Source: Candidatus Altimarinota bacterium
GTDB lineage: Bacteria > Patescibacteriota > Gracilibacteria > BD1-5 > UBA2023
NCBI GenBank assembly: GCA_031386685.1
Contig: JANNCQ010000067.1
Location: 71-64,070, forward strand
DNA length: 64,000 nucleotides
Reading direction: 5' to 3'
The notes under the pieces are model-generated. The model was not told the origin of the DNA and searched no databases. It worked only from the letters and a program-made list of their open reading frames with translations. Both the position numbers and the translations under genes were made by a program. This document shows positions 1 to 64,000 of this stretch, in pieces (positions within the stretch are counted from its first letter, which is position 1; the number at the start of each line of letters is the position of its first letter).

Positions 1-552
1 CTATCTTATGCCCACACTCTAATGAAATGTAAATGTAAACTTGATTCTGCAACAATACAGATATTGACAAAAATAGTATTATATCTATTATGAGCGTTAT
101 AAACTCTAAAAATATTATGTCTACCGAAATCTCACCATATCTAGACCGAGCTCAGGTAGATGCTGTTGTGTGATATCTCGTTTCTTGATCTATAACGTAT
201 AACAACGACACTATAAAAGCAATAGTAAAATGAGATTTTATTCAATATGCTGAACCGTGCATAACAGCAGCACTCTCCAATGCACTATAATCCTGAGAGG
301 TTAACCGAGATGAAGTTATAGCACGTATACGGGCGCTAACGAGTCAGCGTTCGGTCAATATAATCCTTATGAGATGTCTTCCTGAGTTACCTGTCCAAGA
401 ATAAGCAAATGACTGAGAACCATAAACTCAAGAAAGAGCTCCTAGAGAGAATGTCTTTGCTTTCCTTTGCTTTTTTTATATACTAGACGGATACTCTCTC
501 GATACTATCGAGCAATTTTCCTGTTTTATACTCTATTATATTATAAACCTTT

Positions 553-1911
553 ATGGAACTTCCTTCTCGTGTCCGTGGCATGCAAGACATCTTCTGAGAA
601 TATCAGAGATATTTCACATTCTTAAAAAAAGTGGCACGTCACGAATTTCGTACGAATGGATTTACCCGCATCACGACTCCCATACTAGAACTCAAAAGTC
701 TCATCGTCCACTCCACAGGAGATAGCTCTGATATCGTGACCAAAGAAATGTTCGACTTCACGGATAAGTGAGGTCGTGAGGTCGTCATGAAACCTGAGAG
801 TACTCCTTGAGTCATGCGTGCCTACCTCGAACATATGCTGGAAGAGCCTCAGCCAGTATACCTCTACTATATCGAGCCACACTTCCGATATGATCGCCCA
901 CAGAAAGGCCGCTATAGACAGTTCCACCAGGTGGGTGCCGAGATCATCGGTGAAGAAGATCCGATCCTTGATGCCAAGTCGATCTATATCATGAAAAATA
1001 TCCTTGATGGCATCGGTCTTGCTGGGACCTATACAATCAAGATCAACTCTCTCGGTATCCCGAAAGAGCGTGAAAAATATCTTCTCGAACTCCAGTCATT
1101 CTTCGAGAGCAAAAAACACCTCCTCGATGAGACAGATCTCGCTCGACTCGAGAAAAATCCTCTCCGCCTTCTCGATAGCAAAAATCCTGATGTCATCGAA
1201 CTCCTCAAGATCGCACCGAAGATGGTCGATTTTCTTAAAAAAGACTCTCTCGAATTCTATACTAAAGCCAAAGAATACCTCGATATCCTCGGAGTAGACT
1301 ATGTCGAAGACTCGACTCTCGTACGTGGTCTTGATTATTATTGTCATACCGTATGGGAATTCGTCGATGGATCTGGACGTACTCAAGATGCATTCGGTGG
1401 AGGAGGCCGCTACGATGGACTCGCGAAGTCTATAGGATATAAGACTGAGGTCCCTGCAGTAGGATTTGCATTCGGGGCTGAGAGACTTATAGAAGCGATG
1501 ATGGAGCGCTGAGTCAAGCTCAAAAACAAAGATAAGATCCACCTCTATATCATGCAGCTCGGTGATGAAGCGAAGAAGCTCGCTCTCCCACTCAATATCG
1601 ATGCTCGCAAACGTGGGATCAACTCGCTCCTCTCTCTCGGTACACCAAGCATCAAAGTGCAACTCAAAAAAGCAAATCGCGTCGGTGCACGCTTCGTGAT
1701 CGTCATCGGTATCATGGAAGCGAAGAAGTGAATCTGCCAACTTAAGGACATGGACAAAGGGACTCAAGTCGAGATGCCTCTCGATACTGTACTTGACTCT
1801 ATCATCCGAGAGATCGGTACAGAGTCACTCTCTTTCTACCATCCATCTCGTGACTTTATCATCACTGAAGGAAGTATGACAAGTGAAGATGCCAAAAAAA
1901 TCACAGTTGAT
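553..1911 (+). CDS. hisS: histidine--tRNA ligase
   Basis: Read with TGA=Gly the frame is open for 452 aa. It carries class II HisRS motifs (MKPESTP-G-VMRAYLEH, matching the LRPEGTAGCVRA region; RYRQFHQVGAE; GGGRYDGL). It merges track ORF 814..1512 with upstream and downstream pieces. Confidence 0.9.
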
Positions 1912-1923
1912 TAACCAGAGAAT

Positions 1924-1955
1924 AAAAAAACTCCCGCATATGCGGGAGTTTTTTT
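1924..1955. terminator. bidirectional rho-independent terminator between hisS and the convergent giant gene
   Basis: Perfect hairpin CTCCCGCATATGCGGGAG (1931..1948), flanked by an A-run on the 5' side and a T-run on the 3' side. Confidence 0.7.
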
Positions 1956-4900
1956 ATTCAAATACAAGGTCGAACCCTATAGGTATCAGGGATTGGATCG
2001 CGGGATTAAATTCTATAATAGTCGGATATTTCGCAAATTCTTCATTTGTATTCATAAATTTTTGGATGAGGTTTGTATTTATGTTGGTACAAACACCCGC
2101 TGTACACGTCTCAGAACCAATAATTTTACCAGTACCGAAAGGATTAAGTCAGAGTACCCCGCCATCGACAAGATAATATCTTCTCAGATAATTGAGATCA
2201 TACTTTTGAGCCTCCTGTAATGTAGGTACCGCAGAACAAGGATTACTCAGAAGATTTGGGCATTTTGGTGGGTTCTGACGTGATCATCCTATAGTATTAT
2301 CACTGAGGATGGTTCCAAATATATAGAGTTGGTTTTTTAATACAGCAATAGAAGTACTATATCATAGTTCACTCGCACCATCGTAACTCATGACACTTCT
2401 GTCAATAACATATGTTCCTACTACATTTGTCACACCCGGATCAATATAGAGATTTCATCCATTATTATTTTCGTCTTTTTGGATGATGACACCGAGTATA
2501 CTTGGTTTACTTGGATCATAATACATATCGTTTTTGATATAGAGATTTGCTCACCGAATGACGAGTGTGCGAACTCATGAGATCATAGAAGCGGTAAGTT
2601 CTACATTTCATCATACCTTCTCTATCAACATGATCGACCTATCAGATGACTGACGTATTATAGTACCTGAAGCCATTGCTCATACTCATGGGAGATTCGT
2701 GATATCTACAAGACTCGATGATATCGGTAAGAGTGTTGCATTTCTCGTAGCAAGAAAGATATTTTTCTTTATCTGTTCTCGTATCAAACTTCGATCAGTA
2801 TTCGTAAATACACTCGCTCCTGTAGAAAATTGATCCGTGACGATAGCATTTATATTATTTCCTCAGATAGATCCAAGTATCTTGATACCGACTTGGTTTC
2901 ATGCTGAAGAGGTCGGAATATTATAGTAGCTAGATCTTCCTACAAGGTCAGAATTTGTCGTTATGGAATATCCGTTTAATACATACTTTAAATGTGTCGA
3001 CGTATACAGGCTCGATAGGTTTGATACCATAAATCAAGGTCTTTGTACAAGCTGTGAGTACAAAAGAGTAGCAGATGGAAAAGTCGAACTATAGAGACTT
3101 CCCGATGCGATAATTTCAGTACCCGGTGGAGATATTGTATTAGCGTAAAAACGGAATGCATTAGCGTTCGATCATGAGAAAGTAATATCGAGAGTTCCAG
3201 GTGGGTTCACCAACACAGAATGTTTAGATATATTCACACCACTCACTTGCTCTGTTCACTCTATGAATCCTCAGTTTCTGAGATCTCCCACTATAGCTGT
3301 AGAAAAAAGTGGACTAAACTTCGATATTACAGGAGTTCCAATTATAGGTATTGCCTGAGGGGTATCTCATAGTTCAACTAAGGTACTACTATTTATATCA
3401 TAGGTGATAGTATTTATCGTGAATTCAGCAAGAGGATCAGATATTGGTCAGAAGTTCTGATTAAATGTCGGTGTATAGACCTGGAATCTATAGCTATACT
3501 TTCCATCAGTTGATATCTCGGCATTAAATGAACCACTATTGGTAAGTCGATTAATGAAGACTCCTGAATTGGTCGTACGATCCAAGAATACAGCATCTCC
3601 ACCAGATCGACTGAATTGATCGAGATACATCGTATTATTTACATCGAAGTTAAAGTCGATATTTCTCCCTATACCTGGAGCAGGTATTATGATATTTCCA
3701 TATATATCTTTGAGCTCTAAAGTGAGATTCTTCGTAGATCAATCAGCGATATTTCATGAAGCGGATAAATCTTCTGAAATCACATGATGTTGGGTAATAC
3801 TTTTTGTATTCGCATAAACCGTATGTACTGAAGTATTTATACCATTCCAGCAGTTTCACACCTGATCACAGAACCGAGTAAGCCTGAATGTATAATCTCG
3901 CCCACCACTTGGAGTTCTATCACTATCGACATCAGACTTATCCCAGTTAAAGAGAAGTGTCGATGTTATAGAACTCTGAAAATCTGGAAGAGCAAGAAGA
4001 TTTTTATTTTCAGAGTTTCACTCAATAGTGACAATCGGTGATCCAGAATTATTGTTTACATCGATGCCATAGATGTGAGTACCAGCAAGGTAATTCGGAG
4101 GATTCAGATTCGTGACATCAGCAAGTGTCGGGATAGTAGTATCAATCTTAAGTACTTTTGGAGAGTTAATAATAGCACTTATATTTCCCGCGATATCACG
4201 TACGATAAGTTGATATTTATAAGCAGTATGAGTATTCAGGATACCTAATGCGCAATTCCCTGAAGTCATATTCACACATCCTGCGACATCAGAAAATGGA
4301 GTCCATGTAGCAAAAGTGGGGCTATCGGTCGACGTAGAGACTTGTACTGTGTAGTTTTGAACATCAGAAATTGCGATACCAGGTCCTGGCAGAGGATCAT
4401 TGACTGAAATAAGGACTGTTTGAGTATTAAATGCATTTGTCCATCCATCAAAATAATCAATCGTTCCTGTCGGAGGGATTTGGTCGAGACGGTATACTCC
4501 ACTCCATGAATAGCTTTGATTCGTCGCATTATCAGTCGCACAGAGATAGAGGGTTTGATTTCAGTCAGTGGAAAGTACTATAGTCGTAGGATCTACATAT
4601 GCTGTTCCTGCAGCTCCCAGACAATCGGCAAGAGAAGGTGATGTAGCACTATTATAATCCCATAAGTATTTGCGAACCGCTGTTTGGCTTACGGCTTTTC
4701 CTGGAGCAGGAAGAGGATCGATAGCACTGAGAATGATCGATATAGGGATATTTTTCCAAACGAGAGAAGCATTGTCCGCAGAGACAGTAGGTCTTGTCTT
4801 ATCGAGACGATAGACTCCACTCCAGATGAGACTCTGATTCGTAGCAAGATCTTCTGTACAGAGATAGAGAGTATGATCTCCCTCTATAGAGATAGTAAAT

Positions 4901-6798
4901 GAATCACCTGTCGTATAAGCTACTCATGATGCGAGACATATAGCCGGTGATGGGACTCAGAATGCATTATCAATATCTAGATAATATTTTCTGATATTCG
5001 TCCCACTCACTATAGTTCATACTACCGGGATAGGGTCATCTGTAGTAAGTGTGACTGTGATATTCGCATTTTTCCATGTAGTATTTGCATTCGTCGCTGA
5101 GGCAGTAGGACGAGTCTTATCGAGACGATATGATCCACTCCAGAGTAAGCTTTGATTCGTAGCATTATCGTTCGCACAGAGATAGAGATCATTATCTCAT
5201 TCTACTGATCCGGTAATAGTCTGATTATCGATAAATGGTGTTCCTCAGGCAAGACATGCGGCAAGACTCGGTGCTGCTGCACCATTGTACTTCCATATAT
5301 ATTTTCTTATATTCGTATCACTCACGATAGTTCATACCGAAGAGGGAGGATCATTTGCGGAGAGGACGATAGTGATATCTACTTTTTTCCAAGTAGCACT
5401 TGCATTTGAGGCTGATACTGTAGGCACTTTCTTATCGAGACGATAGGTTCCTCACCAGAGTATGCTCTGGTTTCCAGCATTATCTGTCGCACAGAGATAG
5501 AGATCATGATCTCATTGTATTGTGACCGTCTGAGTAGCGCCATCAGAATAGGGTGTTCCTGAAGCGAGACAAGTAGCAAGACTCGGTGCTGCTGCACCAT
5601 TGTACTTCCATATATATTTTGCTGTATTTATACCACTTTCAGCATCTATCGCGTAGAGCGTGAGAGGGATATCAGCATTTTTCCAAGTAGTACCAGTATT
5701 TGAGGCGTAGACGGTAGGAGGCGTATTATCCCAGCGGTAATCAGCATTCCATGTATCAGTATTTCCTGCATTATCAGCGACACAAAGGTAGAGTGTATGG
5801 ATTCATGGCGAGGGCATACTAATAGCGTCATTATTCACGTAGTTTGTTCATGCAGTACATACTGGATTATCCCATCTATACTTTGCATAAGCTATCCCAC
5901 TCGATGGTGCAGGGTCAGATACAGAGAGTGTGATAGTAGGATTCGTAGAATACTGTCAAAGGATTACCATATTCGCAGAGACACTTGGAATGACACTATC
6001 AAAACGGTAGGTGCCATTCCATGTATCAGTATTTCCTGCGTTGTCAGCAGCACAGAGATAGAGTGTATTGATTCATTGTCCTGGTCGCGTGATCGTAGTA
6101 CCATTTACAAAATTTGTTCCTGTCGTACAGGTTGAATCATTCCATTTGTATCGAGTGTAGCTTATGCCACTTGATGGCGCAGTATCAGATACGGAGAGAG
6201 TAATATTCGAGTTCGAATTGGTCCACCCAGCAATAACGCTATCTGCAGAGACACTTGGAATGACACTATCAAGTTTATAGTCTGAGCTTGCCCAAGTACT
6301 ACTATTTCCTATGCCATCTTCAGCACAGAGATAGAGTGTACGCTGTCACTGACCAGGGATAGATGTCGTATTCCCATTATTATATGGGGTTCATGCAGCG
6401 AAACAGTTATTCACATCCCATATATATTTTGCGTAGCTCAGCCCACTTCATCCCCAATCTGAGGACGAAAGAGTGATGGTCACATTTACCTTTCTCCATG
6501 AAGTAGATGCATTGTTTGCAGAAATACTGGGATCAGTAGCATCCCAGTATTCGCAATACATCCATGGACCAGATAGTCAAGTAACTCTTGTCTGGGAATA
6601 ATGTCTTTCCACTCCATCTGTCCCAGGATATAATCAACCCGGAACTGGTGTAGGATCTATAGTATCTGCTTGGCCATCTGTACTACAATATCCTAGACCC
6701 TGGTTAAACCATCATCCCCCATACCATGCTGCTGATACTTCCAGTGCTGCACTGAAAAATCATAATACAAGGAGAAATATATATATTTTTGTTTTCAT
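1954..6798 (-). CDS. giant secreted surface protein (1614 aa) with tandem Ig/OmpL47-like repeats
   Basis: One frame is open from ATG 6798 to TAA 1954 once TGA is read through. Track ORFs 3448..3630 and 4018..4275 lie in this frame. N-terminal signal-like MKTKIYIFLLVL-G-FFSAALEVSAA. Repeats carry the signature (H/N)TLYLC(A/T)xDNAGN..W. Confidence 0.8.
4300..6560 (-). repeat. seven tandem coding repeats (period about 271-318 bp) inside the giant surface protein
   Basis: The plus-strand string GCACAGAGATAGAG (antisense of LYLC) or a close variant recurs near 4538, 4856, 5174, 5489, 5779, 6050 and 6323. Confidence 0.75.
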
Positions 6799-6890
6799 AG
6801 ATAATTTTTATATACTAGTATTAGTCTAGCACTTCTTTTAAAAAAAAGCGAAAAAATGAGATTTTTCTAAAAAATCCTCTCAAATACACC

Positions 6891-7832
6891 ATGTCTCTCT
6901 CTCAATTATCTCTTCTCATCATCTTTATGAGTATCAACGTACTCATACTTCGAGAAGATTTTATAAGCAGAAAAATACCCAATAAATATATTATCTCTCT
7001 CTTTCTTCTTTTACCCTTTTGGTGAGTATTATTTTTTCCAGAAGATTTAAGAGTACTCCTGCCACACTGTATTCTTTTTTTGATTCTTATAATTATTGGG
7101 ATATTTTCAGAAAAAGAAAAATGATTCTTTGGTGGGTGAGATATTAAGTATTGAGCCCTGATTATTCTCTTTCTTTCTGGAAGATCTCTCTCAGTGTTTA
7201 TCGGAAATATTTGAGTATTCACGCTGCTAATCCTTATTTTTTGGTGGTCAATGATTCTTTGAAAGATATATACTGTTCGACCTGATATCATTCATGAATT
7301 ATCGTGTAAAAGACTGAGAAAAGTCATACGAGAAAATCACTTCATAAAGTCAACAGTATTCTTTATATTTGATTGGATTGTAATCGGCATTTTTCTCTAC
7401 CTTGCTATGCAAGATATTCTTATAGAAATGTTCCAGATAAACATTTTTGGAGGCCAGCTCTACTCGATAGTAGCAATAGGAATTTTCTTCTTACGACCAA
7501 GTATAAAGAATCTTATAAAAAACTCAAAGTATGGTTTCTTTGTTATTGTTTTCATATGACTATATTTTATCTCGAAGATCCAAGCTAATGGTATCAGCTA
7601 TTTTCTTACGACTCTTTTCATATTTATAAAAAGTATCTGGATATATGCACTGGTATTTTCTTCTCTCGGATGGATTACCCGAAAGACTTTTCTCAAATAT
7701 GATGCCCTGATAGATAAAAAAAATATTGGAAAATCATTTGATACTATTGCTTATTCATTTGTGATTTTTCTCGCATTTATTGTGACTTTTTTTCTCGATT
7801 TCTCCTTTATCGAGTGGATATGTAGTCCTTAA
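6891..7832 (+). CDS. A24-family prepilin peptidase-like membrane protein
   Basis: Polytopic hydrophobic 313 aa protein. It has the two aspartate motifs of type IV prepilin peptidases (REDFISRKIPN and G-FFGG-G-DIKY-G-AL, with three Gly encoded by TGA). Confidence 0.7.
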
Positions 7833-8893
7833 GAGAGTACTTTCGGAAAGTCTCATTGCACTTTATGAAAATGTTCTATGAGTCAGGTCCTTGCCCGATG
7901 AATCGTAGAGGAAGAGAATCATGATTCTTTGATAAATCATAGGCATTCTTGATGGACCGATCGCATTTCTTCTAAGATTTCTTTCCCAAGAGGACAGAGG
8001 TTTGCATACTTATCGAGTACTTGGAGAGAAAGACCATTTTTGAGTACATATAAGATCGTCTTTTCGATCCAATTTTCTGGAAGTATGATAATTCCCTGTA
8101 TATGCGCATTCAGTATGACCCAATATGCTCATACTAGAGCATGAAGACCAAGATATATTCAGTGAATATGTCTTGCATCTGGCCTATAAGGAGAGTAGTA
8201 TATCTGCTTATAGTCATTCTGTATAAGTGTTTCTGTTTGCATAATAATATAGAGTTTATTATGGTTATACTCGTGGAGGATAGCCTCGAGTAATGCCAAC
8301 TCTGGAAGGTCCATATCTTCTGGGTAGCTCATAAGCAGATGCCCGATAGCATCGGAAAAAGAACCAGAATTATGCACTCAAGAACTCACATCAAACGGGA
8401 TAATCTTATGGATTACGTTATTGATCTCACTCATAAAACCTGGAGAAACTTTCTCAAGAATAGAGAAGGATTTATTAAATAAAATGTGCCACTCATCCTG
8501 TGTTTTCATTCAAAATGATGGGGTAATATTATTTTTTATATGATCTGGATGAAGTTGGTTATGAATATTTGGATTCTGAAAATCTAGAGTTATTAAAATA
8601 TTTGTACCTTCAAGAGCTTGTCCTTGATCGATCAGAAAATTACCTCATTGTGCACAGTATTTTTCATACTCTCTCAAAATTAACAGACGAATCTCTTCTT
8701 GCTCAATTTTTCAAGACCTCACTAGCGTAAGGAGGAAATAATGGATGTCTGGCGAAAGGAGGAAATTGTCTTTTGGTTCTTCGGAGGTAATATACTCAAT
8801 CCATAATTTCCGAAGTTTCTCTAGAAAATTACTCCTATACTTATCTAGAATTGGATTTTTTATGTTTCCAAGGGTTGAATAATACATATGCAA
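7829..8893 (-). CDS. HExxH-motif putative peptide-modifying protein
   Basis: 354 aa with LLEAILHEYNHNKLY (HExxH). It is the last gene of the radical SAM operon, 24 bp downstream of the preceding gene. It merges track ORFs 8159..8377 and 8711..8893. Confidence 0.7.
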
Positions 8894-8917
8894 TAACAGT
8901 CAATGTTATAAGAAAAT

Positions 8918-9811
8918 CTAAAAAAGTAATTTATGCGCACTACAGATATCTGATGATTTCTTAATTCAGACTAATTTAAATAAAGTCTCTTCTGAATCGA
9001 AATTATGAATAGAAAGGTGTTTCTTGAGATAGAGTGCTCTTGTCGGAAAACACTTATAAATACTCCCATCAATATCAATATCAAATTTTCAGCTAAACCC
9101 TTCACATCAATACCTCAGATGGATACCAAGATCATTCATGTAATCTATTTCTGACTTATGAAATATATCCTTAGATAGTCAACATGAAAAAACAAACTCA
9201 AATTCTTTACCATATTCTTTTATTATACTGAAGATATATTCTCAGTACTTCCTTGATCCTGTATCAATAATAAGTGGATCTCCTATAATTGTATTTGTTA
9301 TCTTGAGATTTAAATGAGAGATATTAGTATCTCTTGCGACCTTGACTATATCATAAAATGATTTTGAAAGATCATATATATTATATCCTATTGTCATACG
9401 CGTTCTCGCATTCTTAAAATATTTAAGATTATTTATGACACGTTCGTACTCTATATCAGAGTAAAAGTCACGATTATTCACATTTGCATTTATTGTATTG
9501 GGTATTGACTTTTCGTTTTGGAAAATATTTTGGATATATTTCTCAGGGAAGTTCAGGTTCGAAAAAAGTCGAGTATGGAATCATCCCTTATGAGCCAGAA
9601 GGAAGAACTTATTCAGCTCTGGATGAAGAAGAGGTTCTCATCAAAGAAATCGAACATCTTCATATCAAAATTTTCGAAGGAATCGAAGAATCTGGATAAA
9701 AGTAGATATTTTTTGATTTTTTATTGGTAAGGCATCTTTGTTCATGCTATCTTCAGCAAAGCAATATGAACACTTTTGATTACAAGTATTATTAATGATA
9801 ATATTTGGCAT
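8918..9811 (-). CDS. radical SAM protein 1
   Basis: N-terminal CNQKCSYC (CxxxCxxC) followed by FL-G-GEPLLHP (GGE motif, first Gly is TGA). 297 aa. Starts 3 bp after the upstream gene stop. Confidence 0.75.
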
Positions 9812-9814
9812 AAG

Positions 9815-10798
9815 TTAGTCTGAATGCTTATTAATACGTTCAATTATAGCTGACCTCTCTCACAGAGTAAGCTTTTGCGGTCGGTATTCAACAAAATTAA
9901 AATATCACGGATGATCCATTCAAAAAATATTAGCAGGTTGAGCTAACCAAATGCCAGCACAGATAGTATTTAAATCACAATCATTACATGATTTTCATTT
10001 GTCGTGAATAAACCATTGGGATTTTTGTTCGACTATTTCTCGTTCATCGAGAAAATGAACAATTCGTTCTTCATCTTTTACTATTTTTCGTGTTTCCGTG
10101 GAAAAATGCTCAAATCACCTCATATAGCAAAGAGGCACTCTCTCGACGCGAAATGTTCTACCTGTAGATTCCAGATATTCCATAGCTCTATGAAGTGGAA
10201 ATTCAAAGGCGGCAAAGTCTGGCAAAGTCGAGAGTGCTGTTTCTGTTTTTCTCATCATAAGTGGATCTAGATTGTTCCAGACAAAATGCTGAATTTCAGG
10301 AAATTGTTTTACAAGAAACTGAACTGTAATATCAAGATGAGACTGATTATAGTGATTAATTGCTGTATTTATCTGGACACGCACACCAAGAGAGATGGCA
10401 TTCTTTATCGAGAACATGAGTCTCTTCCATGAGCCTGGCGTATCTGTAAGGAAATCATGGATCTTCGGATTATAAGAATACACCGAAAAATGAACGAGTT
10501 CGAGTCACGCATCAGCCAGTTTCTTCATATAGGGAAAACTTGCACACATCATCCCATTGGAGATAATACGTGATTCTATCCCAGATTTTTTTGCATATGC
10601 TATCCACCGTGAGAGATCTGGAGAAAGTGTTGGTTCGCCGCCAGTAAATATCACTCATCGATATTTACGCACGATAAAATCATCAATAATTTCTACTCAC
10701 TTTTCATAGGAAATATTCTGGCCATTTGAAGGATTTGAACAAAAATGGCAAGCATTATTACAATGACGATTGACCTGAATGTAACCAATATTTGCCAT
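9815..10798 (-). CDS. radical SAM protein 2 (C-terminal Cys-rich SPASM/twitch-like region)
   Basis: MANIGYIQVNRHCNNACHFC, then FTGGEPT, and C-terminal KSCNDCDLNTICAGIW. 327 aa. Includes track ORF 10115..10483. Confidence 0.8.
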
Positions 10799-10800
10799 GT

Positions 10801-12129
10801 CTAGGATGTAATAGGAGAGAATATATTAAATCAATATGAACGAATAAAATTTATATGTACTCATTCACAGCTATGATTATACTTACACTTTGTACACTGA
10901 ATAGATTTCTTTCGATAGAGATCCATGATATAGTTTTTAGTATAATTTCAAACTAATTTTTCTTTCGAGAGATCACTGCTATATTCATAAAGTCCTTCAT
11001 TATTGTCCTTTCTCATACAATAGGGAATATTGACTAGTTTTTGCCCAGGGGAAAGTGAAAGATCTTGTATTTTTTGAAGGAATTGTTCACCAGTATCACC
11101 ATATTTCTCATAGACTTTACTTGGGAACTCTTCTCAGCGTAAGACAATATATGTATTATTCCTTCTTGGCTCCCATCCATCATCTGCAAGGATATACTTA
11201 TCTCCAGGGGGGAGCTGTATATTTTGATTTTTTATATACCCATGACAGTATTGTTTTAAAAAACATACATTACAGGCTTCGCCATAACAGTGAGGCTTGT
11301 GATTTCATGAAGAAGCAATAAATTTTTGAAAATCCTCCAAAGCCTCTCCCATCACTTCAGATTTTATTTTTCGAGGATCTTGTATGAGGTCTTCAAATCA
11401 TTCGAATGCTTCAGCGGGAAATCTATTAGTCCACATATACATACCTGGAATACGAGAAAGTCTCCATGTTTCATGAAGAGGCTTAATATAGTCTTCTATC
11501 TTATAAAAAAGGATATCCTTGTATTCTGAAAATCCTCTTCAAAAAGGAATAATTTGAAGAATATCAAATTCATAAACTCAAAGTCGCATAAAAAATTGGA
11601 CCATTTTAGGAAGATATTCGACATTGAGTTTATTCACCACCATATCAATATTGATAATTATATTTGGATAATACTTCCGGATATGAATAAGTCACGCTAA
11701 CGCTTTTTCAAATGATCATGGCGTTGCCGTGAGATAATCATGAAGTTTTTTTGTATGTCAGTGAAATGAAAATGTAACTTCCTGTAATCATGCGTCAAAT
11801 ACTTTTTTACAAAAATCAGGGCGAGAAAACATATTTCCATTTGTAACTGTCTGTATACGGTCATATCCTATAGATTTTGCATAACTGATGTAATCAGAGA
11901 ATCTTGGGTTTATACTTGCTTCTCATCCAGAGATAATAATTCTATTGTACACTCCTGCCTTATAGCCCGATGTTATTTCATCTTGAATAATAGTCTGATC
12001 TATAAGCTTCCCATTTTGGGCATCCGCGTCAAGACAAAAGAGACATTTCTCATTACATGCAGCTGCAATACGTACCCAAATTCGATTTTCTTTAGTAGTT
12101 TTTTCTTTTAAAATAAGATTATTATTCAT
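10801..12129 (-). CDS. radical SAM protein 3 (Cys-rich C-terminal domain)
   Basis: CNEKCLFC, IISG-G-EASINP, and C-terminal CNHKPHCYGEACNVCFLKQYCHG plus CTKCKYNHSCE. 442 aa. Its stop lies 2 bp before the next start. Confidence 0.8.
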
Positions 12130-12133
12130 AGGA

Positions 12134-12718
12134 CTATTTTTTTTGTAAGATATATGTGCTTCTCACGCAAAGATCAAATTGAGTCGTATCCTTAATTTCT
12201 TCAATAAGAGTATACTTATTTTTTATAAAAGAGAGAATTTTTTGACGAGAAACTCACCAAATCGGCACATTATCTATAAAGAATAATGGTGTCTCTTCAT
12301 TATTCTCAAAAAAACGGATACAGATATAGCCCCCTGATTGAAGGAGCTTATCGTATTTTAAAAGTATAGCCATGTGTTGAGAGGTATCGATACAATGAAG
12401 GCATCCAATATCGATAATACAATCAAATCTATCTTCATATTGAAAATCAATAATCGAGGAAGTAAGAAATGATATATTATTTGATGCAAACTTTTTAATA
12501 TTATAATCAATTGGTATTGAGGAAATATCGATTCATAGGTACCTTTTATTTTTTCTTATGCATTTTTCTGCGATCTTGGAATAACCACAGCCAACATCTA
12601 GAATATTATCCCATCACATGGCTCAATATTTCTCGAAAACATATAAAATTTCTGGCTCAATTCAAGATGATCACCAAACTATATTAATACCATATTTTTT
12701 GTAGAGAAGATCAAACAT
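12134..12718 (-). CDS. class I SAM-dependent methyltransferase
   Basis: 194 aa with the motif I sequence ILDVGCGYSKIAEK and a post-I acidic residue. The gene is embedded in the operon. Confidence 0.7.
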
Positions 12719-12857
12719 ATATTCGAAAAGTTAATAAGGTCAGATATCCCTCTGCCGAAAAGTCTAATTTAATCTCACAAGCTAGAACTCAGGACAACCC
12801 AAAAATGAGCTTACTAAAATAAAAATCTATTTTAATAATATACTCAGTAGCCTTAAA

Positions 12858-13595
12858 TTAACTAGCTATTATGGCATGGAAGAGGTGTGTCAAGCTCGGG
12901 ATTCTAGGAAAGTTTTGCAAAACTACATGGGAAAGTAATTCTCGAGGATTTTCTTTGATGAGAATTCGCAAAAGTTCTTTTTTAGAAATCAATTCGCTGA
13001 GACTATCATTCGGCATAAATTGTGGGTAGACAATTTTTACTATCTTGGTATTTGAAATATCCAGCATATATTCAAGTATCTCTCTTGAATAGGAGATATT
13101 TGAATATATAAATATTGTCTGTAAAGAAATACCTATATTCTTCTTTGTTTTTATAGTTTCTAAATTTCTATGAAAAAATTTCCATGAATCTCTACTCCCT
13201 GTAATTCGTTCTTGCAAAAGGGAATTATGTCAGTAAAGAGAAATCTCTACTGAATCGATATTATCCAGAATTTCCTTTTTTAAAAGCATAGTATTTGATA
13301 TTCTTAATGTTACTACTATATCTTTATAGTTTGTTTTTATCGAAAGCATAAACTCTGAAAGCCCCTCCCAATCTAATGGCTCATTTCACGAGATATTGAG
13401 GTTATCTGCTATTCAAAGGTCAAATCTCTCATACCAATTACTCAAGTCTTCTCGTGTTAGAAAATGAAAGAACTGATATTTCTTTGAATCCATCATAAAT
13501 ATCGGCCGTGGGAAATAAATAAGATCACGTCCTCTCTTACAAAATAAGCACATTCATTTACAATCCGTAAATCATAAGTAAATATCAATTTGCAT
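12858..13595 (-). CDS. radical SAM protein 4 (short, no SPASM)
   Basis: MQIDIYL-G-FTDCK-G-MCLFC gives CxxxCxxC when TGA=Gly. 245 aa. Includes track ORF 12858..13217. Confidence 0.65.
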
Positions 13596-13642
13596 AGTCT
13601 ACTGGAAGTTAGTATTAATTATAAAATTGAATAACGAATCCT

Positions 13643-13685
13643 ATAGATTTCTTTCATATGATAAAATTATATGAAAGAAATCTAT
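13643..13685 (-). promoter_or_regulatory. 17-bp perfect inverted repeat inside the cluster (attenuator, terminator or processing hairpin)
   Basis: ATAGATTTCTTTCATAT, a 9-nt loop, then ATATGAAAGAAATCTAT. It sits in the only long (286 bp) spacer of the operon. Confidence 0.5.
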
Positions 13686-13881
13686 TAATGGCAAATAAAA
13701 AAAATTGAATTAGAAGTTCTTCTCGTTTAGATCGTTAATATTTCTGAATATCCCGAAAGTTTATTGAGAGGTATTATTTCAAATTAAATATTCTAAAAAT
13801 ATATAATTATCCTGAGGATATAGTCGGATGAAAAACATTTACTGTGATAATTTTATGGTACTTATACGCTTCTTATTATAG

Positions 13882-14595
13882 TTACACCTTCTGTATAAGT
13901 TCAGGAAATCTGTGGCTAATCATTTTTAGGAAGTTATAGTAGTTTTTTCTCACTCTACGATGCATATCGTCATCTCGTATTGATAGGAGTAAGTATTTAT
14001 AAGTAGAGTCAAAATTAAATACAACTTGTTCTCCATATATTGTAAGGCCTTCTAAATTAAAGTTGGCATTCTCGATACTATTTGATATGCAGGAATATTG
14101 TAAGAAATTACTAATATTAAATTGTAATTTTAAGTCTTTCCAATTGAAATATACTAGGTCTTGACTGAGCAATAATCCTATAGCATGCTGTAATATGTTT
14201 ATGAAATCTGATTGAGTATAGGCTGATACCTCTATGCTATCAATTTTTTGTAACTTTTTAGTCTCTAGCGGTAGAAAAATCTCATCAATAAAGAAAATCG
14301 TCTTTGGACGATCTCTGAGTAACTCAAGTAAATCAAAATTATAGGTAACTGGTTTTTCTATAATCAAATATCCCTGGTAATTAGATTTTAGTATTCGTTT
14401 TATAACTTGAGTTTGTTCAGAAATAGGAGAAATAGCGGAAATAATAATTTCATATCTATTGGGTAAAAAATTATCTATTTTATCTGTACTCTCCCTCCCT
14501 GTTCTCGTAAATATATCAGGATTATGATTTATGTACCTCCAAAATTGCACATGCTTTTTTCACTGTGCTCAGAATCAAATTACTGCGATTTTCAT
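13882..14595 (-). CDS. NAD(P)-binding Rossmann oxidoreductase (Gfo/Idh/MocA-like N-domain)
   Basis: N-terminus MKIAVI-G-F-G-AQ-G-KKH is a GxGxxG motif with all three Gly encoded by TGA (14575-77, 14569-71, 14560-62). An IIEKPVT motif follows. 237 aa. Confidence 0.7.
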
Positions 14596-14601
14596 ATTTC
14601 A

Positions 14602-16059
14602 CTATAGTGAGAAGTAGATAAAGTCTTTTAAGAATGCTTTATTGGATCGATCATTTTTAGGAAGATGAATACAGATATCAGAATTCCTCGGTAATGAAAT
14701 AACTTCATCTATTTTCCATAGGTGAGTAGGATATATTAAAACATCCAAGTGAATACGAAATTGAAATTGTGTTCATAGATTGTACTTAAGTATGGTATCT
14801 ATTAATTGGGATGTACTGCCTTTATCTTTTGCTAAAATTTGTATATTCATTCCTGCAAATTTTTTATAGTCTATATTAGAGACATAGTTATTAAATATCA
14901 GCGATACCCATGCATATCATAAACTACGAATATGTAAGAGAATGTCTTCGAGGGATTCACTCAATCATTCCACAAGGACAAAAAATTGTCTTTTTCCACC
15001 ACTATATTCACGACTTATTTGATCCTGATTATCTGAAAAGCTAGTATCTCATTGTACCAATTTATACGTATATGGTTTTAATTTTTGAAAATTTTCAAAT
15101 TCTTTCCAAACTCCGCTACATACTCGCTTAGCTGGACACAGATTGCACGACAAAGGGTGCACTTTATTATCATCATTTATTGCCTGTATAAGAGTCTGCT
15201 CTTGGTTTTTAGAAAATAAATTTTTATTATGCATATACTCCATACTGCTTCCCCACTCATTCAAATAGCATAATGGAAGTCAAACAAGGTGTGAATGTAC
15301 TTTCTTTCCATGGGATTTTAGGAATGCAATCACTTTATTATATATATATTCTATCTCACTATACTGCCCGACTAAATTACCAAAATTCTCCTGTGCCATA
15401 CCATGCGGTTGGACATAACCTATATTATATAAAGAAACACTTGGATATTTCTGCATGAGATATTGAACATGGTCAAAATAATGATCTTTATTTAAGTTAT
15501 TCAGCACGATATTAAATGTAACTGAAACTCCTGCATGAATAAGGGACCGAACTCCTATGTCAAACCTAGGTCACATAACGAGATAATCTACACCAATTAT
15601 TTTCTGAAATATTTCTGGATCATGAGCGTGAGAAGAGATAAGTGCTTGTTGAACTCATAATTTTGCTAATTTTGAGGCAAATACTTCATCAATATTTGAA
15701 GCATTTGATTGTAAATCAAATGTTACCTTGATGTCTCTCTTTCTAAAAAATTCAGTAAAATATTTTAAACTAAATATAGTTTCTTTTTGAAATATACTCG
15801 GCTCTCAACCTGAAATAGTAACATTTATATGGTCACCAATAAATTTTGAATACTTTATCTTGTAAAAAGTTATTGCAAGTATTTCTCGAATAGAGGATTT
15901 CATGCTTAAGACTGACTCATTCTCTGCAACATTACAAAATATGCAACGAAAGTTACATCATTTTCAGACTCTGATGATAAGCTGATCTGAAGACTCTAAA
16001 TTATCTTGTTGATTCTTTCAAGAAAAATTAGTACGGTATTTTATATTTCTTTTTGCCAT
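14602..16059 (-). CDS. radical SAM protein 5 (candidate HxsC-like partner maturase) with an uncharacterised ~150 aa C-terminal extension
   Basis: CNFRCIFC, TISG-G-EPSIF, and C-terminal HPLSCNLCPAKRVCSGVW. 485 aa. Merges track ORFs 15280..15507 and 15049..15264. Confidence 0.75.
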
Positions 16060-16069
16060 CTTAAAAGTA

Positions 16070-16738
16070 TCACTTTACAAATGTGGAGCATTCGATAGAG
16101 CTCTTCTTTTCGTAAGCGTCAGAAACTGCGAGTATAAGATTATACAGATAATTATAAAACTTCGATTTTCCTGCATGGTTTTCCAAAAGTTTACTTACTT
16201 TCTGCAAATACTCAATAAATGAAATATTCCCGCTATGAAAACTATTAAGTGCATCATTCATAAGTTTGAAATCCCCTGTTTGATTTCCTTGAGAATCATA
16301 GGCGAGCAGGATAGACTTATTATCAGCCATAAGTCTTCGTAATTCGACCTCAGGAGAAGACGAGCTCAGTCACTTTTGAAATAATTCACAAATATACATC
16401 ATAGGGATAAATGTATCTATTCATTGATAATCATATATTTCCTTCCCACTCCCCGATTTTATATATTTCTCAATTATACTGTACTGCGACTTATAATTTT
16501 TATATGAAGCATCATAGTCATTCCCCATCTTTATGGCATCAAAATCTCATCTTCAAAATTTATTACCCATATCTTCCTCCCGCCTTCATGATAAAGTAAG
16601 ATTAGGATTATTAGAAGAGTCATCTTTTTTCAAATCTTCTAGCACCTTTTTCTGGTTTTGAAGATAAAATCAATAGTATACAAACAAAAGGCATACAAAA
16701 ACCAGTAAGAAAACTATTGAAGTAGATTTATTATTCAT
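16070..16738 (-). CDS. membrane-anchored hypothetical protein
   Basis: N-terminal transmembrane segment MNNKSTSIVFLLVFVCLLFVYY. 222 aa. Starts 6 bp after the HxsA stop. Contains track ORF 16070..16330. Confidence 0.55.
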
Positions 16739-16744
16739 AATATT

Positions 16745-17530
16745 TTAGTAAGCAGCATGACTTCCATGACTTCCATGACTTCCATGTGTCTGATTTCCAT
16801 GACCTATAGCAGACGGAGAAACAGGATTTAAATACGATACAGGAGGACTATAGTTCAGATGTCAATTCCTAGAATCATCGAGAGGTGCTGCTCCTAAATT
16901 CTGATATACAGTTCATGCATTTGCATGACAACTTTGATCTATTGTAGATATGAGTTCGGTTCAAGGCCATGGCGAGGTAGGAGTTCATGCTGTAGTATCA
17001 ACCCCTGGAACCACACAATTTGCAGAAACTGCATAGCCACTTACTAGACCATAATCATCAGCAGCATTCACATGCCTTACAGTTCATACATCACTTACTC
17101 AAACATCTGCAGTTACGAATCGGCCATTAAGTGCTTGATTGACATGATTTGCCGTAGCTGTACCAGCAACATAGTATGTGGGACTATTCCCATGGCCTCA
17201 GCCACTCACTGGATCACACACCCAGGTCCATGGATCATCCCAATAACAGTTTTCTACATAGTTATTGTTCCCATGTCCAATTTGAGCAACTCCTGGCGTA
17301 TTGGTTCAAGATATCCAAGCATTTGCATCACTCGTAGGAAGTATATTTGCAATTCCCATAGTCATCATAGTGATTTTGAGTATATCCTCCTTAGTGATCT
17401 TACCACTCTCGTCAGAAAGAAAACCTTGTAATTTTTTTCTGAATTTATGTATGATTTTTTTCTTTTTTTCTTGCATGATTGACGAAAATATTGAAAATAT
17501 TTCAGTAGCCACTATACTCCATTTTCTCAT
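16745..17530 (-). CDS. hxsA: His-Xaa-Ser repeat protein (HxsA-like putative radical SAM substrate)
   Basis: The C-terminus reads IGHGNQTHGSHGSHGSHAAY-stop (plus-strand CATGACTTC repeats at 16757-16790). Two more GHGN motifs lie upstream. There are eight in-frame TGA codons. The true start may be the internal MQEKKKK. Confidence 0.75.
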
Positions 17531-17551
17531 AAATCCAACTTTTTTATACTC

Positions 17552-19012
17552 TTATCTTTTAAACCAGGAACGAAATATCTTTTCATTCTCAGGGTCTTCT
17601 AATTTTTCGAAGATATAGTCGAGCATTGATATTTGGATACGAGTTTTATCATCTTTTGAAAAATTCGAAAACACATTTCCATGCTGAGTAAAAGCATAGA
17701 TAATATCTACTCCCATGTAGGGCTTATACACATGATCAGTATAGCCTGGAAGTCCATCGAGTGTCGATGATATCACCGCTATCTTCGTGACATCACTATT
17801 CGCCATAGCTTTATAAGTCTCCTTTCCTGTTTCGAGCATTGGCGTAAGGAGAAAATCTTCTATACCCATTCGACCAAGCATTCGAGATTCATCACTTGCA
17901 TAAACTTTCCCATCATAATTATAGGCAACTCCTCCTATAGCGATTCATGATGGCGACCGAATATCCATAAATGAACTATCTGTATTGAAAAATAATTTGT
18001 TAAGATATACGAGAGTGAGCATCTCTCGAAGGATAATTCATTCTCTATTCTTCTCGAGAATATAGTCCATAGCATTCTTATAAAATTCGAAGTATTCATC
18101 CAGTGAATATTCAAGTGTCTCTCTTTCTGCTGCAGCAAATCCGTAAGGATTGAGCCATCTGAGTCAGATAGTAGGAAATCCAAGTTCTACATATGTATCT
18201 ATAATATTCTTATAGTTCTTAAGTCCTGGCTTTGTCCACGTAGCGAGAGTCCCTGTTTTGTATCAAGTTTTTCACCGTTTCTCATTCTCTTCGTTAATGC
18301 GTTTAATCCAGTGCGTTACTCTTTCATAACTATCCCCTTCTTTCCATGTTCTTTGCCAATTATGAGTCTCCTTATCTCCATCAAGTGAAGTACAAATTTC
18401 TACTCAATGATCAAGAAGCCATACGAGCTTATCTTCAGTCATGAGGGTAAGATTCGTCACTATCGTGAAAGAGAGAACTTTTCGGAACAAATTAGCCTTC
18501 ATGCGAGCATATTCAACGATGAATTGAACAACTTCCCAATTCACAAGAGACTCTCATCACTGAAATTCGATCGTCAAGGCCGGGGCTGAGGTATAAAATA
18601 TAGTATCTACAACTTTTCTCGCTACATCTTGTGTCATATCAAGATTCTTAGCAGACATAGGAGCTACTGCAGCATGACAGTACTTACACTTATGATTACA
18701 TCTCAGTGTCGTGACGATCATATGAAGGCTTGGACCATAGGCAAGGAACTTATTTTTTTTATTATATGAAATTATAGCTCTATCTTGATACTTTTCATTT
18801 TTTATAAAAAGTTTCTTATTCAGCTCATCATATTTCGGATTTCCGACTCCTATATTTCCTGCGAGATAATCCTCGAATTCAGCGAAATCAAGAAATGTAT
18901 AATATCCAAATTCATTGGTAATAAGATACTTTCCATTTTTCATCTTTTTATAATAAAAAGGTGCGACTGTGGTCGCTGAAAAATTCTTTATTGAGGAAAG
19001 TGTTATGCTCAT
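17552..19012 (-). CDS. hxsB: His-Xaa-Ser system radical SAM maturase HxsB-like
   Basis: 486 aa with CNHKCKYC, TIEFQ-G-G-ESL (GGE, both Gly are TGA), and an anaerobic-sulfatase-maturase-like middle region. Merges track ORFs 18557..19012 and 17552..17881. Confidence 0.85.
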
Positions 19013-19224
19013 GCTATAATTTCAGAATAAATAGAAAGTGCACAATTCATAAACTCATCAAATACAAATTGGGGATTCTCATCATCGATAGAAAGAGTAT
19101 TTCTATCGATGGTAATATCGTATCCCTCAAAATACTCCTGTGTTTGTAGAAGAAGTTCAAGAGAGTAGATACTATTGTTTATGTTGAAAGTTTTTTTTGA
19201 CATTTTTAAGTTTACTCGGATCAA
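19009..19224 (-). CDS. hxsD: small HxsD-like protein
   Basis: About 65-71 aa. It has a 4-nt ATGA overlap with hxsB. Position and size match the small accessory protein of Hxs operons. The start may be MSKKTF at 19203. Confidence 0.5.
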   Translation of the reverse strand: MIRVNLKMSKKTFNINNSIYSLELLLQTQEYFEGYDITIDRNTLSIDDENPQFVFDEFMNCALSIYSEIIA

Positions 19225-19747
19225 TTTTAGGTTTGGATTGGGATAATTCCGATTGTGTTTCCATTTCTATTTCAGCAAGGATACGACTGATCTCTGCTTC
19301 ATCTATTTTAAGGTCAGGATCATTCTCAATTTCTTTTAATATCTCATCGATATCTTTATCAAAATCTATCTGTGTATTTTTGGGTTCTACTGGGATCGTA
19401 GTAAAGTTCGGAAGATCAGCGTATGATCCAAGAGCACGGCGTACTATAGTTTCACGGATTGTCTTATTTTCTATCTCTATTTTATCTCTTAGGAGTGTAG
19501 CGAGAAGCTCATCGCTATACTCAAGTGCGAATACTTCAGCACTCCAGCGTTCTCATTCTTTCGGGTGTATTTGTACTATGAAATTTTCTCCCTCCTTTTG
19601 GAAAAAAAAATAGGCACGATCGAGGAACATATATGCAGCTTTCAAAATAATATTTTGTGGAAAAATTGATCCATCTACGAGAAGCTCAAGGCGATTATTT
19701 TGCGAATTTTGTGAGAGAAATGAATGCATAGGAAAAATATAACGCAC
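19172..19747 (-). CDS. HxsD-like protein with acidic C-terminal extension
   Basis: 191 aa. The segment EYSDELLATLLRDKIEIENKTIRETIVRRAL resembles the LLNDYxLRE-type signature of HxsD. It is the first gene of the cluster and its 3' end overlaps the next gene. Confidence 0.5.
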
Positions 19748-19831
19748 CCATAATACATAAATTCGAAAAAAAAGAAATCAAAAGAAAAAGAAAATTCTCG
19801 ACATCAATAGTTTTTTTATCATAATGGGCGG

Positions 19832-20851
19832 ATGCACCTTCTTATCGACGTTCGTACTTCTTGCCTTTCGGATATACCGAATCTCTACTATGCTCAGATG
19901 TGGGCAGATATATGGCTTTCCTACCACAGAAATGACCGGATCACTTTTCTTGCTTTTGAGGGTGATCCTGTGGAAGGATATGAGTGTATCTTTCTCTCAA
20001 GAAATTGGGTACTACTTCAAAAAAAACTTGCTTCACATAACTATGGGCCTGATCGCATCGTCTCATTCTCGAAATTTCCTCCTATCGATCGATGAATTCC
20101 CTCTCTTCTTCATGTAGATGAGCTGACACATAAGCTCTATCCACATACTCAAGAATGATTCTTCACACGCTACAGGAGTGAATCACAGTATAAAAAAAAT
20201 CTGAAATTTTCGAGCCATATCATTACCCCCAATGTGGCTATCAGAGAAACTCTCTGAGAACTCTATGGTGTAAATGAATCAAAAATCACTCTACTTCCCT
20301 ACTTAAGTGCTTGAGACAAGAAAAAACATAGAGATCAGTCTATACTTCCCCATGGTATATCTGGAGAGTATTTTATCACCGAGTGAACTCCCTGAGATGA
20401 GTGGAATCCACGAGGTCTCCTGGAGGCATTTCAGAGATATATTCATGAAAAAAATGGAAATAGGCAGCTGATCATCATCTGAGATCTGTGAATAAATCTT
20501 AGTAACCTCTCTCTCCTCATACGATCTCATGGACTTATAGAAAAAGTAAAAATCCTCTCAGTCATATCACAAGAAGAGAGATCTCTCCTGTATGCTCACG
20601 CAAAGTGATGGATTTATATATGATACTACTATAGTCGGTGATCGTCAGTAGAGCTTGCAAGTTCATATGATATACCCCTCTATCTTTCAGATATATCCTG
20701 ACTCATATGATATAATGGGGTATATATTCATCCAAATCATGTCGATACACTCGCTGATATACTCTCAAATTCGCATATGGATGGCATTTCTCATCCAAAA
20801 AATGATAATCAAGAAATCATGCGAGTCTATGCACGAATCATCAGTGAGTAA
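19832..20851 (+). CDS. GT-B fold glycosyltransferase (GT1/GT4-like)
   Basis: 339 aa with TGA read through. Carries LIII-G-DL-G and G-WIYI-G-YYYSR-G-SSVELASSYDIP, typical of group 1 glycosyltransferases. Divergent from the rSAM cluster. Confidence 0.7.
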
Positions 20852-20970
20852 AACTTGCAAAAAAGATGATCCTAGATAGGATGGAAGGAGATAAAAACTC
20901 TCTGATGTAATAAAAAAATGAATTACTTTTTGCTAATTATAGAATAATCTACCCATTAATATTCAATCCT

Positions 20971-21435
20971 ATGTCCAAACTCTTCGGCGTCAGTAAGACA
21001 TCACAGTGAATCTCTGAAACACATACTACTCATCATGATTCTCATGATCATGACACACACGATGTGATAGAGGTAGATATGCATGATTCTCATGATCATG
21101 AGATCGATGTAGGACAGATAGCACTCGATGTTCTCGATCTTGCAGAAGAGATCATCATAGTCGCCCCAGTAGCAGGAGTCGATCCAAGTGAGATCGATAT
21201 AGCTCTCTCACGCAATATTCTCACTATATCCTGAGAACGGACACATCAGCCGATTTATCTCGATGCGAAAAGAATGCTCGTAGAAGAATGCTACTACTGA
21301 CCATTTTCTCGGTCAATCATCCTTCCTGAGAACCTCGCTTTTAATAAAATCAAAGCGACCGTCGATAATAATACGATCATGATACATATACCAAAAATTA
21401 GCTTTTTCTCAAAAAGCATAAAAATCGATCAATAG
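20971..21435 (+). CDS. Hsp20/alpha-crystallin small heat shock protein with a His/Asp-rich N-terminus
   Basis: LTIS-G-ERTHQ..EECYY-G-PFSRSIILPENL..ATVDNNTIMIHIPK matches the alpha-crystallin domain. 154 aa. Confidence 0.85.
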
Positions 21436-21489
21436 CCACTCTATTGAGAATTTCCGCAATAATTTTACTGTTCTTCTCCTGTTATCACT

Positions 21490-21744
21490 ATGTTCTCCGA
21501 TAAAAAATCACATCCCGAAGAAGGAGTCGCAAAAAAAAGTGTAAAAAAAATGGATACTCTTGTTACTGGTATGATTCTCTGAGGTATTATTGCGTCTATA
21601 TATGGAGTCAAAAAGTTTACAGAAAAACATGAGCATGATGATGGTACTCATATGCTTCCAAAAAATACTGAATATACCGACGATAACAACCACCCCATTA
21701 AAAAAAGAGGAATTCTTTCTCGGATATTTTTTGGTAACAAATAA
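21490..21744 (+). CDS. small membrane protein
   Basis: 84 aa with one transmembrane segment (LVTGMIL-G-GIIASIY). Starts 55 bp after the Hsp20 gene. Confidence 0.4.
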
Positions 21745-21746
21745 CT

Positions 21747-22448
21747 ATGTATCGATATTTATTGCTCTGCATCTGTGTAATTTTGTGCATAGACTGAGGG
21801 AGTGTATACTCTGCATCTCCCATTTATAGACCCAGCATGAAGGAGGTAGAAGATGCTGCGAAACCATGTCTTCCTGGATGAAATGGTATAGCGATACATG
21901 ATAAATATAGCTGTCCCATAGGAGACTTCTCGGCTGGTAACGGTATATGAGTTTCGAAAGAGAGGATAGAATGTTCGATACAGATAGCTCTGAGCCTAGA
22001 AGCAATAGATAAAAAATCTGCCCTTTGGGCAAAACAACTTCAAACTTCAAGAGAAAAAGATGTCAACAAATGGATCGATGCTATACAAGTGCAAACAAAA
22101 ACAGCAGATGATAGTTTCAGTAAGCAGTATAGTGAAATATGTAGTCTTACTGGATGGACGATCAGTGAAGATGGAAAATGACTCGGGTGTGCCAAGACCA
22201 CAGACTTTTTTCCTGAGACTGCCTGCATGAATATAGTAAATCAAAGAGTAGCTGCACTCCAAAATATGTGATATATCCTCGCGAGCAAAGGAATAGCAAA
22301 AAGTTTTCAGAATGATAAAGATAAAAATCTCGATAAGATAAAAAGTGCTTATGATCTTATTTGAGATAAGTGGAGCCACTATAAACGTATCATGAGTAAT
22401 GCTGTCTCTAAATTCACCGCCTATATCAAAGAAGCGGTAAAATGATAG
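21747..22448 (+). CDS. secreted or lipoprotein-like hypothetical protein
   Basis: 233 aa open with TGA=Gly. N-terminal MYRYLLLCICVILCID. The minus-strand track ORFs here are in mutually inconsistent frames. Confidence 0.55.
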
Positions 22449-22451
22449 TCC

Positions 22452-22877
22452 TTAGAGATATTCTCGCATATTGAGAAATATATACTTCCACTTCTCTGGA
22501 TTCGACATATTTTTCGTCGGAGATGCTTCTTGTTTTTGTACCGTCGTGATAACTGCATTCACATCAATATTTTCATTAGCTCGAATATTTGCTTCATCGA
22601 CGATATTGGTCACTTCTTCTCAGGGAAGTTTTTTATTTTGAGTCGCTTTTGCTACAAAGCTCTGATATGCAGGAGTACGTATATACGCCGTAAGTTCGAT
22701 TTTATGGTCATTCCTATCACTAATTTGCCGGTTGATTGCTTCTAAGGTATCGACATAAGCATTCGTCTGATACTGCTGGAATTCATAATATCCAATGAGA
22801 TACACCTCATAGATAAGAAAGAAAATAAGGCCAACCAGGATGTATCGAAAGTGGCTTGCCATAGAAGGAGCTTGCAA
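22452..22877 (-). CDS. FtsB/DivIC-like septation protein
   Basis: A single N-terminal transmembrane segment followed by a coiled-coil-like stretch. 141 aa. Confidence 0.45.
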
Positions 22878-22939
22878 AGGTAAAATCTTTTCTTACAATA
22901 TCCAAAAATACAATTTATTCCACTCTATTTATCAAGATT

Positions 22940-24097
22940 ATGAATATTCGATTTTTCCTCCTTCTGCTTGTTGTTTCATGTATTACCATTATTGGGCTCT
23001 TCTCATGGACTGCATATGGATATTACCAGACAATCCATATGGATGATCCGATCGAGCCGACACTCTCTATAGAGTTAGGATATGGAAAAATCATACGTGG
23101 AGATATTGCTATAGATCTCTCCCTCGGCGAGTCATACACACTCAAAAATGCCGATACCATAGAAACGGGTGAAAATAGCGTGGGGATAGTCAAATGGCCT
23201 GATGGAAGCATCACTCGACTCGGAAGTATCACTCGAATCGTCATACAAAAGATGTATGTAAGTCAAGATTATTCGAGCATACAGATCGGATACGATATAC
23301 AGCGTGGGAAGGCGTGGAATACTGTCATACGATTGCTTGTGGGAGATTCCTACTTCGAAGCTCGTCTCCCAAAAGATAATATCATCGCAGGAGTGCGAGG
23401 TACTGTTTTTGAAGTGAATCTCGATCGTCAGTATATTCAGGCTATAGAACATGCCACATATCTCACCGATAGATCAGGAAAGTCTCTTGATCTCTTTCCA
23501 TGAGAACTCGTAAGTAGTGAGAATATATGGCTGCGTAAAGGCCGTGAATGGGTAGATACAACCTGGAATGACTGGAACACTCTATCAGACAAAACCTACG
23601 AACAGATTCGCTCCATCCGTATAGAGAAGTATCTGGATGCTCTCAGAGAAAAGACTCATTCTTATTTCTCCCTCGGTGAACTCACTAAAAAAATACTCTC
23701 ATATTTCCCTGGTTTTGAGTCTATCAGAATCACTGAGTACCTCGGATCTGGCAATACTGGAAGTCTCGCAAAAGTCAGCGAAAAAACATTGCTCGAATAC
23801 TACCAAAAAATCTCTGGGATTGCATCACCTGAGTACCGCGACATAATCCGTACGACCATCATATCAAATATAAATGAAAGTAGTACATCAAAAGAGCTCA
23901 AAAATCTCTTAGAACAATCGAGTCTCTGGGAAAGTATCGATGCGGGGAATATCCTTCCTTGAGCTGAAAAGTTCCTCAAGGAAAGAGGAATTGATACAAC
24001 TGAATTCTCGAAAAAATTCAAAGATGGTATGAAAAATGATACAAAAAAAATCTTCGAAACTTTCTCTGGAAGCCTCGGATGATTCATTCAATTCTAG
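22940..24097 (+). CDS. FecR-domain membrane-anchored protein
   Basis: Signal anchor MNIRFFLLLLVVSCITIIGL, then a FecR-like beta region (GIVKWPDGSITRLG..VRGTVFEVN). 385 aa. Confidence 0.6.
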
Positions 24098-25476
24098 GAG
24101 AAAATCGAGAGGCATACTATTGTAATGATCCCAAGTACGATGGAAACTCAGAAGCCTATGAGAACCTTTTTTCCATATTCTTTCTCACCAAATCTATAAG
24201 CAATAGAAGCCTTGACGGTATTATTCGACATGACTGCAATAAGGATAGTCGTAGCAGCAGCAAAAAGAGGTATCGAGCCATCTTTTGCTCACTCTGACAT
24301 AGTAAAATTCACTGCATCTACATCAGCAAATCAAGAAACAAGTCCAATGGCATAATTAATAAATAAAATAAAACGTTCTTTGTATTCTGGTGATATCAAA
24401 TTTTGTGAAGCTACTCAGGCTGCTGAAAGAAATTTGATGACTAGAATAAGTCCGGCAAATTGAAGAGCTGGAAGCAGTTGAAATGGGCTCTCATACGTTC
24501 ATCTTTTTTCTGCTTCTTCTACTGGGACTTTTTCACCTCTAGTTCATATAAAGTAGTAAGTCATCATTCCTGTAAGACCCAGAAACATGACACCTCCAGG
24601 TATCAAAATGGATCCAAGAATATTTGGATATATATATCCAGCTACTAGCACTACTCGTATAAACATAATACATGAAGCAAGGAGAGTAGCTACGACATAA
24701 GAGTTTCTATGCGCTGGATGTTCTTTGCTCTTACGTGTCAAGGCAACAGTAGTGGCTGTAGAAGAGATAAGACCACCGACAGCACCCGAAGCGAGGATTC
24801 AGCCTTTATCTCCGAGTGCTTTTCCAAGGAGAAAGCCAGTATATTCAACTCCTGCCATCACTACGACGAACATCCAGATACTGTATGGATTGAAAAATTT
24901 TGCTAGTAAAATAGGGTGTGTCCAGTCGAAACCGCCTGATGCAAACCAGTTAATGATATCTAGAATGGAGTACTTCATATCAGGGAGAAGTGGAAGTATG
25001 ACAAGAGCGATGACTCAAAACTTGAGAGAATCTCAAAACTCTTGACGCGATAGACGACTCTTAAGTCTTGCAAAATAATCTTTAGCTGAAAGAAGGAGAA
25101 GGAGAAGTATGGCAAAAATAACAGCTGTTGCATATTCAGAAAGCATTGCTATAATTCCTATAAAATACGTGATAAGTCCGGCATATTCACTCGTAGCACC
25201 CATCTTATCACGATGAAATGATGCATACATATAGGATCCTAGTATAAATACTGCAGATATGATTGCTCCTAGGAGAATCCAAATTTTGGTATTAAAATAA
25301 CTATCAAGCCATGTACACAAAGCTCAGAAAAACGCTATAGAAGCATAGGTACGTATACCACCGAATCATGTAGCTCATCCGATTTTTGATCCAGCCCAAG
25401 GAAGTTCACGCTCAGTGCCAATAAGTCATCAAAGAGCAATAGCAAGTACCACTCCTATGAAAATAGATGCGTCCAT
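24094..25476 (-). CDS. MgtC/SapB family membrane protein with DUF4010-type C-terminal half
   Basis: G-G-LIGTERE and G-ATGFGGIRTY motifs. Polytopic, 460 aa. Merges track ORFs 25033..25320 and 24544..24741. Confidence 0.75.
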
Positions 25477-25538
25477 AAAAATTATATAAAAAATAAATTT
25501 TATTTATATTACCATACTGTGCTCAATTATACAAATTT

Positions 25539-25582
25539 AACCCTTAAAAAAACTCCATATTTATGAAGTTTTTTTAAGGGTT
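25539..25582 (-). terminator. hairpin terminator after the HTH gene
   Basis: A 16-nt stem, AACCCTTAAAAAAACT pairing with AGTTTTTTTAAGGGTT. Confidence 0.55.
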
Positions 25583-25585
25583 AAA

Positions 25586-26641
25586 TTATTTTGAATTCTT
25601 TGCTTGGTAGAGATTTCGTCCCACACGTTCTATATATTTCTTATTTTGGAGATTCATGTAGATTGTTGTGGTTTTGACTTGACGGACCTTGAGGACACGA
25701 CTCGTGATTTCTTCTGTTGAGAGAGGCATCTTTGCCTTTACGAAGATATCGAGGATGACATCGAGAACTGTACCATCTCTATATCCCCAATCTTTAAGAA
25801 CATAAATACCACGACCAATAAGAACAAATTCATTATTTCGAATAAGCTCATTATGAATTGTCGATATTTTTACCGGCTCATTAAAGTATTCCGTGATAGC
25901 ACTTGCAATATCAAGAAAATGCATTGGCTCCTTTTTCTTTTTGAGAACATAGATCGCCTTATCTTTGAGGGTAGAAGGATTAAGAATTTTCCATTTCTCA
26001 AGTCCGATAAATTTCTCTTCTCCTTTCACAATATCAATATATATATCCACAACAGAATCTATCATGATAGGTTCAACCTTCCCAAATTGTGCGAAAAGAT
26101 TAATTTTAATCATTTCATAGAGGGTAGTATTCTCTATAATATCACCTTTCTTCTTGAGAATTTTTGTAGCTTCTTTATGGATAGATTCAATAAGTTTCTT
26201 TTGGATCTCAGGAAAATGATAATATGTAAGTGTACCAAGTTGTGGTTTTGATCTTTGAAGATTGAAATCAGCCTGAAGGAGGACGTCGATAATATTATCA
26301 CTTGCAGCATCAGTAAAACCGATCTCTGCTATTATAGCATTTATGAGGCGATCACGAGTCATTACGCCCCCATGTAATTTCAGAATTGCTTCACCTGCTT
26401 CCTGGATACGCATGAGCGGACTTGACCTCATGATTCGACCAATTTTTTTGATGCCTACATCTTCAATTTGGCGAACTCGTTCACGAGTTATTCCATAGGT
26501 ATCACCGATCTCCTGAAGAGTCTCGCGATTTCATATAAGTCCGATACGCCGAGAGATGACACTTTTTTCTTTTTCAGCGAGAGAATCGAGAATTGTTTGG
26601 AATATACTTGTAACGTCGAAGGAAGGAGTAGAAGTAGCCAT
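25586..26641 (-). CDS. sigma-70 region-4-like HTH protein with a long C-terminal domain
   Basis: N-terminus SRRIGLI-G-NRETLQEIGDTYGITRERVRQIEDVGIKKI is a region 4.2-type HTH. 351 aa. Confidence 0.6.
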
Positions 26642-26826
26642 AAAGAGTTTGAGGATAGTATCTATAATAGAGCGATATAGAGGGGCTGAACCGTGTCAAT
26701 TGCAAAATAGAGAAAAATATTTCTATCGAAGGTATATAAAGACATACTATACTTTTTTTTTCAAAGTCAAGTTTAAATTGGCAAACTCATGTTCTTGTCT
26801 CGCACCTTTTCTTTCATTTCATTTTC

Positions 26827-27306
26827 TCATGATTCGAGAATGTCAGCATATTCGTCCAGATGACTCTGCTCTTTCTTATCGAGATAACTCATAGTTACAG
26901 CACGAGCCTTCTCACTCTGCGAGAAAAAATATGATATAAAAAGGAGGAGAAAAACTGACCCTAGAGCTATTTCTAGTCCTATTGCTGGCATGACTTCTTG
27001 TGAAGCAATACGAGCATATGCAAAAGATGTAATGACGATATGGATACATGCAACACAGAGCATTGCGGCAATAAATACGATAGCCTGAGCATCAGAAAGA
27101 CGAAATGGAACATATCCACGAAGATGTTCTTTCTTTTCATGGGAAAGAAGGAAAAATAACATAAGCAATATGGCACAAATAATACCATAACCTACCCCTC
27201 AGAGATAGAGGGAAAATGCCCAATAAAATATTTCTTGTCACCCGATTGGTTTGAGTATAAGCCAGGGGAAAAATAGCGAAGTGAATAATACTATATTCGT
27301 GATCAT
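26827..27306 (-). CDS. small polytopic membrane protein
   Basis: 159 aa and hydrophobic. Extends track ORF 26827..27168 upstream through two TGA codons. Confidence 0.45.
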
Positions 27307-27790
27307 AAGTGACTTTCCTGGGAGTCAGAGACGATATGTACCAAAGTTCAATCGAGAAAAAAAATTGAGAATCTGTGTTTTTAGTTTTCGATTTTTAGAA
27401 TTTCGTATATAATCCATATTAGGATAGTTTTAGAGGGTAGATACTCACTTCCAGAAATATTTGCTGAAAAATGAGAATCCACGTTCCATAAGAAATCCTC
27501 ATATGAGGGTATATAGATATTGATTTTTTGCAAATATTTATGCGTAATTCGAGACAAAATAGCATCATTATTATTATAGAATTTTTTATTGATATTTCGA
27601 GAAAAATTTGGGAAACTCTTCGAGTTTTATTTCTCGGTGAAAGGTGATCAGAAAAAGGTATACTCTGGAGTCTCCTGAACCAGATATTGCTCACTTGACC
27701 GAAAAAATGGAAAAAATATCCAACTGGAATCGCTATCGGTAGAGCTCTCTTTGTTCCTTTTGTTTTTCTATTTTCTCACTCGCGATCATC

Positions 27791-28984
27791 ATGAGATTCT
27801 CAAAGAAAATAAATAATCATGGATTTACTCTCTTTGAGCTTATGGTAAGTATGACTATTTTTGGTCTTATCATGATTACGGTACTTGACTCTGTAGTAAA
27901 TATTGGTATTGCCAGAACAAGAAGTGTCACACGTATCAGTCTTCTCGAGGAGCTCTATTTTTTTTCAGAAAAACTCGCAACTTCAATAAAAGATGGAGGG
28001 ATTATAGACTATGAAGAATATTGGAATCGCCAAGCCGTTTGAACCGGCACAGCTACAGGTCACTACCTCCTTCCGAGTGGATTCTGAAATTATGGAAGTG
28101 GAGGTACACTCAATACTACAAATTATGGAGGATGATTCTACTTTTGTAGAAGCGGAGGGACTGCTCCTACAAAAGTAGGTACAGGAGGATGTTTGAATGG
28201 AAATAACTACTCTAATATATTTTGATGACCGGAAATAAACTATTCATGAAGTTATCAACGATATGGTCAATATAAACTCCAGTATACTGATTACAATGGA
28301 AACAATGATTTTGAAACACCCCTAGGTGATGAAGATGGTGACGCATCAGGAAGTATACGATGAGATGAAGATGACAAAGATATTGGTGATGGACCTCTCG
28401 TGCTCTCTGGATCTTCTCCAGAACTCTATCTCTATAATCCTCTTACGAAGGAACGTACATTCTTTCGATGGACATATAAAGATGACCCCGATCTTACTCC
28501 TGGTACATGCAACTATACTACCGGAAGTGGCTGTGTAGGAAATATTGAATTAATACGACTCAAATGACTTGATATCGGTATGAGTCATAGTGGGCAGAAT
28601 CTTGAATCCTGAGTATTTGATGGTATTATAGATACGTGGATATGTAACGCTGACTGGCCTTGCACGGGTCCGAGTATCCCTGGTACTGTATGAACTGGTC
28701 GTATCCCTACATGAACTGATGCTGAGTGGATCAAGATGTTCCCAGACTATGTCGATGTTCGTAAACTTTCATTTGATATTTATCCTCGAAAGGACCCTTG
28801 GAGATCTTGGGCAGCAGTAGATTGCATCGGAGGATGATGTCCAGCATGATTTATTAGCCCATTTATCCAGCCATATGTACGGATCCAGATTACTCTCTGA
28901 CTTGCATGGACAAAGAGAAAAATCATACGCTGAGATGATCCTACTATTACTATTTCTACTACAATAAGCCTTTCTCATACGAAT
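27791..28984 (+). CDS. type IV pilin-like protein (large, Gly-rich)
   Basis: Class III signal MRFSKKINNH-G|FTLFELMVSMTIFGLI (prepilin cleavage/methylation motif). 397 aa with many TGA-encoded Gly. Confidence 0.8.
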
Positions 28985-28994
28985 ATTGAATAAA

Positions 28995-29906
28995 TTTCTC
29001 TCTATGTATATATCTAATAGGAATTGATCTGCTCTTATAGTCGCTCTCGTGATTATGACGCTCCTCACAATGATGAGTACGGTATTTTTCGAAAAAATAT
29101 ATCGTTTTAGTCAAAGAAGTGAATGAATTGAAAACTCAAATATCGCATACTACAAGTCTCTCAGTATTATAGAAGAAGCTCTTTTTACGGGATGAGTAAA
29201 TAAGTATACGCCCTGGAATATGACTGGTAATAGTTATGGCTCAAAGACTACAAGTGGATCGACTATAGTCGTATATACAGGATGAACGACTATACCTCTC
29301 AGTGGAAGATGAAATAGTCCCTATAATAAGGATTATAATATTATAAGTATCGGACAACCTATACAGATAGTCCTTCCTGAAAGTATAAACTGGAATAATG
29401 TAAACTTTGAGTTTCGTGTTCCTATAATTTCAGGAAATACGAATACTGGAGTTACTTGATGAACTGGCTATATACTCTGGACACTTGCGTCGAGTGGGGT
29501 ATCTCTCTTCGCAAGTGGTGAGACGAATATTTTTAAGTGATCAGATCTCAATACTCTAAACGTGAAAATAGCTAGCTATAATGGAACTACCAACTCTGGT
29601 TCTACTATGAATTTTAAAAGCTTCTATGATAATCCACCCTACTTATGAAATGGAACTGCATGAGGCAATTGTAGTGGATTTAAATGTACATTAAAGCTCT
29701 CACTCATACGGAATGTACCAACAACAGATGGAAGAAATATGTCCTTCCTTGAATACCAAATTAATTCATTTGGACCTATTCCTATTCCCTATCAGTATAC
29801 GGATATTCATGCCGAGGGATACGCTTATTGATTTCTGCGTACAAGAGATATACAGTTTCCACAAATAACGACGAATACGGCCCTCGATTTTGCTGTACTC
29901 CAATAA
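28995..29906 (+). CDS. minor pilin / PilX-GspK-like protein
   Basis: N-terminus MYISNRN-G-SALIVALVIMTLL resembles minor pseudopilin anchors. Starts 10 bp after the pilin gene. 303 aa. Confidence 0.5.
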
Positions 29907-30892
29907 TGCTCTCACTCAAGATAGAATCCCCATCCGATGCCAATCAACGTATCGATAAATTTATCAAAAAATATCTTCCTGATGCTCCGCTTGGGGGTAT
30001 ATATAAGTGGTTACGTACTGGAAAAATAAAAGTAAATCGAAAAAAAGTAGATCAAGTATATCGCATCGTCGAGTGAGATCAGATCGATATACATCTCCAT
30101 GAAGAGGAGATTCTTTGATTTCAGAAGAAAAAAAATCCTCATCAGCCGCTCATATTTGATAAACATTCAAATAAAAAAATTGAATCCTGTATTATCTATG
30201 AAGATGATTTTTTTCTCATTATTAATAAAGATCCTGGACTCAATGTCCATCCTGGGGACCACAAAACAAAAGAAGTATCGCTCATAGAAATGGTCCAAGA
30301 TTATCTCTCTGGAAGATATAACACTCTATCATTCCGCCCTGCTCTCGTGCATCGTATCGACAGAGATACTAGTGGTGCGATCATGATAGCAAAAGACAAA
30401 TCTACACTCGAATCCCTGCTTCTTCTCCTCCAGTCAGGAAAAATAGAAAAGATATATCATGCTCTTGTCATAGGTAAGGCTCCGAAAGCTCGCGATACCA
30501 TCCGAGCTAAACTTATACGAGTAGAAAATGCTGAAAATGAATCAAAAGTACGAGTAGATGATTCTGGCCAAGAAGCAATAACACATTATCGTACTATTAA
30601 TGCGAATATTCGCGATAAATATAGTCTTCTCGAAATAACTCTAGAGACATGACGTATGCACCAGATCCGTGTCCATATGGCATCGATCAAATGCCCTATA
30701 CTCTGAGATAAAGCCTATGGTGATAAATCAGAAAATAGCTTTGCCCGACGAGAATATAATATTGTGAGGCAAATGCTCCATGCAGAGAGACTGAGATTCA
30801 TACATCCGAAGACAGGAAAAAATATTGAAATTATCGCACCCTATCATGCCGATATGCTTAATATCATACATCCACAAGAAAAAAATATATAA
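29906..30892 (+). CDS. RluA-family pseudouridine synthase with S4 domain
   Basis: IIYEDDFFLIINKDPGLNVHPG, HRIDRDTSG (catalytic Asp) and G-RMHQIRVH. 328 aa. Its start overlaps the preceding TAA by 1 nt. Confidence 0.85.
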
Positions 30893-31017
30893 AAGAAGTA
30901 ATAGGAGATCAACTGTCAACTAGAAGTACCTGTTGATTTTTGATTTCTCTCTCGAGATATGATAGGCTTATGAAGTAGGGAGAAATAATTCTCTACACAT
31001 ATACCTATACCATACCA

Positions 31018-31908
31018 ATGCATACCCATATAAAAGATCCTCTCAGAGAATACGAACGAAGTACCAAAAGAATAAACTTCTTCACATCTTTCCGAAGAAC
31101 TCTCTCATATCTTTTTTCTTACCTGCTTCTTTCTGGTTCTATATTTCTCGTCCTTCTCGTCAGCCTCAATTATAGTGCTTACTCTAATCGTATCATAAAC
31201 TGGGTGAATCCTGATGCACTCATACAAGCACGTGATGATGTCAATCATCTCCTCACTTCAGTGACGAGTGTATCTGCGTATGCATCTGAAGCTTCAATCA
31301 GTGAGAATAAGGAAGATCTCGATACTATAACGACAAAAATCCTCTCTTCGGATCCTTCAATTATATACTCAAGGGATTACGCCCCAAAAGAGCTCATGGC
31401 TGGAATACAAGAAAAAGATCTCAATGCTACCTTTGCTCTCAGTCCTTATGAGAATCGTATTATTATACCCAGAATTGGAGAGAATATTCCCCTCGTAAAT
31501 GTCAGCATTGATAAATGAGCAAACTTTGAGACGATGCATGAAGTTTTTATGGAAGAACTCCGAAAATGAGTCGTACGATACCCTGGAACTGCAGAACCGG
31601 GAGAAGCAGGCAATGTCTTTATCTTTGGACATTCTTCAAATTACCCTTGGGTAAAGAGTGAATATAATTCTGTATTTGCACTCCTCGACCAGCTCCAAAA
31701 TGGTGATGAAATCATCATCTACTACTTTCAAAAAAAGTATGTCTATAAAGTCAAAGAGCATGCAGTCGTAAAACCATGAGATGTCAAAACACTTGAAGCT
31801 CGCGATCATACAAAAAAAGAGCTCTCTCTCATGACCTGTTGGCCCATCGGAACGACTCTCGAACGAATGATTATTTTTGCTGAACTCGAAGAAGATTCTA
31901 CGAAATAA
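31018..31908 (+). CDS. sortase-family transpeptidase
   Basis: N-terminal transmembrane segment. GNVFIFGHSS (His), LSLMTCWP (TLxTC-type Cys) and a downstream Arg. 296 aa. Confidence 0.75.
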
Positions 31909-31934
31909 TACGATACCACTCACACTCTTTCATT

Positions 31935-32210
31935 ATGAATGATAAGTTCACCTATATCATAGAAAATCTCTCTCTTGCCTCACCTACTCTAGTAGAGATG
32001 CTTCTTGGTGTCATTATTATGAGTATATTCATGGTACTTATACGATACATATTTCTCTATGGGTATGGATATAAACTCGTATATAAAGATATGAAAGACC
32101 TCCGCAAGAAAAAAGAAACACTTTCTGATCTCATCCTCATGAAGGATATACAGACTGAGCTCGAAAAAGAGATAGAACAAGCTATGCTTAAAACAACATT
32201 CCAAGGATAA
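31935..32210 (+). CDS. small membrane protein
   Basis: Track ORF of 91 aa with one transmembrane segment, followed by a terminator. Confidence 0.4.
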   Translation: MNDKFTYIIENLSLASPTLVEMLLGVIIMSIFMVLIRYIFLYGYGYKLVYKDMKDLRKKKETLSDLILMKDIQTELEKEIEQAMLKTTFQG

Positions 32211-32214
32211 AAAA

Positions 32215-32240
32215 ATACTGCATTAATGCAGTATTTTTTT
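32215..32240. terminator. bidirectional terminator
   Basis: ATACTGCA-TTAA-TGCAGTAT hairpin between A- and T-runs. It overlaps the end of the convergent gene. Confidence 0.65.
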
Positions 32241-32757
32241 ATCCTTTCTGGGGGGATAATTTTTTGGGAGATCTCTGCCTTCTCGGAGTCTTACATACTT
32301 CAAGGTGGGAATAGAGATCATATACAGAATAAAGTAGCATAAGAACGCCAAGAATTTTGAGTTCGATACCATGATAAGGAAATATCTCTAAAAATCCGAT
32401 AACTGATGTAAGTCCAAGAACGGAAATAAGAGTGATACCACAGCAACTTGCTCCCGTAATGAATACAGAAAAAACTCATCACATAAGTCAAAGGAACCCC
32501 GAAGGTCTCTCACTTCAATCTCGTATACCAAATAGCATACTTCGATATACGATACCACTCAGCATAAGAGGAAGGAGGATAATGGCACACCATGAAAGGA
32601 AGGTATCAAAATAGGCATAAAAGCGACTCTGGTAGTTTGCAGCCACATAGTCAATTGCAGAATACTTATACCAAATAATAATAGAGAGAATTATCATGAG
32701 GATAAGTATGCTCGATGCAACAGGATTCTTGAGGAGTTTCTGAAAGTTTTTTAGCAT
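32239..32757 (-). CDS. polytopic membrane protein
   Basis: 172 aa. Extends track ORF 32515..32757 through two TGA codons. Confidence 0.45.
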
Positions 32758-32872
32758 AGAAAAATAAAAGATAGAGAAAGCATAGTATAATACTATTTAC
32801 CAAAATTATTCTAAGGCTTGTATCATAATCTCAAAGCAAGCAAGTGCCGCCCAAACCATAGCAATAAGCTGA

Positions 32873-33223
32873 TTATTTGCTATCTGAAATGCAAAAAGAA
32901 GACCCGTCATCAAAGAGCCTATAATCAGTAAAATACTCTGTCGAATACTGGCACTCATAGCCGAAAGAGTCACTTCTCATCGATAGTAAATCTTCTTCAG
33001 AAAAAAGAGAAACATCGAAAGTATACTCGATCAAGCCAAAAAAAGAGCAAAAGCCATAAGAGAGAAAGCGAGCTTCGTATCCAGTTCTGGATTTAAGTAA
33101 AATACGAGTAATACTGCCGAGCTCGTACTCGAAAGGAATATGATAAAAAGTATAAAAAAATATGGTTTTAGAGTCATGAAGTTTGACAAAAAGTGAAAAA
33201 GAGTATATAATTGACTGAAGCAT
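32873..33223 (-). CDS. hypothetical protein
   Basis: Track ORF of 116 aa filling an otherwise empty gap. No recognisable motif. Confidence 0.3.
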   Translation of the reverse strand: MLQSIIYSFSLFVKLHDSKTIFFYTFYHIPFEYELGSITRILLKSRTGYEARFLSYGFCSFFGLIEYTFDVSLFSEEDLLSMRSDSFGYECQYSTEYFTDYRLFDDGSSFCISDSK

Positions 33224-33753
33224 TTTATGCAGTATATCTATTTTTGATTTCTATGAAAGACTTTTTCACAAGATATCGTGAGACACGGAAACACCAGTAT
33301 ATCCTCCCTGCAATTTTTGGTATCATGTTTGCTTTTGCGATCGTTGTCCAAATTACTAACACACAAATAGATCTTCGTTCTCTTCAGGCAAATGTGCTCG
33401 AGGCAGGTACACAAAAAGTAGTATATGAAGCTGACATTATTATGGAAAGGATGAATGGGGATCTTTCTTTTCGTATAGGAAAATCTGCACAAAATATAGA
33501 GACATTGAGTTTTTCTCTTCTCGGAGATCCAAATGTTCTCAAATGACTTACTACCTCATTTGAGAATACAACAATACAGAGCAATGAACCTGGAATTTTT
33601 CTCATAAAGATTGCACTAGGAAAATCTGTAAATGCCGGGGATATCCTCACTATTCTAACTCCTAAACTAGAATGAGCATCATCACTTGCTCTTATTGATG
33701 CTGGATTTACTAGTTCATGAGTAACATATAGTCTCTCAACCAAAGGGGAATAG
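33211..33753 (+). CDS. membrane-anchored hypothetical protein
   Basis: 180 aa with TGA read through. Transmembrane segment ILPAIFGIMFAFAIVV. The true start may be the internal MKDFF. Confidence 0.4.
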
Positions 33754-33804
33754 ACGTTTTCTTATTTTAAAAAAATGATCTTTTGGTCATTTTTTTATTG
33801 CTCT

Positions 33805-33937
33805 ATAGTGGACTAACTTGAATAGTACAATCCTCTGTCACTGTCGGGCTTGTCCCGGAATCCGGCAATAAAAATGGGTTCCTACATGCGCAGGAATGAC
33901 AAGAAAGAGGGCTTATGCAAGTTAGTATGCTATAAAA
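33805..33937. mobile_element. possible MITE-like insert: imperfect 18-bp terminal inverted repeats around a GC-rich core
   Basis: CTATAGTGGACTAACTTG (33805-22) against CAAGTTAGTATGCTATAA (33920-37) gives 14/18 complementary positions. The core holds GC-rich semi-palindromes and lies in a 344-bp convergent intergenic gap. Confidence 0.3.
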
Positions 33938-34097
33938 TAAAGAAGCTTAGGAATTCTATCTGGCTCAGAGCATCTTTATATCCGAGGTCGAAGGTTTTTA
34001 TTAAAGTCTGAGGGTCGTGCGTTAAGAGTCGTGCGGGAAGATTTCTATTTCTTATTAGGAGGATCGTGATTCCATCGTGTCGCAAAGATTCTATATC

Positions 34098-34686
34098 TTA
34101 ATTTTGTTTTCGAGAGGTGTCGATCGCGAGGATATGAGTCGCGCCCATCTCGATAGCTTTCTCTACTGTTTTTGAAAAAGGGGCTCCGACTCCACCATCG
34201 ATATAGTGTCTTCCTGAGATAGTTTTTGTCTTTCCGTAGACGAGAGGAACTGACATGGAAGCTTGTATGAGATCGAATATATCATCACCCCCCTCGTATA
34301 TCTTCTTGTGAGAAATAATTTGCTTTCATATTTCTGATGGCTCTGGCGGTAATGTACCATTGTACATTCGAACCTACTAATTTTTCTACATGAAGTGGTT
34401 CTTTACGACGAAGCACTTCATGTATAGCATACTCAATGTTCATTATTTTCCATAACCGAAGAGGATTGATAAAACCTCGATTTGCAAGATGATCCGTCCA
34501 TATATTTTTCATCTCAGAAAGCTGATCTGTAAGATAGTACATCGCTGATCCCGCTCAGCCTGAAGTCGCAATCATAATATCTGGTTTAAAATTCGGGAAT
34601 TTTGTCCCGAGACCCACAAGGAATCCTCACGTATATGAGCATCTCATTCCTCATCCAGAGCATACGATTGCTATCTTTTTTTTCAT
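34098..34686 (-). pseudogene. patatin-like phospholipase, frameshifted at a C6/G6 homopolymer
   Basis: The N-terminal frame has CSG-G-GMRC and ATSG-G-AGS (GxSxG). The C-terminal DDIFDLIQASMSVPLVYGKTKTISGRHYIDGGVGAP (catalytic DGG) is in the +1 frame. The switch occurs at the C-run 34288..34293. Total length is 589 nt (3n+1). Confidence 0.75.
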
Positions 34687-34695
34687 GATCACGAT

Positions 34696-37600
34696 TTAGT
34701 AAGTGAGATTTATTCCAAACCTCATCATCCCACTATAATCCCCTGCCGGAGTATTAGCACTCGGATTGACGCCATACTTCACTCGATACGTGAAGGTATT
34801 TTTTTGACCATTTGGATTTATATTTTTCACAACTGAAACGATATTTTGACTCGTGCCATGCGCAGTAATCGTACTCGAATATCCACTTCCGATATTTTTA
34901 TCATACCCCCATCCTGTACTCCCACTATATACAGAGATAACATCTGAAATATATGTCAGATCTGTCGTGCGAAGCATAGAAAGATCGAATCCAGCACCGA
35001 CAGTACGGATCGTCACGATCAACTCACCTGATCCAAATGTATCTACTCCAAGTGGAATATTTCCGATCGGATAGAGCGGAGCACTGATCGTCCATTCTAT
35101 AGCATCGACATAGTATGTATAGCTTTGGGTCAGAGTATTTCCGAGTGTGTCAGCGATGATGATATCGAAACGATATTTACCATAAGGCAGATCCTGTACG
35201 CGAAGCTGTCCTGTAGAAGTCGTCGTCGTACCAGTGATAGACATGTAGCTCGGAGCGATATTTGTCAGACTCCACGTCGATCCTGTGCTATCCCAAGGAT
35301 AGATTCTTCCGGAGAAGCTTGTTGGATCGATCGCAGATCATGTATCACTGAAATTCACGATAACTGTAAAATTCGATGTTGGGATGAGTGTTCATGATGC
35401 GATATTAATAGAATTGATAGATGGCGGCGTAGTATCTGTCTGGACACTTTTCGCGAAAGTGATATACTGCATATCCGCGATATTGAGAGAGAATTCCCAA
35501 TTGGATCCTGAAAGTGTACCAGTATATGCTAGAGCTCCGGAATCAAAAACACCATCACCATCTACCAAAAGCATAAGTATGCCAGTAAAACCAGCTGGAA
35601 CACTCGCACTTGGATACGCCACGATGATAGTCCCGATGTCTCAATTTTTCTCCTGAAATAGCCACTCACGAGAAATCCTCTGGTATCATGTTGGTGCATC
35701 CAAACCTGTAAAAGATGTGGTACTTCCCGCATCATTTCCCCACATGAGTGCCATACGATTTGTCGCAATGGCTGTTTTCGAGACGATGATGTCTCCAGTA
35801 TTTGTTATTGATTGGGAACGATTTTGGTTCAAGGTCGATATATCATCTCGGGCGATACCAGCTATATTCTTATTAAATATTCATGCTCATGTTGCATTCC
35901 ATGCAATTATACTATTGGAAAGTGAGTAATCTGTCTGTGTAGTTTGATCGAGGGTAATGGCGTATTTGATAGCAAAATATGATTCTACTTGATTTTTTTG
36001 GGCTGCCGTAAGGGCTGCCGGAAAAGTGATCACCTCCGCAAGATTCGTAAGGGTAGAATAGGTATTTACGAATCTTCAGATACCAATATTTGTTCAGATA
36101 AATGCTGTTGCTGGTAAAGCTCAAGTGAGAGTTTGTCGTCCATTTGTCGAATTTTCTGATGCTCATCCAGTTTGACGTATAGATGATGTAATCGCTGGGG
36201 TAGCTACCGCTCGTAGATTTGCCCCACTATAAAAAATTGCTCCATTGTATAGCTTCCATCTGTCTTGATTTGGAGTTGTTGCCCACTCAAGTGAGTTATT
36301 CACAGCAGTCTGTGGTCAGATAATAAATGCTCATCATGATCATAATTTTGTCACCGCAAATACAGATGCAGCAGCTGTCGTAATATTGAGGGTACTATTA
36401 GTATTGAGTGTCGCATTATTAAAGTAGACTGTTGGATGTCCATTGATACTGTTGGTAGAATCATAGGTAACTATTCCTACCCCTGTCACAGCATTGGCCA
36501 CAGCACCGAGTCAACCGATATTTGTCCAGGTAGTTATCGTACATCCTTGTGTGGTACAGTTTGTACGATTATTGTTGGCTTGGAGCCAGAGACTTTCCCC
36601 AGCGATTCCCCCGGCATCTACCACCGGTACTCATCCTACCACTGAGTTCGTGGCAAACGCCATGTTGTTCGTCGTATTAGAGTCACTAGGATTCGTGAGA
36701 GCAACATCAAATCTCACACTCGTACCACTTGCTGCAAGAGTCGGTGTCACTGGTATACGGAAGGTATCAGTTCACAGTGGAGTTGATATTGTTGTTGTCT
36801 TTGTACATGTGACTCCTGTACCTACTTGGGCCCCACATGACCAGCCATTATCCACAAATGGGCTTCCTGGTCCTGTGATATTGATTGGCACAGTAAATAT
36901 GATAGTATGTACTCAAGAAGAAGATGCATTTCAGGCATTAGTAACAGTGATAGGAAGCTGCGAAAGCGCACTGACTGCAAGTGGTCACTCCGGCTGACCG
37001 ATACCCGGGATGAGATCAGGGACATTCGCAGCGACAAACGGAGCAAGAGTCCATTGTATAGTACCACTATAGGTTCCTGGGGTGGTACCAAAATCCCAAT
37101 TTATACCATATCATAAATCAGCTGAAGCCGTTATAGTATTCGCAAAATTCGTTCCTGCAGCAATTTTTCCACGAACAGTATTGAACGGGCCTGATTCATA
37201 TGCTGTCCATGCTTGTCCTGACATATAGCGAAATGCTGAGAGTACATTTGCGGTACTATCATATACACCGAACGTGAGTCAACCAGTTGATGTGAGATAT
37301 CCTGTATCATTAGTATCTCCCCCAGCTACCGCACTATCCATACCATAGTAAAATCGTACATTTTGCGCATTGGTAGCAGGGATAATAACCCTCCATGACC
37401 AGGTGAGATGCTTATTTGGAGCTGTATGTGTCCAATCAATTACAACTGTATAGGTAAGTCCTCCGACTACTCTTGTCATAGTGGAAGTTGCTGTGTAGGT
37501 ATTGCCATTGGTTGCTCCCGTCGTACTACTCGTGGTCCATGCGGTAAAATCATTTCCATATGTCGTAGCTCAGATTCTCAGAGTTGGCCAAGCATCCATA

Positions 37601-38745
37601 TTCCCTCATGTACTACAGCCTGTGGCTGGTGGATTTCCTGTATAGATTTGGGTGAGATTATTGTAGTAGATCTGTGTTTGCGCACAGTCACCAACGATGA
37701 TTCGAAGATCATTGGAACCAGCTGTTCCTCCTGATGGATTCATCGTGAAAGATGATGCTCAGCAGGTATAAAAGGAGATTTTTCCATTTTTTACAATAGC
37801 CTGAGAACCAGGAAGAGTAGAACTTCCATCAGGGTTACAGAGAGTAGAAGATGAGACAGAGAGTCCCCCTGTATGGAAATCTGTATCTCCAGCATGAAGC
37901 GTCAAAAGATCGACCACCATGCCTTCTCCCATATTCGGAGTAGCAAGAGATAACTTCACTGGTTGAGAAAAAATAAGATGTGTTCCAGAAAGTCAGAATT
38001 CAAATCCTTCTACCTGTGCTTCTGCTTGTCATTTTCTTATACTTCCTCGATTTTTCATTTTTTTTTCATACTTACTCTTTGCCTTAAATCTTTTGGCACT
38101 ATCGAGTGAAGTGATATCTATAAAAGCCGTATCGATAATATCGCCTCTGAGCGTACGAATAATAGTTCCTGAAGATATTTCTACAGTAACCTCTCCTCGA
38201 GCAGTATCAATTTTTTTTTGATTCTTTATTTTTCTATTCACTTTTATTACTTGCTTCTTTTCATGAGGGAAGATAGTATCGAATACTTCTCTAGGTTGGA
38301 TATCTGACATCATCTGTGATTCTAGGATTACTCCTGTATTATTTTCTGGAATAAAAGAAAATAAAGATAATGGGGTTCGTTGTGAAAGAATATTCTGTAC
38401 AAATGGATCCGTAATAAATTCTGGCATTAGAACTTTTTTTTGTATCTCAAATACGCGCTGTTCGGATAGAAGCGTCATAAAATTATCCTCGAAAGAATCA
38501 TCACTCACAAAAGAAATTTGCCCAGACTCATTAGTATCCGCATAAGATAAAGTTTCTGGATTCGGTAAGGGTGGATCTCATACAATATTTCACTCCAGAA
38601 GTCACGCCCGCATATCAGGCGTATCACCAAATGGAAGCTCTTCAAGACTATGAAAGCTTTCATCTGAAATACTCTCTGTCGCATGGAGAGTATGAGAAAT
38701 GGAGAGAACCAAGATGAGTATATACACCGTAAACTTCTTCAGCAT
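34696..38745 (-). CDS. giant secreted protein (1349 aa) with LamG/jelly-roll-like region
   Basis: One frame links track ORFs 38029..38508, 37759..37959, 37279..37479, 35392..35622 and 34696..35244 through TGA codons. Signal peptide MLKKFTVYILILVLSISHTLHA. Internal segment ITFPAALTAAQKNQVESYFAIKYAITLDQ. Confidence 0.8.
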
Positions 38746-38780
38746 ATTCTTATACTGCCATAAATCGTGATTCGAATCAA

Positions 38781-38806
38781 AAAAATCTCTTTTAAAAGAG
38801 ATTTTT
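38781..38806. terminator. palindromic A/T-flanked hairpin
   Basis: AAAAATCTCTTTTAAAAGAGATTTTT, located downstream of the minus-strand gene ending at 38838. Confidence 0.5.
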
Positions 38807-38837
38807 TCTATTGACGAATAAGTTTAAAATCTATAAG

Positions 38838-39656
38838 TTATTTTTTTGATTTTTTCCATCCTGATTCGATGATACGTATACAGTTAGGGACCATATCTAC
38901 GATAATACGTGTAACATAACCAGGAAGTCGATCTTTTGACGAGAGAAATACAATATAACCAAAGAATTCATTTCCTGAAATCAGAGGATAAACATGTCCA
39001 AATTTTCATGATGTAAACTCAGGAATCTTATATGGGACATGGGATCTCCTGTTTGGAAGGTCTATCTTTTCATTGACTGGACTACCTCCATGGGATTCTC
39101 GGTACTTCACTGCAAAGATATCCTGAAGTATTTGATGACGCTCGATCCAGACAACATCTGAAAGAGAAAATGTATCCTTAAGAATCGTAAGAAGTGTGTG
39201 AATATTCCCAATGCTATGAGTCTCGAGAGCATCTACAAGAGCATATCCGAGAGTACGCTCAGTATTTGCTTCTTGGATTCGCTCATTGGTAACAGCAAGA
39301 CAGGAACGCATGAGCATCTCATAAAACCTTGGATTGTCTTTGGCGATCAGTGCAATGGTTTTTTCTGTAAGAATATATACTGTTCATGGCTGCTCAGTTA
39401 CGACCCGTACTGGTTTTTTAAAGGCTCCATAGAATATCCCTTCACCCATGACGCTCGGCGTATCGACTTCCCCGACCTGATGCATGCCTCAGAATGCACT
39501 CTCTGACCAAACAGTATACCAGCCCGTTGCAAATATATACAGATTATGATTAGATTCATTATTGATGACGATATCGCCCGTATGGTATATGCGTGATTCT
39601 ATATGGTACTTCTCACAGAGTGAAAGTACAGATGTAAATAAATTCTTTTTTATCAT
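38838..39656 (-). CDS. hypothetical protein with a possible cyclic-nucleotide-binding-like N-domain
   Basis: 272 aa with TGA read through. The segment G-GMHQVGEVDTPSVMGEGIFYG loosely resembles the cNMP-binding fold. Confidence 0.4.
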
Positions 39657-39670
39657 AGATCAATGTGAAA

Positions 39671-40723
39671 TTATTCAGTAAGCATAGCAAGACGAGCCTT
39701 ATCATGAAGATATTTTTCTATGACAGAGCGTGTCACATACTTCCGCTTATAGAGATCGATGATCGCATCATCCATAAGGATCATTCCATCTTGTTTGGAG
39801 ATTTCGAGTATAGAGTACATGTGATGTGTCTCTCCTCGAATGATAAGATTTCGGATAGAATCATTGTTAAGCATGACTTCTCGAGCTACTACGAGTCCTG
39901 TGCCATCTGCTTTCGGAAGAAGTACCTGAGAGACGATCGCCTTCAGAGCAAGAGAGAATTGCATACGAATCTGAGCCTGTTCATCTGGTGGAAATGATTG
40001 TATAATACGATCAACCGTCTGAACTGTATCATTAGTATGAAGTGTCGAAAATACGAGATGTCCCGTTTCAGCAAGAGTCACTGCAGCACGGATAGTATCG
40101 AGATCGCGCATTTCTCAGACGACAATAACATCTGGATCTTCACGAAGGATAGATCTAATCCCGTCAGGGAAATTCTCATATTGCTTACCGAGTTCTCTCT
40201 GATGGATGAGGGACTTCTTATTCTCATAGATGAATTCCACTGGATCTTCCAGAGTGATGATATGTTTCTGGGTATTGCGGTTTATATGTTCGAGCATTGC
40301 TGCCATCGTCGTCGATTTACCACTTCCTGTTGGACCTGTGATAAGGACGATACCCTTTTCTGCAATCGTCAGATCAAGCAGGTGCTTCGGGAGCCCGATA
40401 GATTCTGGTTCAGGAATGACTGATGGGATCATTCGCATCGCGATAGTGATACCACCATTGATAACACGTGATATATTCACACGAAATCGTGTGCGATTGC
40501 GCTCATAAGAAGTATCGATAGTATGCTCGGTAAAAGGTTTTGGCATACAATAACTAATAATAGTCGTTATATCTACTTCTGTGACCTTTCCAAAAGCAAC
40601 AACGGGTGACATATCACCGACATGATTGCGTATATAGGGGTACTCTCCTGTTCCAAAATGGAGATCAGAGATTCTATTTTTGATAATATCATCAATAAGT
40701 GAATTAAAGCGTTCGATCTGCAT
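39671..40723 (-). CDS. pilT: type IV pilus retraction ATPase PilT
   Basis: Walker A GPTGSGKST, Asp box and His box. DPDVIVV-G-EMRD has TGA (40112-14) at the invariant Gly. 350 aa. Confidence 0.92.
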
Positions 40724-40885
40724 AAAAGTGAGATGAATTAGATATGTACTTTCCTAAGCCTAGCAGATATTTTATCTCTGATCAAGTATTATGAAGATTT
40801 TTCATGAAAATCCCTCGACAAATCATAAAAAATAAACTTTCATGATTATTTTGACATTCTGAGTCGAACCAATAGACTCGATTCT

Positions 40886-41407
40886 ATGAAACTCATCGTC
40901 GGTCTCGGAAATCCCTGAAAAGAATATATATACACCCGACATAATGTGGGGTTTATGATGATCGATTTGGTTCGGGAAGCCTGGAGATTCGAAGAGTGGA
41001 AAGATTCTGCATTCCAGTGAGTCATGAGTGAAGGAATGCTCAAGTGAGAAAAAATACTCCTCCTCAAGCCGAGTACCTATATGAATCTTTCAGGCGAAAG
41101 TATTGCTTCGGTCGTACATTTCTATAAGCTCGATCCAAGCTCCGATATTCTTGTTATTTCCGACGATATAGATATGGAGTTCGCGAAAGTGCGATATCGA
41201 AAAGAGTGAAGCCACGGATGACAAAATGGTCTCAAGGATATATTACTGAAAGTCGGTACGAACGAAATCAAGCGAATCAAGATCGGTATAGGACGAGATG
41301 AGCGATATAGCGTGAGTGATTGGGTCCTCTCAAAATTCAACAAAGAAGAAAGAGAATTACTCGAAACTGAAGTATTCCATAAAGTCACCGAATATCTCAA
41401 TCCATAA
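40886..41407 (+). CDS. pth: peptidyl-tRNA hydrolase
   Basis: MKLIVGLGNP-G-KEY..TRHNVGF and G-SHG-G-QNGLKD signatures. 173 aa. Confidence 0.9.
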
Positions 41408-41462
41408 ATTACGTTTCAAAAAACTATTTTAGTATACTATTTTTTATGCTTCCCTCATTACT

Positions 41463-42215
41463 ATGCGTCTCGACCAATATATATCTACTGCCTATGGATT
41501 CACTCGCAATAAATCTCAGCATCTTATAAAAAATGGGCTTATATCCATTAAGGAAAAAGTGGTAATAAAACCTTCTTTTGAGGTGAGCTGAGAAGAGCAG
41601 ATTGATCTCAAAGAAGATAGAAGTATCGCTTGGGTCTCTCGAAGTGCTGGGAAGCTCGATGGATTGCTAGAATCTCTCGAATGAGCGAATATAGGTATTC
41701 ATATAGATGGTGCTCATTGTCTGGATATCGGATCATCGACGGGAGGATTCACTCAGGTACTCCTCGAACGGTGAGCGCGTCACGTAGATGCGGTCGATGT
41801 CGGGACTGATCAGCTTCATGCAAGTATCAAAAATAATTTAAAAGTATCGAGTTATGAACAAACTGATGTTCGGAAGCTTGCTACCCCTCGTGAACCGTAT
41901 AGGATTATCACAATCGATGTATCATTCATATCTCTCACAGAGATCCTCACCGAACTTTCACGATTCTCAGATGAAAATACAGAAATATTTCTTCTCTTTA
42001 AGCCCCAGTTCGAGGTCGGACGAGAAAATCTCCGAAAAACATGAGTGCCGAAAAGTGAGAAAATCATAGAGCAAGCACTCATAGAATTTGTCAGATCACT
42101 CCAATCAATGGAGTATAAAGTCCTATATCAAGAAAAAGCATCGGTCATCGGTGAGGCTGGAAACCAGGAATATATGTTTTTCGTGAAAAAAAGAAAAAAC
42201 ACTCTTGACATATAA
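41463..42215 (+). CDS. tlyA: TlyA-family rRNA 2'-O-methyltransferase
   Basis: S4 domain (MRLDQYI...), then VSRSAGKL and LDIGSSTGGFTQVLLER-G-A. 250 aa. Confidence 0.85.
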
Positions 42216-42496
42216 GAAAAAATATATAAATTCCCCGGTCTCAAAACCAATACAAAAATGGAATACCCATGACCATTCTCCTGAAAAAACTGATCAAGTA
42301 CCTGAGCATCCTCCGCCATACTTGGTCGGAAAAAAAGCTCAGACGGGCACAATTGGCACATCAAAAGGCACATCATCCCGATGATGACAGTACTTCTGGT
42401 GGCCCAGCAACCTGTGAGTACAGGGATCCCGCAAATTTCGGAGCGTGCTAAGCGCATCGAGATTGCATAAACTTCTGCATATCAATCTGCGGAAAG

Positions 42497-42525
42497 AAAA
42501 AAAGTCGCCCTTGGGGCGGCTTTTG
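42497..42525 (-). terminator. GC-stem terminator after the minus-strand gene 42554..43279
   Basis: On the minus strand a CGCCC/GGGCG stem is followed by a T7 run. Confidence 0.45.
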
Positions 42526-42553
42526 ACTAATAAAATCTCTATACAAATATACA

Positions 42554-43279
42554 CTATGCTGCAAGGCGAGTCTCTTGATATTCATCAAGTGGAGCATAAT
42601 TTCGAAGACTTGGATTAAGTCTTATGACACGAGCGACTGATTTTTGTTCTTCTTCTCAGCGTAGATAGAGGTGCAGATTGGGTGCTGAATTATTCATTGA
42701 TTCGAGAATCCTGATATAATCTGCATCATCTCTCCTTCCTGCAGGACCCGTACCGATAAATACAATACGCACGATAGGATCGATAGCTGCCTGTATCTTA
42801 CGGGTAATTTCTATGATTTTTCGCATCCTTACTTCATGATCCATATCAGCTATCTGGGCAAGCTCGAAGAGCCCTTCTCGAGATATATTTTCCCGATGGC
42901 CAGGATCAGAAACAAGTCAATCATCATAGATAGTCTGAAGTCCTTTAGCGACAGACTCTTCACTTCATTGCCAATCAAGATTTCATCATCACTTCTTCAT
43001 ATTTGCTACTATAGCAAAGAATCGAGACCTTATAGGTCAAGATACTGTATCGACCATACGTTCACGATGATAGACATGCCCGAGAGGTTTTGATCACTCG
43101 GGAAAGGCGCGAAAATCAGGAGAAAATAATTGACCAATCTGTCATGCAACTGATTTTGGATCAGGATTTTTTCCATTATCAGTCGTTGCACAAACAATAT
43201 TAATGCCTTGTTCTTTCTCACCAGGATTGAGATGAGTCATATCAAAAACATCAGCTGTACGAATTCTAGAAATTGGCAT
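42554..43279 (-). CDS. hypothetical protein
   Basis: 241 aa open with TGA=Gly, including three consecutive TGA codons (KK-G-G-G-NL). Contains track ORF 42656..42844. Confidence 0.45.
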
Positions 43280-43392
43280 AGTTTGACTGAAGTTAAAAAA
43301 ATCTATTATAGATTTTATGGTTCGTGTGTCAAATTTTTACTTTTTTCATTTTGTTCGTATAATCCCCTTAATATCATTATAACATTACCCCT

Positions 43393-44163
43393 ATGTGACG
43401 CTGACCTACTGTCCAAGCCCAGAAAGAAGCTGGCGCTAAGATCAAATCCAAAGTCAATGCCATCCACGCGAAGCTCATCGCCCTTGCCGCTGAGCGTGGA
43501 GCTGATCCAAAAAAGAATAATGCCCTTGCAGAAGCCATCACAGATGCTAAAAAGGCAGGAGTGACGATCGATGTGATCGAACGAGCGATCAAGCGTGGAG
43601 CATGACTCGATGAAAGCGAGAAAAAAGTCGAAGAAGTATTCTATGAAGGATATCTCTCTGGTGGGGTCGCGATCATCGTGCGGGCACTCACTGACAATCG
43701 TAATCGTACCGCACCGAGTATGCGACATATATTCTCAGCATATGGTGGGAATCTCGGGGAGACAGGATCAGTCTCGAACTATCTCTATGACTATAAGGGT
43801 CGTCTCATACTCTCGACTCCAGTAGATTTCGAATCGTTTGAACTGGCTCTTCTCGATACTGAGGCAGAAGATTATGAGAGAATTGAGGAATTAACAACAA
43901 TATGGACAGATCGCACGAGTCTCGCGAGCGTGAAGAAATCTCTCGAAGGATCTGGATATACATTCGAATCTGGAAGTTTTGCTTATATTCCAAAAAACTA
44001 CAGTGAAGTCACGGATTTCGATACTGCGCTCAAAGTCTACTCATTTCTCGAAGCATGTGGTGAAGATGAAGACATCGAAGCTGTATGGAACAATGCTGAA
44101 ATATCTGATGCCCTCTGGGAGAAGTGCCGAGAAAAAGTCGAGGCAAGTAGATTCAGGACTTAG
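43393..44163 (+). CDS. yebC: YebC/PmpR family transcriptional regulator
   Basis: EGYLSGGVAIIVRALTDNRNRTAPSMRHIFSAYGGNLGETGSV is the family signature. 256 aa. The N-terminus is divergent. Confidence 0.85.
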
Positions 44164-44170
44164 TAAAGTT

Positions 44171-44740
44171 ATGACAAAATATTTCCTTCATGGTTGATAC
44201 GTATGAGTAGTTTCTCCGAGAAATACTCAATTTTTCGAATCGATCATTCAAGAAGTAAAAAAAGATGAAATCTCTATCCTCTTGGTTCTCTACGCACGAG
44301 AAAAATCTCGATGGGAAGAAAAAGCGAGAGAAACAGAGAAAAGATTCCTTAGTGCGAGTGGAGATAAGAACCTCTCTTTCGCTATAGCAAGTGAGGATAT
44401 CGTAACCTTCGAAAATCAAATACAAAAATCTGATATCATCTTCATTCATGGTGGTGACACTCAGAAACTTCAGGAGAAACTTATGGATATTCCGAACCTT
44501 GGGGGGCTTCTCTCTGAAAAGGTAGTCGCATAATCCTCTGCTGGAGCACTAGTTTTTTCAGAATACTATTTTGAAAACGATAGTAATACCTATCATAAAG
44601 GTCTCGGGTTTTTCCCCTTAAAAATGATCTGCCACTGGAAAGATCAATGGAATGAACTTGAAGTATTAAAAAAATTTGCTAGTAATGACCAAGAAGTTCT
44701 TCTCATACCTGAGTGAAGCTATATCATAAAAGAAAAGTAA
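44171..44740 (+). pseudogene. peptidase S51 / type 1 glutamine amidotransferase-like protein interrupted by in-frame TAA
   Basis: FIHGGDTQKL..KVVA-TAA-SSAGALVF: the TAA at 44531..44533 sits where the family has the Gly of G-x-SAG. The frame continues for 68 more codons to TAA 44740. Confidence 0.6.
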
Positions 44741-44796
44741 AATCTCTTGAAAATCTAGAAAATGCTCTTATACTATTATTAATTAACTTTCTTCTT

Positions 44797-45258
44797 ATGG
44801 CTGATGATCAAAATCCTCCTGGAGGACAATCCCCGGTAGCTCAGTGATGAGATCAGGGATGAGTGCCAATGCCTCCACCTCGTCCGAAGACCCCGAATGA
44901 TGATCTATTTCAGAGATTTCTCGTGCATCCTCTGACGACTTTCGACGAAGCGACATTCATCAATCTTCTCGAACACTCACTCTCGCTTTCTACATTCGAG
45001 AAAAAACGTGTCATCGATGCTATCATGACGCTTTCTCAGTTTCAGATCGATGAGCTCGTGAAGGTATTCGAAGATGAGCGTGTAGAATTCCGTAAGCTCA
45101 TGCCGACAGAAGGTGAGATCATCAAGTGACTCGTCGTCAAAGCACAAAATGAGTGGGAACAACTCAAGGATATCTATATCGAAGAGCTTAAAGCTCAAGT
45201 CGTCGCAAATGCAGACGCACAAAAAGCAGAAGATCTGAAAAAATCACTCGGACTCTAA
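44797..45258 (+). CDS. hypothetical protein (Pro/Gly-rich N-terminus, coiled-coil C-terminus)
   Basis: 153 aa. Extends track ORF 44863..45129 in both directions through TGA codons. Confidence 0.45.
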
Positions 45259-45268
45259 TACCTCCACC

Positions 45269-45958
45269 ATGAATCACTCTCCTGAAAAAAACGATCGCCT
45301 CCCGATTTTATCGGGATTTTTCATAGCTATCCTCCTCATATCGACGATCACTTCGACAAAGATCATCGATATAGGATCACTCTCTCTCGACGGGGGGACT
45401 CTTCTCTTTCCTTTTTCCTATATCTTTGGGGATATCTTGACAGAAGTCTATGGATACAAAAATACTCGCAAGATCATCTGGACCGGTATGATATCGATGA
45501 TACTCTTCTCACTTCTCGTGATGCTTATAGGTATACTTCCTGCAAATAGTGATTGGACCAATCAAGCTGCATATGATGCCATCCTCGGGACGACTCCTCG
45601 AATAGTACTTGCAAGTGTGATAGCATTTTTCATCGGAGAATTCAGCAATAGCTATGTCCTTGCGAAGATGAAGATATGGATGAATGGGAAGAAGCTCTAT
45701 CTCCGTACGATCGGATCGAGTATAGTCGCTACAGGACTTGATACTGTCATCTTCATACTGATAGCATTCGTATGAGTGTTCCCGCCGAGTCTCATCATCA
45801 CCCTGATCATCTCGAACTATATATGGAAACTCGGCACTGAGATACTCATGACACCATTTACCTATAGAGTGATCGGATATTTGAAGAAATCGGATAGATC
45901 GGATATCTATGATGTCCATACAGAGTTCAATCCCTTTAAACTCTGGGACAAAAAATAG
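45269..45958 (+). CDS. yhhQ: queuosine precursor transporter (YhhQ/DUF165)
   Basis: LFPFSYIFGDILTEVYGY and FFIGEFSNSYVLAKMK signatures. 229 aa. Two track ORFs are joined by one TGA. Confidence 0.85.
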
Positions 45959-45999
45959 ACCTCCTTCCTTTTTTGGTGATTTTCGATATAGTAAGGACC

Positions 46000-46869
46000 A
46001 TGTATATCTCCGTCATTCCCCTTCGACATAGCCTCTCGAAATATCCATATATCTACTTTGCCCCGGAGATGTGGCATGATGCTCTCGCACTGGGGTGTCT
46101 CATTGAGATCCCTCTCGGGAAACATATCGTCGAGTGAATCGTCGCAAAGATCGATATCCCTCCACCAGATACCATAGATCCTTCTGACATCCGATCTCTC
46201 ATCCGAGTGATCGCTTCTCTCGAAATCATTACACCTTCTATGATCTCTATGATTGAGGGGATCGCTGATCACTACTTCCTTCTCATCCACAAAGTTGCTT
46301 CGATGTTTCTGCCGGCACCACTTCTTACAAGACTCGATAAAAAAAATTATATACTCGAGAGGCCTCCTAGAAGAGAGAATATAAGCGAAGTAATCCCGGA
46401 GAGGAAAACAGAAATACATCATTATATTGACGCTATATTTCGAAGGGAAGATCTCTCTTCATACATGAAACCAAGGACGGTCTTCATCTTTCCTGATGAT
46501 ATATTTCTCTCACTCTTTGCAGCTAAAAGAGAAGAGTCTAGCGATGAAGAAGTGGGTCTCATACCGACAGATCTGACCCCTGCAAGACGCGTCTCTGCAT
46601 GGATCGATAGCTATAATGGAAAATATAGTATTATCTTTTGAACTCGAAGACTTCTTTACTATAATCTCTCGCAATATGAGAATATCATCTACATAGAAGA
46701 TGCATTTGGCACCGAGCAATATACTTACCCGATCAAAATTCAAAATCTCGATATCCTCAAAGCCCTCGAACATACTGGAAGTCATACTCTCACTATAGTA
46801 TCATCGACTCTCTCACTCATGACTCTCTCTTATTTCCAAAAAAGTAACATTATCTCACAGAGAAAATAA
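46000..46869 (+). CDS. truncated, degenerate PriA-like protein
   Basis: A PriA 3'-DNA-binding-domain-like N-terminus (YIYFAPEMW..GCLIEIPLGKHIVE-G-IV). The helicase lobe-1-like stretch has no visible Walker A motif, and IEDAF replaces DEEH. Only 289 aa. Confidence 0.45.
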
Positions 46870-46875
46870 CACTGT

Positions 46876-49209
46876 ATGAAACACGCTCTCGAGCACATCA
46901 TCACCCTCATCTACCATCACTTCCGCAGACTCGATCGCATAGGAATCATATGGTATATCGGTATTATTTATACGCTTTTTCTTCTCGGTATGACCTTCAA
47001 GTATACTGTCGTAAATGGCGAATTCTATAAAAAAATCGCCTATGACCAGCAGACGATGGTACTCCGAAACCCAGTATCCCGTGGATCCATCTACTCTTCG
47101 GAAGAATCTCTCAGATGAGTACTCAGTGTATCGACGAATCTCGGAAATCTCGCGATAGACCCTTCTCAGTGAGGATCGAAAGAGAAGCTCCTGACATTTC
47201 TCTCTGATATCGTATTCGACGAATTCTGTACCTATAATACTTCATGTATAGACTCTATGGGGAGCTATATCAGGGAGGATCTCAGCACCCAGAGCAATAT
47301 CAGTGTCAGTGATCTCAAGAAGAAAATACGAAACTATCTCGAAGCCCGCATAGAAGCTCCGATGGAAAGTGTGGAAATCGCTCGAAATATCGATGAAAAA
47401 GCCATAGAAGTCATAGGAAGCTGGCAGGATCCGAGTTTATTTTTCGTCGTGAATAATCTCTATGTGAATCCGACCAAAGTCGCAAACAAAGATCTCCTTG
47501 CTTCTAAAATTGGGACTCTCCTGTCCCTCGATACAAAAAATATCCTTCCCCGTCTCGAAATCCGAAAGAAACAACATCTCGAAATCATCCGAAAGATGAA
47601 TGTCAGTACTCGTGATGCGGTAATTAAACGTCTCAATGCGGAAAGAAATGCGATCAAAAATAAAGAGCTCTACATCGAGGATTCGATCGTACCATTTATA
47701 AAGATAGAGGATAATCTCGTGAGATTTTACCCTGAGAAGAACATCGTCGGGCAAATCACCGGATTCGTCGATGGTGAATGAGTCGGTAAATATGGAATAG
47801 AATGATATTTTCAGAATCTCCTTCAAGGAGATAGTCCAACCCAAAGAGTGATCAAAGATAATGCGAATCGACCTATCGATGGATACGTCTCTCGTGGACT
47901 CATATCGAGCAAGAACTGAGTCGATGTCACTCTCACGATCGATCGAAATATCCAGAAAGAAATCTCATCACGTCTTGCGGCGGCAGTAGAGAAGTTCCGT
48001 GCGAATAAATGAAGCGTGATCGTCATGGATCCCCATACTGGCGCTATAAAAGCTATGGTGAACTATCCTGACTATGATGTGAATAACGCCACGCAAATAT
48101 ATGATATGGAGATGGTCAGCTATGCGAAATACCGAAATCCCTATTTTGACCTTTTCGGGGTTCCCCTTTATGTAGTAGATACTCTGAGTGGAAGTATATT
48201 TGCCAATATCGAATGACAGCGGCTGAAGCTTCGAGAAGCTGAAACTGCTGATATACAAAACTTCAATATCACGAAGTATAAATATAAAAATAAATTCTGA
48301 GCCTGAGTCTATACCAATGATATCATCTCAGCATTCTATGAGCCTGGATCTGTATTTAAGGGTATCACTACTGCGATCGGTATCGATACAGGCGAGATCA
48401 AACCAAGTGATACATACTACGATAAATGATATGTAGAGCTCACCTATGAGTGAGGACGATCCTCTCGTATTTCGAATGTCGCATCACAATGTACCGGTCG
48501 TCATACATACCTCCACGCGCTCGATTGGTCATGCAATGTCGGTATGATATCGATCATAGAAAAGATTGGGCCTTCACTTTTTTTTAAGTATATCCAGGAT
48601 TTTGGATTCGGTACGAAGACGAATATCACGCTCGATGGAGAAAATTATTCACAGATCTCTCCCTATGAGAAATGGTCTCGTACACAGTTTTTCACGATGT
48701 CATTCGGTCAAGGTATCAATGCAACCATGCTCCAAATGGCAGCAGCCTACTCAGTACTCGCCAATGGGGGCGTCTATATGGAACCCCATATCGTCGAATC
48801 TATCACCTATCCCGATGGGAAGAAGATCGATACTATACCCACCCCTATCCGACGCGTGCTCAAAGAAGAAACATCACGTATCGTCACCGCTATGCTCGTC
48901 GATGGGGTGAGAAATGGTTTTGCAAAGAAGTGATGAGTCCCCGGATATACGATCGCAGGAAAGACAGGAACCTCTCAGATACCATATAAATGAGGCTATG
49001 AGAACCGTATCGTCTGACAAGATGTCGGACATACGATCACTTCATACTGAGGATATGCCCCTGCGAATAATCCCAAATTTGTCCTCATCCTCTCGATCAA
49101 TCGACCTCGAACCGATCAATACTCAGAAAATACTTCATCAGCACTCTTTGCTGATATAGCAAAATATCTCCTCGAATACTATAAAATCCCCAAAAATGGA
49201 AGTGTCTAG
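46876..49209 (+). CDS. penicillin-binding protein 2 / FtsI-like transpeptidase
   Basis: N-terminal transmembrane segment. SxxK (GSVFKG), SxN (WSCNVG) and KTGT motifs. 777 aa joined through many TGA codons. Confidence 0.88.
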
Positions 49210-50114
49210 AAAAATCGAAAATAGGCCTCTTTAAAGGATAGTTGTGCCGTGATAAAATTTTCTTTGAAAGCCGTATATCCTCTCTGATCTCGAGGACCAT
49301 TTTTATTGCGGAGGTGATCGAATGATAGATATTTATATCCTTGCTCATATGAATTGGAAAACCACATATCCATAAGTCCTGTCCCCGCTTGGAGGTCGTA
49401 GGATTTCTGGTCGGTGAAAGCGACAAGATGGACAGAGTGATCTCCGAGAAAGTCATGGACTGCAAGTCCTCATATGACCTTGCCAGCAGGATTATACGCG
49501 AGCCACTGTCTGACTTTCGAAGCATCGAGTGAGACCATCCGTTTATAGTAGCTTATGTACGCAGACTTATACCAGTGTTTGACCTTCGTAGTACGAAAAC
49601 CCTGAGCAAACTCTTCTGCTGTGACGACTTTCACAGTCGCACCAGAAGCGAAAAATTTCTTTCGTGCACGACGAGATCGATCATTCCAGGAAGCGAGATA
49701 AGCAGGTGTCGGGAGTTTTTGTTGGATAGGATTCTGTCAGCCTCAATCTTTTCATACGCTGCTTTCAGGGTATATGAGCTCTGAATAGCCTGTCTCTTCG
49801 AAATGATCCGTGAACCAAAGTCGTCTCCAAGGCTTCTGGATATCGACCTTTCCATAAGGAATCCATACGACGAAAGCATGCTTGAATCCTGTAGCTTGCT
49901 TAAGTTGCTCGATATCTGGCTCATACGCTATCCTCTCATTTTTGATCACTCAGAACCAGTTCCCGAATATCTTCTTCTTCCAGGCATACTGTGGAGGATA
50001 TGCAATATCGAATGTCGCGAGTCCACAGGTCTCGAGATAGGCTCTATAGGTCGACGAAGCAGTACGGTGATAGTAGAAGTCTTGAGGATATTGTTCTTTC
50101 GGGATTGATGTCAT
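49206..50114 (-). CDS. FemAB / GNAT-fold acyltransferase-like protein
   Basis: 302 aa. The C-terminal half (HLVAFTDQKSYDLQAGTGLMDMWF..YKYLSFDH) resembles FemAB/BioF2-like acetyltransferases. Convergent with the PBP gene. Confidence 0.5.
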
Positions 50115-50157
50115 AGAGAGATACTATCAGAAAATGGAAGAAAAGGCAAGAAATAGA

Positions 50158-50922
50158 CTATATGACTTTCTTCGGAAGAGTCACTTTCTCCTCCCACTGT
50201 TTCTTCCGAGAGACAGCGTTCTCAGCAGCATCTTGCTCTCATTTTTTCTTGCTTGATCCCTTTCCTTCTCACAGTGTGACTTCACCCAGTGAAGCTGATA
50301 TCACATAGAGCTTATTGTGATCAGCTCAATCCTCACTCATGATCGTATAGGTCGGTGTGATACCCCAGATTGCCTGAGTATACTCTTGGAGATACGACTT
50401 CGGATCGACATAGAGCCCATGGGCCAAGATCCTCGGGAGAGTCGAATATACATGTTCGAGGATGAATCACTTCACGACATCAAAACCCTGATCGAGATAT
50501 ACTGCCCCGATCATCGCTTCGAGGGTATTGGCGAGGATATACGGATTATCATGACCGAGAGCGAGGGACTCACCTCGAGAGAGCTGGATCGCAGGAGAAA
50601 ATGAAAGCTTACTCGCTATCTCTGCAAGATTACGACCTCGTACGAGGGCTGAGCGGATATCGGTAAGCTCTCCTTCTGTCTTCTCTCTGAATTCATGAAA
50701 AAGTGCTTCTGTCACTATGAGTTCGAGCACCGCATCTCAGAGATATTCGAGGCGTTCATTGGACTCTTCATATCATACATGTGCTTCATTGAGCACGCTT
50801 CGGTGGATACAAGCGAGGATATAGAGATTTCTATTTTTCGGGAGAATCTGGAGAGAAGAGAGGAGTGATCCTACCTTCGCTTCAAACTCTTCACGATCAT
50901 AGCGAAGAGGAGTGCGTGGCAT
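50158..50922 (-). CDS. rnc: ribonuclease III
   Basis: NERLEYL-G-DAVLELIVTE (ERLEFLGD signature with TGA at Gly), NTLEAMIGAVYLDQG, and a C-terminal dsRBD. 254 aa. Confidence 0.9.
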
Positions 50923-50949
50923 AAAAGAAAGGGTTATAAAAAATTAAAA

Positions 50950-51060
50950 GTATGTTGTAAGATTGTTGTAAAATTTTTAGCTGTTGTGATATATTTTGGC
51001 TTATAGATAAATAAATCGAGCATATGAACTGTTGTTGTAATTGTTGTTATTGTTGTTATT
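50950..51060. repeat. cluster of TGTTGT(A/T)A repeats upstream of rnc
   Basis: TGTTGTAA, TTGTTGTAA, CTGTTGTGA, CTGTTGTTGTAATTGTTGTTATTGTTGTTAT. On the rnc sense strand these read as ACAACA repeats. Confidence 0.4.
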
Positions 51061-51129
51061 TTTTAAAAACATAACAGCCTTTTTATCACATAATTTGAAA
51101 GTATCTTTACTTAATATCAAAAAGAAGTA

Positions 51130-51519
51130 TTAGTCTAAAGATTTTCGATTCTTATAATATTCTATAATTCTATTCCTATTCTCATTCTCTTGGGCTCACT
51201 TATGATAGATTTCTATAAATTCTATAAACTCGATTGTGTCGCTCGTAATATCATACGCGTAAATTATTCTTATTCCACTTTTATTACTATTTTTGGCTAC
51301 GGAATAACAACGAAAACTTCTTACTTTGTATATAGGAATTTCTATTCCTTCCCCAAGTCAATTTATCCTCACAATATCACCTGTACCTATCCCTGTAGGA
51401 AATAATTTAAGAAAGTCTTTAAAATCATAGAAATCCTTTTGGAGAGAAGGGTATTTCTTCTGGAGTTTTTTGAAGTCTTTCTCAAAGATTTCAAGCATGC
51501 GAAATTCTTTAATCTTCAT
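51130..51519 (-). CDS. RelE/ParE-superfamily toxin-like protein
   Basis: FEKDFKKL..IYKVRSFRCYSVAKNSNKSGIRIIYAY..IEFIEIYHK matches the RelE/HigB-type pattern. 129 aa under code 25, or about 107 aa if TGA at 51196-98 terminated. Confidence 0.6.
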
Positions 51520-52267
51520 ATACCTCTGGTGGTCTTACTGAATATTCTGGAGTACGATAAAACGCAAGACCATAGCTAATAGAAGACCCTATTCATTCTG
51601 TCGCCTTGTACGGAACATCTTCATGAGAATGGTTACTGACCCAACTTGCTGTTTTATCTGAAAATTGATCAATAACTGCATCAAGTTCTTGTATTTCAAG
51701 TGCTGAAAATCAGGAAATATCTGGAACAGAAAGTGGTGAGAATCGATCTTGCTCATACCCCTGATATATACTCTTAAATGCATGAATTTGATTATCTTTT
51801 ACCATCTCAGTTATTACTCCTTCCATAACCGATGGTACCGGACCAAATGGCATTTTTACATATGTAGTATTCGTGATAGATCTCTCGCCATTCCTTTCAT
51901 AAAAATTAAAGTCAGCAAAATAGAGAAGCTTATTCAAAATAGTTTTTCCGATATTTGGCTTCTGTCCGCATCGAGACAGAATATAGAGAAATGTCTGCTT
52001 GAATTTATAGTTCGGATCTGTATCGACATCAGAGACAGTAGGTTCTAGGGTAGGGGTATGCGATTCAGTAAAGCCCGAAATCGGTATCTCAAAATTGAGA
52101 GATACTTTATGAAGCTCATCATTTCGAGGACTACGCAGTCCATTCTCAGTCTGTATATATGTCACACGACTCACTCACATGATACGAGCCATTTCTTCTT
52201 GGGAGATACTATTCTTTGTCCTGAGCCACTTGAGCCTCTCGCCGATGGTGGAAAGGTGTGTAAGCAT
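51509..52267 (-). CDS. XRE-HTH plus Panacea (DUF4065/SocA-like) domain antitoxin
   Basis: ERLKWLRTKNSISQEEMARIM-G-VSRVTY (HTH), then ILNKLLYFADFNFYERNGERSITNTTYVKMPFGPVP (Panacea core). It overlaps the toxin start by 11 nt. Confidence 0.7.
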
Positions 52268-52559
52268 ATGTAGGATAGTTATGTGCGTGTACTATATAGA
52301 AAATCCTCTCAATTGCAAGTTATTTTTTACTTTTCGTATAGAAAATATACATATTTAAAGAATAAATGTAAAAATCTATTGCATTTCATAAGGAATAGAT
52401 ACAATATGAAGTGTAAGTATTGAGTGTTCAAACACAAAATATGGTCCACCCGATGAGGTGAACCACGACGAATACAAATATTCGGTCCTGAAAGACGAAA
52501 ATATATTATTCAAAGTGGTTAAGAAATCAAAACTTTTTATTTCTTAACCCATAATTTCT

Positions 52560-52784
52560 ATGGCTAAGTCCAATCAATGGGTCGTCAATGCGGGCGATTC
52601 ATGGGGAGTCAGGAAAGAATGATCTGATCGTCTCACTGCGAAGTACGATACTCAGAGAGAAGCTATCGATGCTGGCAGGCAGATAGCTCGCAATCAATGA
52701 GTAGAACTCTTCATCCAGTGAAGAAACGGACAAATCAGAGAAAGAGATTTTTTCGGAAATGACCCCATTCCTCCACGTGGATAG
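52560..52784 (+). CDS. DUF2188 domain protein
   Basis: 74 aa. WVVNAGDSWGVRKE-G-S..YDTQREAIDAGRQIARNQ..GNDPIPPRG matches the DUF2188 pattern. Confidence 0.65.
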
Positions 52785-52785
52785 C

Positions 52786-52818
52786 GTAGTAAATCCCGCT
52801 TTATGCGGGATTTACTAC
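52786..52818. terminator. bidirectional terminator
   Basis: Perfect 14-bp stem GTAGTAAATCCCGC-loop-GCGGGATTTACTAC between convergent genes. Confidence 0.75.
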
Positions 52819-55219
52819 GCCCTCAAAAATCCCAGTTCATACACCATCGGTCTGAGTTTATCTCCAAAAGCTCGATATGCTTCTTCAAAATTCGTGAAGC
52901 TCACAGGAGGATAATCACTCGTCTCATTACGAGATTTCAGAGCATTGCGGATCTGATACCATCCGACATCAGAGCGATTCAGCTTGTACTCTTCTCTCAC
53001 AGTATGGGTATCTCTCTGTGAGAAGTACGCTTGCCAGAGCCTTCGTCCTTCGTCCATCACGACTTGTGCTTCGGGAGACAGTTTTGTATCTGAGAGATAC
53101 TCGACCATGAAGTCCGACTCGAATCTCTCTGGTGAACCGACTTCCGTTTCCGTGAATGGGATAAAGTGATTCACGATGGACCACTTTCGATCATTCCATT
53201 CGAGATCATCGGCTGAGGCAGTCAGATTTGAACCATTGAAAAGCATCCATATGAGGCAATCATTTTTAAACTCAAATGTGAGTTCTCATGTCGGCTGGAG
53301 AAATTGATCTCGATCATTGATCCATGTCGGCTTAATGAGTCTACGAACTGCGAAAACTATAGAAGCTTGCCAGAGATTCTCAGGAGTGACAAAAAACGCT
53401 CCAGCGCTACAAAATCCAGAAGAAAGCAATGCGGTGAGTGTAGAAGTATGTTGTAAATCATTTCAAGCACAAAGCATGCTTCCAATGGCACCATCAGCCC
53501 ATTTATCTCATCGAACATCTTTGGTATTGGTCGTAGGTGTTATGGCATTCTTGAGAGGAAGAGCATCTTCCTTGTTACTTCGAGGTCGTGTGATCCATTC
53601 ACTGAGGAATACACTACTTGGTAGATTATAGAAAGTTTTTTCTCCTATCGGTTTTGCATCTTTATCAAGTATTTCTGTACTGATCTCTCCTATTTGACTG
53701 AGCGTGCCATCTCCATGACTCGTTTGCCACACGAGAAATCCTATAGGAAAATTACCTTTTAGTCCATCAAACGCTTTGCTATGAACGATAAACCCACTGA
53801 GATAATCAGAATCCCATGATTTACGGAATTCTTCAAAGTTGGGAGCATTGATATATTTGAGTGTACTAAACATCGCAAGTGTCGCACTTGGAAGTTCTTT
53901 CTGGATACGGACAAGGAACTGTATAAATAATTCTCTTTTCGCATATCATGAAGTATCCATAGTGCTCGCAACTTTGGTTTTTGCGACTCAGATTTTATTC
54001 TCAGCACCTTCGTTGTCCGTCGTATTATCTGCATTCATCGCTTCCGCATACGGCGGATTTATGAGCACCAATATTTTTTCTCGTCAGCGATAGCTTTTCG
54101 GAGTCTTTCGGGGATTTTGTTCGTGAGTGAGTAGTCAATGTGACCATCACCCGAGATATCATCATTGAGGTAGTCATACTGGAATCTCTCTGCTGCGACA
54201 CACGTCTTCGTCGCCTTCATCGTATCTACATCCGCTTGATCGAGCGTCGACATGAAGATATTTCGAGGATTAGAGTCCTTCACTTCGAGATTCCCGACTC
54301 CACAGCACATATCCCAGACGATATATTCCTTTTGCCAGTCATCCCCGAGAGTCGCCGTGAGAGTATCATATGCCTTGTCCACGACATGGAGGGGTGTATA
54401 GTACGCTCACTTGAAGCTCCGCTCATCGAGGGGAATAAGTGAGTCTCTTCTCTCAAGTAAATAATTTCGATATTCAGCCTTCGGTGGTTTGTGATAGATT
54501 TGCCAAAATTGTCGGTATCACTCTTTATTTCCGAGATCATATACTTTTCCATTCATAAGAAATGAAGGACTACCACCGCTCCGATGAATAAGCTCTGCGC
54601 GGAGATTCAGGTGTGTCGAGCTCGTCCCATCATGCATGATATCCGCGAAGAAGAGAAGCGCATAGTCTTCTTCTTTTACTCATGATATTTCCTTTCCGAT
54701 TTTCTCTACCCATTTATCGAATACTTGTTTGAGATTATCGGGCGTGATCTGCGTACGGATGATATCCCCCTTCTTAATTGCATTTTTCACTGTCTCCATG
54801 AACTCTTTCTCATTGTGTTCGATATTGAATGAGACGAAATGTGTCCCGATATAAGCAGAAACTGTATCGAGTGCTTCTTGAGTATAGCCAGTTGCAGATT
54901 TTCCCCATTTGATGGTCTTCTTTTCGAGGAATGGGATGATATCCGCCGTCTTCATGATGGCAGCTTTCCTCGTATCGATAACTCAGAGAAATGGAGGAAC
55001 AGTGCGCCCGTGATTCAGGTGATCCTGCACATAGTGGAGGAGCTGGGTGAACATCTCATAGGTCGATGTTCTGTATCCATCTTTCGCTTCGAACCAGAAA
55101 TCATCGGTGCGAATATCGACGAGACCTTTATGATGATCTTTGAATCCAAGTGCTTCTATATATGCATCTTTGACATCTTCTTCACTGGTGGCTTTTTGGA
55201 GTTTTTCGTAGAGAGACAT
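52815..55219 (-). pseudogene. type IIG/IIL (MmeI-like) fused restriction endonuclease / N6-adenine methyltransferase, frameshifted at an A6/T6 tract
   Basis: N-terminal D..FEAK (PD-ExK-like), motif I VWDMCCGVGNL, and motif IV LINPPY in the -1 frame. The switch is at the T-run 54074..54079; one extra base would give DEKKILVLINPPY. Total 2405 nt (3n+2). Confidence 0.75.
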
Positions 55220-55270
55220 GGGGAAGAGTTATTTTCTCTATTCTATCCAAGCCCACTTTTTCTCCAAACC

Positions 55271-55295
55271 AAAAAAATCCTCCAGAATTGGAGGA
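55271..55295 (-). terminator. nusB terminator
   Basis: On the minus strand, TCCTCCA-loop-TGGAGGA is followed by a T7 run. Confidence 0.6.
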
Positions 55296-55300
55296 AATGA

Positions 55301-55762
55301 TTAGTCAAATACTCGGAACTCTATGGATTTAAGATTGCTCAAAAGGTTCTCTTTATCCTTGAGGAATGTCGAGAGCGCTCAATTGATAAACATACGCCCC
55401 TGATCATCAGAGAATCGCTTTGTAAGCTCGATAGCTTCATTGACCGCTACAGCCTCAGGGATAGCGAGATCAGGAGCATAGAGAAGCTCTGAGAGGGTGA
55501 TCATGAGGATGAGAATATGGATGACCGGGATTGTCGCAAGCTCAAACTTCGGAGCAAGAAGAGTAATAATCTCAATGAGCTCATTCTCATGTGAGAGGAC
55601 TGCTATTTCGAGAGTATCTATATATGCCCCTTCGAGTTCGAAACTATTCTCTTCAGAAAAAAAAGATACCATAAATGCATCACGACTATACGTAGGTCCA
55701 AGTTCAGAGCGAGCATAGAGGGACTGGAGGAGGAATTCACGACTACGACGGCGAGAGAGCAT
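55301..55762 (-). CDS. nusB: transcription antitermination factor NusB
   Basis: [64 protein letters not shown]. Start chosen at the internal Met because a terminator lies upstream. Confidence 0.8.
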
Positions 55763-55829
55763 AGAAGAAACTATTAAATAGACAAAAAGAGTATAGAGAA
55801 AAAGTGGGAAAAAGCGAGAGGAATATTTT

Positions 55830-55859
55830 AAAAAACTCGTCCATTCGGACGAGTTTTTT
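55830..55859 (-). terminator. terminator closing the ribosomal-protein block
   Basis: AAAAAACTCGTCC-ATTC-GGACGAGTTTTTT perfect hairpin. Confidence 0.7.
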
Positions 55860-55919
55860 AAAACAAGAATTTTAACCTCATCGGTGTATTGAATAACGCG
55901 AACTCGAATGAAAGATATA

Positions 55920-56156
55920 TTACGCACGTATCTTCGTCGGAGTGACACTTCGTCCAGTACGGACAGAATATACCTTCTTTCCTTTGTACTCTCCAGTGAT
56001 CGGAGAAGCGAAGTGAGAAAGTGCTACTGCCTTACCTTCAGTATTATACTGGAGTGAGACACCGTCTTTGAGGCGTTTTGCATTGAGGCGCACCCATGCT
56101 GAGTAGCGTCTTTTTCCGCGGACTTTCGAGAGTTGCTGTGGAGGAGAGATAGTCAT
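55920..56156 (-). CDS. small basic protein (possible ribosomal protein, family not recognised)
   Basis: Track ORF of 78 aa, Lys/Arg-rich. It follows rpmA, is preceded by the same repeat module, and is followed by a terminator. Confidence 0.45.
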   Translation of the reverse strand: MTISPPQQLSKVRGKRRYSAWVRLNAKRLKDGVSLQYNTEGKAVALSHFASPITGEYKGKKVYSVRTGRSVTPTKIRA

Positions 56157-56251
56157 ATAAGAGGAGATTTTAGATTTTAGATTTATGATTTATGATTCGA
56201 TACAGTTTCATTCTAGAATCTGTAATCTCGAATCTGTAATCAAGAGAAGCT
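56157..56251 (-). repeat. intercistronic repeat module 1 (rpmA to small basic gene)
   Basis: Sense strand: TTACAGATTCGAGATTACAGATTCTAGAATGAAAC, then degenerate AATC(A/T)TAA/AATCTAA heptads ending 9 nt before ATG. Confidence 0.85.
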
Positions 56252-56524
56252 CTAGGCAACGGAAACATAGATGTCACGATACGTACGTCCATCGAATCGG
56301 ACACGGCGCTTCTCTTGGAATGAGACAACTCCATCACGCACAGCGAAGAGAGTAAAGTCTGTTCCCTGTTCTACACCACTTCCAGCCCAGAAAGAATTCC
56401 CTCTCTGACGTATGATGATGTTCCCAGAAATAGCAGGCTGACCACCATAGATTTTTACACCGAGTCTTTTGGCTTGTGAGTCACGACCGTTGGTGGTCGA
56501 TCACATTGCTTTTTTATGTGCCAT
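56252..56524 (-). CDS. rpmA: 50S ribosomal protein L27
   Basis: [36 protein letters not shown]. 90 aa. Confidence 0.9.
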
Positions 56525-56622
56525 ACTGTTGAAGTTAGATTATAGATTATAGATTATAGATTATAGATTATAGATCGAGAGTATTCTATTTCTAGAATCT
56601 GTCATCTCGAATCTGTAAACTA
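56525..56622 (-). repeat. intercistronic repeat module 2 (rpsG to rpmA)
   Basis: Core TTACAGATTCGAGATGACAGATTCTAGAAATAGAAT plus five TAATCTA heptads (plus-strand TAGATTA x5). Confidence 0.9.
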
Positions 56623-57078
56623 CTACTTGTTATTCGCGTATCGAGCAAATGCCTTATTGGCTTCTGCCATCTTATAGACATCGAGCTTCTTCTTTACAGC
56701 AACTCCAGTCTCAGTAGCAGCATCGATGAGCTCTTGAGCCAGGAAGTGACAGAAGTCTTTCCCACTTTTCCCACGTGCAGCTCAGAGGATCCAGCGAGTG
56801 GCAAGAGCAAATGAACGACCTGGAGGGACTTCAGTCGGGACTTGGAATATAGCACCACCGACACGCTTTGGACGACATTCAATCTTTGGAGAGACATTAT
56901 CGATAGCTTTGTCGAATACTTCTTCAGGATTCGTATATCCCTTTTGGCGAAGGATATCGAAGGTCGAGTTAATAATCTTCTGTGCGAGGGTTTTCTTTCC
57001 TTCCTTCATGACATAATTGACGAACTTCTTGAGTCGCTCGTTTTGTGTCGAGAATGATACGCTTCCTTTGGTACTCAT
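56623..57078 (-). CDS. rpsG: 30S ribosomal protein S7
   Basis: [42 protein letters not shown]. 151 aa. Confidence 0.92.
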
Positions 57079-57235
57079 AAAATTTATAATTGATTAGAAG
57101 ATGAGAGATGAAGTAGCCTCAGCTATGATCCTACTTCGTGCAACTCGAGGTTTCTGTCATATCGAACGAATGTGAGACATCTTGCCCTTTGACAGGATTC
57201 CTCGCATCCGCCCGAAATGGCAGGATGACACACTA

Positions 57236-57655
57236 TTATTTCTTTGCTTTTGGCTTCTTGGCTCCATAGAGTGAGCGAGACTGACCGCGCTTATCGACTC
57301 CCTGACAATCGAGAAGACCTCGAACGATATGGTAACGTACACCTGGAAGATCCTTCACACGGCCTCAACGAATCATCACGACGGAGTGTTCCTGAAGATT
57401 ATGACCTTCACCTCCAATATAGGAGATGACCTCATATCCATTGGTGAGACGTACCTTCGCTACTTTTCGGAGGGCTGAGTTCGGCTTCTTCGGGGTACTC
57501 GTGTACACCTTGAGACAGACTCCACGTCGCTGAGGAGCAGAGAGAGGAGAGAGAGTCTTTTTGAGGGAGTTCTTATTGAACTGTAGCGCTGGAGATTTGC
57601 TCTTACGAGTAGGATCTTTTCGCTTTTTACGGACAAGTTGATTGATTGTAGTCAT
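57236..57655 (-). CDS. rpsL: 30S ribosomal protein S12
   Basis: [47 protein letters not shown] at 57365-67 is the invariant Gly. Confidence 0.95.
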
Positions 57656-57750
57656 GGAAGTTATTTAGATTTTAGATTTAGGATATTAGATATGAGATTC
57701 GTGACAGTACTATTTCTAGAATCTGTCATCTGGAATCTATAAACTCTATT
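57656..57750 (-). repeat. intercistronic repeat module 3 (rpsI to rpsL)
   Basis: Core TATAGATTCCAGATGACAGATTCTAGAAATAGTAC plus degenerate heptads. Confidence 0.85.
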
Positions 57751-58146
57751 TTAACGTTTAGACCAAGAACCTGCTTTACGAGCCTTATGAAGACCTGGTT
57801 TCTTTCGCTCAACCTTACGTGAGTCACGTGTGAGAAATCCAGCTCCCTTAAGAGTTTTTCTGAGATTCTCATCGACGACGACAAGGGCGCGAGCAACGGC
57901 ATGGCGAATTGCTTGTGCCTGTGCTGACTCGCCTGATCCAGATACTTGGATATCAAAATGGAAAGACTCATACACTCCTGCAGTCTTGAGTGGAGAGTAT
58001 ATCGCAGAGAAAAGATCTGCTCTTTTAATATAGGTTTCGAGGGGCATACCATTAGCAGTATTTGTTCCTTTACCTTTATAGAGACGGATCTCAGCGACTG
58101 CTGTCTTGCGACGACCGACTGCGTATGCGTATTTTGCTTCTGACAT
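57751..58146 (-). CDS. rpsI: 30S ribosomal protein S9
   Basis: Track ORF of 131 aa. GRRKTAVAEIRL...GGESAQAQAIRHAVARAL...RKKPGLHKARK..SKR. Confidence 0.92.
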   Translation of the reverse strand: MSEAKYAYAVGRRKTAVAEIRLYKGKGTNTANGMPLETYIKRADLFSAIYSPLKTAGVYESFHFDIQVSGSGESAQAQAIRHAVARALVVVDENLRKTLKGAGFLTRDSRKVERKKPGLHKARKAGSWSKR

Positions 58147-58169
58147 AAAAAATAAGTGAGTTAGGCGGA

Positions 58170-58601
58170 TTATAGGGTGATAGCTTCAGGCTTCTGTGCT
58201 TCGAAATCATGCGTAGTACCGACGACGAGCTTGAGGCGTTTTGACATCTCATTCGTGAGACGATTTTTCGGGAGCATACCTTCGATCGCATGACGAAGCA
58301 TATGTGTCGGGTGCTTTTTCTTCATTTTACCGAATGGAGTCTCCTTGAGTCCTCCCATGTACTGGGAATGTGTACGATACATCTTCGCTGTTTCTTTTGC
58401 ACCAGTGACAGTGATCTTATCGGCATTGAGGATAATGACATTCGCACCATTATCGATATGTGGAGTATAGTCGACACGATCTCGACCTGAGATCATACGA
58501 GCGATAGAAGTAGCGAGACGACCGAGGTTTTTCCCCTCAGCATCAAGGACGAACCATTTGCGTTCGTTACCGGGAATTGCTTTTGCGACAAGAGTTTTCA
58601 T
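58170..58601 (-). CDS. rplM: 50S ribosomal protein L13
   Basis: Track ORF of 143 aa. WFVLDAEGKNLGRLAT.IA..L.GRD...YTPH.D.G..VI..NA. Confidence 0.92.
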   Translation of the reverse strand: MKTLVAKAIPGNERKWFVLDAEGKNLGRLATSIARMISGRDRVDYTPHIDNGANVIILNADKITVTGAKETAKMYRTHSQYMGGLKETPFGKMKKKHPTHMLRHAIEGMLPKNRLTNEMSKRLKLVVGTTHDFEAQKPEAITL

Positions 58602-58692
58602 GGGAGAGATTTTAGATTACTGATTTGAGATTACTGATTTGAGATTACAGATGGGAGATAGTTCTATTACTAGAATCTGTAATCAATTTGAG
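58602..58692 (-). repeat. intercistronic repeat module 4 (rplQ to rplM), variant
   Basis: Only one ACAGATTCTAG copy. The heptads are replaced by a doubled 14-nt unit (plus-strand GATTACTGATTTGA x2). Confidence 0.75.
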
Positions 58693-59052
58693 TTATACGA
58701 GTTCGATCTTTACAAGCTTAGCATTATCACCATCACGATACTTAATCGGGATGATGCGAGTGTATCCTCCCTTCATCTGGGCATAGTTCTTCGCGAGTGT
58801 GAGTAGAGAGACGCTTGCTTCTTTGGTGAAGAGTTCAGCACCGATCATACGGATTTTATTGTATTCTGTATGAGGTCCTTTCGCAACTTCGATCAATCTA
58901 TGAGCAGCTCACTCCATAGCAAGAGCACGCTTCTCAGTCGTCTCGAGACTCTTATGAGTGAAGAGACTTGTAAGAAGATTTCGGACTACTGCCTTTCGGT
59001 GATTGGTGTCTTTACCATTGAGATGAAGATGTTTTTTGACTCGGTGGCGCAT
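58693..59052 (-). CDS. rplQ: 50S ribosomal protein L17
   Basis: MRHRVKKHLHLNGKDTNHRKAVVRNLLTSLFTHKSLETTEKRA..GGYTRIIPIKYRDGDNA. 119 aa. Confidence 0.9.
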
Positions 59053-59139
59053 GATTTATAGATTTTAGATTTTAGATTTTAGATTTTAGATTCGTGATAG
59101 TTCTATTGCTAGAATCTGTCATCTCGAATATGAATCACT
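59053..59139 (-). repeat. intercistronic repeat module 5 (rpoA to rplQ)
   Basis: Core ATTCGAGATGACAGATTCTAGCAATAGAAC plus five AATCTA heptad copies ending 7 nt before ATG. Confidence 0.9.
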
Positions 59140-60117
59140 TTAGTCGTCTCCAAGAAGTTTGAGACCGCGACCTTTGAGAGCCTCTCTGACTTCTGTCATT
59201 GCCTTCTTTCCGAAACCTTTGATCGAAGAGAGTTTTGCTTCTGTACATTTTGTGAGCTGCTCGATAGAGAGTATATCTCAGTTGACGAGAGCATTGAGTG
59301 TACGCGGTGAGAGTCCCATGATTTCGATCGGAGTATAAGTCTCCTTTTCCAGATCTGCTTTGACTTCTTGTTTCTCACGTTCGATCACTTCACGGATATC
59401 AGAGATGAACTCTCCACCGACTTGTAATTTCTCTTCATTGAAGAGAGAGAAGTATGATTCAAGCATTCGGCTCGAGAACTTCATGACTTCTGAAGGAGAC
59501 ATGACGCCATTAGTTCGGACAGAAATTTCGAGAGAATCAAGAGAAGTGAGCTCACCATAGCGAGTCGTCTTGATTTCATATTTTACATTTTGTACAGGAG
59601 AGAAGTTCGCATCGAGTACGAGAACTTCCACATCTTCTTCTCGTTTCTTAAGATCATCGATAGACACATATCCGACATTTTTCTCGACTCGAAGCTGCAT
59701 AGAGAAATCAAATCCAGCATCAATAGTCGTGATATAACAGTCAGGATTGAGTATCTCGATACCTGTAGGGCACTTGATATCAGCACCAGTGACAATACCT
59801 CCTTTCTTTTTTGTAAGGGTAAGCCATTCAATATCAGTAGAATCTTTTTTGACGACGAGAGTTTTGACATTGAGCATCATATCGAGGACTGATTCACGGA
59901 CACCAGGAAGAGTCGAATATTCATGAGAAACTCAAGCGATCTTCACTCCAGTGACACGAGCACCTGGAATAGAAGAAAGCATAACACGACGAAGAGAGTT
60001 TCCAAGAGTGACAGCATATCCACTAGGAAGAGGTTCAATGACGAAGAGTTCTTCTGTAGCAGAGATGATTTCACGACGAATTTTTGGAACTCCGATGACA
60101 TTATGGAGGATATGCAT
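59140..60117 (-). CDS. rpoA: DNA-directed RNA polymerase subunit alpha
   Basis: [32 protein letters not shown], plus a C-terminal domain with [10 protein letters not shown]. Three track ORFs are joined by TGA. 325 aa. Confidence 0.92.
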
Positions 60118-60162
60118 AGATCGAAGGAGAGGTAAGTAAGAAGAAGCTTGGTATATCAGAGA

Positions 60163-60783
60163 TTATTTTGAGTAGAACTCGACGATACGCTGGACATCGA
60201 TCATTTGGTCGAAGTCACCTTTTTCTGGAAGAGCGGTGACCGTGATAGAAAGTTTTTTTGGATCGACAGTGAGCCAGCGAGAAGCGGTGATCTGAGCGGT
60301 AGCATTTTTCGAAGCAAATGACTGGAACTCTTCTACGAGAGTTTTATAGAGAGGAGATTCTTTCATACGTTCCTTGAGAGTGATGACATCACCGATAGAA
60401 AGCTCATATGAAGGGATATTCACTTTCTTCCCATTAATAAGGAAGTGTGCGTGCCCGACAGTCTGACGAGCCTGCATGATCGTTCGAGCAAAGTTTGCTC
60501 GGAAGATGACATTATCGAATCGAGTCTCGAGAAGCGAAAGCATAGCATCACCCGTAACACCTGATACCTTTACAGCACGATCATAATAACGAGAAAACTG
60601 CTTTTCAGTAAGTCCAAACTGACGTTTTGCAGCTTGCTTCTTACGAAGTTGAACTCCAAATTCAGAAAGCTTTCCAGCACGCTTCACTTTTCTGTTATTA
60701 TTTTCGAGGTTATATTTCTCTACGCCGAAGAGATTGTACCCTTCACGGCGGCAGAGTTTCATTTTAGGTCCAGTGTAACGCAT
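60163..60783 (-). CDS. rpsD: 30S ribosomal protein S4
   Basis: Track ORF of 206 aa. MRYTGPKMKLCRREG..YGVQLREKQK-like region and an S4 domain. Confidence 0.95.
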   Translation of the reverse strand: MRYTGPKMKLCRREGYNLFGVEKYNLENNNRKVKRAGKLSEFGVQLRKKQAAKRQFGLTEKQFSRYYDRAVKVSGVTGDAMLSLLETRFDNVIFRANFARTIMQARQTVGHAHFLINGKKVNIPSYELSIGDVITLKERMKESPLYKTLVEEFQSFASKNATAQITASRWLTVDPKKLSITVTALPEKGDFDQMIDVQRIVEFYSK

Positions 60784-60876
60784 AAATTAATAGATTTTAG
60801 AGTTTAGATTATAGATTTTTGGATCAGAGACTATTCTATTTCTAGAATCTAGCATCTCGAATCTGTGATCTTTTTT
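60784..60876 (-). repeat. intercistronic repeat module 6 (rpsK to rpsD)
   Basis: Core CACAGATTCGAGATGCTAGATTCTAGAAATAGAAT plus four degenerate heptads. Confidence 0.85.
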
Positions 60877-61269
60877 TTAAAGTTTACGAGCCTTACGTTT
60901 GCGGCATCCATTGTGTGGAACAGGAGTGATATCATAGATGCCGATAAGTTCTACTCATGCATTGATGATTCCACGGATTGCTTGTTCACGACCAGCACCG
61001 ATACCCTTCACATAGACATGAGCCTTCTCGACATTATGTAGAGTCTTTGCTTTTCCGACTGCCTGTTCACTCGTAATTTGAGCAGCATATGGTGTTGCTT
61101 CACGAGCACCCTTGAAGCCTGCAGTACCTCAGGTCGACCACGTGAGTACTTGACCTGAGAGATCAGATACGACGACATGAGTATTATTGAGGGTAGCAGT
61201 GATGCTGATGATTGCTTCTGGGACATTTTTACGAGTTTTTTTGGAGCGGCGGAGTGTAGCTTTTGCCAT
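60877..61269 (-). CDS. rpsK: 30S ribosomal protein S11
   Basis: ITATLNNTHVVVSDLSGQVLTWST-G-GTAGFKGAREATPYAAQ..GIGAGREQAIRG. 130 aa. Confidence 0.92.
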
Positions 61270-61361
61270 AAATTTTTAGATTTTAGATTTTAGATTTTAG
61301 ATTTTAGATCTGAGACTGTTCTATTTCTAGAATCTATCATCTCGAATCTATAATCTTATGA
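61270..61361 (-). repeat. intercistronic repeat module 7 (rpsM to rpsK)
   Basis: Core TATAGATTCGAGATGATAGATTCTAGAAATAGAAC plus (ATCTAAA)x4-5 ending 6 nt before ATG. Confidence 0.9.
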
Positions 61362-61727
61362 TTACTTCTTCTTATTCATCACCGTGACGACCTTACCCTT
61401 ACGAGTTCGAGCATTGGTCTTCGTTCTCTGTCCACGTACTGGAAGGCGCTTCTTATGGCGAGATCCTCGATAACATCCGATATCTTGAAGGCGCTTGATA
61501 TTACTTGATACCTCTCGGCGAAGATCACCCTCTATGATATAGAGTTTGAGTTCCTCACGGATTTTATCGAGCTCTCCTTCAGAGAGATCGCCCATCTTCT
61601 TATTCCAAGCGATACCTACCTTTGTAAGGATCTTCTGAGCAAGAGGACGACCGACACCATATATATACATGAGAGAGATTTCTGCATGTTTGCTATCCGG
61701 GAGATTTACTCAAGCGATACGAGCCAT
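61362..61727 (-). CDS. rpsM: 30S ribosomal protein S13
   Basis: MARIA-G-VNLP (TGA at 61710-12 is the invariant Gly) ..[36 protein letters not shown]. Confidence 0.93.
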
Positions 61728-61812
61728 AATAGAAAAGAAATTAGATTTTAGATTTTAGATTTTAGATCCGATACAGTTCTATCTAGAATCTGTAATCTCG
61801 AATCTTGGCTCA
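61728..61812 (-). repeat. intercistronic repeat module 8 (rpmJ to rpsM)
   Basis: Core AGATTCGAGATTACAGATTCTAGATAGAAC plus (ATCTAAA)x3-4. Confidence 0.9.
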
Positions 61813-61926
61813 CTAGCCTTGTCTTTGTTTGTGCTTTGGCTCTTGGCATATCACACGTACGACACCCTTACGACGGATGACGACACACTTATCACAGATT
61901 TTCTTGACGGATGGACGGACTTTCAT
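61813..61926 (-). CDS. rpmJ: 50S ribosomal protein L36
   Basis: [37 protein letters not shown]. 37 aa. Confidence 0.9.
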
Positions 61927-62015
61927 ATGTGGTAGGTTTTAGATTGTAGTTTTATAGATTGGAATCAGGATAGTTCTATTTCTAGAATCTGTAATCTAGA
62001 ATCTCTTATCTAGGT
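61927..62015 (-). repeat. intercistronic repeat module 9 (infA to rpmJ)
   Basis: Core AGATTCTAGATTACAGATTCTAGAAATAGAAC plus three degenerate heptads. Confidence 0.85.
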
Positions 62016-62279
62016 TTATTTCGAGCGATTTTGGTAGACTGGAGCATTGGCATTGGGCTTACGGAAAGTGATACGTCCGCGAGTGAGATCATAGGGAGTG
62101 AGCTCCACTGTGACGGTATCTCAGGGGATAAGGCGGATCATATTTTTCTGCATCTTCCCACTTGCATACGCACGTATGACCATGTTTGAGAAGGCTTCAG
62201 GAAGCTCTACTTCAAAAATGGCTCATGGGAGGGCTTTGAGGACTTTTCCCTCGACTTCGATTTTATCATCTTTCGGCAT
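62016..62279 (-). CDS. infA: translation initiation factor IF-1
   Basis: [55 protein letters not shown]. 87 aa. Confidence 0.92.
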
Positions 62280-62488
62280 ATGGATGCTGAAACGGGGGGA
62301 TTAATTCAAAAATAAGCTCGTGTAGTATATAAAAAAGGGCATATAAAGCAAATGAATTTCGAAAAATCTCTTGCACCCTTCTTATTCTGCTTCTGTAGAG
62401 CCTTTCTTATGAGAAATATATGAGCAAAATATGTAGTCAAAGGTGTTCCTTATTCAATAGACGACATTCAACATTATGATTTTTAATA

Positions 62489-62518
62489 TTGACAATTTAA
62501 ATTTAAAGTTATTATATA
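62489..62518 (+). promoter_or_regulatory. sigma-70-like promoter for the gene at 62553
   Basis: TTGACA (62489-94), a 17-18 nt spacer, then TTATAT/TATATA. About 35 nt upstream of the ATG. Confidence 0.35.
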
Positions 62519-62552
62519 CAAATAAAGAAACTCTATCTCTAATCTCTACACT

Positions 62553-63653
62553 ATGTCGGAATCAGACCATATCACCGCCACTAAAGAAAATCCTGGTATC
62601 CATAAACATCTTTTTCCTGAATGATTAGAGGTAGTGATACCTATAGGAGATAGACCTGATGGCATGATTAAGGTTTTACGTACAGGAAGCATACTGCGAT
62701 ACCAATTACGCAATAGTAGTGCCCTCACTTGGTTCAATTTTACATTAGCACTTAATGTACCCTCTTATAATCCGGATGCATTCACTAAGAGTTTTTCTTA
62801 TGCAACTCTCGATGAAGAATCCTGAATCGATATAGAAATATTACCCAATGGATTAGATCTTACGGAAACCTGTGACGTACTATTTGTATATCTTGCTGTA
62901 GTATTTTGAAGTTATATAAAAAATGGGGATGGAATGGAGATGCGAGCTCTTAGTATAGCTATGGCTTTAAAAGAAACAGGAGTATTTCATCATACTAACA
63001 TAAAAAGATATCTAGAAATCTGCTGACTCAATGGAAAAGGATTCCGAGAATTTAGAGGGACGCAACGAACAGTTCTTACTGAATCTCGGAGAGTTCAAGA
63101 TACATTGACACTTCAGCCTAGAGGCATGACGGAAGAATGATCCATAAGAATAACTCCTCCTAAAATAGCCCATTGAGTGAATTGATTAACTCAGGATATA
63201 TGAAGGGAAATTCCACCAAAAGCCAAAGCCGTCGTAGCATATTGAGCTACTCAAGTAGAAAATATAGTTACTCCTAGGCTCAATCCGAGTATGGTACTAC
63301 CAGCTGATCAATGAATGAATTCTTTTATAAGAAGTATTGAGGATAAGCCTCCTACTCGTGCGATCAAACTGATTGAAAGAGCAATTATTGAGAAACGTTT
63401 TGGTGAAGCTTGAAATAATCGACTTCGGTCGATTCTCGAAACTAGAAGAGGAATGACTCAGTGAGAAGTTGACATAACATCAAATACTCTACCCAATCCA
63501 AACGATTTCATCGATTGACTCTCCTGAAGTTTAGGAGACCAAGTGGATCTGCTTGAAAAACAATTAAAGCGATGAAAGCGATATGGCGAAGCCTATATAG
63601 CAGGCCTTCAAAAACACAAAGAATTACTTGAAGTTCGCTTAACCAGAAAATAA
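62553..63653 (+). CDS. hypothetical protein
   Basis: 366 aa open with TGA=Gly (many TGA codons). Contains track ORF 62634..62825. Followed by a terminator. No recognisable motif. Confidence 0.5.
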
Positions 63654-63664
63654 TTCATGATTAT

Positions 63665-63695
63665 AAAAAAATCCCAATTCAATTGGGATTTTTTC
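63665..63695. terminator. bidirectional terminator
   Basis: AATCCCAATT-C-AATTGGGATT hairpin between an A7 run and a T6 run. Confidence 0.65.
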
Positions 63696-63705
63696 TTAGT
63701 TCAGA

Positions 63706-64000
63706 CTACTTCCTCTGGACCATCTTATAGAACTCGAGGATATCTCCTTCCATGATCAAGACATCACCCTTGAAGTTGATACCACAGTCATTGCCCTCTT
63801 CGACTTCATTCACATCGAGTGGTCACATCTTCAGATTCGCGACTTCACCACTTCCGACTTTCGATCCAGCACGGATGACTCGGACTTTCGCGCGAGTCTC
63901 GATCTTTCCAGAAGTCACTCCCATACCCACGATCATCATAGAGTTATTTTTGCCTGTATAGAATATCGCTTTCACGAGAGAAGCACCGAGCTCGAGCTCT
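63706..64000 (-). CDS. infB: translation initiation factor IF-2, C-terminal end (partial, continues beyond the window)
   Basis: ..IVGMGVTSGKIETRAKVRVIRAGSKVGSGEVANLKM-G-PLDVNEVEEGNDCGINFKGDVLIMEGDILEFY matches IF-2 domain C2. Confidence 0.8.

What the first reader, a model, noticed from the sequence alone, without database searches (positions are those of the whole stretch)
7829..19747. 12-kb co-directional cluster with six radical SAM enzymes, HExxH protein, methyltransferase and oxidoreductase fused to a His-Xaa-Ser (Hxs) module
Thirteen minus-strand genes are packed with 2-24 bp gaps or overlaps, with three longer spacers (139, 286 and 21 bp). The gene order is HxsD-like, HxsD, HxsB, HxsA, a membrane protein, rSAM5, a short Rossmann oxidoreductase, rSAM4, a SAM methyltransferase, rSAM3, rSAM2, rSAM1 and an HExxH protein. 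Every rSAM call rests on a visible CxxxCxxC, and most also show a GGE motif. As I know it, the canonical Hxs system is a four-gene unit (HxsA-D). Here it is embedded in a much larger tailoring set that also resembles rSAM/SPASM plus HExxH peptide-maturation loci. Six rSAM genes in one locus of a small-genome, code-25 CPR organism suggests a heavily modified ribosomal peptide or protein product of unknown structure and function. I could not find a second obvious precursor ORF, so all enzymes may act on the HxsA-like protein.
Basis: partly seen in the sequence, partly recalled or inferred. Interest (0 to 1): 0.9.

Follow-up and report, generated by a model that had tools for sequence, protein, structure and literature searches.

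The report
Expanded multi-radical-SAM His-Xaa-Ser maturation locus
A tiny-genome Gracilibacteria-type bacterium spends 12 kb on thirteen genes, six of them radical SAM enzymes, that most likely modify one exported protein ending in His-Gly-Ser repeats; this is an undescribed, enlarged relative of the four-gene HXS system recently shown to block phage DNA entry in E. coli.

Summary
With TGA read as Gly, 7829-19729 (-) carries 13 tightly packed co-directional genes. In order they are HxsD, a 66-aa HxsD-like ORF, HxsB, an HxsA-type protein ending HGSHGSHGSH, a membrane-anchored protein, rSAM5, a Rossmann-like protein, rSAM4, a SAM methyltransferase, rSAM3, rSAM2, rSAM1 and an aKG-HExxH hydroxylase. 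All six rSAMs pass Pfam's threshold and are the only such ORFs in the 64 kb.

HxsD and HxsB pass their curated cut-offs, but no gene qualifies as HxsC. rSAM3 and rSAM2 are HxsC-like families that no NCBIfam model covers. They are not add-ons. They sit side by side in 29 of 33 Gracilibacteria-type loci. In Myxococcota, Bradymonadales, a Parcubacteria MAG and a MAG labelled Gammaproteobacteria they lie next to HxsD, HxsB and (HGS)n proteins.

The whole 13-gene order recurs in at least five other species. Four to eight motif-bearing rSAM ORFs per locus is typical of loci with enough sequence, so six is not unusual.

Most likely this is an expanded Hxs-type maturation pathway for an exported His-repeat protein. 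Its chemistry and biological role are untested. I rate it a new variant of a known kind.

The parts
19172..19729 (-). HxsD (185 aa)
   Evidence: It scores 61.8 bits on TIGR03976, above the cut-off of 50. The start was set by orthologues. It is 64-74% identical in L004, L006, L007 and L030.
19003..19203 (-). HxsD-like small protein (66 aa); overlaps HxsD by 32 bp and HxsB by 10 bp
   Evidence: The ORF was found. Orthologues are 46-55% identical in L004, L006, L007 and L030, and 30% in L003. All six orthologues hit NF038315 HxsD_rel, the best at 4e-14. The window copy scores only 18.3 bits against a cut-off of 41.
17552..19012 (-). HxsB radical SAM maturase (486 aa); SPASM cysteines lost
   Evidence: It scores 461.4 bits on TIGR03978, above the cut-off of 370. 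It carries CNHKCKYC and QGGE. It has only 4 Cys, and the SPASM Cys columns kept in Myxococcota orthologues are all substituted here.
16745..17476 (-). HxsA-type precursor (243 aa from the conserved start; 261 aa if it starts at 17530): leader motif FLSDESGKITK, hydrophobic segment ending ANA, variable region, C-terminal HGSHGSHGSHAAY
   Evidence: The HxsA3 and HxsA4 hits are weak (21.5 and 18.7 bits, below cut-offs). The columns FL.DE.GK and HGSHGSHGSH are invariant with (HGS)n proteins from four phyla.
16061..16738 (-). Membrane-anchored protein X (225 aa), function unknown
   Evidence: It has an N-terminal hydrophobic helix and no family hit. The L001/L004 counterpart has a lipobox-like LSAC. 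Conservation is poor: 40% identity over 43 aa.
14602..16059 (-). rSAM5 (485 aa), HxsC-like paralogue with a C-terminal CxxCx5C motif
   Evidence: Pfam Radical_SAM scores 38.5 bits. The best NCBIfam hit is HxsC at 61.9 bits, far below the cut-off of 267.9. It is 52-59% identical in syntenic loci.
13882..14595 (-). Probable NAD(P)-binding protein (237 aa), Gfo/Idh/MocA-like N-terminal half
   Evidence: GFO_IDH_MocA scores 19.1 bits, below the gathering score of 24. GxGxxG and 'IIEKPVT' are conserved in the three known homologues. The N-terminal 100 residues model as a beta-alpha-beta fold, but the whole model is weak (pLDDT 58) and only generic Rossmann matches appear.
13596..13881 (.). 286-bp spacer, likely the scar of a lost kinase-like gene; possible internal promoter
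   Evidence: L006, L007 and L030 carry a 235-aa APH-like ORF at this position; L015 and L017 carry homologues about 1-1.7 kb upstream of their rSAM3. L001 has a frameshifted remnant (E 3e-16). Nothing is detectable here. The best sigma-70-like match of the region lies at 13694-13666 (-).
12858..13595 (-). rSAM4 (245 aa), minimal radical SAM protein
   Evidence: It carries CKGMCLFC and SGNE. Pfam Radical_SAM scores 31.1 bits against 29.5. It is 36-51% identical in syntenic loci.
12134..12718 (-). Class I SAM-dependent methyltransferase (194 aa)
   Evidence: Methyltransf_25, _31, _11 and _12 all score above their gathering scores. It is 44% identical in L001 and L004.
10801..12129 (-). rSAM3 (442 aa), HxsC4-like core enzyme with eight invariant C-terminal Cys
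   Evidence: NF038332 HxsC4 scores 141 bits, far below the cut-off of 500, and HxsC scores 81.7. More than 400 homologues exist, 55-69% identical in Gracilibacteria. Invariant Cys are listed. The model (pLDDT 84) matches PDB structures only over the rSAM core.
9815..10798 (-). rSAM2 (327 aa), the most HxsC-like enzyme; always paired with rSAM3
   Evidence: HxsC TIGR03977 scores 87 bits, far below the cut-off of 267.9. It is 60-88% identical in 29 of 33 Gracilibacteria-type loci and 43-51% in other phyla.
8918..9811 (-). rSAM1 (297 aa), generic radical SAM protein
   Evidence: Pfam Radical_SAM scores 46.8 bits. It is 74-75% identical in L001, L004, L006 and L007.
7829..8887 (-). aKG-HExxH-type peptide hydroxylase (352 aa; motif HEYNH)
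   Evidence: TIGR04267 scores 58.7 bits, above the cut-off of 40. It matches PDB 22nu (9.5e-9) and ChlH 8s5f (1.5e-6). It is present downstream of rSAM2 in 16 of 33 Gracilibacteria-type loci.

Best explanation
This locus is an enlarged, lineage-specific form of the His-Xaa-Ser (Hxs) protein-maturation system.

Shown here:
- It encodes an HxsA-type precursor with a conserved N-terminal leader motif (FLSDESGKITK).
- After the leader come a hydrophobic segment ending in an AxA-like site, a variable middle, and a C-terminal (HGS)3 repeat.
- It also encodes HxsD, an HxsD-like protein and HxsB.
- It carries two HxsC-like radical SAM enzymes (rSAM3, rSAM2) that travel with these genes across phyla.

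Inferred:
- In the cytoplasm, HxsD and the HxsD-like protein present the precursor to the radical SAM enzymes. In E. coli HxsD binds HxsC.
- HxsB, rSAM2 and rSAM3 install covalent modifications on the H-G-S units. rSAM2 and rSAM3 keep C-terminal Cys motifs for auxiliary Fe-S clusters that HxsB has lost.
- A lineage-variable accessory set (rSAM5, rSAM4, rSAM1, the methyltransferase and the NAD(P)-binding protein) adds further modifications.
- The aKG-HExxH enzyme hydroxylates a side chain, with His the obvious candidate, or trims the short C-terminal tail.
- The leader is then removed and the mature His-rich product is exported to the cell envelope.
- By analogy with E. coli HXS it may bar phage DNA entry, but that role is the least secure step.
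For: - HxsD and HxsB pass their curated cut-offs.
- The HxsA leader motif and HGS repeat are invariant with (HGS)n proteins encoded next to HxsB. These occur in Gracilibacteria, Myxococcota (L037, which passes HxsA4 at 111 bits against 55), a Parcubacteria MAG (L040), a MAG labelled Gammaproteobacteria (L042) and Bradymonadales (L079).
- rSAM3 and rSAM2 best match HxsC4 and HxsC among 18,950 NCBIfam models.
- The rSAM3-rSAM2 pair is present in 29 of 33 Gracilibacteria-type loci. In other phyla, 30 of 52 rSAM3-anchored loci have rSAM2 and 24 of 52 have both HxsD and HxsB within 10 kb.
- The full 13-gene order recurs in L001, L004/L005, L006 and L007 and in the contig-truncated L030, and partly in L028, at 36-88% protein identity.
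- Genes overlap or lie 1-6 bp apart for most of the cluster.
- The HExxH protein belongs to a family that hydroxylates His, Asp, Phe, Gln and Pro and can cleave C-terminal tails in radical-SAM-modified peptides.
- E. coli HXS shows HxsB/C/D-dependent N-terminal processing, a +8 Da modification in an HxS repeat and export of HxsA.
Against: - No enzyme here has been assayed, and the chemistry of even the canonical system is unsolved.
- No gene passes the HxsC model.
- The window's HxsA scores well below the HxsA3 and HxsA4 cut-offs and has only three repeats.
- HxsB has lost every SPASM cysteine and may be catalytically altered or inactive.
- A 286-bp spacer containing the best promoter-like site splits the cluster into two possible transcription units.
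- The flanking genes are also syntenic in the closest relatives, so synteny within that sub-clade could reflect shared ancestry rather than function.
- The stable chromosomal position among housekeeping genes is unlike a typical defence island.
Confidence: 0.6

Rival explanations
1. There are two neighbouring but separate systems. One is an Hxs module (HxsD to the Rossmann-like gene) acting on HxsA. The other is an independent operon (rSAM4 to HExxH) that modifies a different, unidentified peptide or small molecule.
For: The 286-bp and 139-bp spacers interrupt otherwise tight packing, and the strongest promoter-like match lies in the larger one. Many Gracilibacteria loci show rSAM3-rSAM2-HExxH with no HxsB in the 10 kb fetched. 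In 28 of 52 loci from other phyla, no HxsB was seen near rSAM3.
Against: rSAM3 and rSAM2 sit directly beside HxsD and HxsB in 24 loci from other phyla. Several of the loci that lack HxsB are cut by contig ends, or carry an HxsA fragment at the locus edge (L017, L012, L014). The larger spacer is a gene-loss scar, not an ancestral operon boundary. No second precursor ORF is present.
Confidence: 0.15
2. The product is a released, diffusible peptide cut from the C-terminus of HxsA, such as an antimicrobial, a signal or a metal-binding peptide. It is not an envelope-bound protein effector.
For: Only the leader motif and the (HGS)n tail are conserved, and the middle is hypervariable, as in leader-core peptides. 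rSAM plus aKG-HExxH plus methyltransferase is a typical peptide natural-product toolkit. His-rich repeats could chelate metals (inference).
Against: No dedicated exporter or leader protease is encoded in the cluster. The precursor has a hydrophobic segment with an AxA-like site, as expected for export of a larger protein. In the one studied system the product is a roughly 170-residue periplasmic protein.
Confidence: 0.15
3. The extra radical SAM genes are housekeeping enzymes (cofactor, haem or lipid biosynthesis) that merely lie next to an Hxs module.
For: There are secondary, sub-threshold matches to MoaA, NirJ, AhbD, BlsE and Tes models. rSAM3 and rSAM2 are highly conserved in sequence, and the chromosomal context is housekeeping.
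Against: Every such match is far below its curated cut-off and weaker than the HxsC or HxsC4 matches. rSAM3 and rSAM2 co-localise with HxsD, HxsB and HxsA across phyla. The accessory rSAM set changes from lineage to lineage, which a housekeeping pathway would not do.
Confidence: 0.04

Closest known systems
HXS antiphage system of E. coli and Klebsiella (HxsD-HxsB-HxsC-HxsA; Li et al., Nat Commun 2026, PMC13128918)
   Same: Both have HxsD and HxsB family members that pass the same curated models. Both have a precursor with tandem His-Xaa-Ser repeats and an N-terminal region that is processed or export-related. Both have radical SAM partners of the HxsC lineage.
   Different: Here no protein passes the HxsC model. 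There are six rSAM genes rather than two, plus a methyltransferase, an NAD(P)-binding protein, an aKG-HExxH hydroxylase and an extra HxsD-like gene. The gene order is D-D'-B-A-... rather than D-B-C-A. The precursor has uniform C-terminal (HGS)n repeats and no peptidoglycan-binding domain was detected. HxsB lacks its SPASM cysteines. The host is a code-25 candidate-phyla-radiation (CPR) bacterium, whereas 99.7% of reported HXS systems are in Pseudomonadota.
NCBIfam variant Hxs families: HxsA3 (NF038309), HxsA4 (NF038313), HxsC4 (NF038332) and HxsD_rel (NF038315)
   Same: The leader of the window's HxsA aligns to HxsA3 and its repeat tail to HxsA4. A Myxococcota orthologue passes HxsA4. All orthologues of the small ORF match HxsD_rel. 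The best model for rSAM3 is HxsC4.
   Different: All window proteins score below these cut-offs. rSAM3 and rSAM2 orthologues from other phyla also fail HxsC4 and HxsC, so these two enzyme families are not modelled. I found no paper describing these variants.
Radical SAM plus aKG-HExxH peptide pathways (ChlBH-type triceptides, biphenomycin BpmH, PflC/PosC, PesO)
   Same: A radical SAM maturase and an aKG-HExxH enzyme are encoded together. Three-residue motifs beginning with an aromatic or His residue are typical cyclophane sites (my own knowledge of triceptides), and His is a known hydroxylation target of this family.
   Different: The HExxH domain is free-standing here, not fused to an rSAM domain. 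The substrate is a 243-aa protein with repeats rather than a short peptide. No activity is known for this branch.

Membership tests
His-Xaa-Ser (Hxs/HXS) system | HxsD protein (TIGR03976, cut-off 50 bits) | tested here: met
   It scores 61.8 bits.
His-Xaa-Ser (Hxs/HXS) system | HxsB radical SAM maturase (TIGR03978, cut-off 370 bits) | tested here: met
   It scores 461.4 bits over the whole profile.
His-Xaa-Ser (Hxs/HXS) system | HxsC radical SAM maturase (TIGR03977, cut-off 267.9 bits) | tested here: not met
   The best scores are rSAM2 at 87.0, rSAM3 at 81.7 and rSAM5 at 61.9 bits.
His-Xaa-Ser (Hxs/HXS) system | Precursor with tandem His-Xaa-Ser repeats | tested here: met
   The C-terminus reads HGNQTHGSHGSHGSHAAY, and the HGSHGSHGSH columns are invariant across nine family members.
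His-Xaa-Ser (Hxs/HXS) system | Precursor passes an HxsA-type model (HxsA3 cut-off 65 bits, HxsA4 cut-off 55 bits; canonical HxsA) | tested here: not met
   HxsA3 scores 21.5 bits and HxsA4 18.7 bits, and no other HxsA model was reported at E up to 0.01. Relatives come closer: L006 scores 53.2 and 46.3, and L037 passes HxsA4 at 111.
His-Xaa-Ser (Hxs/HXS) system | [quoted passage not shown] | tested here: not met
   The order here is HxsD, HxsD-like, HxsB, HxsA, X, rSAM5 and so on. The HxsC-like rSAM2 and rSAM3 lie 5-7 kb from HxsB (paper).
His-Xaa-Ser (Hxs/HXS) system | Blocks phage DNA entry through a periplasmic mature HxsA | not testable with these tools
   This needs phage assays, and the host is uncultured.
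aKG-HExxH peptide hydroxylases (TIGR04267 / IPR026337) | Family model (cut-off 40 bits) and HExxH motif | tested here: met
   It scores 58.7 bits. The motif HEYNH aligns with the HEFQH of PDB 22nu, and ChlH 8s5f matches at E 1.5e-6.
aKG-HExxH peptide hydroxylases (TIGR04267 / IPR026337) | Fe(II)- and aKG-dependent hydroxylation of a peptide substrate | not testable with these tools
   This needs an enzyme assay.
Radical SAM superfamily (PF04055) | CxxxCxxC cluster motif and Pfam gathering score (29.5 bits), for six genes | tested here: met
   The scores are 49.0, 38.5, 31.1, 58.5, 81.2 and 46.8 bits. The motifs are listed.
SPASM/twitch peptide maturases | C-terminal cysteines for auxiliary Fe-S clusters | tested here: inconclusive
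   HxsB has lost all of them. rSAM3 has eight invariant C-terminal Cys, and rSAM2 and rSAM5 have CxxCx5C. No SPASM Pfam hit was reported, and the rSAM3 model matches PDB structures only over the core.
FxSxx-COOH (Fxs) system | Precursor ending FxSxx-COOH together with an FxsB maturase | tested here: not met
   The precursor ends SHAAY. No Fxs model appears among the matches listed for any protein. Only the HExxH family is shared.
Gfo/Idh/MocA oxidoreductases (PF01408) | Pfam gathering score of 24 bits | tested here: not met
   It scores 19.1 bits. GxGxxG and the EKP motif are present, and the fold search gives only generic Rossmann matches from a weak model.

The most novel reading that the evidence does not exclude
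rSAM3 and rSAM2 define two unmodelled radical SAM families that, with HxsB and HxsD, perform new chemistry on every H-G-S unit of an exported repeat protein. In Gracilibacteria this has become a vertically inherited, lineage-wide envelope trait with a plug-in set of up to nine radical SAM enzymes. It would then be a core feature of how these ultra-small, host-dependent cells build or protect their surface, not a sporadic defence island.
Probability: 0.25. Interest if true: 0.8.

Novelty: new variant of a known kind. Interest (0 to 1): 0.62.

Why it matters
- The chemistry of the Hxs system is unsolved even in E. coli, where only a +8 Da change on one repeat is known.
- This variant offers uniform (HGS)n substrates and a graded series of natural clusters carrying two to nine radical SAM enzymes. 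That series could show which enzyme does what.
- It extends a system reported as 99.7% Pseudomonadota into candidate-phyla-radiation (CPR) bacteria, Myxococcota and other phyla.
- A roughly 1-Mb genome (judged from relatives' 0.97-1.0-Mb contigs) spends more than 1% of its DNA on modifying one protein, and rSAM2 is among the best-conserved proteins in the region. Both points suggest a function important to these organisms.
- It also flags two sizeable enzyme families that current annotation models miss. Public protein sets translate these genes with TGA as Trp, which corrupts the glycine motifs.

Tried and rejected
The database copy of HxsA was not on record, so the source record could not be named. 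Cluster look-up gave no names.
The alignment-based model was weak (pLDDT 58) and gave only generic NAD(P)-domain matches.
- Profile-profile comparison of the small ORF with HxsD was not significant (3.5% probability). Its HxsD-like label rests on NF038315 hits from its orthologues.
- I considered that 'LQG|FLSDE' in HxsA is a prepilin-type cleavage site served by the neighbouring A24-like peptidase. I rejected this because the Gly is not conserved in orthologues (SQ, QE or AD at that position).
- I searched the spacers and the whole window for a second precursor and found no conserved small ORF.
- Rfam found nothing credible in 7000-21000.
- PADLOC (2023) gave only generic viperin-type rSAM matches.
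- The promoter and terminator counts are at chance level.
- PDB sequence searches found no close solved relative of rSAM2 or rSAM3.

Full report

Under table 11 the region is a litter of short ORFs, the longest 281 aa in the whole window. With TAA and TAG as the only stops it resolves into long, abutting minus-strand ORFs.

TGA encodes Gly here. It supplies the conserved glycines of the radical SAM 'GGE' motif in HxsB (both Gly), rSAM5, rSAM4, rSAM3 and rSAM1. In orthologues from standard-code genomes the TGA positions of rSAM3, rSAM2 and HxsB align with Gly in 38 of 54 comparisons and never with Trp. Public protein sets hold these same genes translated with TGA as Trp (P0001, P0005 and P0126).

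With starts refined against orthologues, thirteen genes run from 19729 down to 7829. The gaps are -32, -10, 75, 6, 1, 6, 286, 139, 4, 2, 3 and 30 bp.

All six radical SAM genes carry CxxxCxxC followed by GGE or GNE, and all pass Pfam's gathering score, although rSAM4 only just does. They are the only such ORFs in the 64 kb.

**2. What the genes are**

HxsD (61.8 bits against a cut-off of 50) and HxsB (461.4 against 370) pass their curated NCBIfam models. The HExxH protein passes TIGR04267, now named 'aKG-HExxH-type peptide beta-hydroxylase' (58.7 against 40). It also matches the solved ChlH structure 8s5f and the entry 22nu. The methyltransferase is a clear class I enzyme.

The small ORF is conserved in five other loci. 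All six copies hit the HxsD-like model NF038315, the best at 4e-14, but the window copy scores only 18.3 bits.

The 'Rossmann oxidoreductase' is plausible but below threshold:
- GFO_IDH_MocA scores 19.1 bits against 24.
- GxGxxG and the EKP motif are conserved in its only three known homologues.
- The model is weak, with a Rossmann-like N-terminal half.

No gene is a bona fide HxsC. rSAM2, rSAM3 and rSAM5 have HxsC or HxsC4 as their best models but score 87, 141 (HxsC4) and 62 bits against cut-offs of 268 and 500.

**3. The precursor**

The HxsA-like protein ends HGSHGSHGSHAAY and has only weak HxsA3 and HxsA4 hits. Relatives clarify what it is. Proteins encoded next to HxsB share the same architecture in Gracilibacteria, Myxococcota, a Parcubacteria MAG, a MAG labelled Gammaproteobacteria and Bradymonadales. 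That architecture is:
- an N-terminal K-rich stretch and the motif FL[ST]DE[ES]GK[IV]T;
- a hydrophobic segment ending in an AxA-like sequence;
- a hypervariable middle, often with an 'NGH' motif;
- a C-terminal (HGS)n run, with n from 3 to about 20.

Only FL.DE.GK and HGSHGSHGSH are invariant. A Myxococcota member passes HxsA4 (111 bits against 55). The window copy has the fewest repeats and an insertion of about 110 aa. No second precursor candidate was found in the spacers or elsewhere in the window.

**4. Synteny and distribution**

rSAM3 has more than 400 homologues, many of them 55-69% identical over the full length in Gracilibacteria MAGs. A scan of one genome per GTDB species returned 80 loci. 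I mapped all 13 window proteins onto 85 loci.

The complete order is HxsD, HxsD-like, HxsB, HxsA, X, rSAM5, Rossmann-like, rSAM4, methyltransferase, rSAM3, rSAM2, rSAM1, HExxH.
- It recurs in L001, L004/L005, L006 and L007, in L030 as far as that contig reaches, and partly in L028.
- Protein identities range from 36-51% (rSAM4, Rossmann-like, methyltransferase) to 86-88% (rSAM2, HxsB).
- The methyltransferase itself was detected only in L001, L004 and L005.

The rSAM3-rSAM2 pair is present in 29 of 33 Gracilibacteria-type loci, and HExxH lies downstream in 16. The upstream part differs between lineages. Loci with enough sequence carry four to eight motif-bearing rSAM ORFs, and L002 has nine genes with a precomputed Radical_SAM hit in a row.

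Outside Gracilibacteria, rSAM3 (37-45%) and rSAM2 (43-51%) lie beside HxsD and HxsB in 24 of 52 loci. The conserved core across phyla is therefore HxsD + HxsB + (HGS)n-HxsA + rSAM3 + rSAM2, and the other genes here are a lineage-specific accessory set.

In the closest relatives the flanks are syntenic too: HisRS, a 1614-aa surface protein, an A24-like membrane protein, a glycosyltransferase-like gene and an HSP20 gene. In more distant genomes the locus sits beside ribosomal-protein or sigma-70 and primase genes. This points to a chromosomal, vertically inherited locus rather than a mobile island.

**5. Details that bear on mechanism**

- HxsB here has only four cysteines. Every SPASM-domain Cys column kept in Myxococcota orthologues is substituted in the window and its close relatives.
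- rSAM3 keeps eight invariant C-terminal Cys. rSAM2 and rSAM5 keep a CxxCx5C motif.
- A confident model of rSAM3 (pLDDT 84) matches solved structures only over the radical SAM core (viperin, BlsE, SkfB, MoaA, SuiB). Its C-terminal half has no solved counterpart. Sequence searches of the PDB agree.
- The 286-bp spacer is a gene-loss scar. L006, L007 and L030 carry an intact 235-aa APH/kinase-like gene at that spot. L015 and L017 carry homologues upstream of their rSAM3. L001 has a frameshifted remnant, and the window has nothing detectable. The best sigma-70-like match of the region lies in this spacer, but promoter-like counts overall are at chance level.

**6. What is known**

The four-gene HXS system of E. 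coli was shown in 2026 to block phage DNA entry.
- HxsC binds HxsD.
- 99.7% of reported systems are in Pseudomonadota, and 99.6% have the order D-B-C-A.
- The radical chemistry is unsolved.

aKG-HExxH enzymes hydroxylate His, Asp, Phe, Gln or Pro in radical-SAM-modified and other peptides, and can oxidatively remove a C-terminal tetrapeptide.

I found no paper on Hxs variants in Gracilibacteria or on multi-radical-SAM Hxs loci. PADLOC 2023 has no model for them.

**7. Most likely mechanism**

- Shown: the parts list, the conserved core and the precursor architecture.
- Inferred: HxsD-type proteins present the precursor leader to the radical SAM enzymes.
- Inferred: HxsB, rSAM2 and rSAM3 modify the H-G-S units, and the accessory enzymes add further changes.
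- Inferred: the HExxH enzyme hydroxylates a residue (His is the obvious candidate) or trims the short tail, which in most family members ends in Tyr or Trp.
- Inferred: the leader is removed and the product is exported to the envelope.

An antiphage role is possible by analogy. The stable housekeeping context and the strong conservation of rSAM2 and rSAM3 fit a lineage-core envelope function at least as well.

**8. Verdict**

This is a real, conserved and undescribed enlargement of a known system, so I rate it a new variant of a known kind. It is moderately to highly interesting because it offers natural dissection material for unsolved radical SAM chemistry and extends HXS-type systems into candidate-phyla-radiation (CPR) bacteria.

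Noticed in passing
window 17552-19012 (-): HxsB passes its family model strongly but has lost all SPASM-domain cysteines (4 Cys in total). Close Gracilibacteria orthologues show the same loss, whereas Myxococcota orthologues keep 7-8.
   Followed up: partly
window 13596-13881; L006 7887-8591; L001 3809-4218: The 286-bp spacer lies where relatives carry a 235-aa APH/kinase-like gene (APH 22 bits, just below the gathering score of 23.2). L001 holds a frameshifted remnant, so this is a gene-loss series.
   Followed up: yes
window 6891-7832 (+): A 313-aa polytopic membrane protein is convergent with the HExxH gene. It has a sub-threshold Peptidase_A24 (prepilin peptidase) match of 21.6 bits against 26.5. 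It is conserved at this position in at least seven relatives. It probably serves pilins: a pilin-like protein with an N_methyl motif lies at 27791-28993.
   Followed up: partly
window 1954-6798 (-): A 1614-aa secreted protein has a signal peptide and many repeated modules of about 95 aa ('TLYLCA.DNAGN'). It is conserved downstream of the cluster in relatives at 34-60% identity.
   Followed up: no
window 553-1914 (+): The histidyl-tRNA synthetase is 90-96% identical to copies in L004, L008 and L017, while neighbouring proteins are only 35-87% identical. This is an unusually steep conservation contrast.
   Followed up: no
P0001, P0005, P0126 (database copies of window genes): Public protein collections hold these genes translated with TGA as Trp rather than Gly. 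This puts Trp into glycine motifs such as GGE and GxGxxG.
   Followed up: yes
L002 1-12210; L003 12003-13502; L002 3877-4626: Other Gracilibacteria versions of the locus hold up to nine radical SAM genes in a row. They also carry PPDK_N (ATP-grasp-like) and TPR proteins that are absent from the window.
   Followed up: no
L004 13207-13755; L001 8993-9541: Some relatives carry an extra 182-aa gene between rSAM1 and HExxH. It has no family match and is absent from the window, where the gap is 30 bp.
   Followed up: no
window 1-64000: No tRNA gene was found in 64 kb. Housekeeping genes include a PBP2-type transpeptidase (46876-49209) and an MgtC/DUF4010 membrane protein (24094-25476).
   Followed up: no

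Follow-up and report, generated by a model that had tools for sequence, protein, structure and literature searches.

A hairpin and G-free heptad cassette in the ribosomal-protein spacers of a code-25 Gracilibacterium, possibly a leader for internal initiation

Introduction

The closest described counterparts of the element analyzed here are the TAACTGA heptamer direct repeats that precede start codons in marine Beggiatoaceae, Cyanobacteria and some Bacteroidetes (MacGregor 2015, PMC4679880), for which a translational role and binding by S1, Csp or CsrA were proposed, but not tested, in that study. They consist of tandem 7-nt units in forward orientation, a few nucleotides from the start codon and in 2–6 copies in most species; a ribosome-binding site is rare, and some of them occupy internal sites of ribosomal-protein (r-protein) operons. 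Tandem repeats with a unit of 7 nt in cyanobacteria and xanthomonads, together with a general excess of heptameric simple-sequence repeats in bacteria, were described by Mrazek (2007); as related in PMC4679880 and PMC4692102, they form intergenic period-7 arrays that are sometimes inverted and capable of forming stem-loops, that vary fast in length and sequence between close relatives, and that are dispersed genome-wide over many gene classes, some being G-rich. Shine-Dalgarno-independent initiation on unstructured leaders is the subject of Scharff 2011 (PMC3121790), and the plastid intercistronic expression element is a described case of processing between cistrons (PMC2230500).

The cassette presented here, about 90 nt in length, is a variant of these poorly understood heptamer repeats known before start codons in other bacteria. 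It shares with the TAACTGA repeats all the traits listed above, from the forward tandem units to the internal sites in r-protein operons. The TAACTGA unit contains G, whereas the unit found here, AATCTAA, is G-free; moreover, the arrays occur almost exclusively in r-protein spacers, most of which they fill, each is joined to a conserved hairpin with a 5' arm complementary to them (in the TAACTGA sets the repeats are direct, a single indirect one having been reported), and the host is a Gracilibacterium using genetic code 25. Period-7 arrangement, stem-loop capacity and fast variation recall the cyanobacterial and xanthomonad repeats as related in those reports; unlike them, the present arrays are tied to internal r-protein cistrons, contain no G and favour a certain register with respect to the AUG. 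Other short imperfect palindromes occur in many copies between genes and are co-transcribed with them (REP/BIME, ERIC, Neisseria Correia elements and MITEs), and their RNA hairpins affect mRNA stability or processing. The cassette is likewise a multi-copy, co-transcribed, imperfect intergenic palindrome with the capacity to form a hairpin, but it is strictly sense, shows no target-site duplication and has a tandem array as one of its arms. The TMV omega sequence and S1-dependent leaders are G-poor, A/U/C-rich enhancers. As in the reported initiation on unstructured leaders, the cassette combines the absence of a Shine-Dalgarno sequence with an open G-poor region upstream of the AUG, although this region is here made of about 40 nt of tandem heptads, serves internal cistrons and is partly complementary to an upstream arm. 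Structure in the mRNA couples translation in E. coli rpmI-rplT and in the coat-replicase region of phage MS2, and the T7 early RNase III sites are intercistronic processing hairpins. As in these systems and in the plastid element, structure between cistrons could link or separate the expression of neighbouring genes; the cassette is unrelated to them in sequence, however, and its predicted occlusion is weak and inconsistent. The statement in the initial annotation of this DNA that no such intercistronic element had been described is too strong, as heptamers before start codons in r-protein operons have been reported (PMC4679880).

Results and Discussion

The operon and its nine cassettes

The stretch of DNA analyzed, a 64-kb window, carries on its minus strand the r-protein operon infA-L36-S13-S11-S4-rpoA-L17-L13-S9-S12-S7-L27-g78, whose genes are intact only when TGA is read as sense (code 25; TGA = Gly). 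A likely operon promoter, TTGCTT-16-TATACT, can be read from the sequence 5' of infA (62324..62351, minus strand) and is conserved in L023/L254, L121 and L131 (L-numbered sequences are contigs of relatives, L120 and L125 being Logan contigs); a terminator-like hairpin with a T-run, AAAAAACTCGTCCGAATGGACGAGTTTTTT (55830..55859, minus strand), follows g78 at the operon end. The initial annotation is confirmed: nine of the 12 intercistronic spacers hold one and the same cassette, all nine intervals lying on the minus strand. The copies lie between infA and rpmJ (L36; 61927..62015, 89 nt, 72.8 bits, with degenerate heptads), rpmJ and rpsM (S13; 61728..61812, 85 nt, 86.6 bits), rpsM and rpsK (S11; 61270..61361, 92 nt, 96.6 bits), rpsK and rpsD (S4; 60784..60876, 93 nt, 79 bits), rpoA and rplQ (L17; 59053..59139, 87 nt, 92.6 bits), rplQ and rplM (L13; 58602..58692, 91 nt, 65 bits), rpsI (S9) and rpsL (S12; 57656..57750, 95 nt, 90.9 bits), rpsG (S7) and rpmA (L27; 56525..56622, 98 nt, 80.2 bits, with 5.7 copies of the heptad AATCTAT), and rpmA and g78 (56157..56251, 95 nt, 87.8 bits). 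Three spacers, also on the minus strand, have no cassette: S4>rpoA (60118..60162) is 45 nt long, C/T-rich and different by one base in L023, L13>S9 (58147..58169) measures 23 nt (18–34 nt in all relatives), and S12>S7 (57079..57235, 157 nt) contains another, G-containing and structured sequence followed by a 38-nt G-free leader.

Anatomy and folding

Each cassette is bipartite. A compact stem-loop, whose apical loop AUUCUAGAAAUAGAA is conserved, lies 7–16 nt past the upstream stop codon in most copies and precedes a leader of about 40 nt, free of G and composed of AAUCUAA heptads, that ends 3–15 nt 5' of the AUG. In the rpsM>rpsK copy, the 5' arm occupies positions 61331-61356, TTCTAGAA positions 61325-61332 and the heptad run approximately 61274-61309 (minus strand). 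The distance from TTCTAG to the AUG is 61–66 nt in seven of the nine copies (taking the second TTCTAG in the infA>rpmJ copy), and the position of the cassette is steadier relative to the downstream AUG than to the upstream stop codon. The 15-nt apical loop is nearly invariant, far more so than the adjoining stem strand; the 3' strand of the stem is variable in sequence yet still complementary. Two direct copies of a short sequence had been ascribed to every module, but the L17>L13 copy has a single ACAGATTC, and the L36>S13 and L27>g78 copies carry a shortened TTCTAGA(A). About 10 nt further downstream had been regarded as variable; they are not arbitrary, since they complement the 5' arm in 11 of 12 copies of the family (mean z −2.3). 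The example given for pairing between this arm and the heptads is indeed complementary, at 21 of 26 positions and not 20. The L17>L13 copy is distinguished by a perfect 10-bp stem, GATTACAGAT/ATCTGTAATC, and by 14-nt double heptads.

Each of the nine copies folds better than shuffled sequences in which both halves retain their composition (z −1.5 to −6.7). The long bulged hairpin of the initial annotation is thus borne out as far as significant self-complementarity is concerned, but it is weak (−10 to −23 kcal/mol), two of the centroid structures are fully open, and RNAalifold finds no compensatory changes for the extended form. Sequestration of the start region, which had been proposed for each module, is predicted in just about four of the nine copies (−25..+3 occluded), and occlusion of the leader with release on masking 12 nt after the stop codon in only three to four of nine. 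A compact hairpin with single-stranded heptads fits the data better as a model (82% of cells paired, two covarying pairs); support from stem covariation is marginal, the observed score being reached by 13 of 500 shuffles with 12 copies and by 33 of 500 with 16 copies. In 44 of 54 spacers, the cognate halves show better pairing than halves that do not belong together. The departure from randomness is much the same on both strands (z −3.8 antisense, −3.1 sense), which leaves room for inverted-repeat formation at the DNA level.

A hairpin in this position could be an mRNA processing or stability element, acting as an exonuclease barrier or RNase III-type site, with the single-stranded A/U-rich heptads as endonuclease entry, so that processing of the operon transcript would yield stable mRNAs of one or a few cistrons, on the model of the T7 early RNase III sites, REP elements and the plastid intercistronic expression element. 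This is consistent with the short distance to the stop codon in most copies, with the significant structure of intercistronic spacers of at least 55 nt across the clade (mean z about −2.2), with the small self-contained hairpins that, in more distant relatives, directly adjoin many stop codons on their 3' side and precede a G-poor leader (L133; S4>rpoA spacers), and with the presence of an RNase III gene shortly downstream of the operon in relatives. We nevertheless consider it quite unlikely. Short A/U-rich stems interrupted by 2x2 loops, as found here, are poor RNase III substrates, the cassettes lack a U-tract, the equimolar synthesis of r-proteins creates no obvious need for segmental decay, and it is the distance to the AUG that is held steadier.

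Distribution of the cassette and of period-7 arrays

The core ACAGATTCTAGAAATAGAAC, with up to three mismatches, has seven matches in the window, all on the minus strand and within the r-protein block (0.01 expected), and the heptad pattern has 23, again all within the block (0.18 expected). An unfiltered search of the full 64-kb window with a covariance model, a check suggested by the initial annotation, retrieved the nine copies (65–97 bits) and no tenth one, the best unrelated match scoring 21 bits. Further copies are present in other spacers of the S10/spc operon of a sister species. All strong matches in the window and the relatives are in sense orientation within r-protein spacers, no copy being found beyond such spacers in the approximately 260 kb examined. 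On these sequences, a plain MITE or selfish repeat is not supported: besides this distribution, there is no target-site duplication, and whole spacers are replaced rather than interrupted. The r-protein blocks (64.6 kb) contain 47 period-7 arrays of at least three copies and the DNA outside them (142.7 kb) contains 5, the density in the blocks being about 20 times higher, and periods other than 7 show no comparable bias toward these blocks. Significant period-7 periodicity of A was detected in 38 of 99 spacers (5 expected), and its phase with respect to the AUG is non-uniform; in comparisons across relatives, orthologous spacers are not independent in the statistical sense. No such arrays were seen at infA, the first cistron, or at eight non-r-protein genes examined in relatives.

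A reiterated promoter providing each gene with its own transcription start (TTACAG-N18-TAGAAA/T), as considered in the initial annotation, is hardly credible. The spacing loosely resembles that of −35 and −10 boxes, and a consensus scan yields TCGAGA-16-TAGAAT in two copies. However, promoter-like sites are not in excess (16 vs. 13.9 in shuffles), the −35 candidate matches two of six bases, the −10 candidates (TAGAAA, TAGAAC) lack the invariant final T in seven of nine copies, and the genome's own promoters elsewhere are canonical TTGACA-17-TATAAT. Moreover, the 5' arms of other heptad families are unrelated, and relatives have spacers of 20–45 nt without such sequences at the matching positions, from which it also follows that the r-protein block is co-transcribed.

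The G-free leader and a proposed function

G accounts for 1.7% of the 30 nt 5' of r-protein AUGs and for 14.8% of the rest of the same spacers, compared with 11% before ordinary genes of the window and 19% genome-wide. The stretch without G that leads up to the AUG has a median length of 29 nt among 112 internal r-protein cistrons and of 6 nt among 48 ordinary genes, and measures 39–44 nt in seven of the nine cassettes. A Shine-Dalgarno signal is absent before every gene class.

We tentatively propose, as the most probable of the readings though with somewhat less than an even chance of being correct, that the cassette is a Shine-Dalgarno-independent internal-initiation leader combined with a hairpin, acting in cis on the polycistronic r-protein mRNA. 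The scarcity of G and the lack of a Shine-Dalgarno signal, the period-7 excess in r-protein blocks, the uniform sense orientation and the narrow range of TTCTAG-to-AUG distances speak for the leader, and the better-than-shuffled folding, the pairing of cognate halves, the complementarity of the variable segment to the arm and the two covarying pairs for the hairpin. A role of the heptads in translation, an action of the hairpin at the RNA level and any coupling between the two are what we infer from sequence. The G-free AAUCUAA leader would serve the downstream internal cistron for initiation; lacking G, it would form no stable structure of its own and would thus offer an open landing pad, on which the 30S subunit might settle with the possible help of S1 or cold-shock-type single-strand RNA binders. 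The 5' arm would pair locally into the compact hairpin and leave the pad free or, alternatively, pair with the heptads in shifted registers; given these two options, the arm may shield the pad or make access to it depend on upstream translation. The same translational reading has been put forward, as a hypothesis, for the TAACTGA repeats. The cassette would have spread among the spacers of its lineage by recombination or gene conversion, displacing older spacers of the same design, and the 7-nt unit itself probably reflects a general slippage bias for heptamers. Counting against the leader reading, the short spacers of relatives work without arrays of at least three heptads, and copy numbers differ between close relatives in the way that neutral slippage predicts; the marginal stem covariation, the sense/antisense parity and the occlusion in three to four of nine copies count in the same direction.

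Turnover among relatives

The operon is retained in the relatives, though with spacers that mostly differ from those of the window. Many of these spacers have the same architecture with other heptads, the unit at one spacer being AATCTAA, CAATTAA, ATTTATA or another one depending on the relative; the design is therefore kept while the sequence turns over. At 95% identity in S4, the spacer is a different one at four of the five shared cassette positions, rpoA>rplQ being the only position with a cassette in the window, L023/L254 and L120 alike. The rpsM>rpsK cassette stands in place of a hairpin, GAATCTCACCGAAGTGAGATTC, that is kept in L023 and L120 and has a variant stem in L121, and the heptad tail of the rpmJ>rpsM copy, AAAATCTAAAATCTAAAATCTAATTTCTTTTC, is also present in the distant relative L132.

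Such turnover is what a neutral or selfish by-product would show, in which slippage makes heptamers, template switching makes inverted arrays and gene conversion spreads them, selection merely filtering the tolerated site and orientation (G-poor side toward the start codon), so that the cassette would do nothing. In agreement with this, array copy number is not constant among close relatives (L123 has four CAATTAA units and L127 three), sense and antisense are equally non-random with weak covariation, the L120 and L125 contigs both start within heptad arrays, many unrelated taxa have AATCTAA arrays, in some cases accompanied by inverted ones, and heptamers are, according to the account of Mrazek (2007) in the reports above, more common in most genomes studied than any other long simple-sequence repeat, which is explained by slippage. 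We judge this explanation unlikely, though by no means far-fetched: it does not readily account for the dense arrays of r-protein blocks and the uniform sense orientation, for the constancy of the G-free run and of the loop-to-AUG distance, for an apical loop much more conserved than the neighbouring stem strand, for the persistence of 90-nt spacers in genomes that appear small (contigs of relatives, 1.1–1.3 Mb), or for a design that stays at the same spacers despite sequence change.

The invariant loop on a stem with a variable but complementary 3' strand could point instead to an operator, whose putative trans-acting protein (an r-protein, S1, a cold-shock-domain or a KH protein) would recognize the loop, the tandem heptads or both and co-regulate many r-protein cistrons. 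The 7-nt tandem units agree with the footprint of OB-fold single-strand binders, and the hairpin displaced by the rpsM>rpsK cassette, being kept among relatives, fits as well. Binders have also been proposed for the TAACTGA repeats (PMC4679880). The chance of this is slim, as the heptads and loops that relatives carry at corresponding positions are unrelated, which argues against one sequence-specific binder across the clade, and recent copying alone could explain the conservation of the loop. With regard to the leader reading, (AATCTAA)3 in unrelated metagenome contigs is followed within 40 nt by the start of an open reading frame in 49 of 112 cases in forward orientation and in 11 of 112 in reverse.

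Nine cassettes in one ribosomal protein operon

Scanning of the window with sequence patterns and with a covariance model bears out the description, in the initial annotation, of a module of about 90 nt occupying nine of the twelve spacers of a ribosomal protein (r-protein) operon, with the architecture as given there: direct repeats leading into a palindrome, AATCTAA-type heptads and the next ATG. The feature is real and striking. Heptamer repeats in front of start codons are a known, functionally unsettled type of element; here they are joined to a hairpin cassette that is specific to the lineage and now occupies most spacers of the operon. Only S4>rpoA, L13>S9 and S12>S7 lack it (spacers are written upstream>downstream gene). 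The cassette core matches the window seven times for 0.01 matches expected and the heptad pattern 23 times for 0.18 expected, all on the minus strand and inside the operon block. A covariance model, suggested in the annotation as a check, was derived from 12 family copies and applied, unfiltered, to the entire window on either strand; it recovers the nine copies alone, at 65–97 bits. The best unrelated match reaches 21 bits, and the reverse strand of the cassette sites gives weaker echoes.

TRF detects a period of 7, with 2.9–5.9 copies of the unit AATCTAA or AATCTAT, in all nine cassette spacers; the arrays are in sense orientation throughout and end 3–15 nt before the ATG. The 5′ arm also has period 7, (NNAGATN)n, i.e. 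ACAGATT CGAGATG ACAGATT CTAGAAA, and its AGAT pairs with the ATCT of the 3′ arm, (AATCTAA)n. The imperfect complementarity noted earlier between the arms is present, but the example quoted for it pairs at 21 of 26 positions and not at 20. The distance from TTCTAG to the AUG is 61–66 nt in seven copies (measured in the first, c1, from the second TTCTAG) and 73–74 nt in the remaining two.

The host operon (55920–62279, minus strand) is single, and the ORFs of the window are whole only with TGA as a sense codon, as in code 25 (Gly); translation with table 11 fragments rpoA, S13, S11, S12, S7, L17 and L27. Pfam identifies IF-1, L36, L17, L13, S9, S12, S7 and L27, and S13, S11, S4 and RpoA were identified via gene calls in relatives. 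The operon is an unusual fusion of infA-L36-S13-S11-S4-rpoA-L17 with L13-S9, S12-S7 (without fusA-tuf), L27 and a last gene, g78, and its gene order is kept clade-wide (window and loci L121, L123, L130–L133 and L254 of relatives). The spc operon lies directly upstream in L023 and L254 and upstream with intervening genes in L130; it is not upstream in the window, L121 or L123. Reading of the sequence gives a promoter-like TTGCTT-16-TATACT upstream of infA (62324–62351, minus strand) and a terminator-like hairpin with a T-run after g78 (55830–55859, minus strand). The product of g78 (55920–56156, minus strand) is a conserved basic protein of 78 residues, present in every relative locus reaching that position, with 63–81% identity where measured. 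It has no significant match in Pfam, NCBIfam or PDB sequences, the best being L32 at E=0.086, and is possibly a ribosomal protein that has escaped recognition or diverged strongly. No rRNA gene was found in the window or in the relatives' loci examined.

The cassette-free S12>S7 spacer (57079–57235, minus strand, 157 nt) has another sequence, one that contains G, and after it a G-free leader of 38 nt. Its CATAGCTG motif recurs in the S12>S7 spacer of L023, L121, L123 and L127, with CATGGCTG in L125. Judged from where it lies, this sequence could be an S7 operator like that of the E. coli str operon.

Comparison with known classes of elements

The suggestion that each cassette supplies its gene with a promoter finds little in its favour. 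The candidate −10 hexamers, TAGAAA and TAGAAC, are without the invariant T6; a sigma-70 promoter would have −35 and −10 elements, the latter with invariant A2 and T6, at a spacing of 16–18 nt, and only two copies pass a loose scan for such sites. Since the number of sites equals the shuffle expectation, the −10 candidates lack the final T, canonical promoters occur elsewhere in the genome and the relatives have short spacers at the corresponding positions, a promoter is unlikely. An intrinsic terminator was also rejected, the stems being A/U-rich with an A-rich tract behind them; the scan detects four terminator-like sites, which lie on the plus strand and outside the cassettes. No Rfam family, r-protein leaders included, matches at its gathering threshold. 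Alpha_RBS (RF00140) scores 26.3 bits at L36>S13 against a threshold of 38 and was rejected because the aligned identities fall in the coding start of rpsM.

A plain selfish repeat or MITE, also raised in the initial annotation, is not what the distribution indicates: scattered copies in both orientations are seen neither in the window nor in 194 kb of relatives, where strong covariance-model matches all lie in r-protein spacers in sense orientation. Reading by eye of the orthologous spacers of L023, L120, L121 and L125 revealed no target-site duplication or flanking direct repeats; whole spacers are replaced relative to these four, the common sequence being the last 5–7 nt before the ATG only. 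As for terminal inverted repeats of the MITE type, the arms are imperfectly complementary (21/26 at best) and one of them is a tandem array.

Folding of the cassette

The long bulged hairpin proposed earlier is predicted as a shared minimum free energy (MFE) fold in most copies, but it is weak, at −10 to −23 kcal/mol. The MFE folds of the window copies have dinucleotide-shuffle z-scores between −0.1 and −4.05; in two copies the centroid structure is entirely unpaired. RNAalifold gives a weak family fold without compensatory change, and the extended hairpin was rejected as a conserved fold. The predicted helices are of 4–6 bp with internal loops between them; an RNase III site is expected to offer a duplex of about 20 bp with few interruptions. 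That the cassette is a hairpin for mRNA processing or stability is a rival reading, though an unlikely one.

The stretch of 10 nt described as variable does vary but is not arbitrary: it complements the 5′ arm in 11 of the 12 family copies (mean z −2.3), and on this basis a compact hairpin was defined, in which AGAUUC pairs with GAAUCU and KAYAG with CURUM. Its apical loop, AUUCUAGAAAUAGAA, is the best-conserved part of the cassette family. In the alignment of 12 copies 82% of cells are paired and two pairs have compensatory changes (G-C to U-A and C-G to U-A); covariation is 0.167 versus 0.122 in shuffles, a value reached by 13 of 500 shuffles, and with 16 copies it is 0.145 versus 0.118, reached by 33 of 500. 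Covariation being marginal in the compact fold and absent in the extended one, the support for an RNA structure is real but modest. That the cassette serves as an operator for a trans-acting factor, which would recognise the conserved loop, the heptads or both, seems to us unlikely. The compact fold is predicted to leave the heptads single-stranded.

With shuffles in which either half retains its own composition, mean z is −3.1 for the nine window copies and −2.15 for 45 other spacers. The antisense strand gives z-scores equal to those of the sense strand under the same shuffles, so that RNA-level and DNA-level origins of the symmetry are inseparable. Sense folds are 3–12 kcal/mol worse than antisense folds; selection against structure was considered and rejected, as the half-preserving shuffles identify a composition effect. 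In 44 of 54 spacers (mean z −1.26) the 5′ and 3′ halves pair better with each other than with non-cognate halves taken from unrelated families.

The idea that the hairpin sequesters the region upstream of the start codon is supported in part: the arm is predicted to occlude positions −25 to +3 in S13>S11, rpoA>L17, S9>S12 and S7>L27 (c3, c5, c7 and c8), but not consistently across copies, the region being 40–88% unpaired in the predictions for the cassettes. When a terminating ribosome is modelled by masking 12 nt downstream of the stop codon, the region opens in c5, c7 and c8 alone; general support for coupling is therefore absent, and the predicted gating of the leader is inconsistent.

G-free leaders upstream of internal cistrons

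The r-protein blocks (64.6 kb) hold 47 period-7 arrays of at least three copies, versus 5 in the 142.7 kb outside them, and none of the other repeat periods shows the same bias. Significant period-7 A-periodicity is found in 38 of 99 spacers versus 5 expected, and its phase with respect to the AUG is not uniform (Rayleigh R 0.51, for a set in which orthologous spacers are not independent). G makes up 1.7% of the last 30 nt before r-protein AUGs, 14.8% of the remainder of these spacers, 11% of the last 30 nt before ordinary window genes and 19% of the whole window. It falls to 0–2% at positions −20 to −6, and a canonical ribosome-binding site is absent from the spacer. The G-free run before the AUG has a median of 29 nt in internal r-protein cistrons versus 6 nt in ordinary genes, and measures 39–44 nt in seven of the nine cassettes. 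Neither a Shine-Dalgarno signal nor a purine peak resembling one is found in any gene class, among 48 ordinary window genes and 124 r-protein spacers from 11 genomes. The base at −1 is T in 86% of r-protein genes and 67% of ordinary genes, and that at −2 is frequently C. Many r-protein AUGs are preceded by 10 nt rich in C and T (CTCCC, TCTCT), which resemble an anti-Shine-Dalgarno rather than a Shine-Dalgarno site. Heptad arrays are absent before the promoter-proximal infA and, in relatives, at IF-2, NusB, RNase III, SecY, RNase T, DEAD helicase, AhpC and NrdD.

The reading best supported by these sequence features is that the G-free heptad run would act as a Shine-Dalgarno-independent initiation leader for the downstream internal cistron, which the attached hairpin, as an RNA structure, would insulate or gate. 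The G-free length of about 40 nt is close to the upstream reach of the 30S initiation complex on mRNA seen in footprinting. A bolder version, unlikely as a whole, is that in this lineage, and perhaps wherever (AATCTAA)n-type arrays precede starts, tandem G-free heptads replace the Shine-Dalgarno sequence as the ribosome-recruitment signal of internal cistrons, offering 7-nt sites for S1, a cold-shock-domain protein or an rRNA segment. The hairpin with its conserved loop would then be an operator through which one factor adjusts most r-protein cistrons jointly, in place of one-operator-per-operon autogenous control.

Turnover of the cassette among relatives

Searches with S4 and then S5 homologues recovered the operon in ten other genomes, of 95–74% S4 identity, in which the coding sequence is conserved and most spacers differ. 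At 95% identity, L120 keeps the cassette at rpoA>L17 only; L023 and L254 have it at rpoA>L17 and L27>g78, and the S10/spc operon of that species carries copies or variants at L4>L23, L2>S19, S19>L22, L16>L29, L5>S14, S14>S8 and S5>L15. This differing placement indicates that the cassette moves among r-protein spacers. At S13>S11, L023 and L120 have a hairpin with a CGAA loop (GAATCTCACCGAAGTGAGATTC), the stem of which shows a paired A-to-G and T-to-C change in L121; in the window the cassette has replaced this hairpin. Many other spacers follow the same design with other units: (CAATTAA)n is matched by a TAATTGT-type arm, (ATTTATA)n by (TAAATGA)n and (CCTAA..)n by (TTAGG..)n, and L130 has a pair of period 8. 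The latter, in S5>L15 (L130, 3492–3600), reads (TYTACAGN)x4, then (CTGTAAAA-like)x4, then ATG, and its TTACAG motif echoes the TTACAGATTC of the window cassette.

In L254, a heptad run of the (TTACTAG/TAACTAA) type precedes the S10 operon at about 1560–1600, directly upstream of a canonical TTGACA-17-TATAAT promoter-like site that heads this operon; in that species some heptad arrays are not proximal to a start codon. The Logan contigs L120 and L125 both start inside heptad arrays (positions 1–30 in each; (AAAATCT)4.3 and (TAACAAT)4.3, respectively), which suggests that these repeats break short-read assemblies of such genomes.

Distribution beyond the clade and relation to known repeats

A scan of genome contigs with the degenerate AGATTCTAGNAATAGNAY returned at least 119 stretches, which were screened for the full core plus heptads; among the matches listed, only L023 (Gracilibacteria) carries the cassette. 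A metagenome scan with the specific core GATKAYAGATTCTAGNAATAGNAY gave no match. The repeat (AATCTAA)3 by itself occurs in at least 120 metagenome stretches of 24–68% G+C from many unrelated organisms, and none of 120 such loci contains the cassette core or this operon. An ORF starts within 40 nt after the array in 49 of 112 cases in the forward and 11 of 112 in the reverse direction, a 4.5-fold bias, and an inverted heptad partner lies upstream in 28 of 130 arrays. Judged by N-terminal sequences only, rpoC, S19, S5 and ATP synthase subunits seem to be among the genes that follow.

The statement in the initial annotation that no such intercistronic element is described goes too far, as heptamer repeats before internal r-protein starts are already published (PMC4679880). 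TAACTGA repeats closely precede start codons, at a distance of a few nucleotides and mostly with no ribosome-binding site, and some of these starts are internal to r-protein operons; a role as translational signals, with S1, Csp or CsrA-type proteins as binders, was proposed for them (MacGregor 2015, PMC4679880). The window arrays share with them tandem 7-nt direct units in forward orientation near the start codon and the lack of a canonical ribosome-binding site; unlike TAACTGA, the unit is AATCTAA/AATCTAT, which makes the cassette the same kind of element from another family. Inverted heptamer arrays are on record in Xanthomonas, and an excess of heptameric repeats is reported for bacteria, with polymerase slippage offered as its cause (Mrazek 2007, as cited in PMC4679880 and PMC4692102). 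That the cassette is a neutral by-product of slippage and gene conversion is a rival reading, if on the unlikely side. A search of the literature on Gracilibacteria spacers found nothing.

The locus bears on how ribosomes find internal starts without Shine-Dalgarno pairing and on why intergenic heptamer repeats abound in bacteria. It is a compact natural test case, with nine near-identical cassettes beside three cassette-free spacers, sister genomes having different heptads at the same sites, and a G-free length sharply near 40 nt. If the heptads are landing pads, they would explain balanced r-protein expression in Gracilibacteria-type bacteria, assign a role to repeats of a widespread class and provide intercistronic parts that are portable and free of Shine-Dalgarno sites; should they be neutral, the locus remains a clear case of concerted spacer evolution inside an essential operon.

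Elsewhere in the window, positions 16756–16786 hold a perfect 9-nt tandem repeat of 3.4 copies (CATGACTTC on the plus strand, GGAAGTCAT on the gene strand), which lies 17 nt upstream of a minus-strand ORF (16061–16738) and is unrelated to the heptad cassettes.

Follow-up and report, generated by a model that had tools for sequence, protein, structure and literature searches.

Tandem heptad arrays before ribosomal-protein genes of a Candidatus Altimarinota bacterium belong to a hairpin-capable intercistronic module

We found that the tandem heptads abutting ribosomal-protein start codons in this genome are real and form the 3' half of a polar module of about 90 nt, of which the genome holds about 22 full copies. 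We tentatively read this module as a structure-poor, start-codon-free leader for initiation independent of the Shine-Dalgarno (SD) sequence, which would arise and change length through slippage and be partly titrated by a complementary arm, a reading that we consider plausible rather than probable.

The window, that is, the whole 64,000-nt stretch of contig JANNCQ010000067.1 that was analysed, carries on its minus strand, at 55920..62279 and read with genetic code 25, the cluster infA-L36-S13-S11-S4-rpoA-L17-L13-S9-S12-S7-L27-p78. An in-frame TGA in S12 aligns with a glycine of E. coli S12. The promoter at the cluster head (-35 TTGCTT at 62346-62351, 16-nt spacer, -10 TATACT at 62324-62329) lies about 45 nt upstream of the infA ATG and has the form TTGCxT-16/17-TATAxT of the tRNA promoters in the same genome. 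The features are as follows (genes read with code 25; extents, copy numbers and matches of arrays from Tandem Repeats Finder).

62324..62351, minus strand: canonical promoter, read from the sequence
62016-62279, minus strand: infA
61927..62015, minus strand: module m9, spacer infA>L36, 89 nt; 3' arm degenerate, AATCTATAAAACTACAATCTAAAAC; apex UUCUA-GAAA-UAGAA; array 61932-61961, 14-nt unit x2.1
61813-61926, minus strand: L36
61728..61812, minus strand: module m8, spacer L36>S13, 85 nt; ATCTAAA x3 + ATCTAAT at 61743-61767, 15 nt to ATG; array 61741-61767, x3.9, 100% matches
61362-61727, minus strand: S13
61270..61361, minus strand: module m7, spacer S13>S11, 92 nt; ATCTAAA x5, perfect, at 61278-61309, 8 nt to ATG; array 61274-61309, x5.1, 100% matches; fold -22.3 kcal/mol, z -4.2
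60877-61269, minus strand: S11
60784..60876, minus strand: module m6, spacer S11>S4, 93 nt; four degenerate heptads at 60792-60816; array 60791-60819, x4.1, 81%
60163-60783, minus strand: S4
60118..60162, minus strand: spacer S4>rpoA, 45 nt, CT-rich, without module; 98% identical to the G006 spacer
59140-60117, minus strand: rpoA
59053..59139, minus strand: module m5, spacer rpoA>L17, 87 nt; ATCTAAA x4 + ATCTATA at 59060-59098; apex loop GCAA; array 59053-59092, x5.6, 96%; orthologous copy in G006, 75% identity
58693-59052, minus strand: L17
58602..58692, minus strand: module m4, spacer L17>L13, 91 nt; repeated 14-nt unit ATCTCAAATCAGTA, six ATC-phased heptads at 58607-58645; apex loop GUAA; array 58608-58652, 14-nt unit x3.2, 93%
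58170-58601, minus strand: L13
57751-58146, minus strand: S9
57656..57750, minus strand: module m3, spacer S9>S12, 95 nt; heptads degenerate; array 57664-57699, x5.1, 75%
57236-57655, minus strand: S12
57079..57235, minus strand: spacer S12>S7, 157 nt, without module; strong structure, -46 kcal/mol; 94% identity in G008, replaced in G006
56623-57078, minus strand: S7
56525..56622, minus strand: module m2, spacer S7>L27, 98 nt; ATCTATA x5 + ATCTAAC at 56537-56575, 12 nt to ATG; array 56536-56575, TAGATTA x5.7, 100% matches; orthologous copy in G008 degenerate, 65% identity
56252-56524, minus strand: L27
56157..56251, minus strand: module m1, spacer L27>78-aa ORF, 95 nt; five heptads at 56165-56196; array 56165-56184, x2.9
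55920-56156, minus strand: 78-aa ORF (p78)
50279-50926, minus strand: RNase III gene

Tandem heptads occupied the 3' end of nine of the 12 cluster spacers, with three to six copies of AATCTAA or a variant on the sense (minus) strand of the cluster read with code 25, and period-7 and period-14 arrays were confined to the cluster part of the window. The units were ATCTAAA, ATCTATA, ATCTACA and ATCTCAA/ATCAGTA. Genome-wide, arrays of at least two ATCTNNN units followed by ATCT numbered 38, against 0 to 6 for scrambled cores. The copy numbers given in the original prediction turned out to be correct or slightly low (x5.7 for the TAGATTA of m2, and x5.6, x5.1 and x3.9 in m5, m7 and m8), and the degenerate copies that it had described in m3, m6 and m9 were recovered, with matches of 75% in m3 and 81% in m6, as was the doubled 14-nt unit of m4. 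The repeats, which it had placed about 5 to 10 nt before the ATG, end 5 to 15 nt before it in seven of the nine modules; in the degenerate m3 and m9 the strict heptad chains end 32 and 29 nt before the ATG. Not part of that prediction were the larger hairpin-capable inverted-repeat module, of which the heptads are one arm, the occurrence of the family on other contigs, where it precedes further genes, a tRNA among them, and the module-free spacers S4-rpoA, L13-S9 and S12-S7.

In the 5' half of the module, (AGATTNN)3-4, the heptad core recurs as its reverse complement, and at the apex a GNRA loop, GAAA, GCAA or GUAA, caps a 5-bp stem. Modules start 0 to 12 nt past the upstream stop codon and fill the stop-to-start gap exactly; the 5-bp core AGATT/AATCT is conserved in both arms, while the 2-nt linkers are variable. 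In their 5' part, spacers were enriched for the reverse complement of their own local heptad 5-mer (12 observed versus 3.1 expected); none of 2000 permutations gave as many. In all nine window copies and in the copies on contig C21, it was the G-free arm that faced the downstream start, amounting to about 20 of 20 copies overall. A pair of the apex stem was U-A in 17 copies, C-G in four, U-G in one and unpaired in none; this covariation is modest, as 28 and 36 of 500 shuffles did at least as well, and few independent events may underlie the four C-G pairs. Long spacers were more stably folded than shuffles (mean z -1.8, n=79, P ~6e-17). On the sense strand, module hairpins were weak (z -0.7 to -4.2) and 4 to 12 kcal/mol less stable than on the antisense strand, their stems being segmented into 5-bp helices with 2x2 internal loops (-10 to -22 kcal/mol). 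We also considered m8 as an Alpha operon leader (RF00140, Alpha_RBS) and rejected it, since the match at 61695-61793 scored 26.3 bits against a gathering score of 38 and was carried by the N-terminal codons of S13.

We then examined the SD system, whose motifs the original prediction had found missing before the starts. GGAG, GAGG, AGGA, GGA and GAG were all absent from the last 22 nt of the 12 cluster spacers, and SD-like 4-mers occurred in 7% of 1290 upstream regions versus 15% in the coding background, in agreement with that claim. The assembly itself lacks a 16S gene, and the anti-SD was read from relatives: same-genus 16S genes end in GGACUAUCUCUUUAU, indicating that the CCUCC anti-SD core has probably been lost, and the tail in the three same-genus genomes checked was GGACTATCTCTTTAT instead of GGATCACCTCCTTA. 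Eight more genomes, of which one belongs to the same family and seven to the order, had the tails ..ATCTCTTTA, ..ATCTCCTTA or ..ACCTCTTTT. Motifs complementary to the altered tail were also depleted upstream of starts (6.5% versus 12%). To judge from these sequences, the lineage appears to initiate translation without SD/anti-SD pairing. SD-independent initiation is known in Bacteroidetes, and leaderless initiation is a further known mode; here as there upstream regions lack SD motifs and are A/U-rich and structure-poor. Bacteroidetes, however, are known to keep CCUCC, whereas the anti-SD sequence itself is changed to UCUCU in the same-genus 16S genes, and to our knowledge repeat-built leaders have not been described for Bacteroidetes. 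A -10 box lies 6 nt before the ATG in many genes of this genome, which suggests leaderless mRNAs. Loss of the anti-SD has been reported for some Parcubacteria (PMC9297842).

The leaders are also distinguished by composition. Guanine accounted for 8 to 12% of positions -20..-1 in the 1290 upstream regions, for 3.2% of the last 30 nt in 640 spacers of ribosomal-protein genes, taken from about 90 related loci, and for zero to two residues in the last 30 nt of each of the 12 cluster spacers. Before the ATG, the two ribosomal-protein clusters had a median G-free run of 32 nt, other genes one of 8 nt and random intergenic positions one of 4 nt, and start-like triplets filled 0.7% of positions in ribosomal-protein leaders versus 4.6% genome-wide. 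Regardless of the unit, leaders of the related loci showed a lag-7 autocorrelation of 0.436 against a baseline of about 0.34, and relatives carry 19 tandem repeats close to starts, 14 of them with period 7, which end a median of 5.5 nt before the ATG.

Similar elements have been described elsewhere. TAACTGA heptamer direct repeats occur in marine Beggiatoaceae, some Cyanobacteria and Bacteroidetes (MacGregor 2015, PMC4679880); they too are tandem 7-nt units in two to six copies that end a few nt before starts, lie inside ribosomal-protein operons and have rare SD motifs in their spacers, and binding of S1, Csp or CsrA-type proteins has been proposed for those of Beggiatoaceae, their function being unproven. 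The window arrays are the same kind of element but, as the unit is AATCTAA rather than TAACTGA, not the same family. Moreover, the anti-SD of Beggiatoaceae has remained canonical, their repeats have no complementary arm upstream (one indirect repeat in 169 sets; PMC4679880), and their downstream genes follow no clear functional pattern, whereas here a polar hairpin module centres on translation genes. The GGGNATC repeats of Cyanobacteria and Xanthomonas (Rehm 2015, PMC4692102) and the TTTTGAA repeats near recF/recO starts in Nostoc (bioRxiv 10.1101/2022.06.06.494920) are likewise variable-number 7-nt tandems, over-represented between co-directional genes, mostly transcribed and suspected of a regulatory role near start codons, but they are G-rich and quadruplex-forming, or not G-free, and are spread genome-wide with no ribosomal-gene focus. 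In Moraxella catarrhalis, as summarised in PMC4679880, the number of AGAT tetranucleotide repeats in the transcribed 5'-UTR tunes uspA2 expression; an analogous effect is only proposed here, and that locus is a surface-antigen contingency locus, as opposed to some 20 housekeeping genes.

A serious rival to the leader reading, though in our view a somewhat less likely one, is that the modules are selfish or neutral repeats that the genome tolerates: G-poor spacers would let slippage-prone DNA of low complexity grow, copies would be carried from one ribosomal-protein junction to another by inverted duplication (template switching) or gene conversion, and the modules would be useless, selection acting only on the G-free composition beside the start. 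Consistent with this, module presence or absence differs between species with 97-100% identical ribosomal proteins, the infA>L36 and S9>S12 spacers of G006 and G008 being module-free with 20 and 42 nt. Module-bearing spacers show 58-75% identity between species or are replaced outright, a divergence at or above the neutral rate, whereas module-free spacers are 94-98% conserved, which argues against strong constraint on module sequence. In addition, copies within the genome (83-94%) are closer than the between-species orthologues, the arms in relatives consist of their own local units (TAAATGA/TTTATAA, ATAAGAT/ATCTTAT, TATCAG/CTGATAC), fitting local inverted duplication, and other small hairpin repeats share these spacers in relatives. 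The strict polarity speaks against it, as do the persistence of modules at L15, L22 and L23 in five species of the genus, the GNRA loops with compensatory change, and the 5' half consensus, in which G000 and G001 agree to up to 94%, against only 50-60% at their third codon positions. So does the strong enrichment before translation-apparatus genes, since modules precede about 17 of about 50 ribosomal-protein genes versus a handful of about 1240 others. Like REP, REPIN and MITE-like palindromes, the modules are short, multi-copy, imperfect, intergenic and subject to fast turnover between species. They were nevertheless not assigned to these classes: no match to a Y1/RAYT transposase (PF01797) was found in the 91%-complete genome, orientation to the downstream gene is uniform, the arms are tandem heptads with one arm purged of G, and the empty G006 and G008 sites lack clean shared flanks.

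The modules might instead be elements of RNA processing or stability, cut by RNase III or blocking exonucleases, which would split long polycistronic transcripts so that each unit ends in a protected hairpin and begins with a free leader; comparable cuts are made by RNase III between the early genes of phage T7 and in the E. coli rplL-rpoB spacer. The exact filling of the gaps, the hairpin potential above shuffles, the GNRA apex, the RNase III encoded in the window and the copies before rpoB and tRNAs, where processing makes sense, are in line with this, but short helices broken by internal loops make a poor RNase III substrate and relatives do without such sites, leaving it improbable. Least probable of all, in our view, is a role at the DNA level, as internal promoters (-35 TAGAAA and the -10 TAAAAT of the first heptad, 16 to 17 nt apart) or as heptad operator arrays akin to the pSM19035 sites bound by the omega repressor or to the TTTTGAT repeats in the ctxAB promoter of V. 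cholerae. Modules m2 and m7 and the L15 copy contain TAGAAA-16/17-TA(A/T)AAT, while TTGAAA-17-TAAAAT stands before S8 and TTGATA-16-TATGAT centrally in the tRNA-Glu copy; the conserved core with variable linkers in both arms resembles protein-binding heptads, and the downstream genes are regulon-like. As sigma-70 promoters, however, the modules had a mean best score of 8.5 of 12 versus 7.8 for shuffles (P >0.05 in 20 of 23), standing out only in the S8, tRNA-Glu and m2 copies, whereas real promoters of this genome score 10 to 12, and we rejected this candidate; a region-wide scan with 16 to 18 nt spacing gave 15 sites versus 12.9 in shuffles. Canonical promoters head both ribosomal clusters, obg, tRNA-Gly(UCA) and tRNA-Gln, with the heptads downstream of them. 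Omega-type operator arrays would call for a single heptad core throughout a genome and a cognate DNA-binding protein; G000 uses one core, AGATT, and relatives hold several unrelated units per genome and would need several regulators. The GNRA loops and the U-G intermediate point to RNA. Given the promoters at the cluster heads and module scores no better than those of shuffles, the modules are probably transcribed within polycistronic RNA, as far as promoter positions tell.

Genes downstream of modules encode ribosomal proteins, rpoB, obg, an S-layer-like protein and tRNAs, and in G008 atpG. One copy lies directly upstream of tRNA-Glu and another adjoins a duplicated 5' fragment of tRNA-Leu; translation therefore cannot be the module function at these sites, and we counted both, together with the heptads being half of a hairpin-capable element, against a purely translational role. 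Close relatives without modules at the same junctions, distant family members with spacers of 0 to 40 nt throughout, the fast divergence of module-bearing spacers, weak sense-strand hairpins and modest covariation were likewise counted against the leader role.

Returning to the SD-independent leader that we favour, each heptad array would be the 3' half of a transcribed intercistronic module of about 90 nt, comprising on the sense strand a 5' arm (AGAUUNN)3-4, an apical stem with a GNRA loop (UUCUA-GAAA-UAGAA) and a G-free tract, typically of 38 to 42 nt, made of (AAUCUAA)3-6 and a 5- to 15-nt tail up to the AUG. In a tract without G, AUG, GUG and UUG are impossible and A-U pairs alone can form; it may thus act as a single-stranded loading zone where the 30S subunit makes contact with the first start codon. 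The S1 homologue encoded at C26:8152-9216, which has about four S1 domains, may mediate this step. The heptad form would stem from replication slippage favouring 7-nt units, although period 7 could be pure mutational bias, given that in many bacteria no long simple repeats are as common as heptanucleotide ones (Mrazek 2007, summarised in PMC4679880). Continuing slippage would expand, contract and homogenise the arrays. Recent slippage is implied by several arrays that are perfect despite a neutral divergence of about 25-35% from the nearest species, and the copy-number change originally predicted is seen between species, orthologous sites before L15 having 5, 5, 3, 3 and about 2 units. The 5' arm, complementary to the heptad core, could pair with the proximal heptads, so that the excess heptads would set the length of the open leader: the long arm-arm fold would leave about 15 nt, the compact apex fold about 30 nt. 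The modules would thereby load ribosomes, and heptad copy number may tune expression.

The ribosomal cluster of the window, delimited from crude ORF calls in code 25 (TGA = Gly), contained one common module in 9 of its 12 spacers, and the spacers that carried it were 85 to 98 nt long. An in-frame TGA of the S12 gene coincides with the glycine of a 12-residue S12 stretch, in an alignment with E. coli S12. On the sense strand, the preceding stop codon was followed by 0 to 12 nt, three to four AGATTNN heptads, the apex sequence TTCTA-GAAA-TAGAAC, about 10 variable nt, three to six copies of ATCTAAA or a variant, a tail of 5 to 15 nt, and the ATG of the next gene. The 5' half is built on AGATT, whose reverse complement, AATCT, forms the core of these last heptads; the module thus constitutes an imperfect inverted repeat, and the profile used in our search matches both strands. 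This complementary 5' half had escaped the original prediction, which described start-proximal heptad microsatellites lacking a Shine-Dalgarno (SD) motif and possibly serving as S1-dependent, slippage-tuned enhancers.

Ribosomal cluster of the window and its near-perfect heptad arrays (copy numbers from Tandem Repeats Finder)
55920-62279, minus strand: infA, L36, S13, S11, S4, rpoA, L17, L13, S9, S12, S7, L27, conserved 78-aa ORF
56536-56575: near-perfect array, 5.7 copies
59053-59092: near-perfect array, 5.6 copies
61274-61309: near-perfect array, 5.1 copies
61741-61767: near-perfect array, 3.9 copies

Tandem Repeats Finder recovered the heptad arrays that had been predicted, four of them being 96 to 100% perfect, together with the 14-nt unit in the spacer between L17 and L13. 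The proximity of the arrays to the ATG held where only the short tail intervened, but not for the degenerate modules upstream of S12 and L36, in which the strict chain of heptads ended about 30 nt short of the start codon. The final 30 nt of every spacer contained only 0 to 2 G and no SD-like motif, as anticipated for the starts of this cluster. Over the 1.40-Mb genome, 38 ATCT-phased arrays of at least three heptads were found, versus 0 to 6 for scrambled cores.

The profile gave about 30 matches genome-wide, some 22 of them full-length. Ten copies lay in the S10/spc cluster on contig C21, preceding L4, L23, L2, S19, L22, L29, S14, S8, L6, and L15, and further copies were found upstream of L28, rpoB, obg, mfd, and the genes for an SLH-domain surface protein and a FecR-like secreted protein; in every gene-adjacent copy, the G-free arm was turned toward the gene start. 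The longest array in the genome (17 heptads, C18:33202-33317), made up mostly of the 14-nt unit ATCTGTAATCTAGC, ended 14 nt upstream of the mfd start. A near-consensus copy preceding atpG in the ATP synthase operon of a related genome (G008:C36, about 18570-18633, locus L164) indicated that the family is not restricted to translation genes. One copy was located immediately upstream of tRNA-Glu, and another adjoined a second copy of the first 22 nt of tRNA-Leu(caa), which lay some 120 nt ahead of the intact gene. Translation alone therefore cannot account for these modules. The tRNA-Leu(caa) arrangement (C68:1349-1552, locus L168), with a GC-rich hairpin between duplicate and gene, looks like an insertion into or beside the gene that duplicated its 5' end.

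The original prediction had proposed inspecting the 3' end of the 16S rRNA for an anti-SD sequence. As this assembly contained no 16S gene, the check was run on relatives, and in three genomes of the same genus (G004, G001, and G005; loci L062, L064, and L065) the tail read GGACTATCTCTTTAT (GGACUAUCUCUUUAU), compared to GGATCACCTCCTTA in E. coli, the CCUCC core having become UCUCU through C-to-U changes. In other families of the order, the tails ended in ..ATCTCCTTA or ..ACCTCTTTT, partial losses that differed between families. Upstream of 1,290 crudely called gene starts, G made up only 8 to 12% of positions -20 to -1, SD-like 4-mers occurred in 7% of the regions versus 15% of the coding background, and position -1 was a T at 61% of the starts. 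A modified pairing with the altered 16S tail, through AGAGA or GAGAU, was discarded, such motifs being depleted upstream of starts. The G-free run before the ATG had a median length of 32 nt in ribosomal clusters, with many runs of 38 to 42 nt, versus 8 nt in other genes, and the leaders of relatives showed a 6.5-fold depletion of start-like triplets. The lineage is SD-less and its anti-SD, as read in the same-genus genomes, is altered; its leaders before translation genes are free of G and of start codons.

We then compared these spacers among relatives. Family-wide, gene order was conserved while the spacers were not, distant members having gaps of 0 to 40 nt. In the closest species, G006 and G008, coding DNA was 87 to 91% identical to that of the source genome (63 to 77% at third codon positions), whereas module spacers were only 58 to 75% identical among the three genomes or were replaced outright, and module-free ones were 94 to 98% identical; no module was present between infA and L36 or between S9 and S12 in either species. 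Two module-free spacers, the CT-rich 45 nt between S4 and rpoA (60118-60162, minus strand) and the 23 nt between L13 and S9 (58147-58169, minus strand), were 98 to 100% identical to those of G006, in which synonymous sites are only about 70 to 75% identical, and, judged from this comparison, seem strongly constrained. The S12-S7 spacer (57079-57235, minus strand; 157 nt, folding at -46 kcal/mol, single-copy in the genome) was 94% identical in G008, whereas in G006 its place was taken by an unrelated, heptad-containing spacer of 118 nt; it may represent either a structured leader of the S7 type or a hairpin element that was inserted. The basic 78-aa ORF downstream of L27 (55920-56156, minus strand), which has its own module, was found at the same position across the genus with 59 to 86% identity (97% over a partial match in G008); it had no Pfam match and may be an unrecognized ribosome-associated protein.

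The same architecture recurred with other units in other species (TAAATGA...TTTATAA, AATTG...CAATTAA, ATAAGAT...ATCTTAT, and TATCAG...CTGATAC), while the AGATT family was found genus-wide and kept the same positions (L15, L22, L23, and L28). Among 640 spacers from about 90 loci of relatives, G fell to 3.2% in the final 30 nt, and autocorrelation peaked at lag 7 (0.436 versus about 0.34) and at lag 14. Tandem repeats close to the start had period 7 in 14 of 19 cases and ended at a median of 5.5 nt before the ATG. In its 5' part, a spacer was enriched in the reverse complement of its own heptad 5-mer (12 hits versus 3.1 expected; none of 2,000 permutations reached 12), and long spacers were more stably folded than shuffled sequences (mean z, -1.8). 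Heptad periodicity is independent of the unit. Stops in all three frames were rejected as its cause, the observed share of 13% versus 8% in shuffles being a weak effect. Upstream of L15, five species of the genus had 5, 5, 3, 3, and about 2 heptads, a comparison made between species, all matches of the metagenome scan being at most 93% identical and an exact look-up of the S4 protein giving no match. Module turnover is fast and includes copy-number changes.

At the RNA level, the complementary 5' arm of the module is joined to a GNRA apex, namely a 5-bp stem closed by GAAA in most copies, GCAA between rpoA and L17, and GUAA between L17 and L13. One pair of this stem was U-A in 17 copies, C-G in 4, U-G in 1, and unpaired in none, although the covariation was modest relative to shuffle controls (28 and 36 of 500). 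Two alternative folds, a compact one at the apex and a long one between the arms, were separated by 0 to 5 kcal/mol and left about 30 and about 15 nt free before the AUG, respectively. The sense RNA was 4 to 12 kcal/mol less stably folded than the antisense strand, as expected if G had been purged from the arm next to the start. The idea that the 5' half mimics rRNA was dismissed, only chance matches of 7 to 13 nt being found to the three same-genus 16S loci, and so was a boxA-like antitermination signal, since the genus has GAACCTTAACA in its rrn leader and spacer, judged by eye to be unlike the heptads. An Rfam search of the window gave no match at the gathering score and Alpha_RBS as its sole weak match.

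By simple consensus matching, canonical promoters (TTGACA/TTGCAT-16/17-TATAAT) were common in the genome. One (TTGCTT-16-TATACT, 62324-62351) lies upstream of infA and heads the cluster of the window, and the C21 cluster is headed by the perfect TTGACA-16-TATAAT promoter of L3, followed by a 126-nt leader (C21:19873-20220); this region contained no S10 gene upstream of L3 and had heptad arrays just upstream of the -35 box. Canonical promoters also preceded obg, tRNA-Gly(UCA), and tRNA-Gln, with heptads or heptad-like palindromes within the predicted leader, whereas tRNA-Met had heptads in the spacer following tRNA-Ser. At many promoters (TTGACA-16/18-TATAAT; e.g., C14:7599, C17:63867, C65:4284, and C83:33366), the -10 box lay only 6 nt upstream of the ATG, which suggests that leaderless mRNAs are common in this organism. 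The final heptad does not fit such a -10 box, being 7 to 17 nt from the ATG.

These data bear on what the modules do. That they act at the DNA level, as promoters or operators, is very unlikely: their centers do contain TAGAAA-17-TAAAAT, but the modules score 8.5 of 12 versus 7.8 for shuffles, and the real promoters of the genome score far higher and are positioned upstream. From these promoters and the shuffle-level scores, we infer that the modules are transcribed. A role of the transcript as a processing or stability hairpin seems improbable; the RNase III encoded at 50279-50926 (minus strand), in a gene with six in-frame TGA codons, is a candidate for any such processing. That the modules are simply tolerated repeats is a rather better prospect, if still on the unlikely side; mobilization of the RAYT or IS200 type was rejected, no such transposase being found in the genome.

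We tentatively favor a reading in which the G-free tract is a ribosome-loading zone. The ribosome would load on the heptads ahead of the start codon, slippage would build the tract and alter its length, and the 5' arm would titrate part of it. A bolder version, which we consider speculative and improbable, is that Gracilibacteria replaced SD pairing at translation-apparatus genes by a modular RNA device, a GNRA-capped hairpin with a G-free heptad landing pad, in which each cistron's output would be fixed by how many heptads the complementary arm leaves unpaired, with slippage readjusting it within short evolutionary times, and a dedicated factor (S1, a cold-shock-domain protein, or a hairpin-binding protein) would read the device, giving coordinated control like that of eukaryotic 5'-TOP mRNAs. 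A homologue of S1 is encoded at C26:8152-9216.

The nearest published case is that of the Beggiatoaceae, in which TAACTGA heptamer repeats of unknown function lie just upstream of start codons, including those of ribosomal-protein operons (PMC4679880); heptamer repeats are also known in Xanthomonas and Nostoc (PMC4692102; bioRxiv 10.1101/2022.06.06.494920). A curated Gracilibacterium genome paper describes a coding PTD repeat and not the spacer modules (PMC6851277), and our literature search turned up no account of modules of this kind in Gracilibacteria.

The locus bears on how ribosomes find internal starts where SD and anti-SD do not pair, a question that concerns much of the bacterial tree. 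It provides about 20 related natural leaders as a small set open to testing, with two to six heptads and a complementary arm in only some, in a lineage whose 16S tail, as read in the same-genus genomes, lacks CCUCC. If the modules are merely tolerated, SD-less spacers would prove unusually permissive, and their fast turnover would make the modules useful strain markers. Should heptad number or arm balance determine translation, the stoichiometry of ribosomal proteins would be fixed in a new way, which would also explain the similar repeats of Beggiatoaceae and cyanobacteria.
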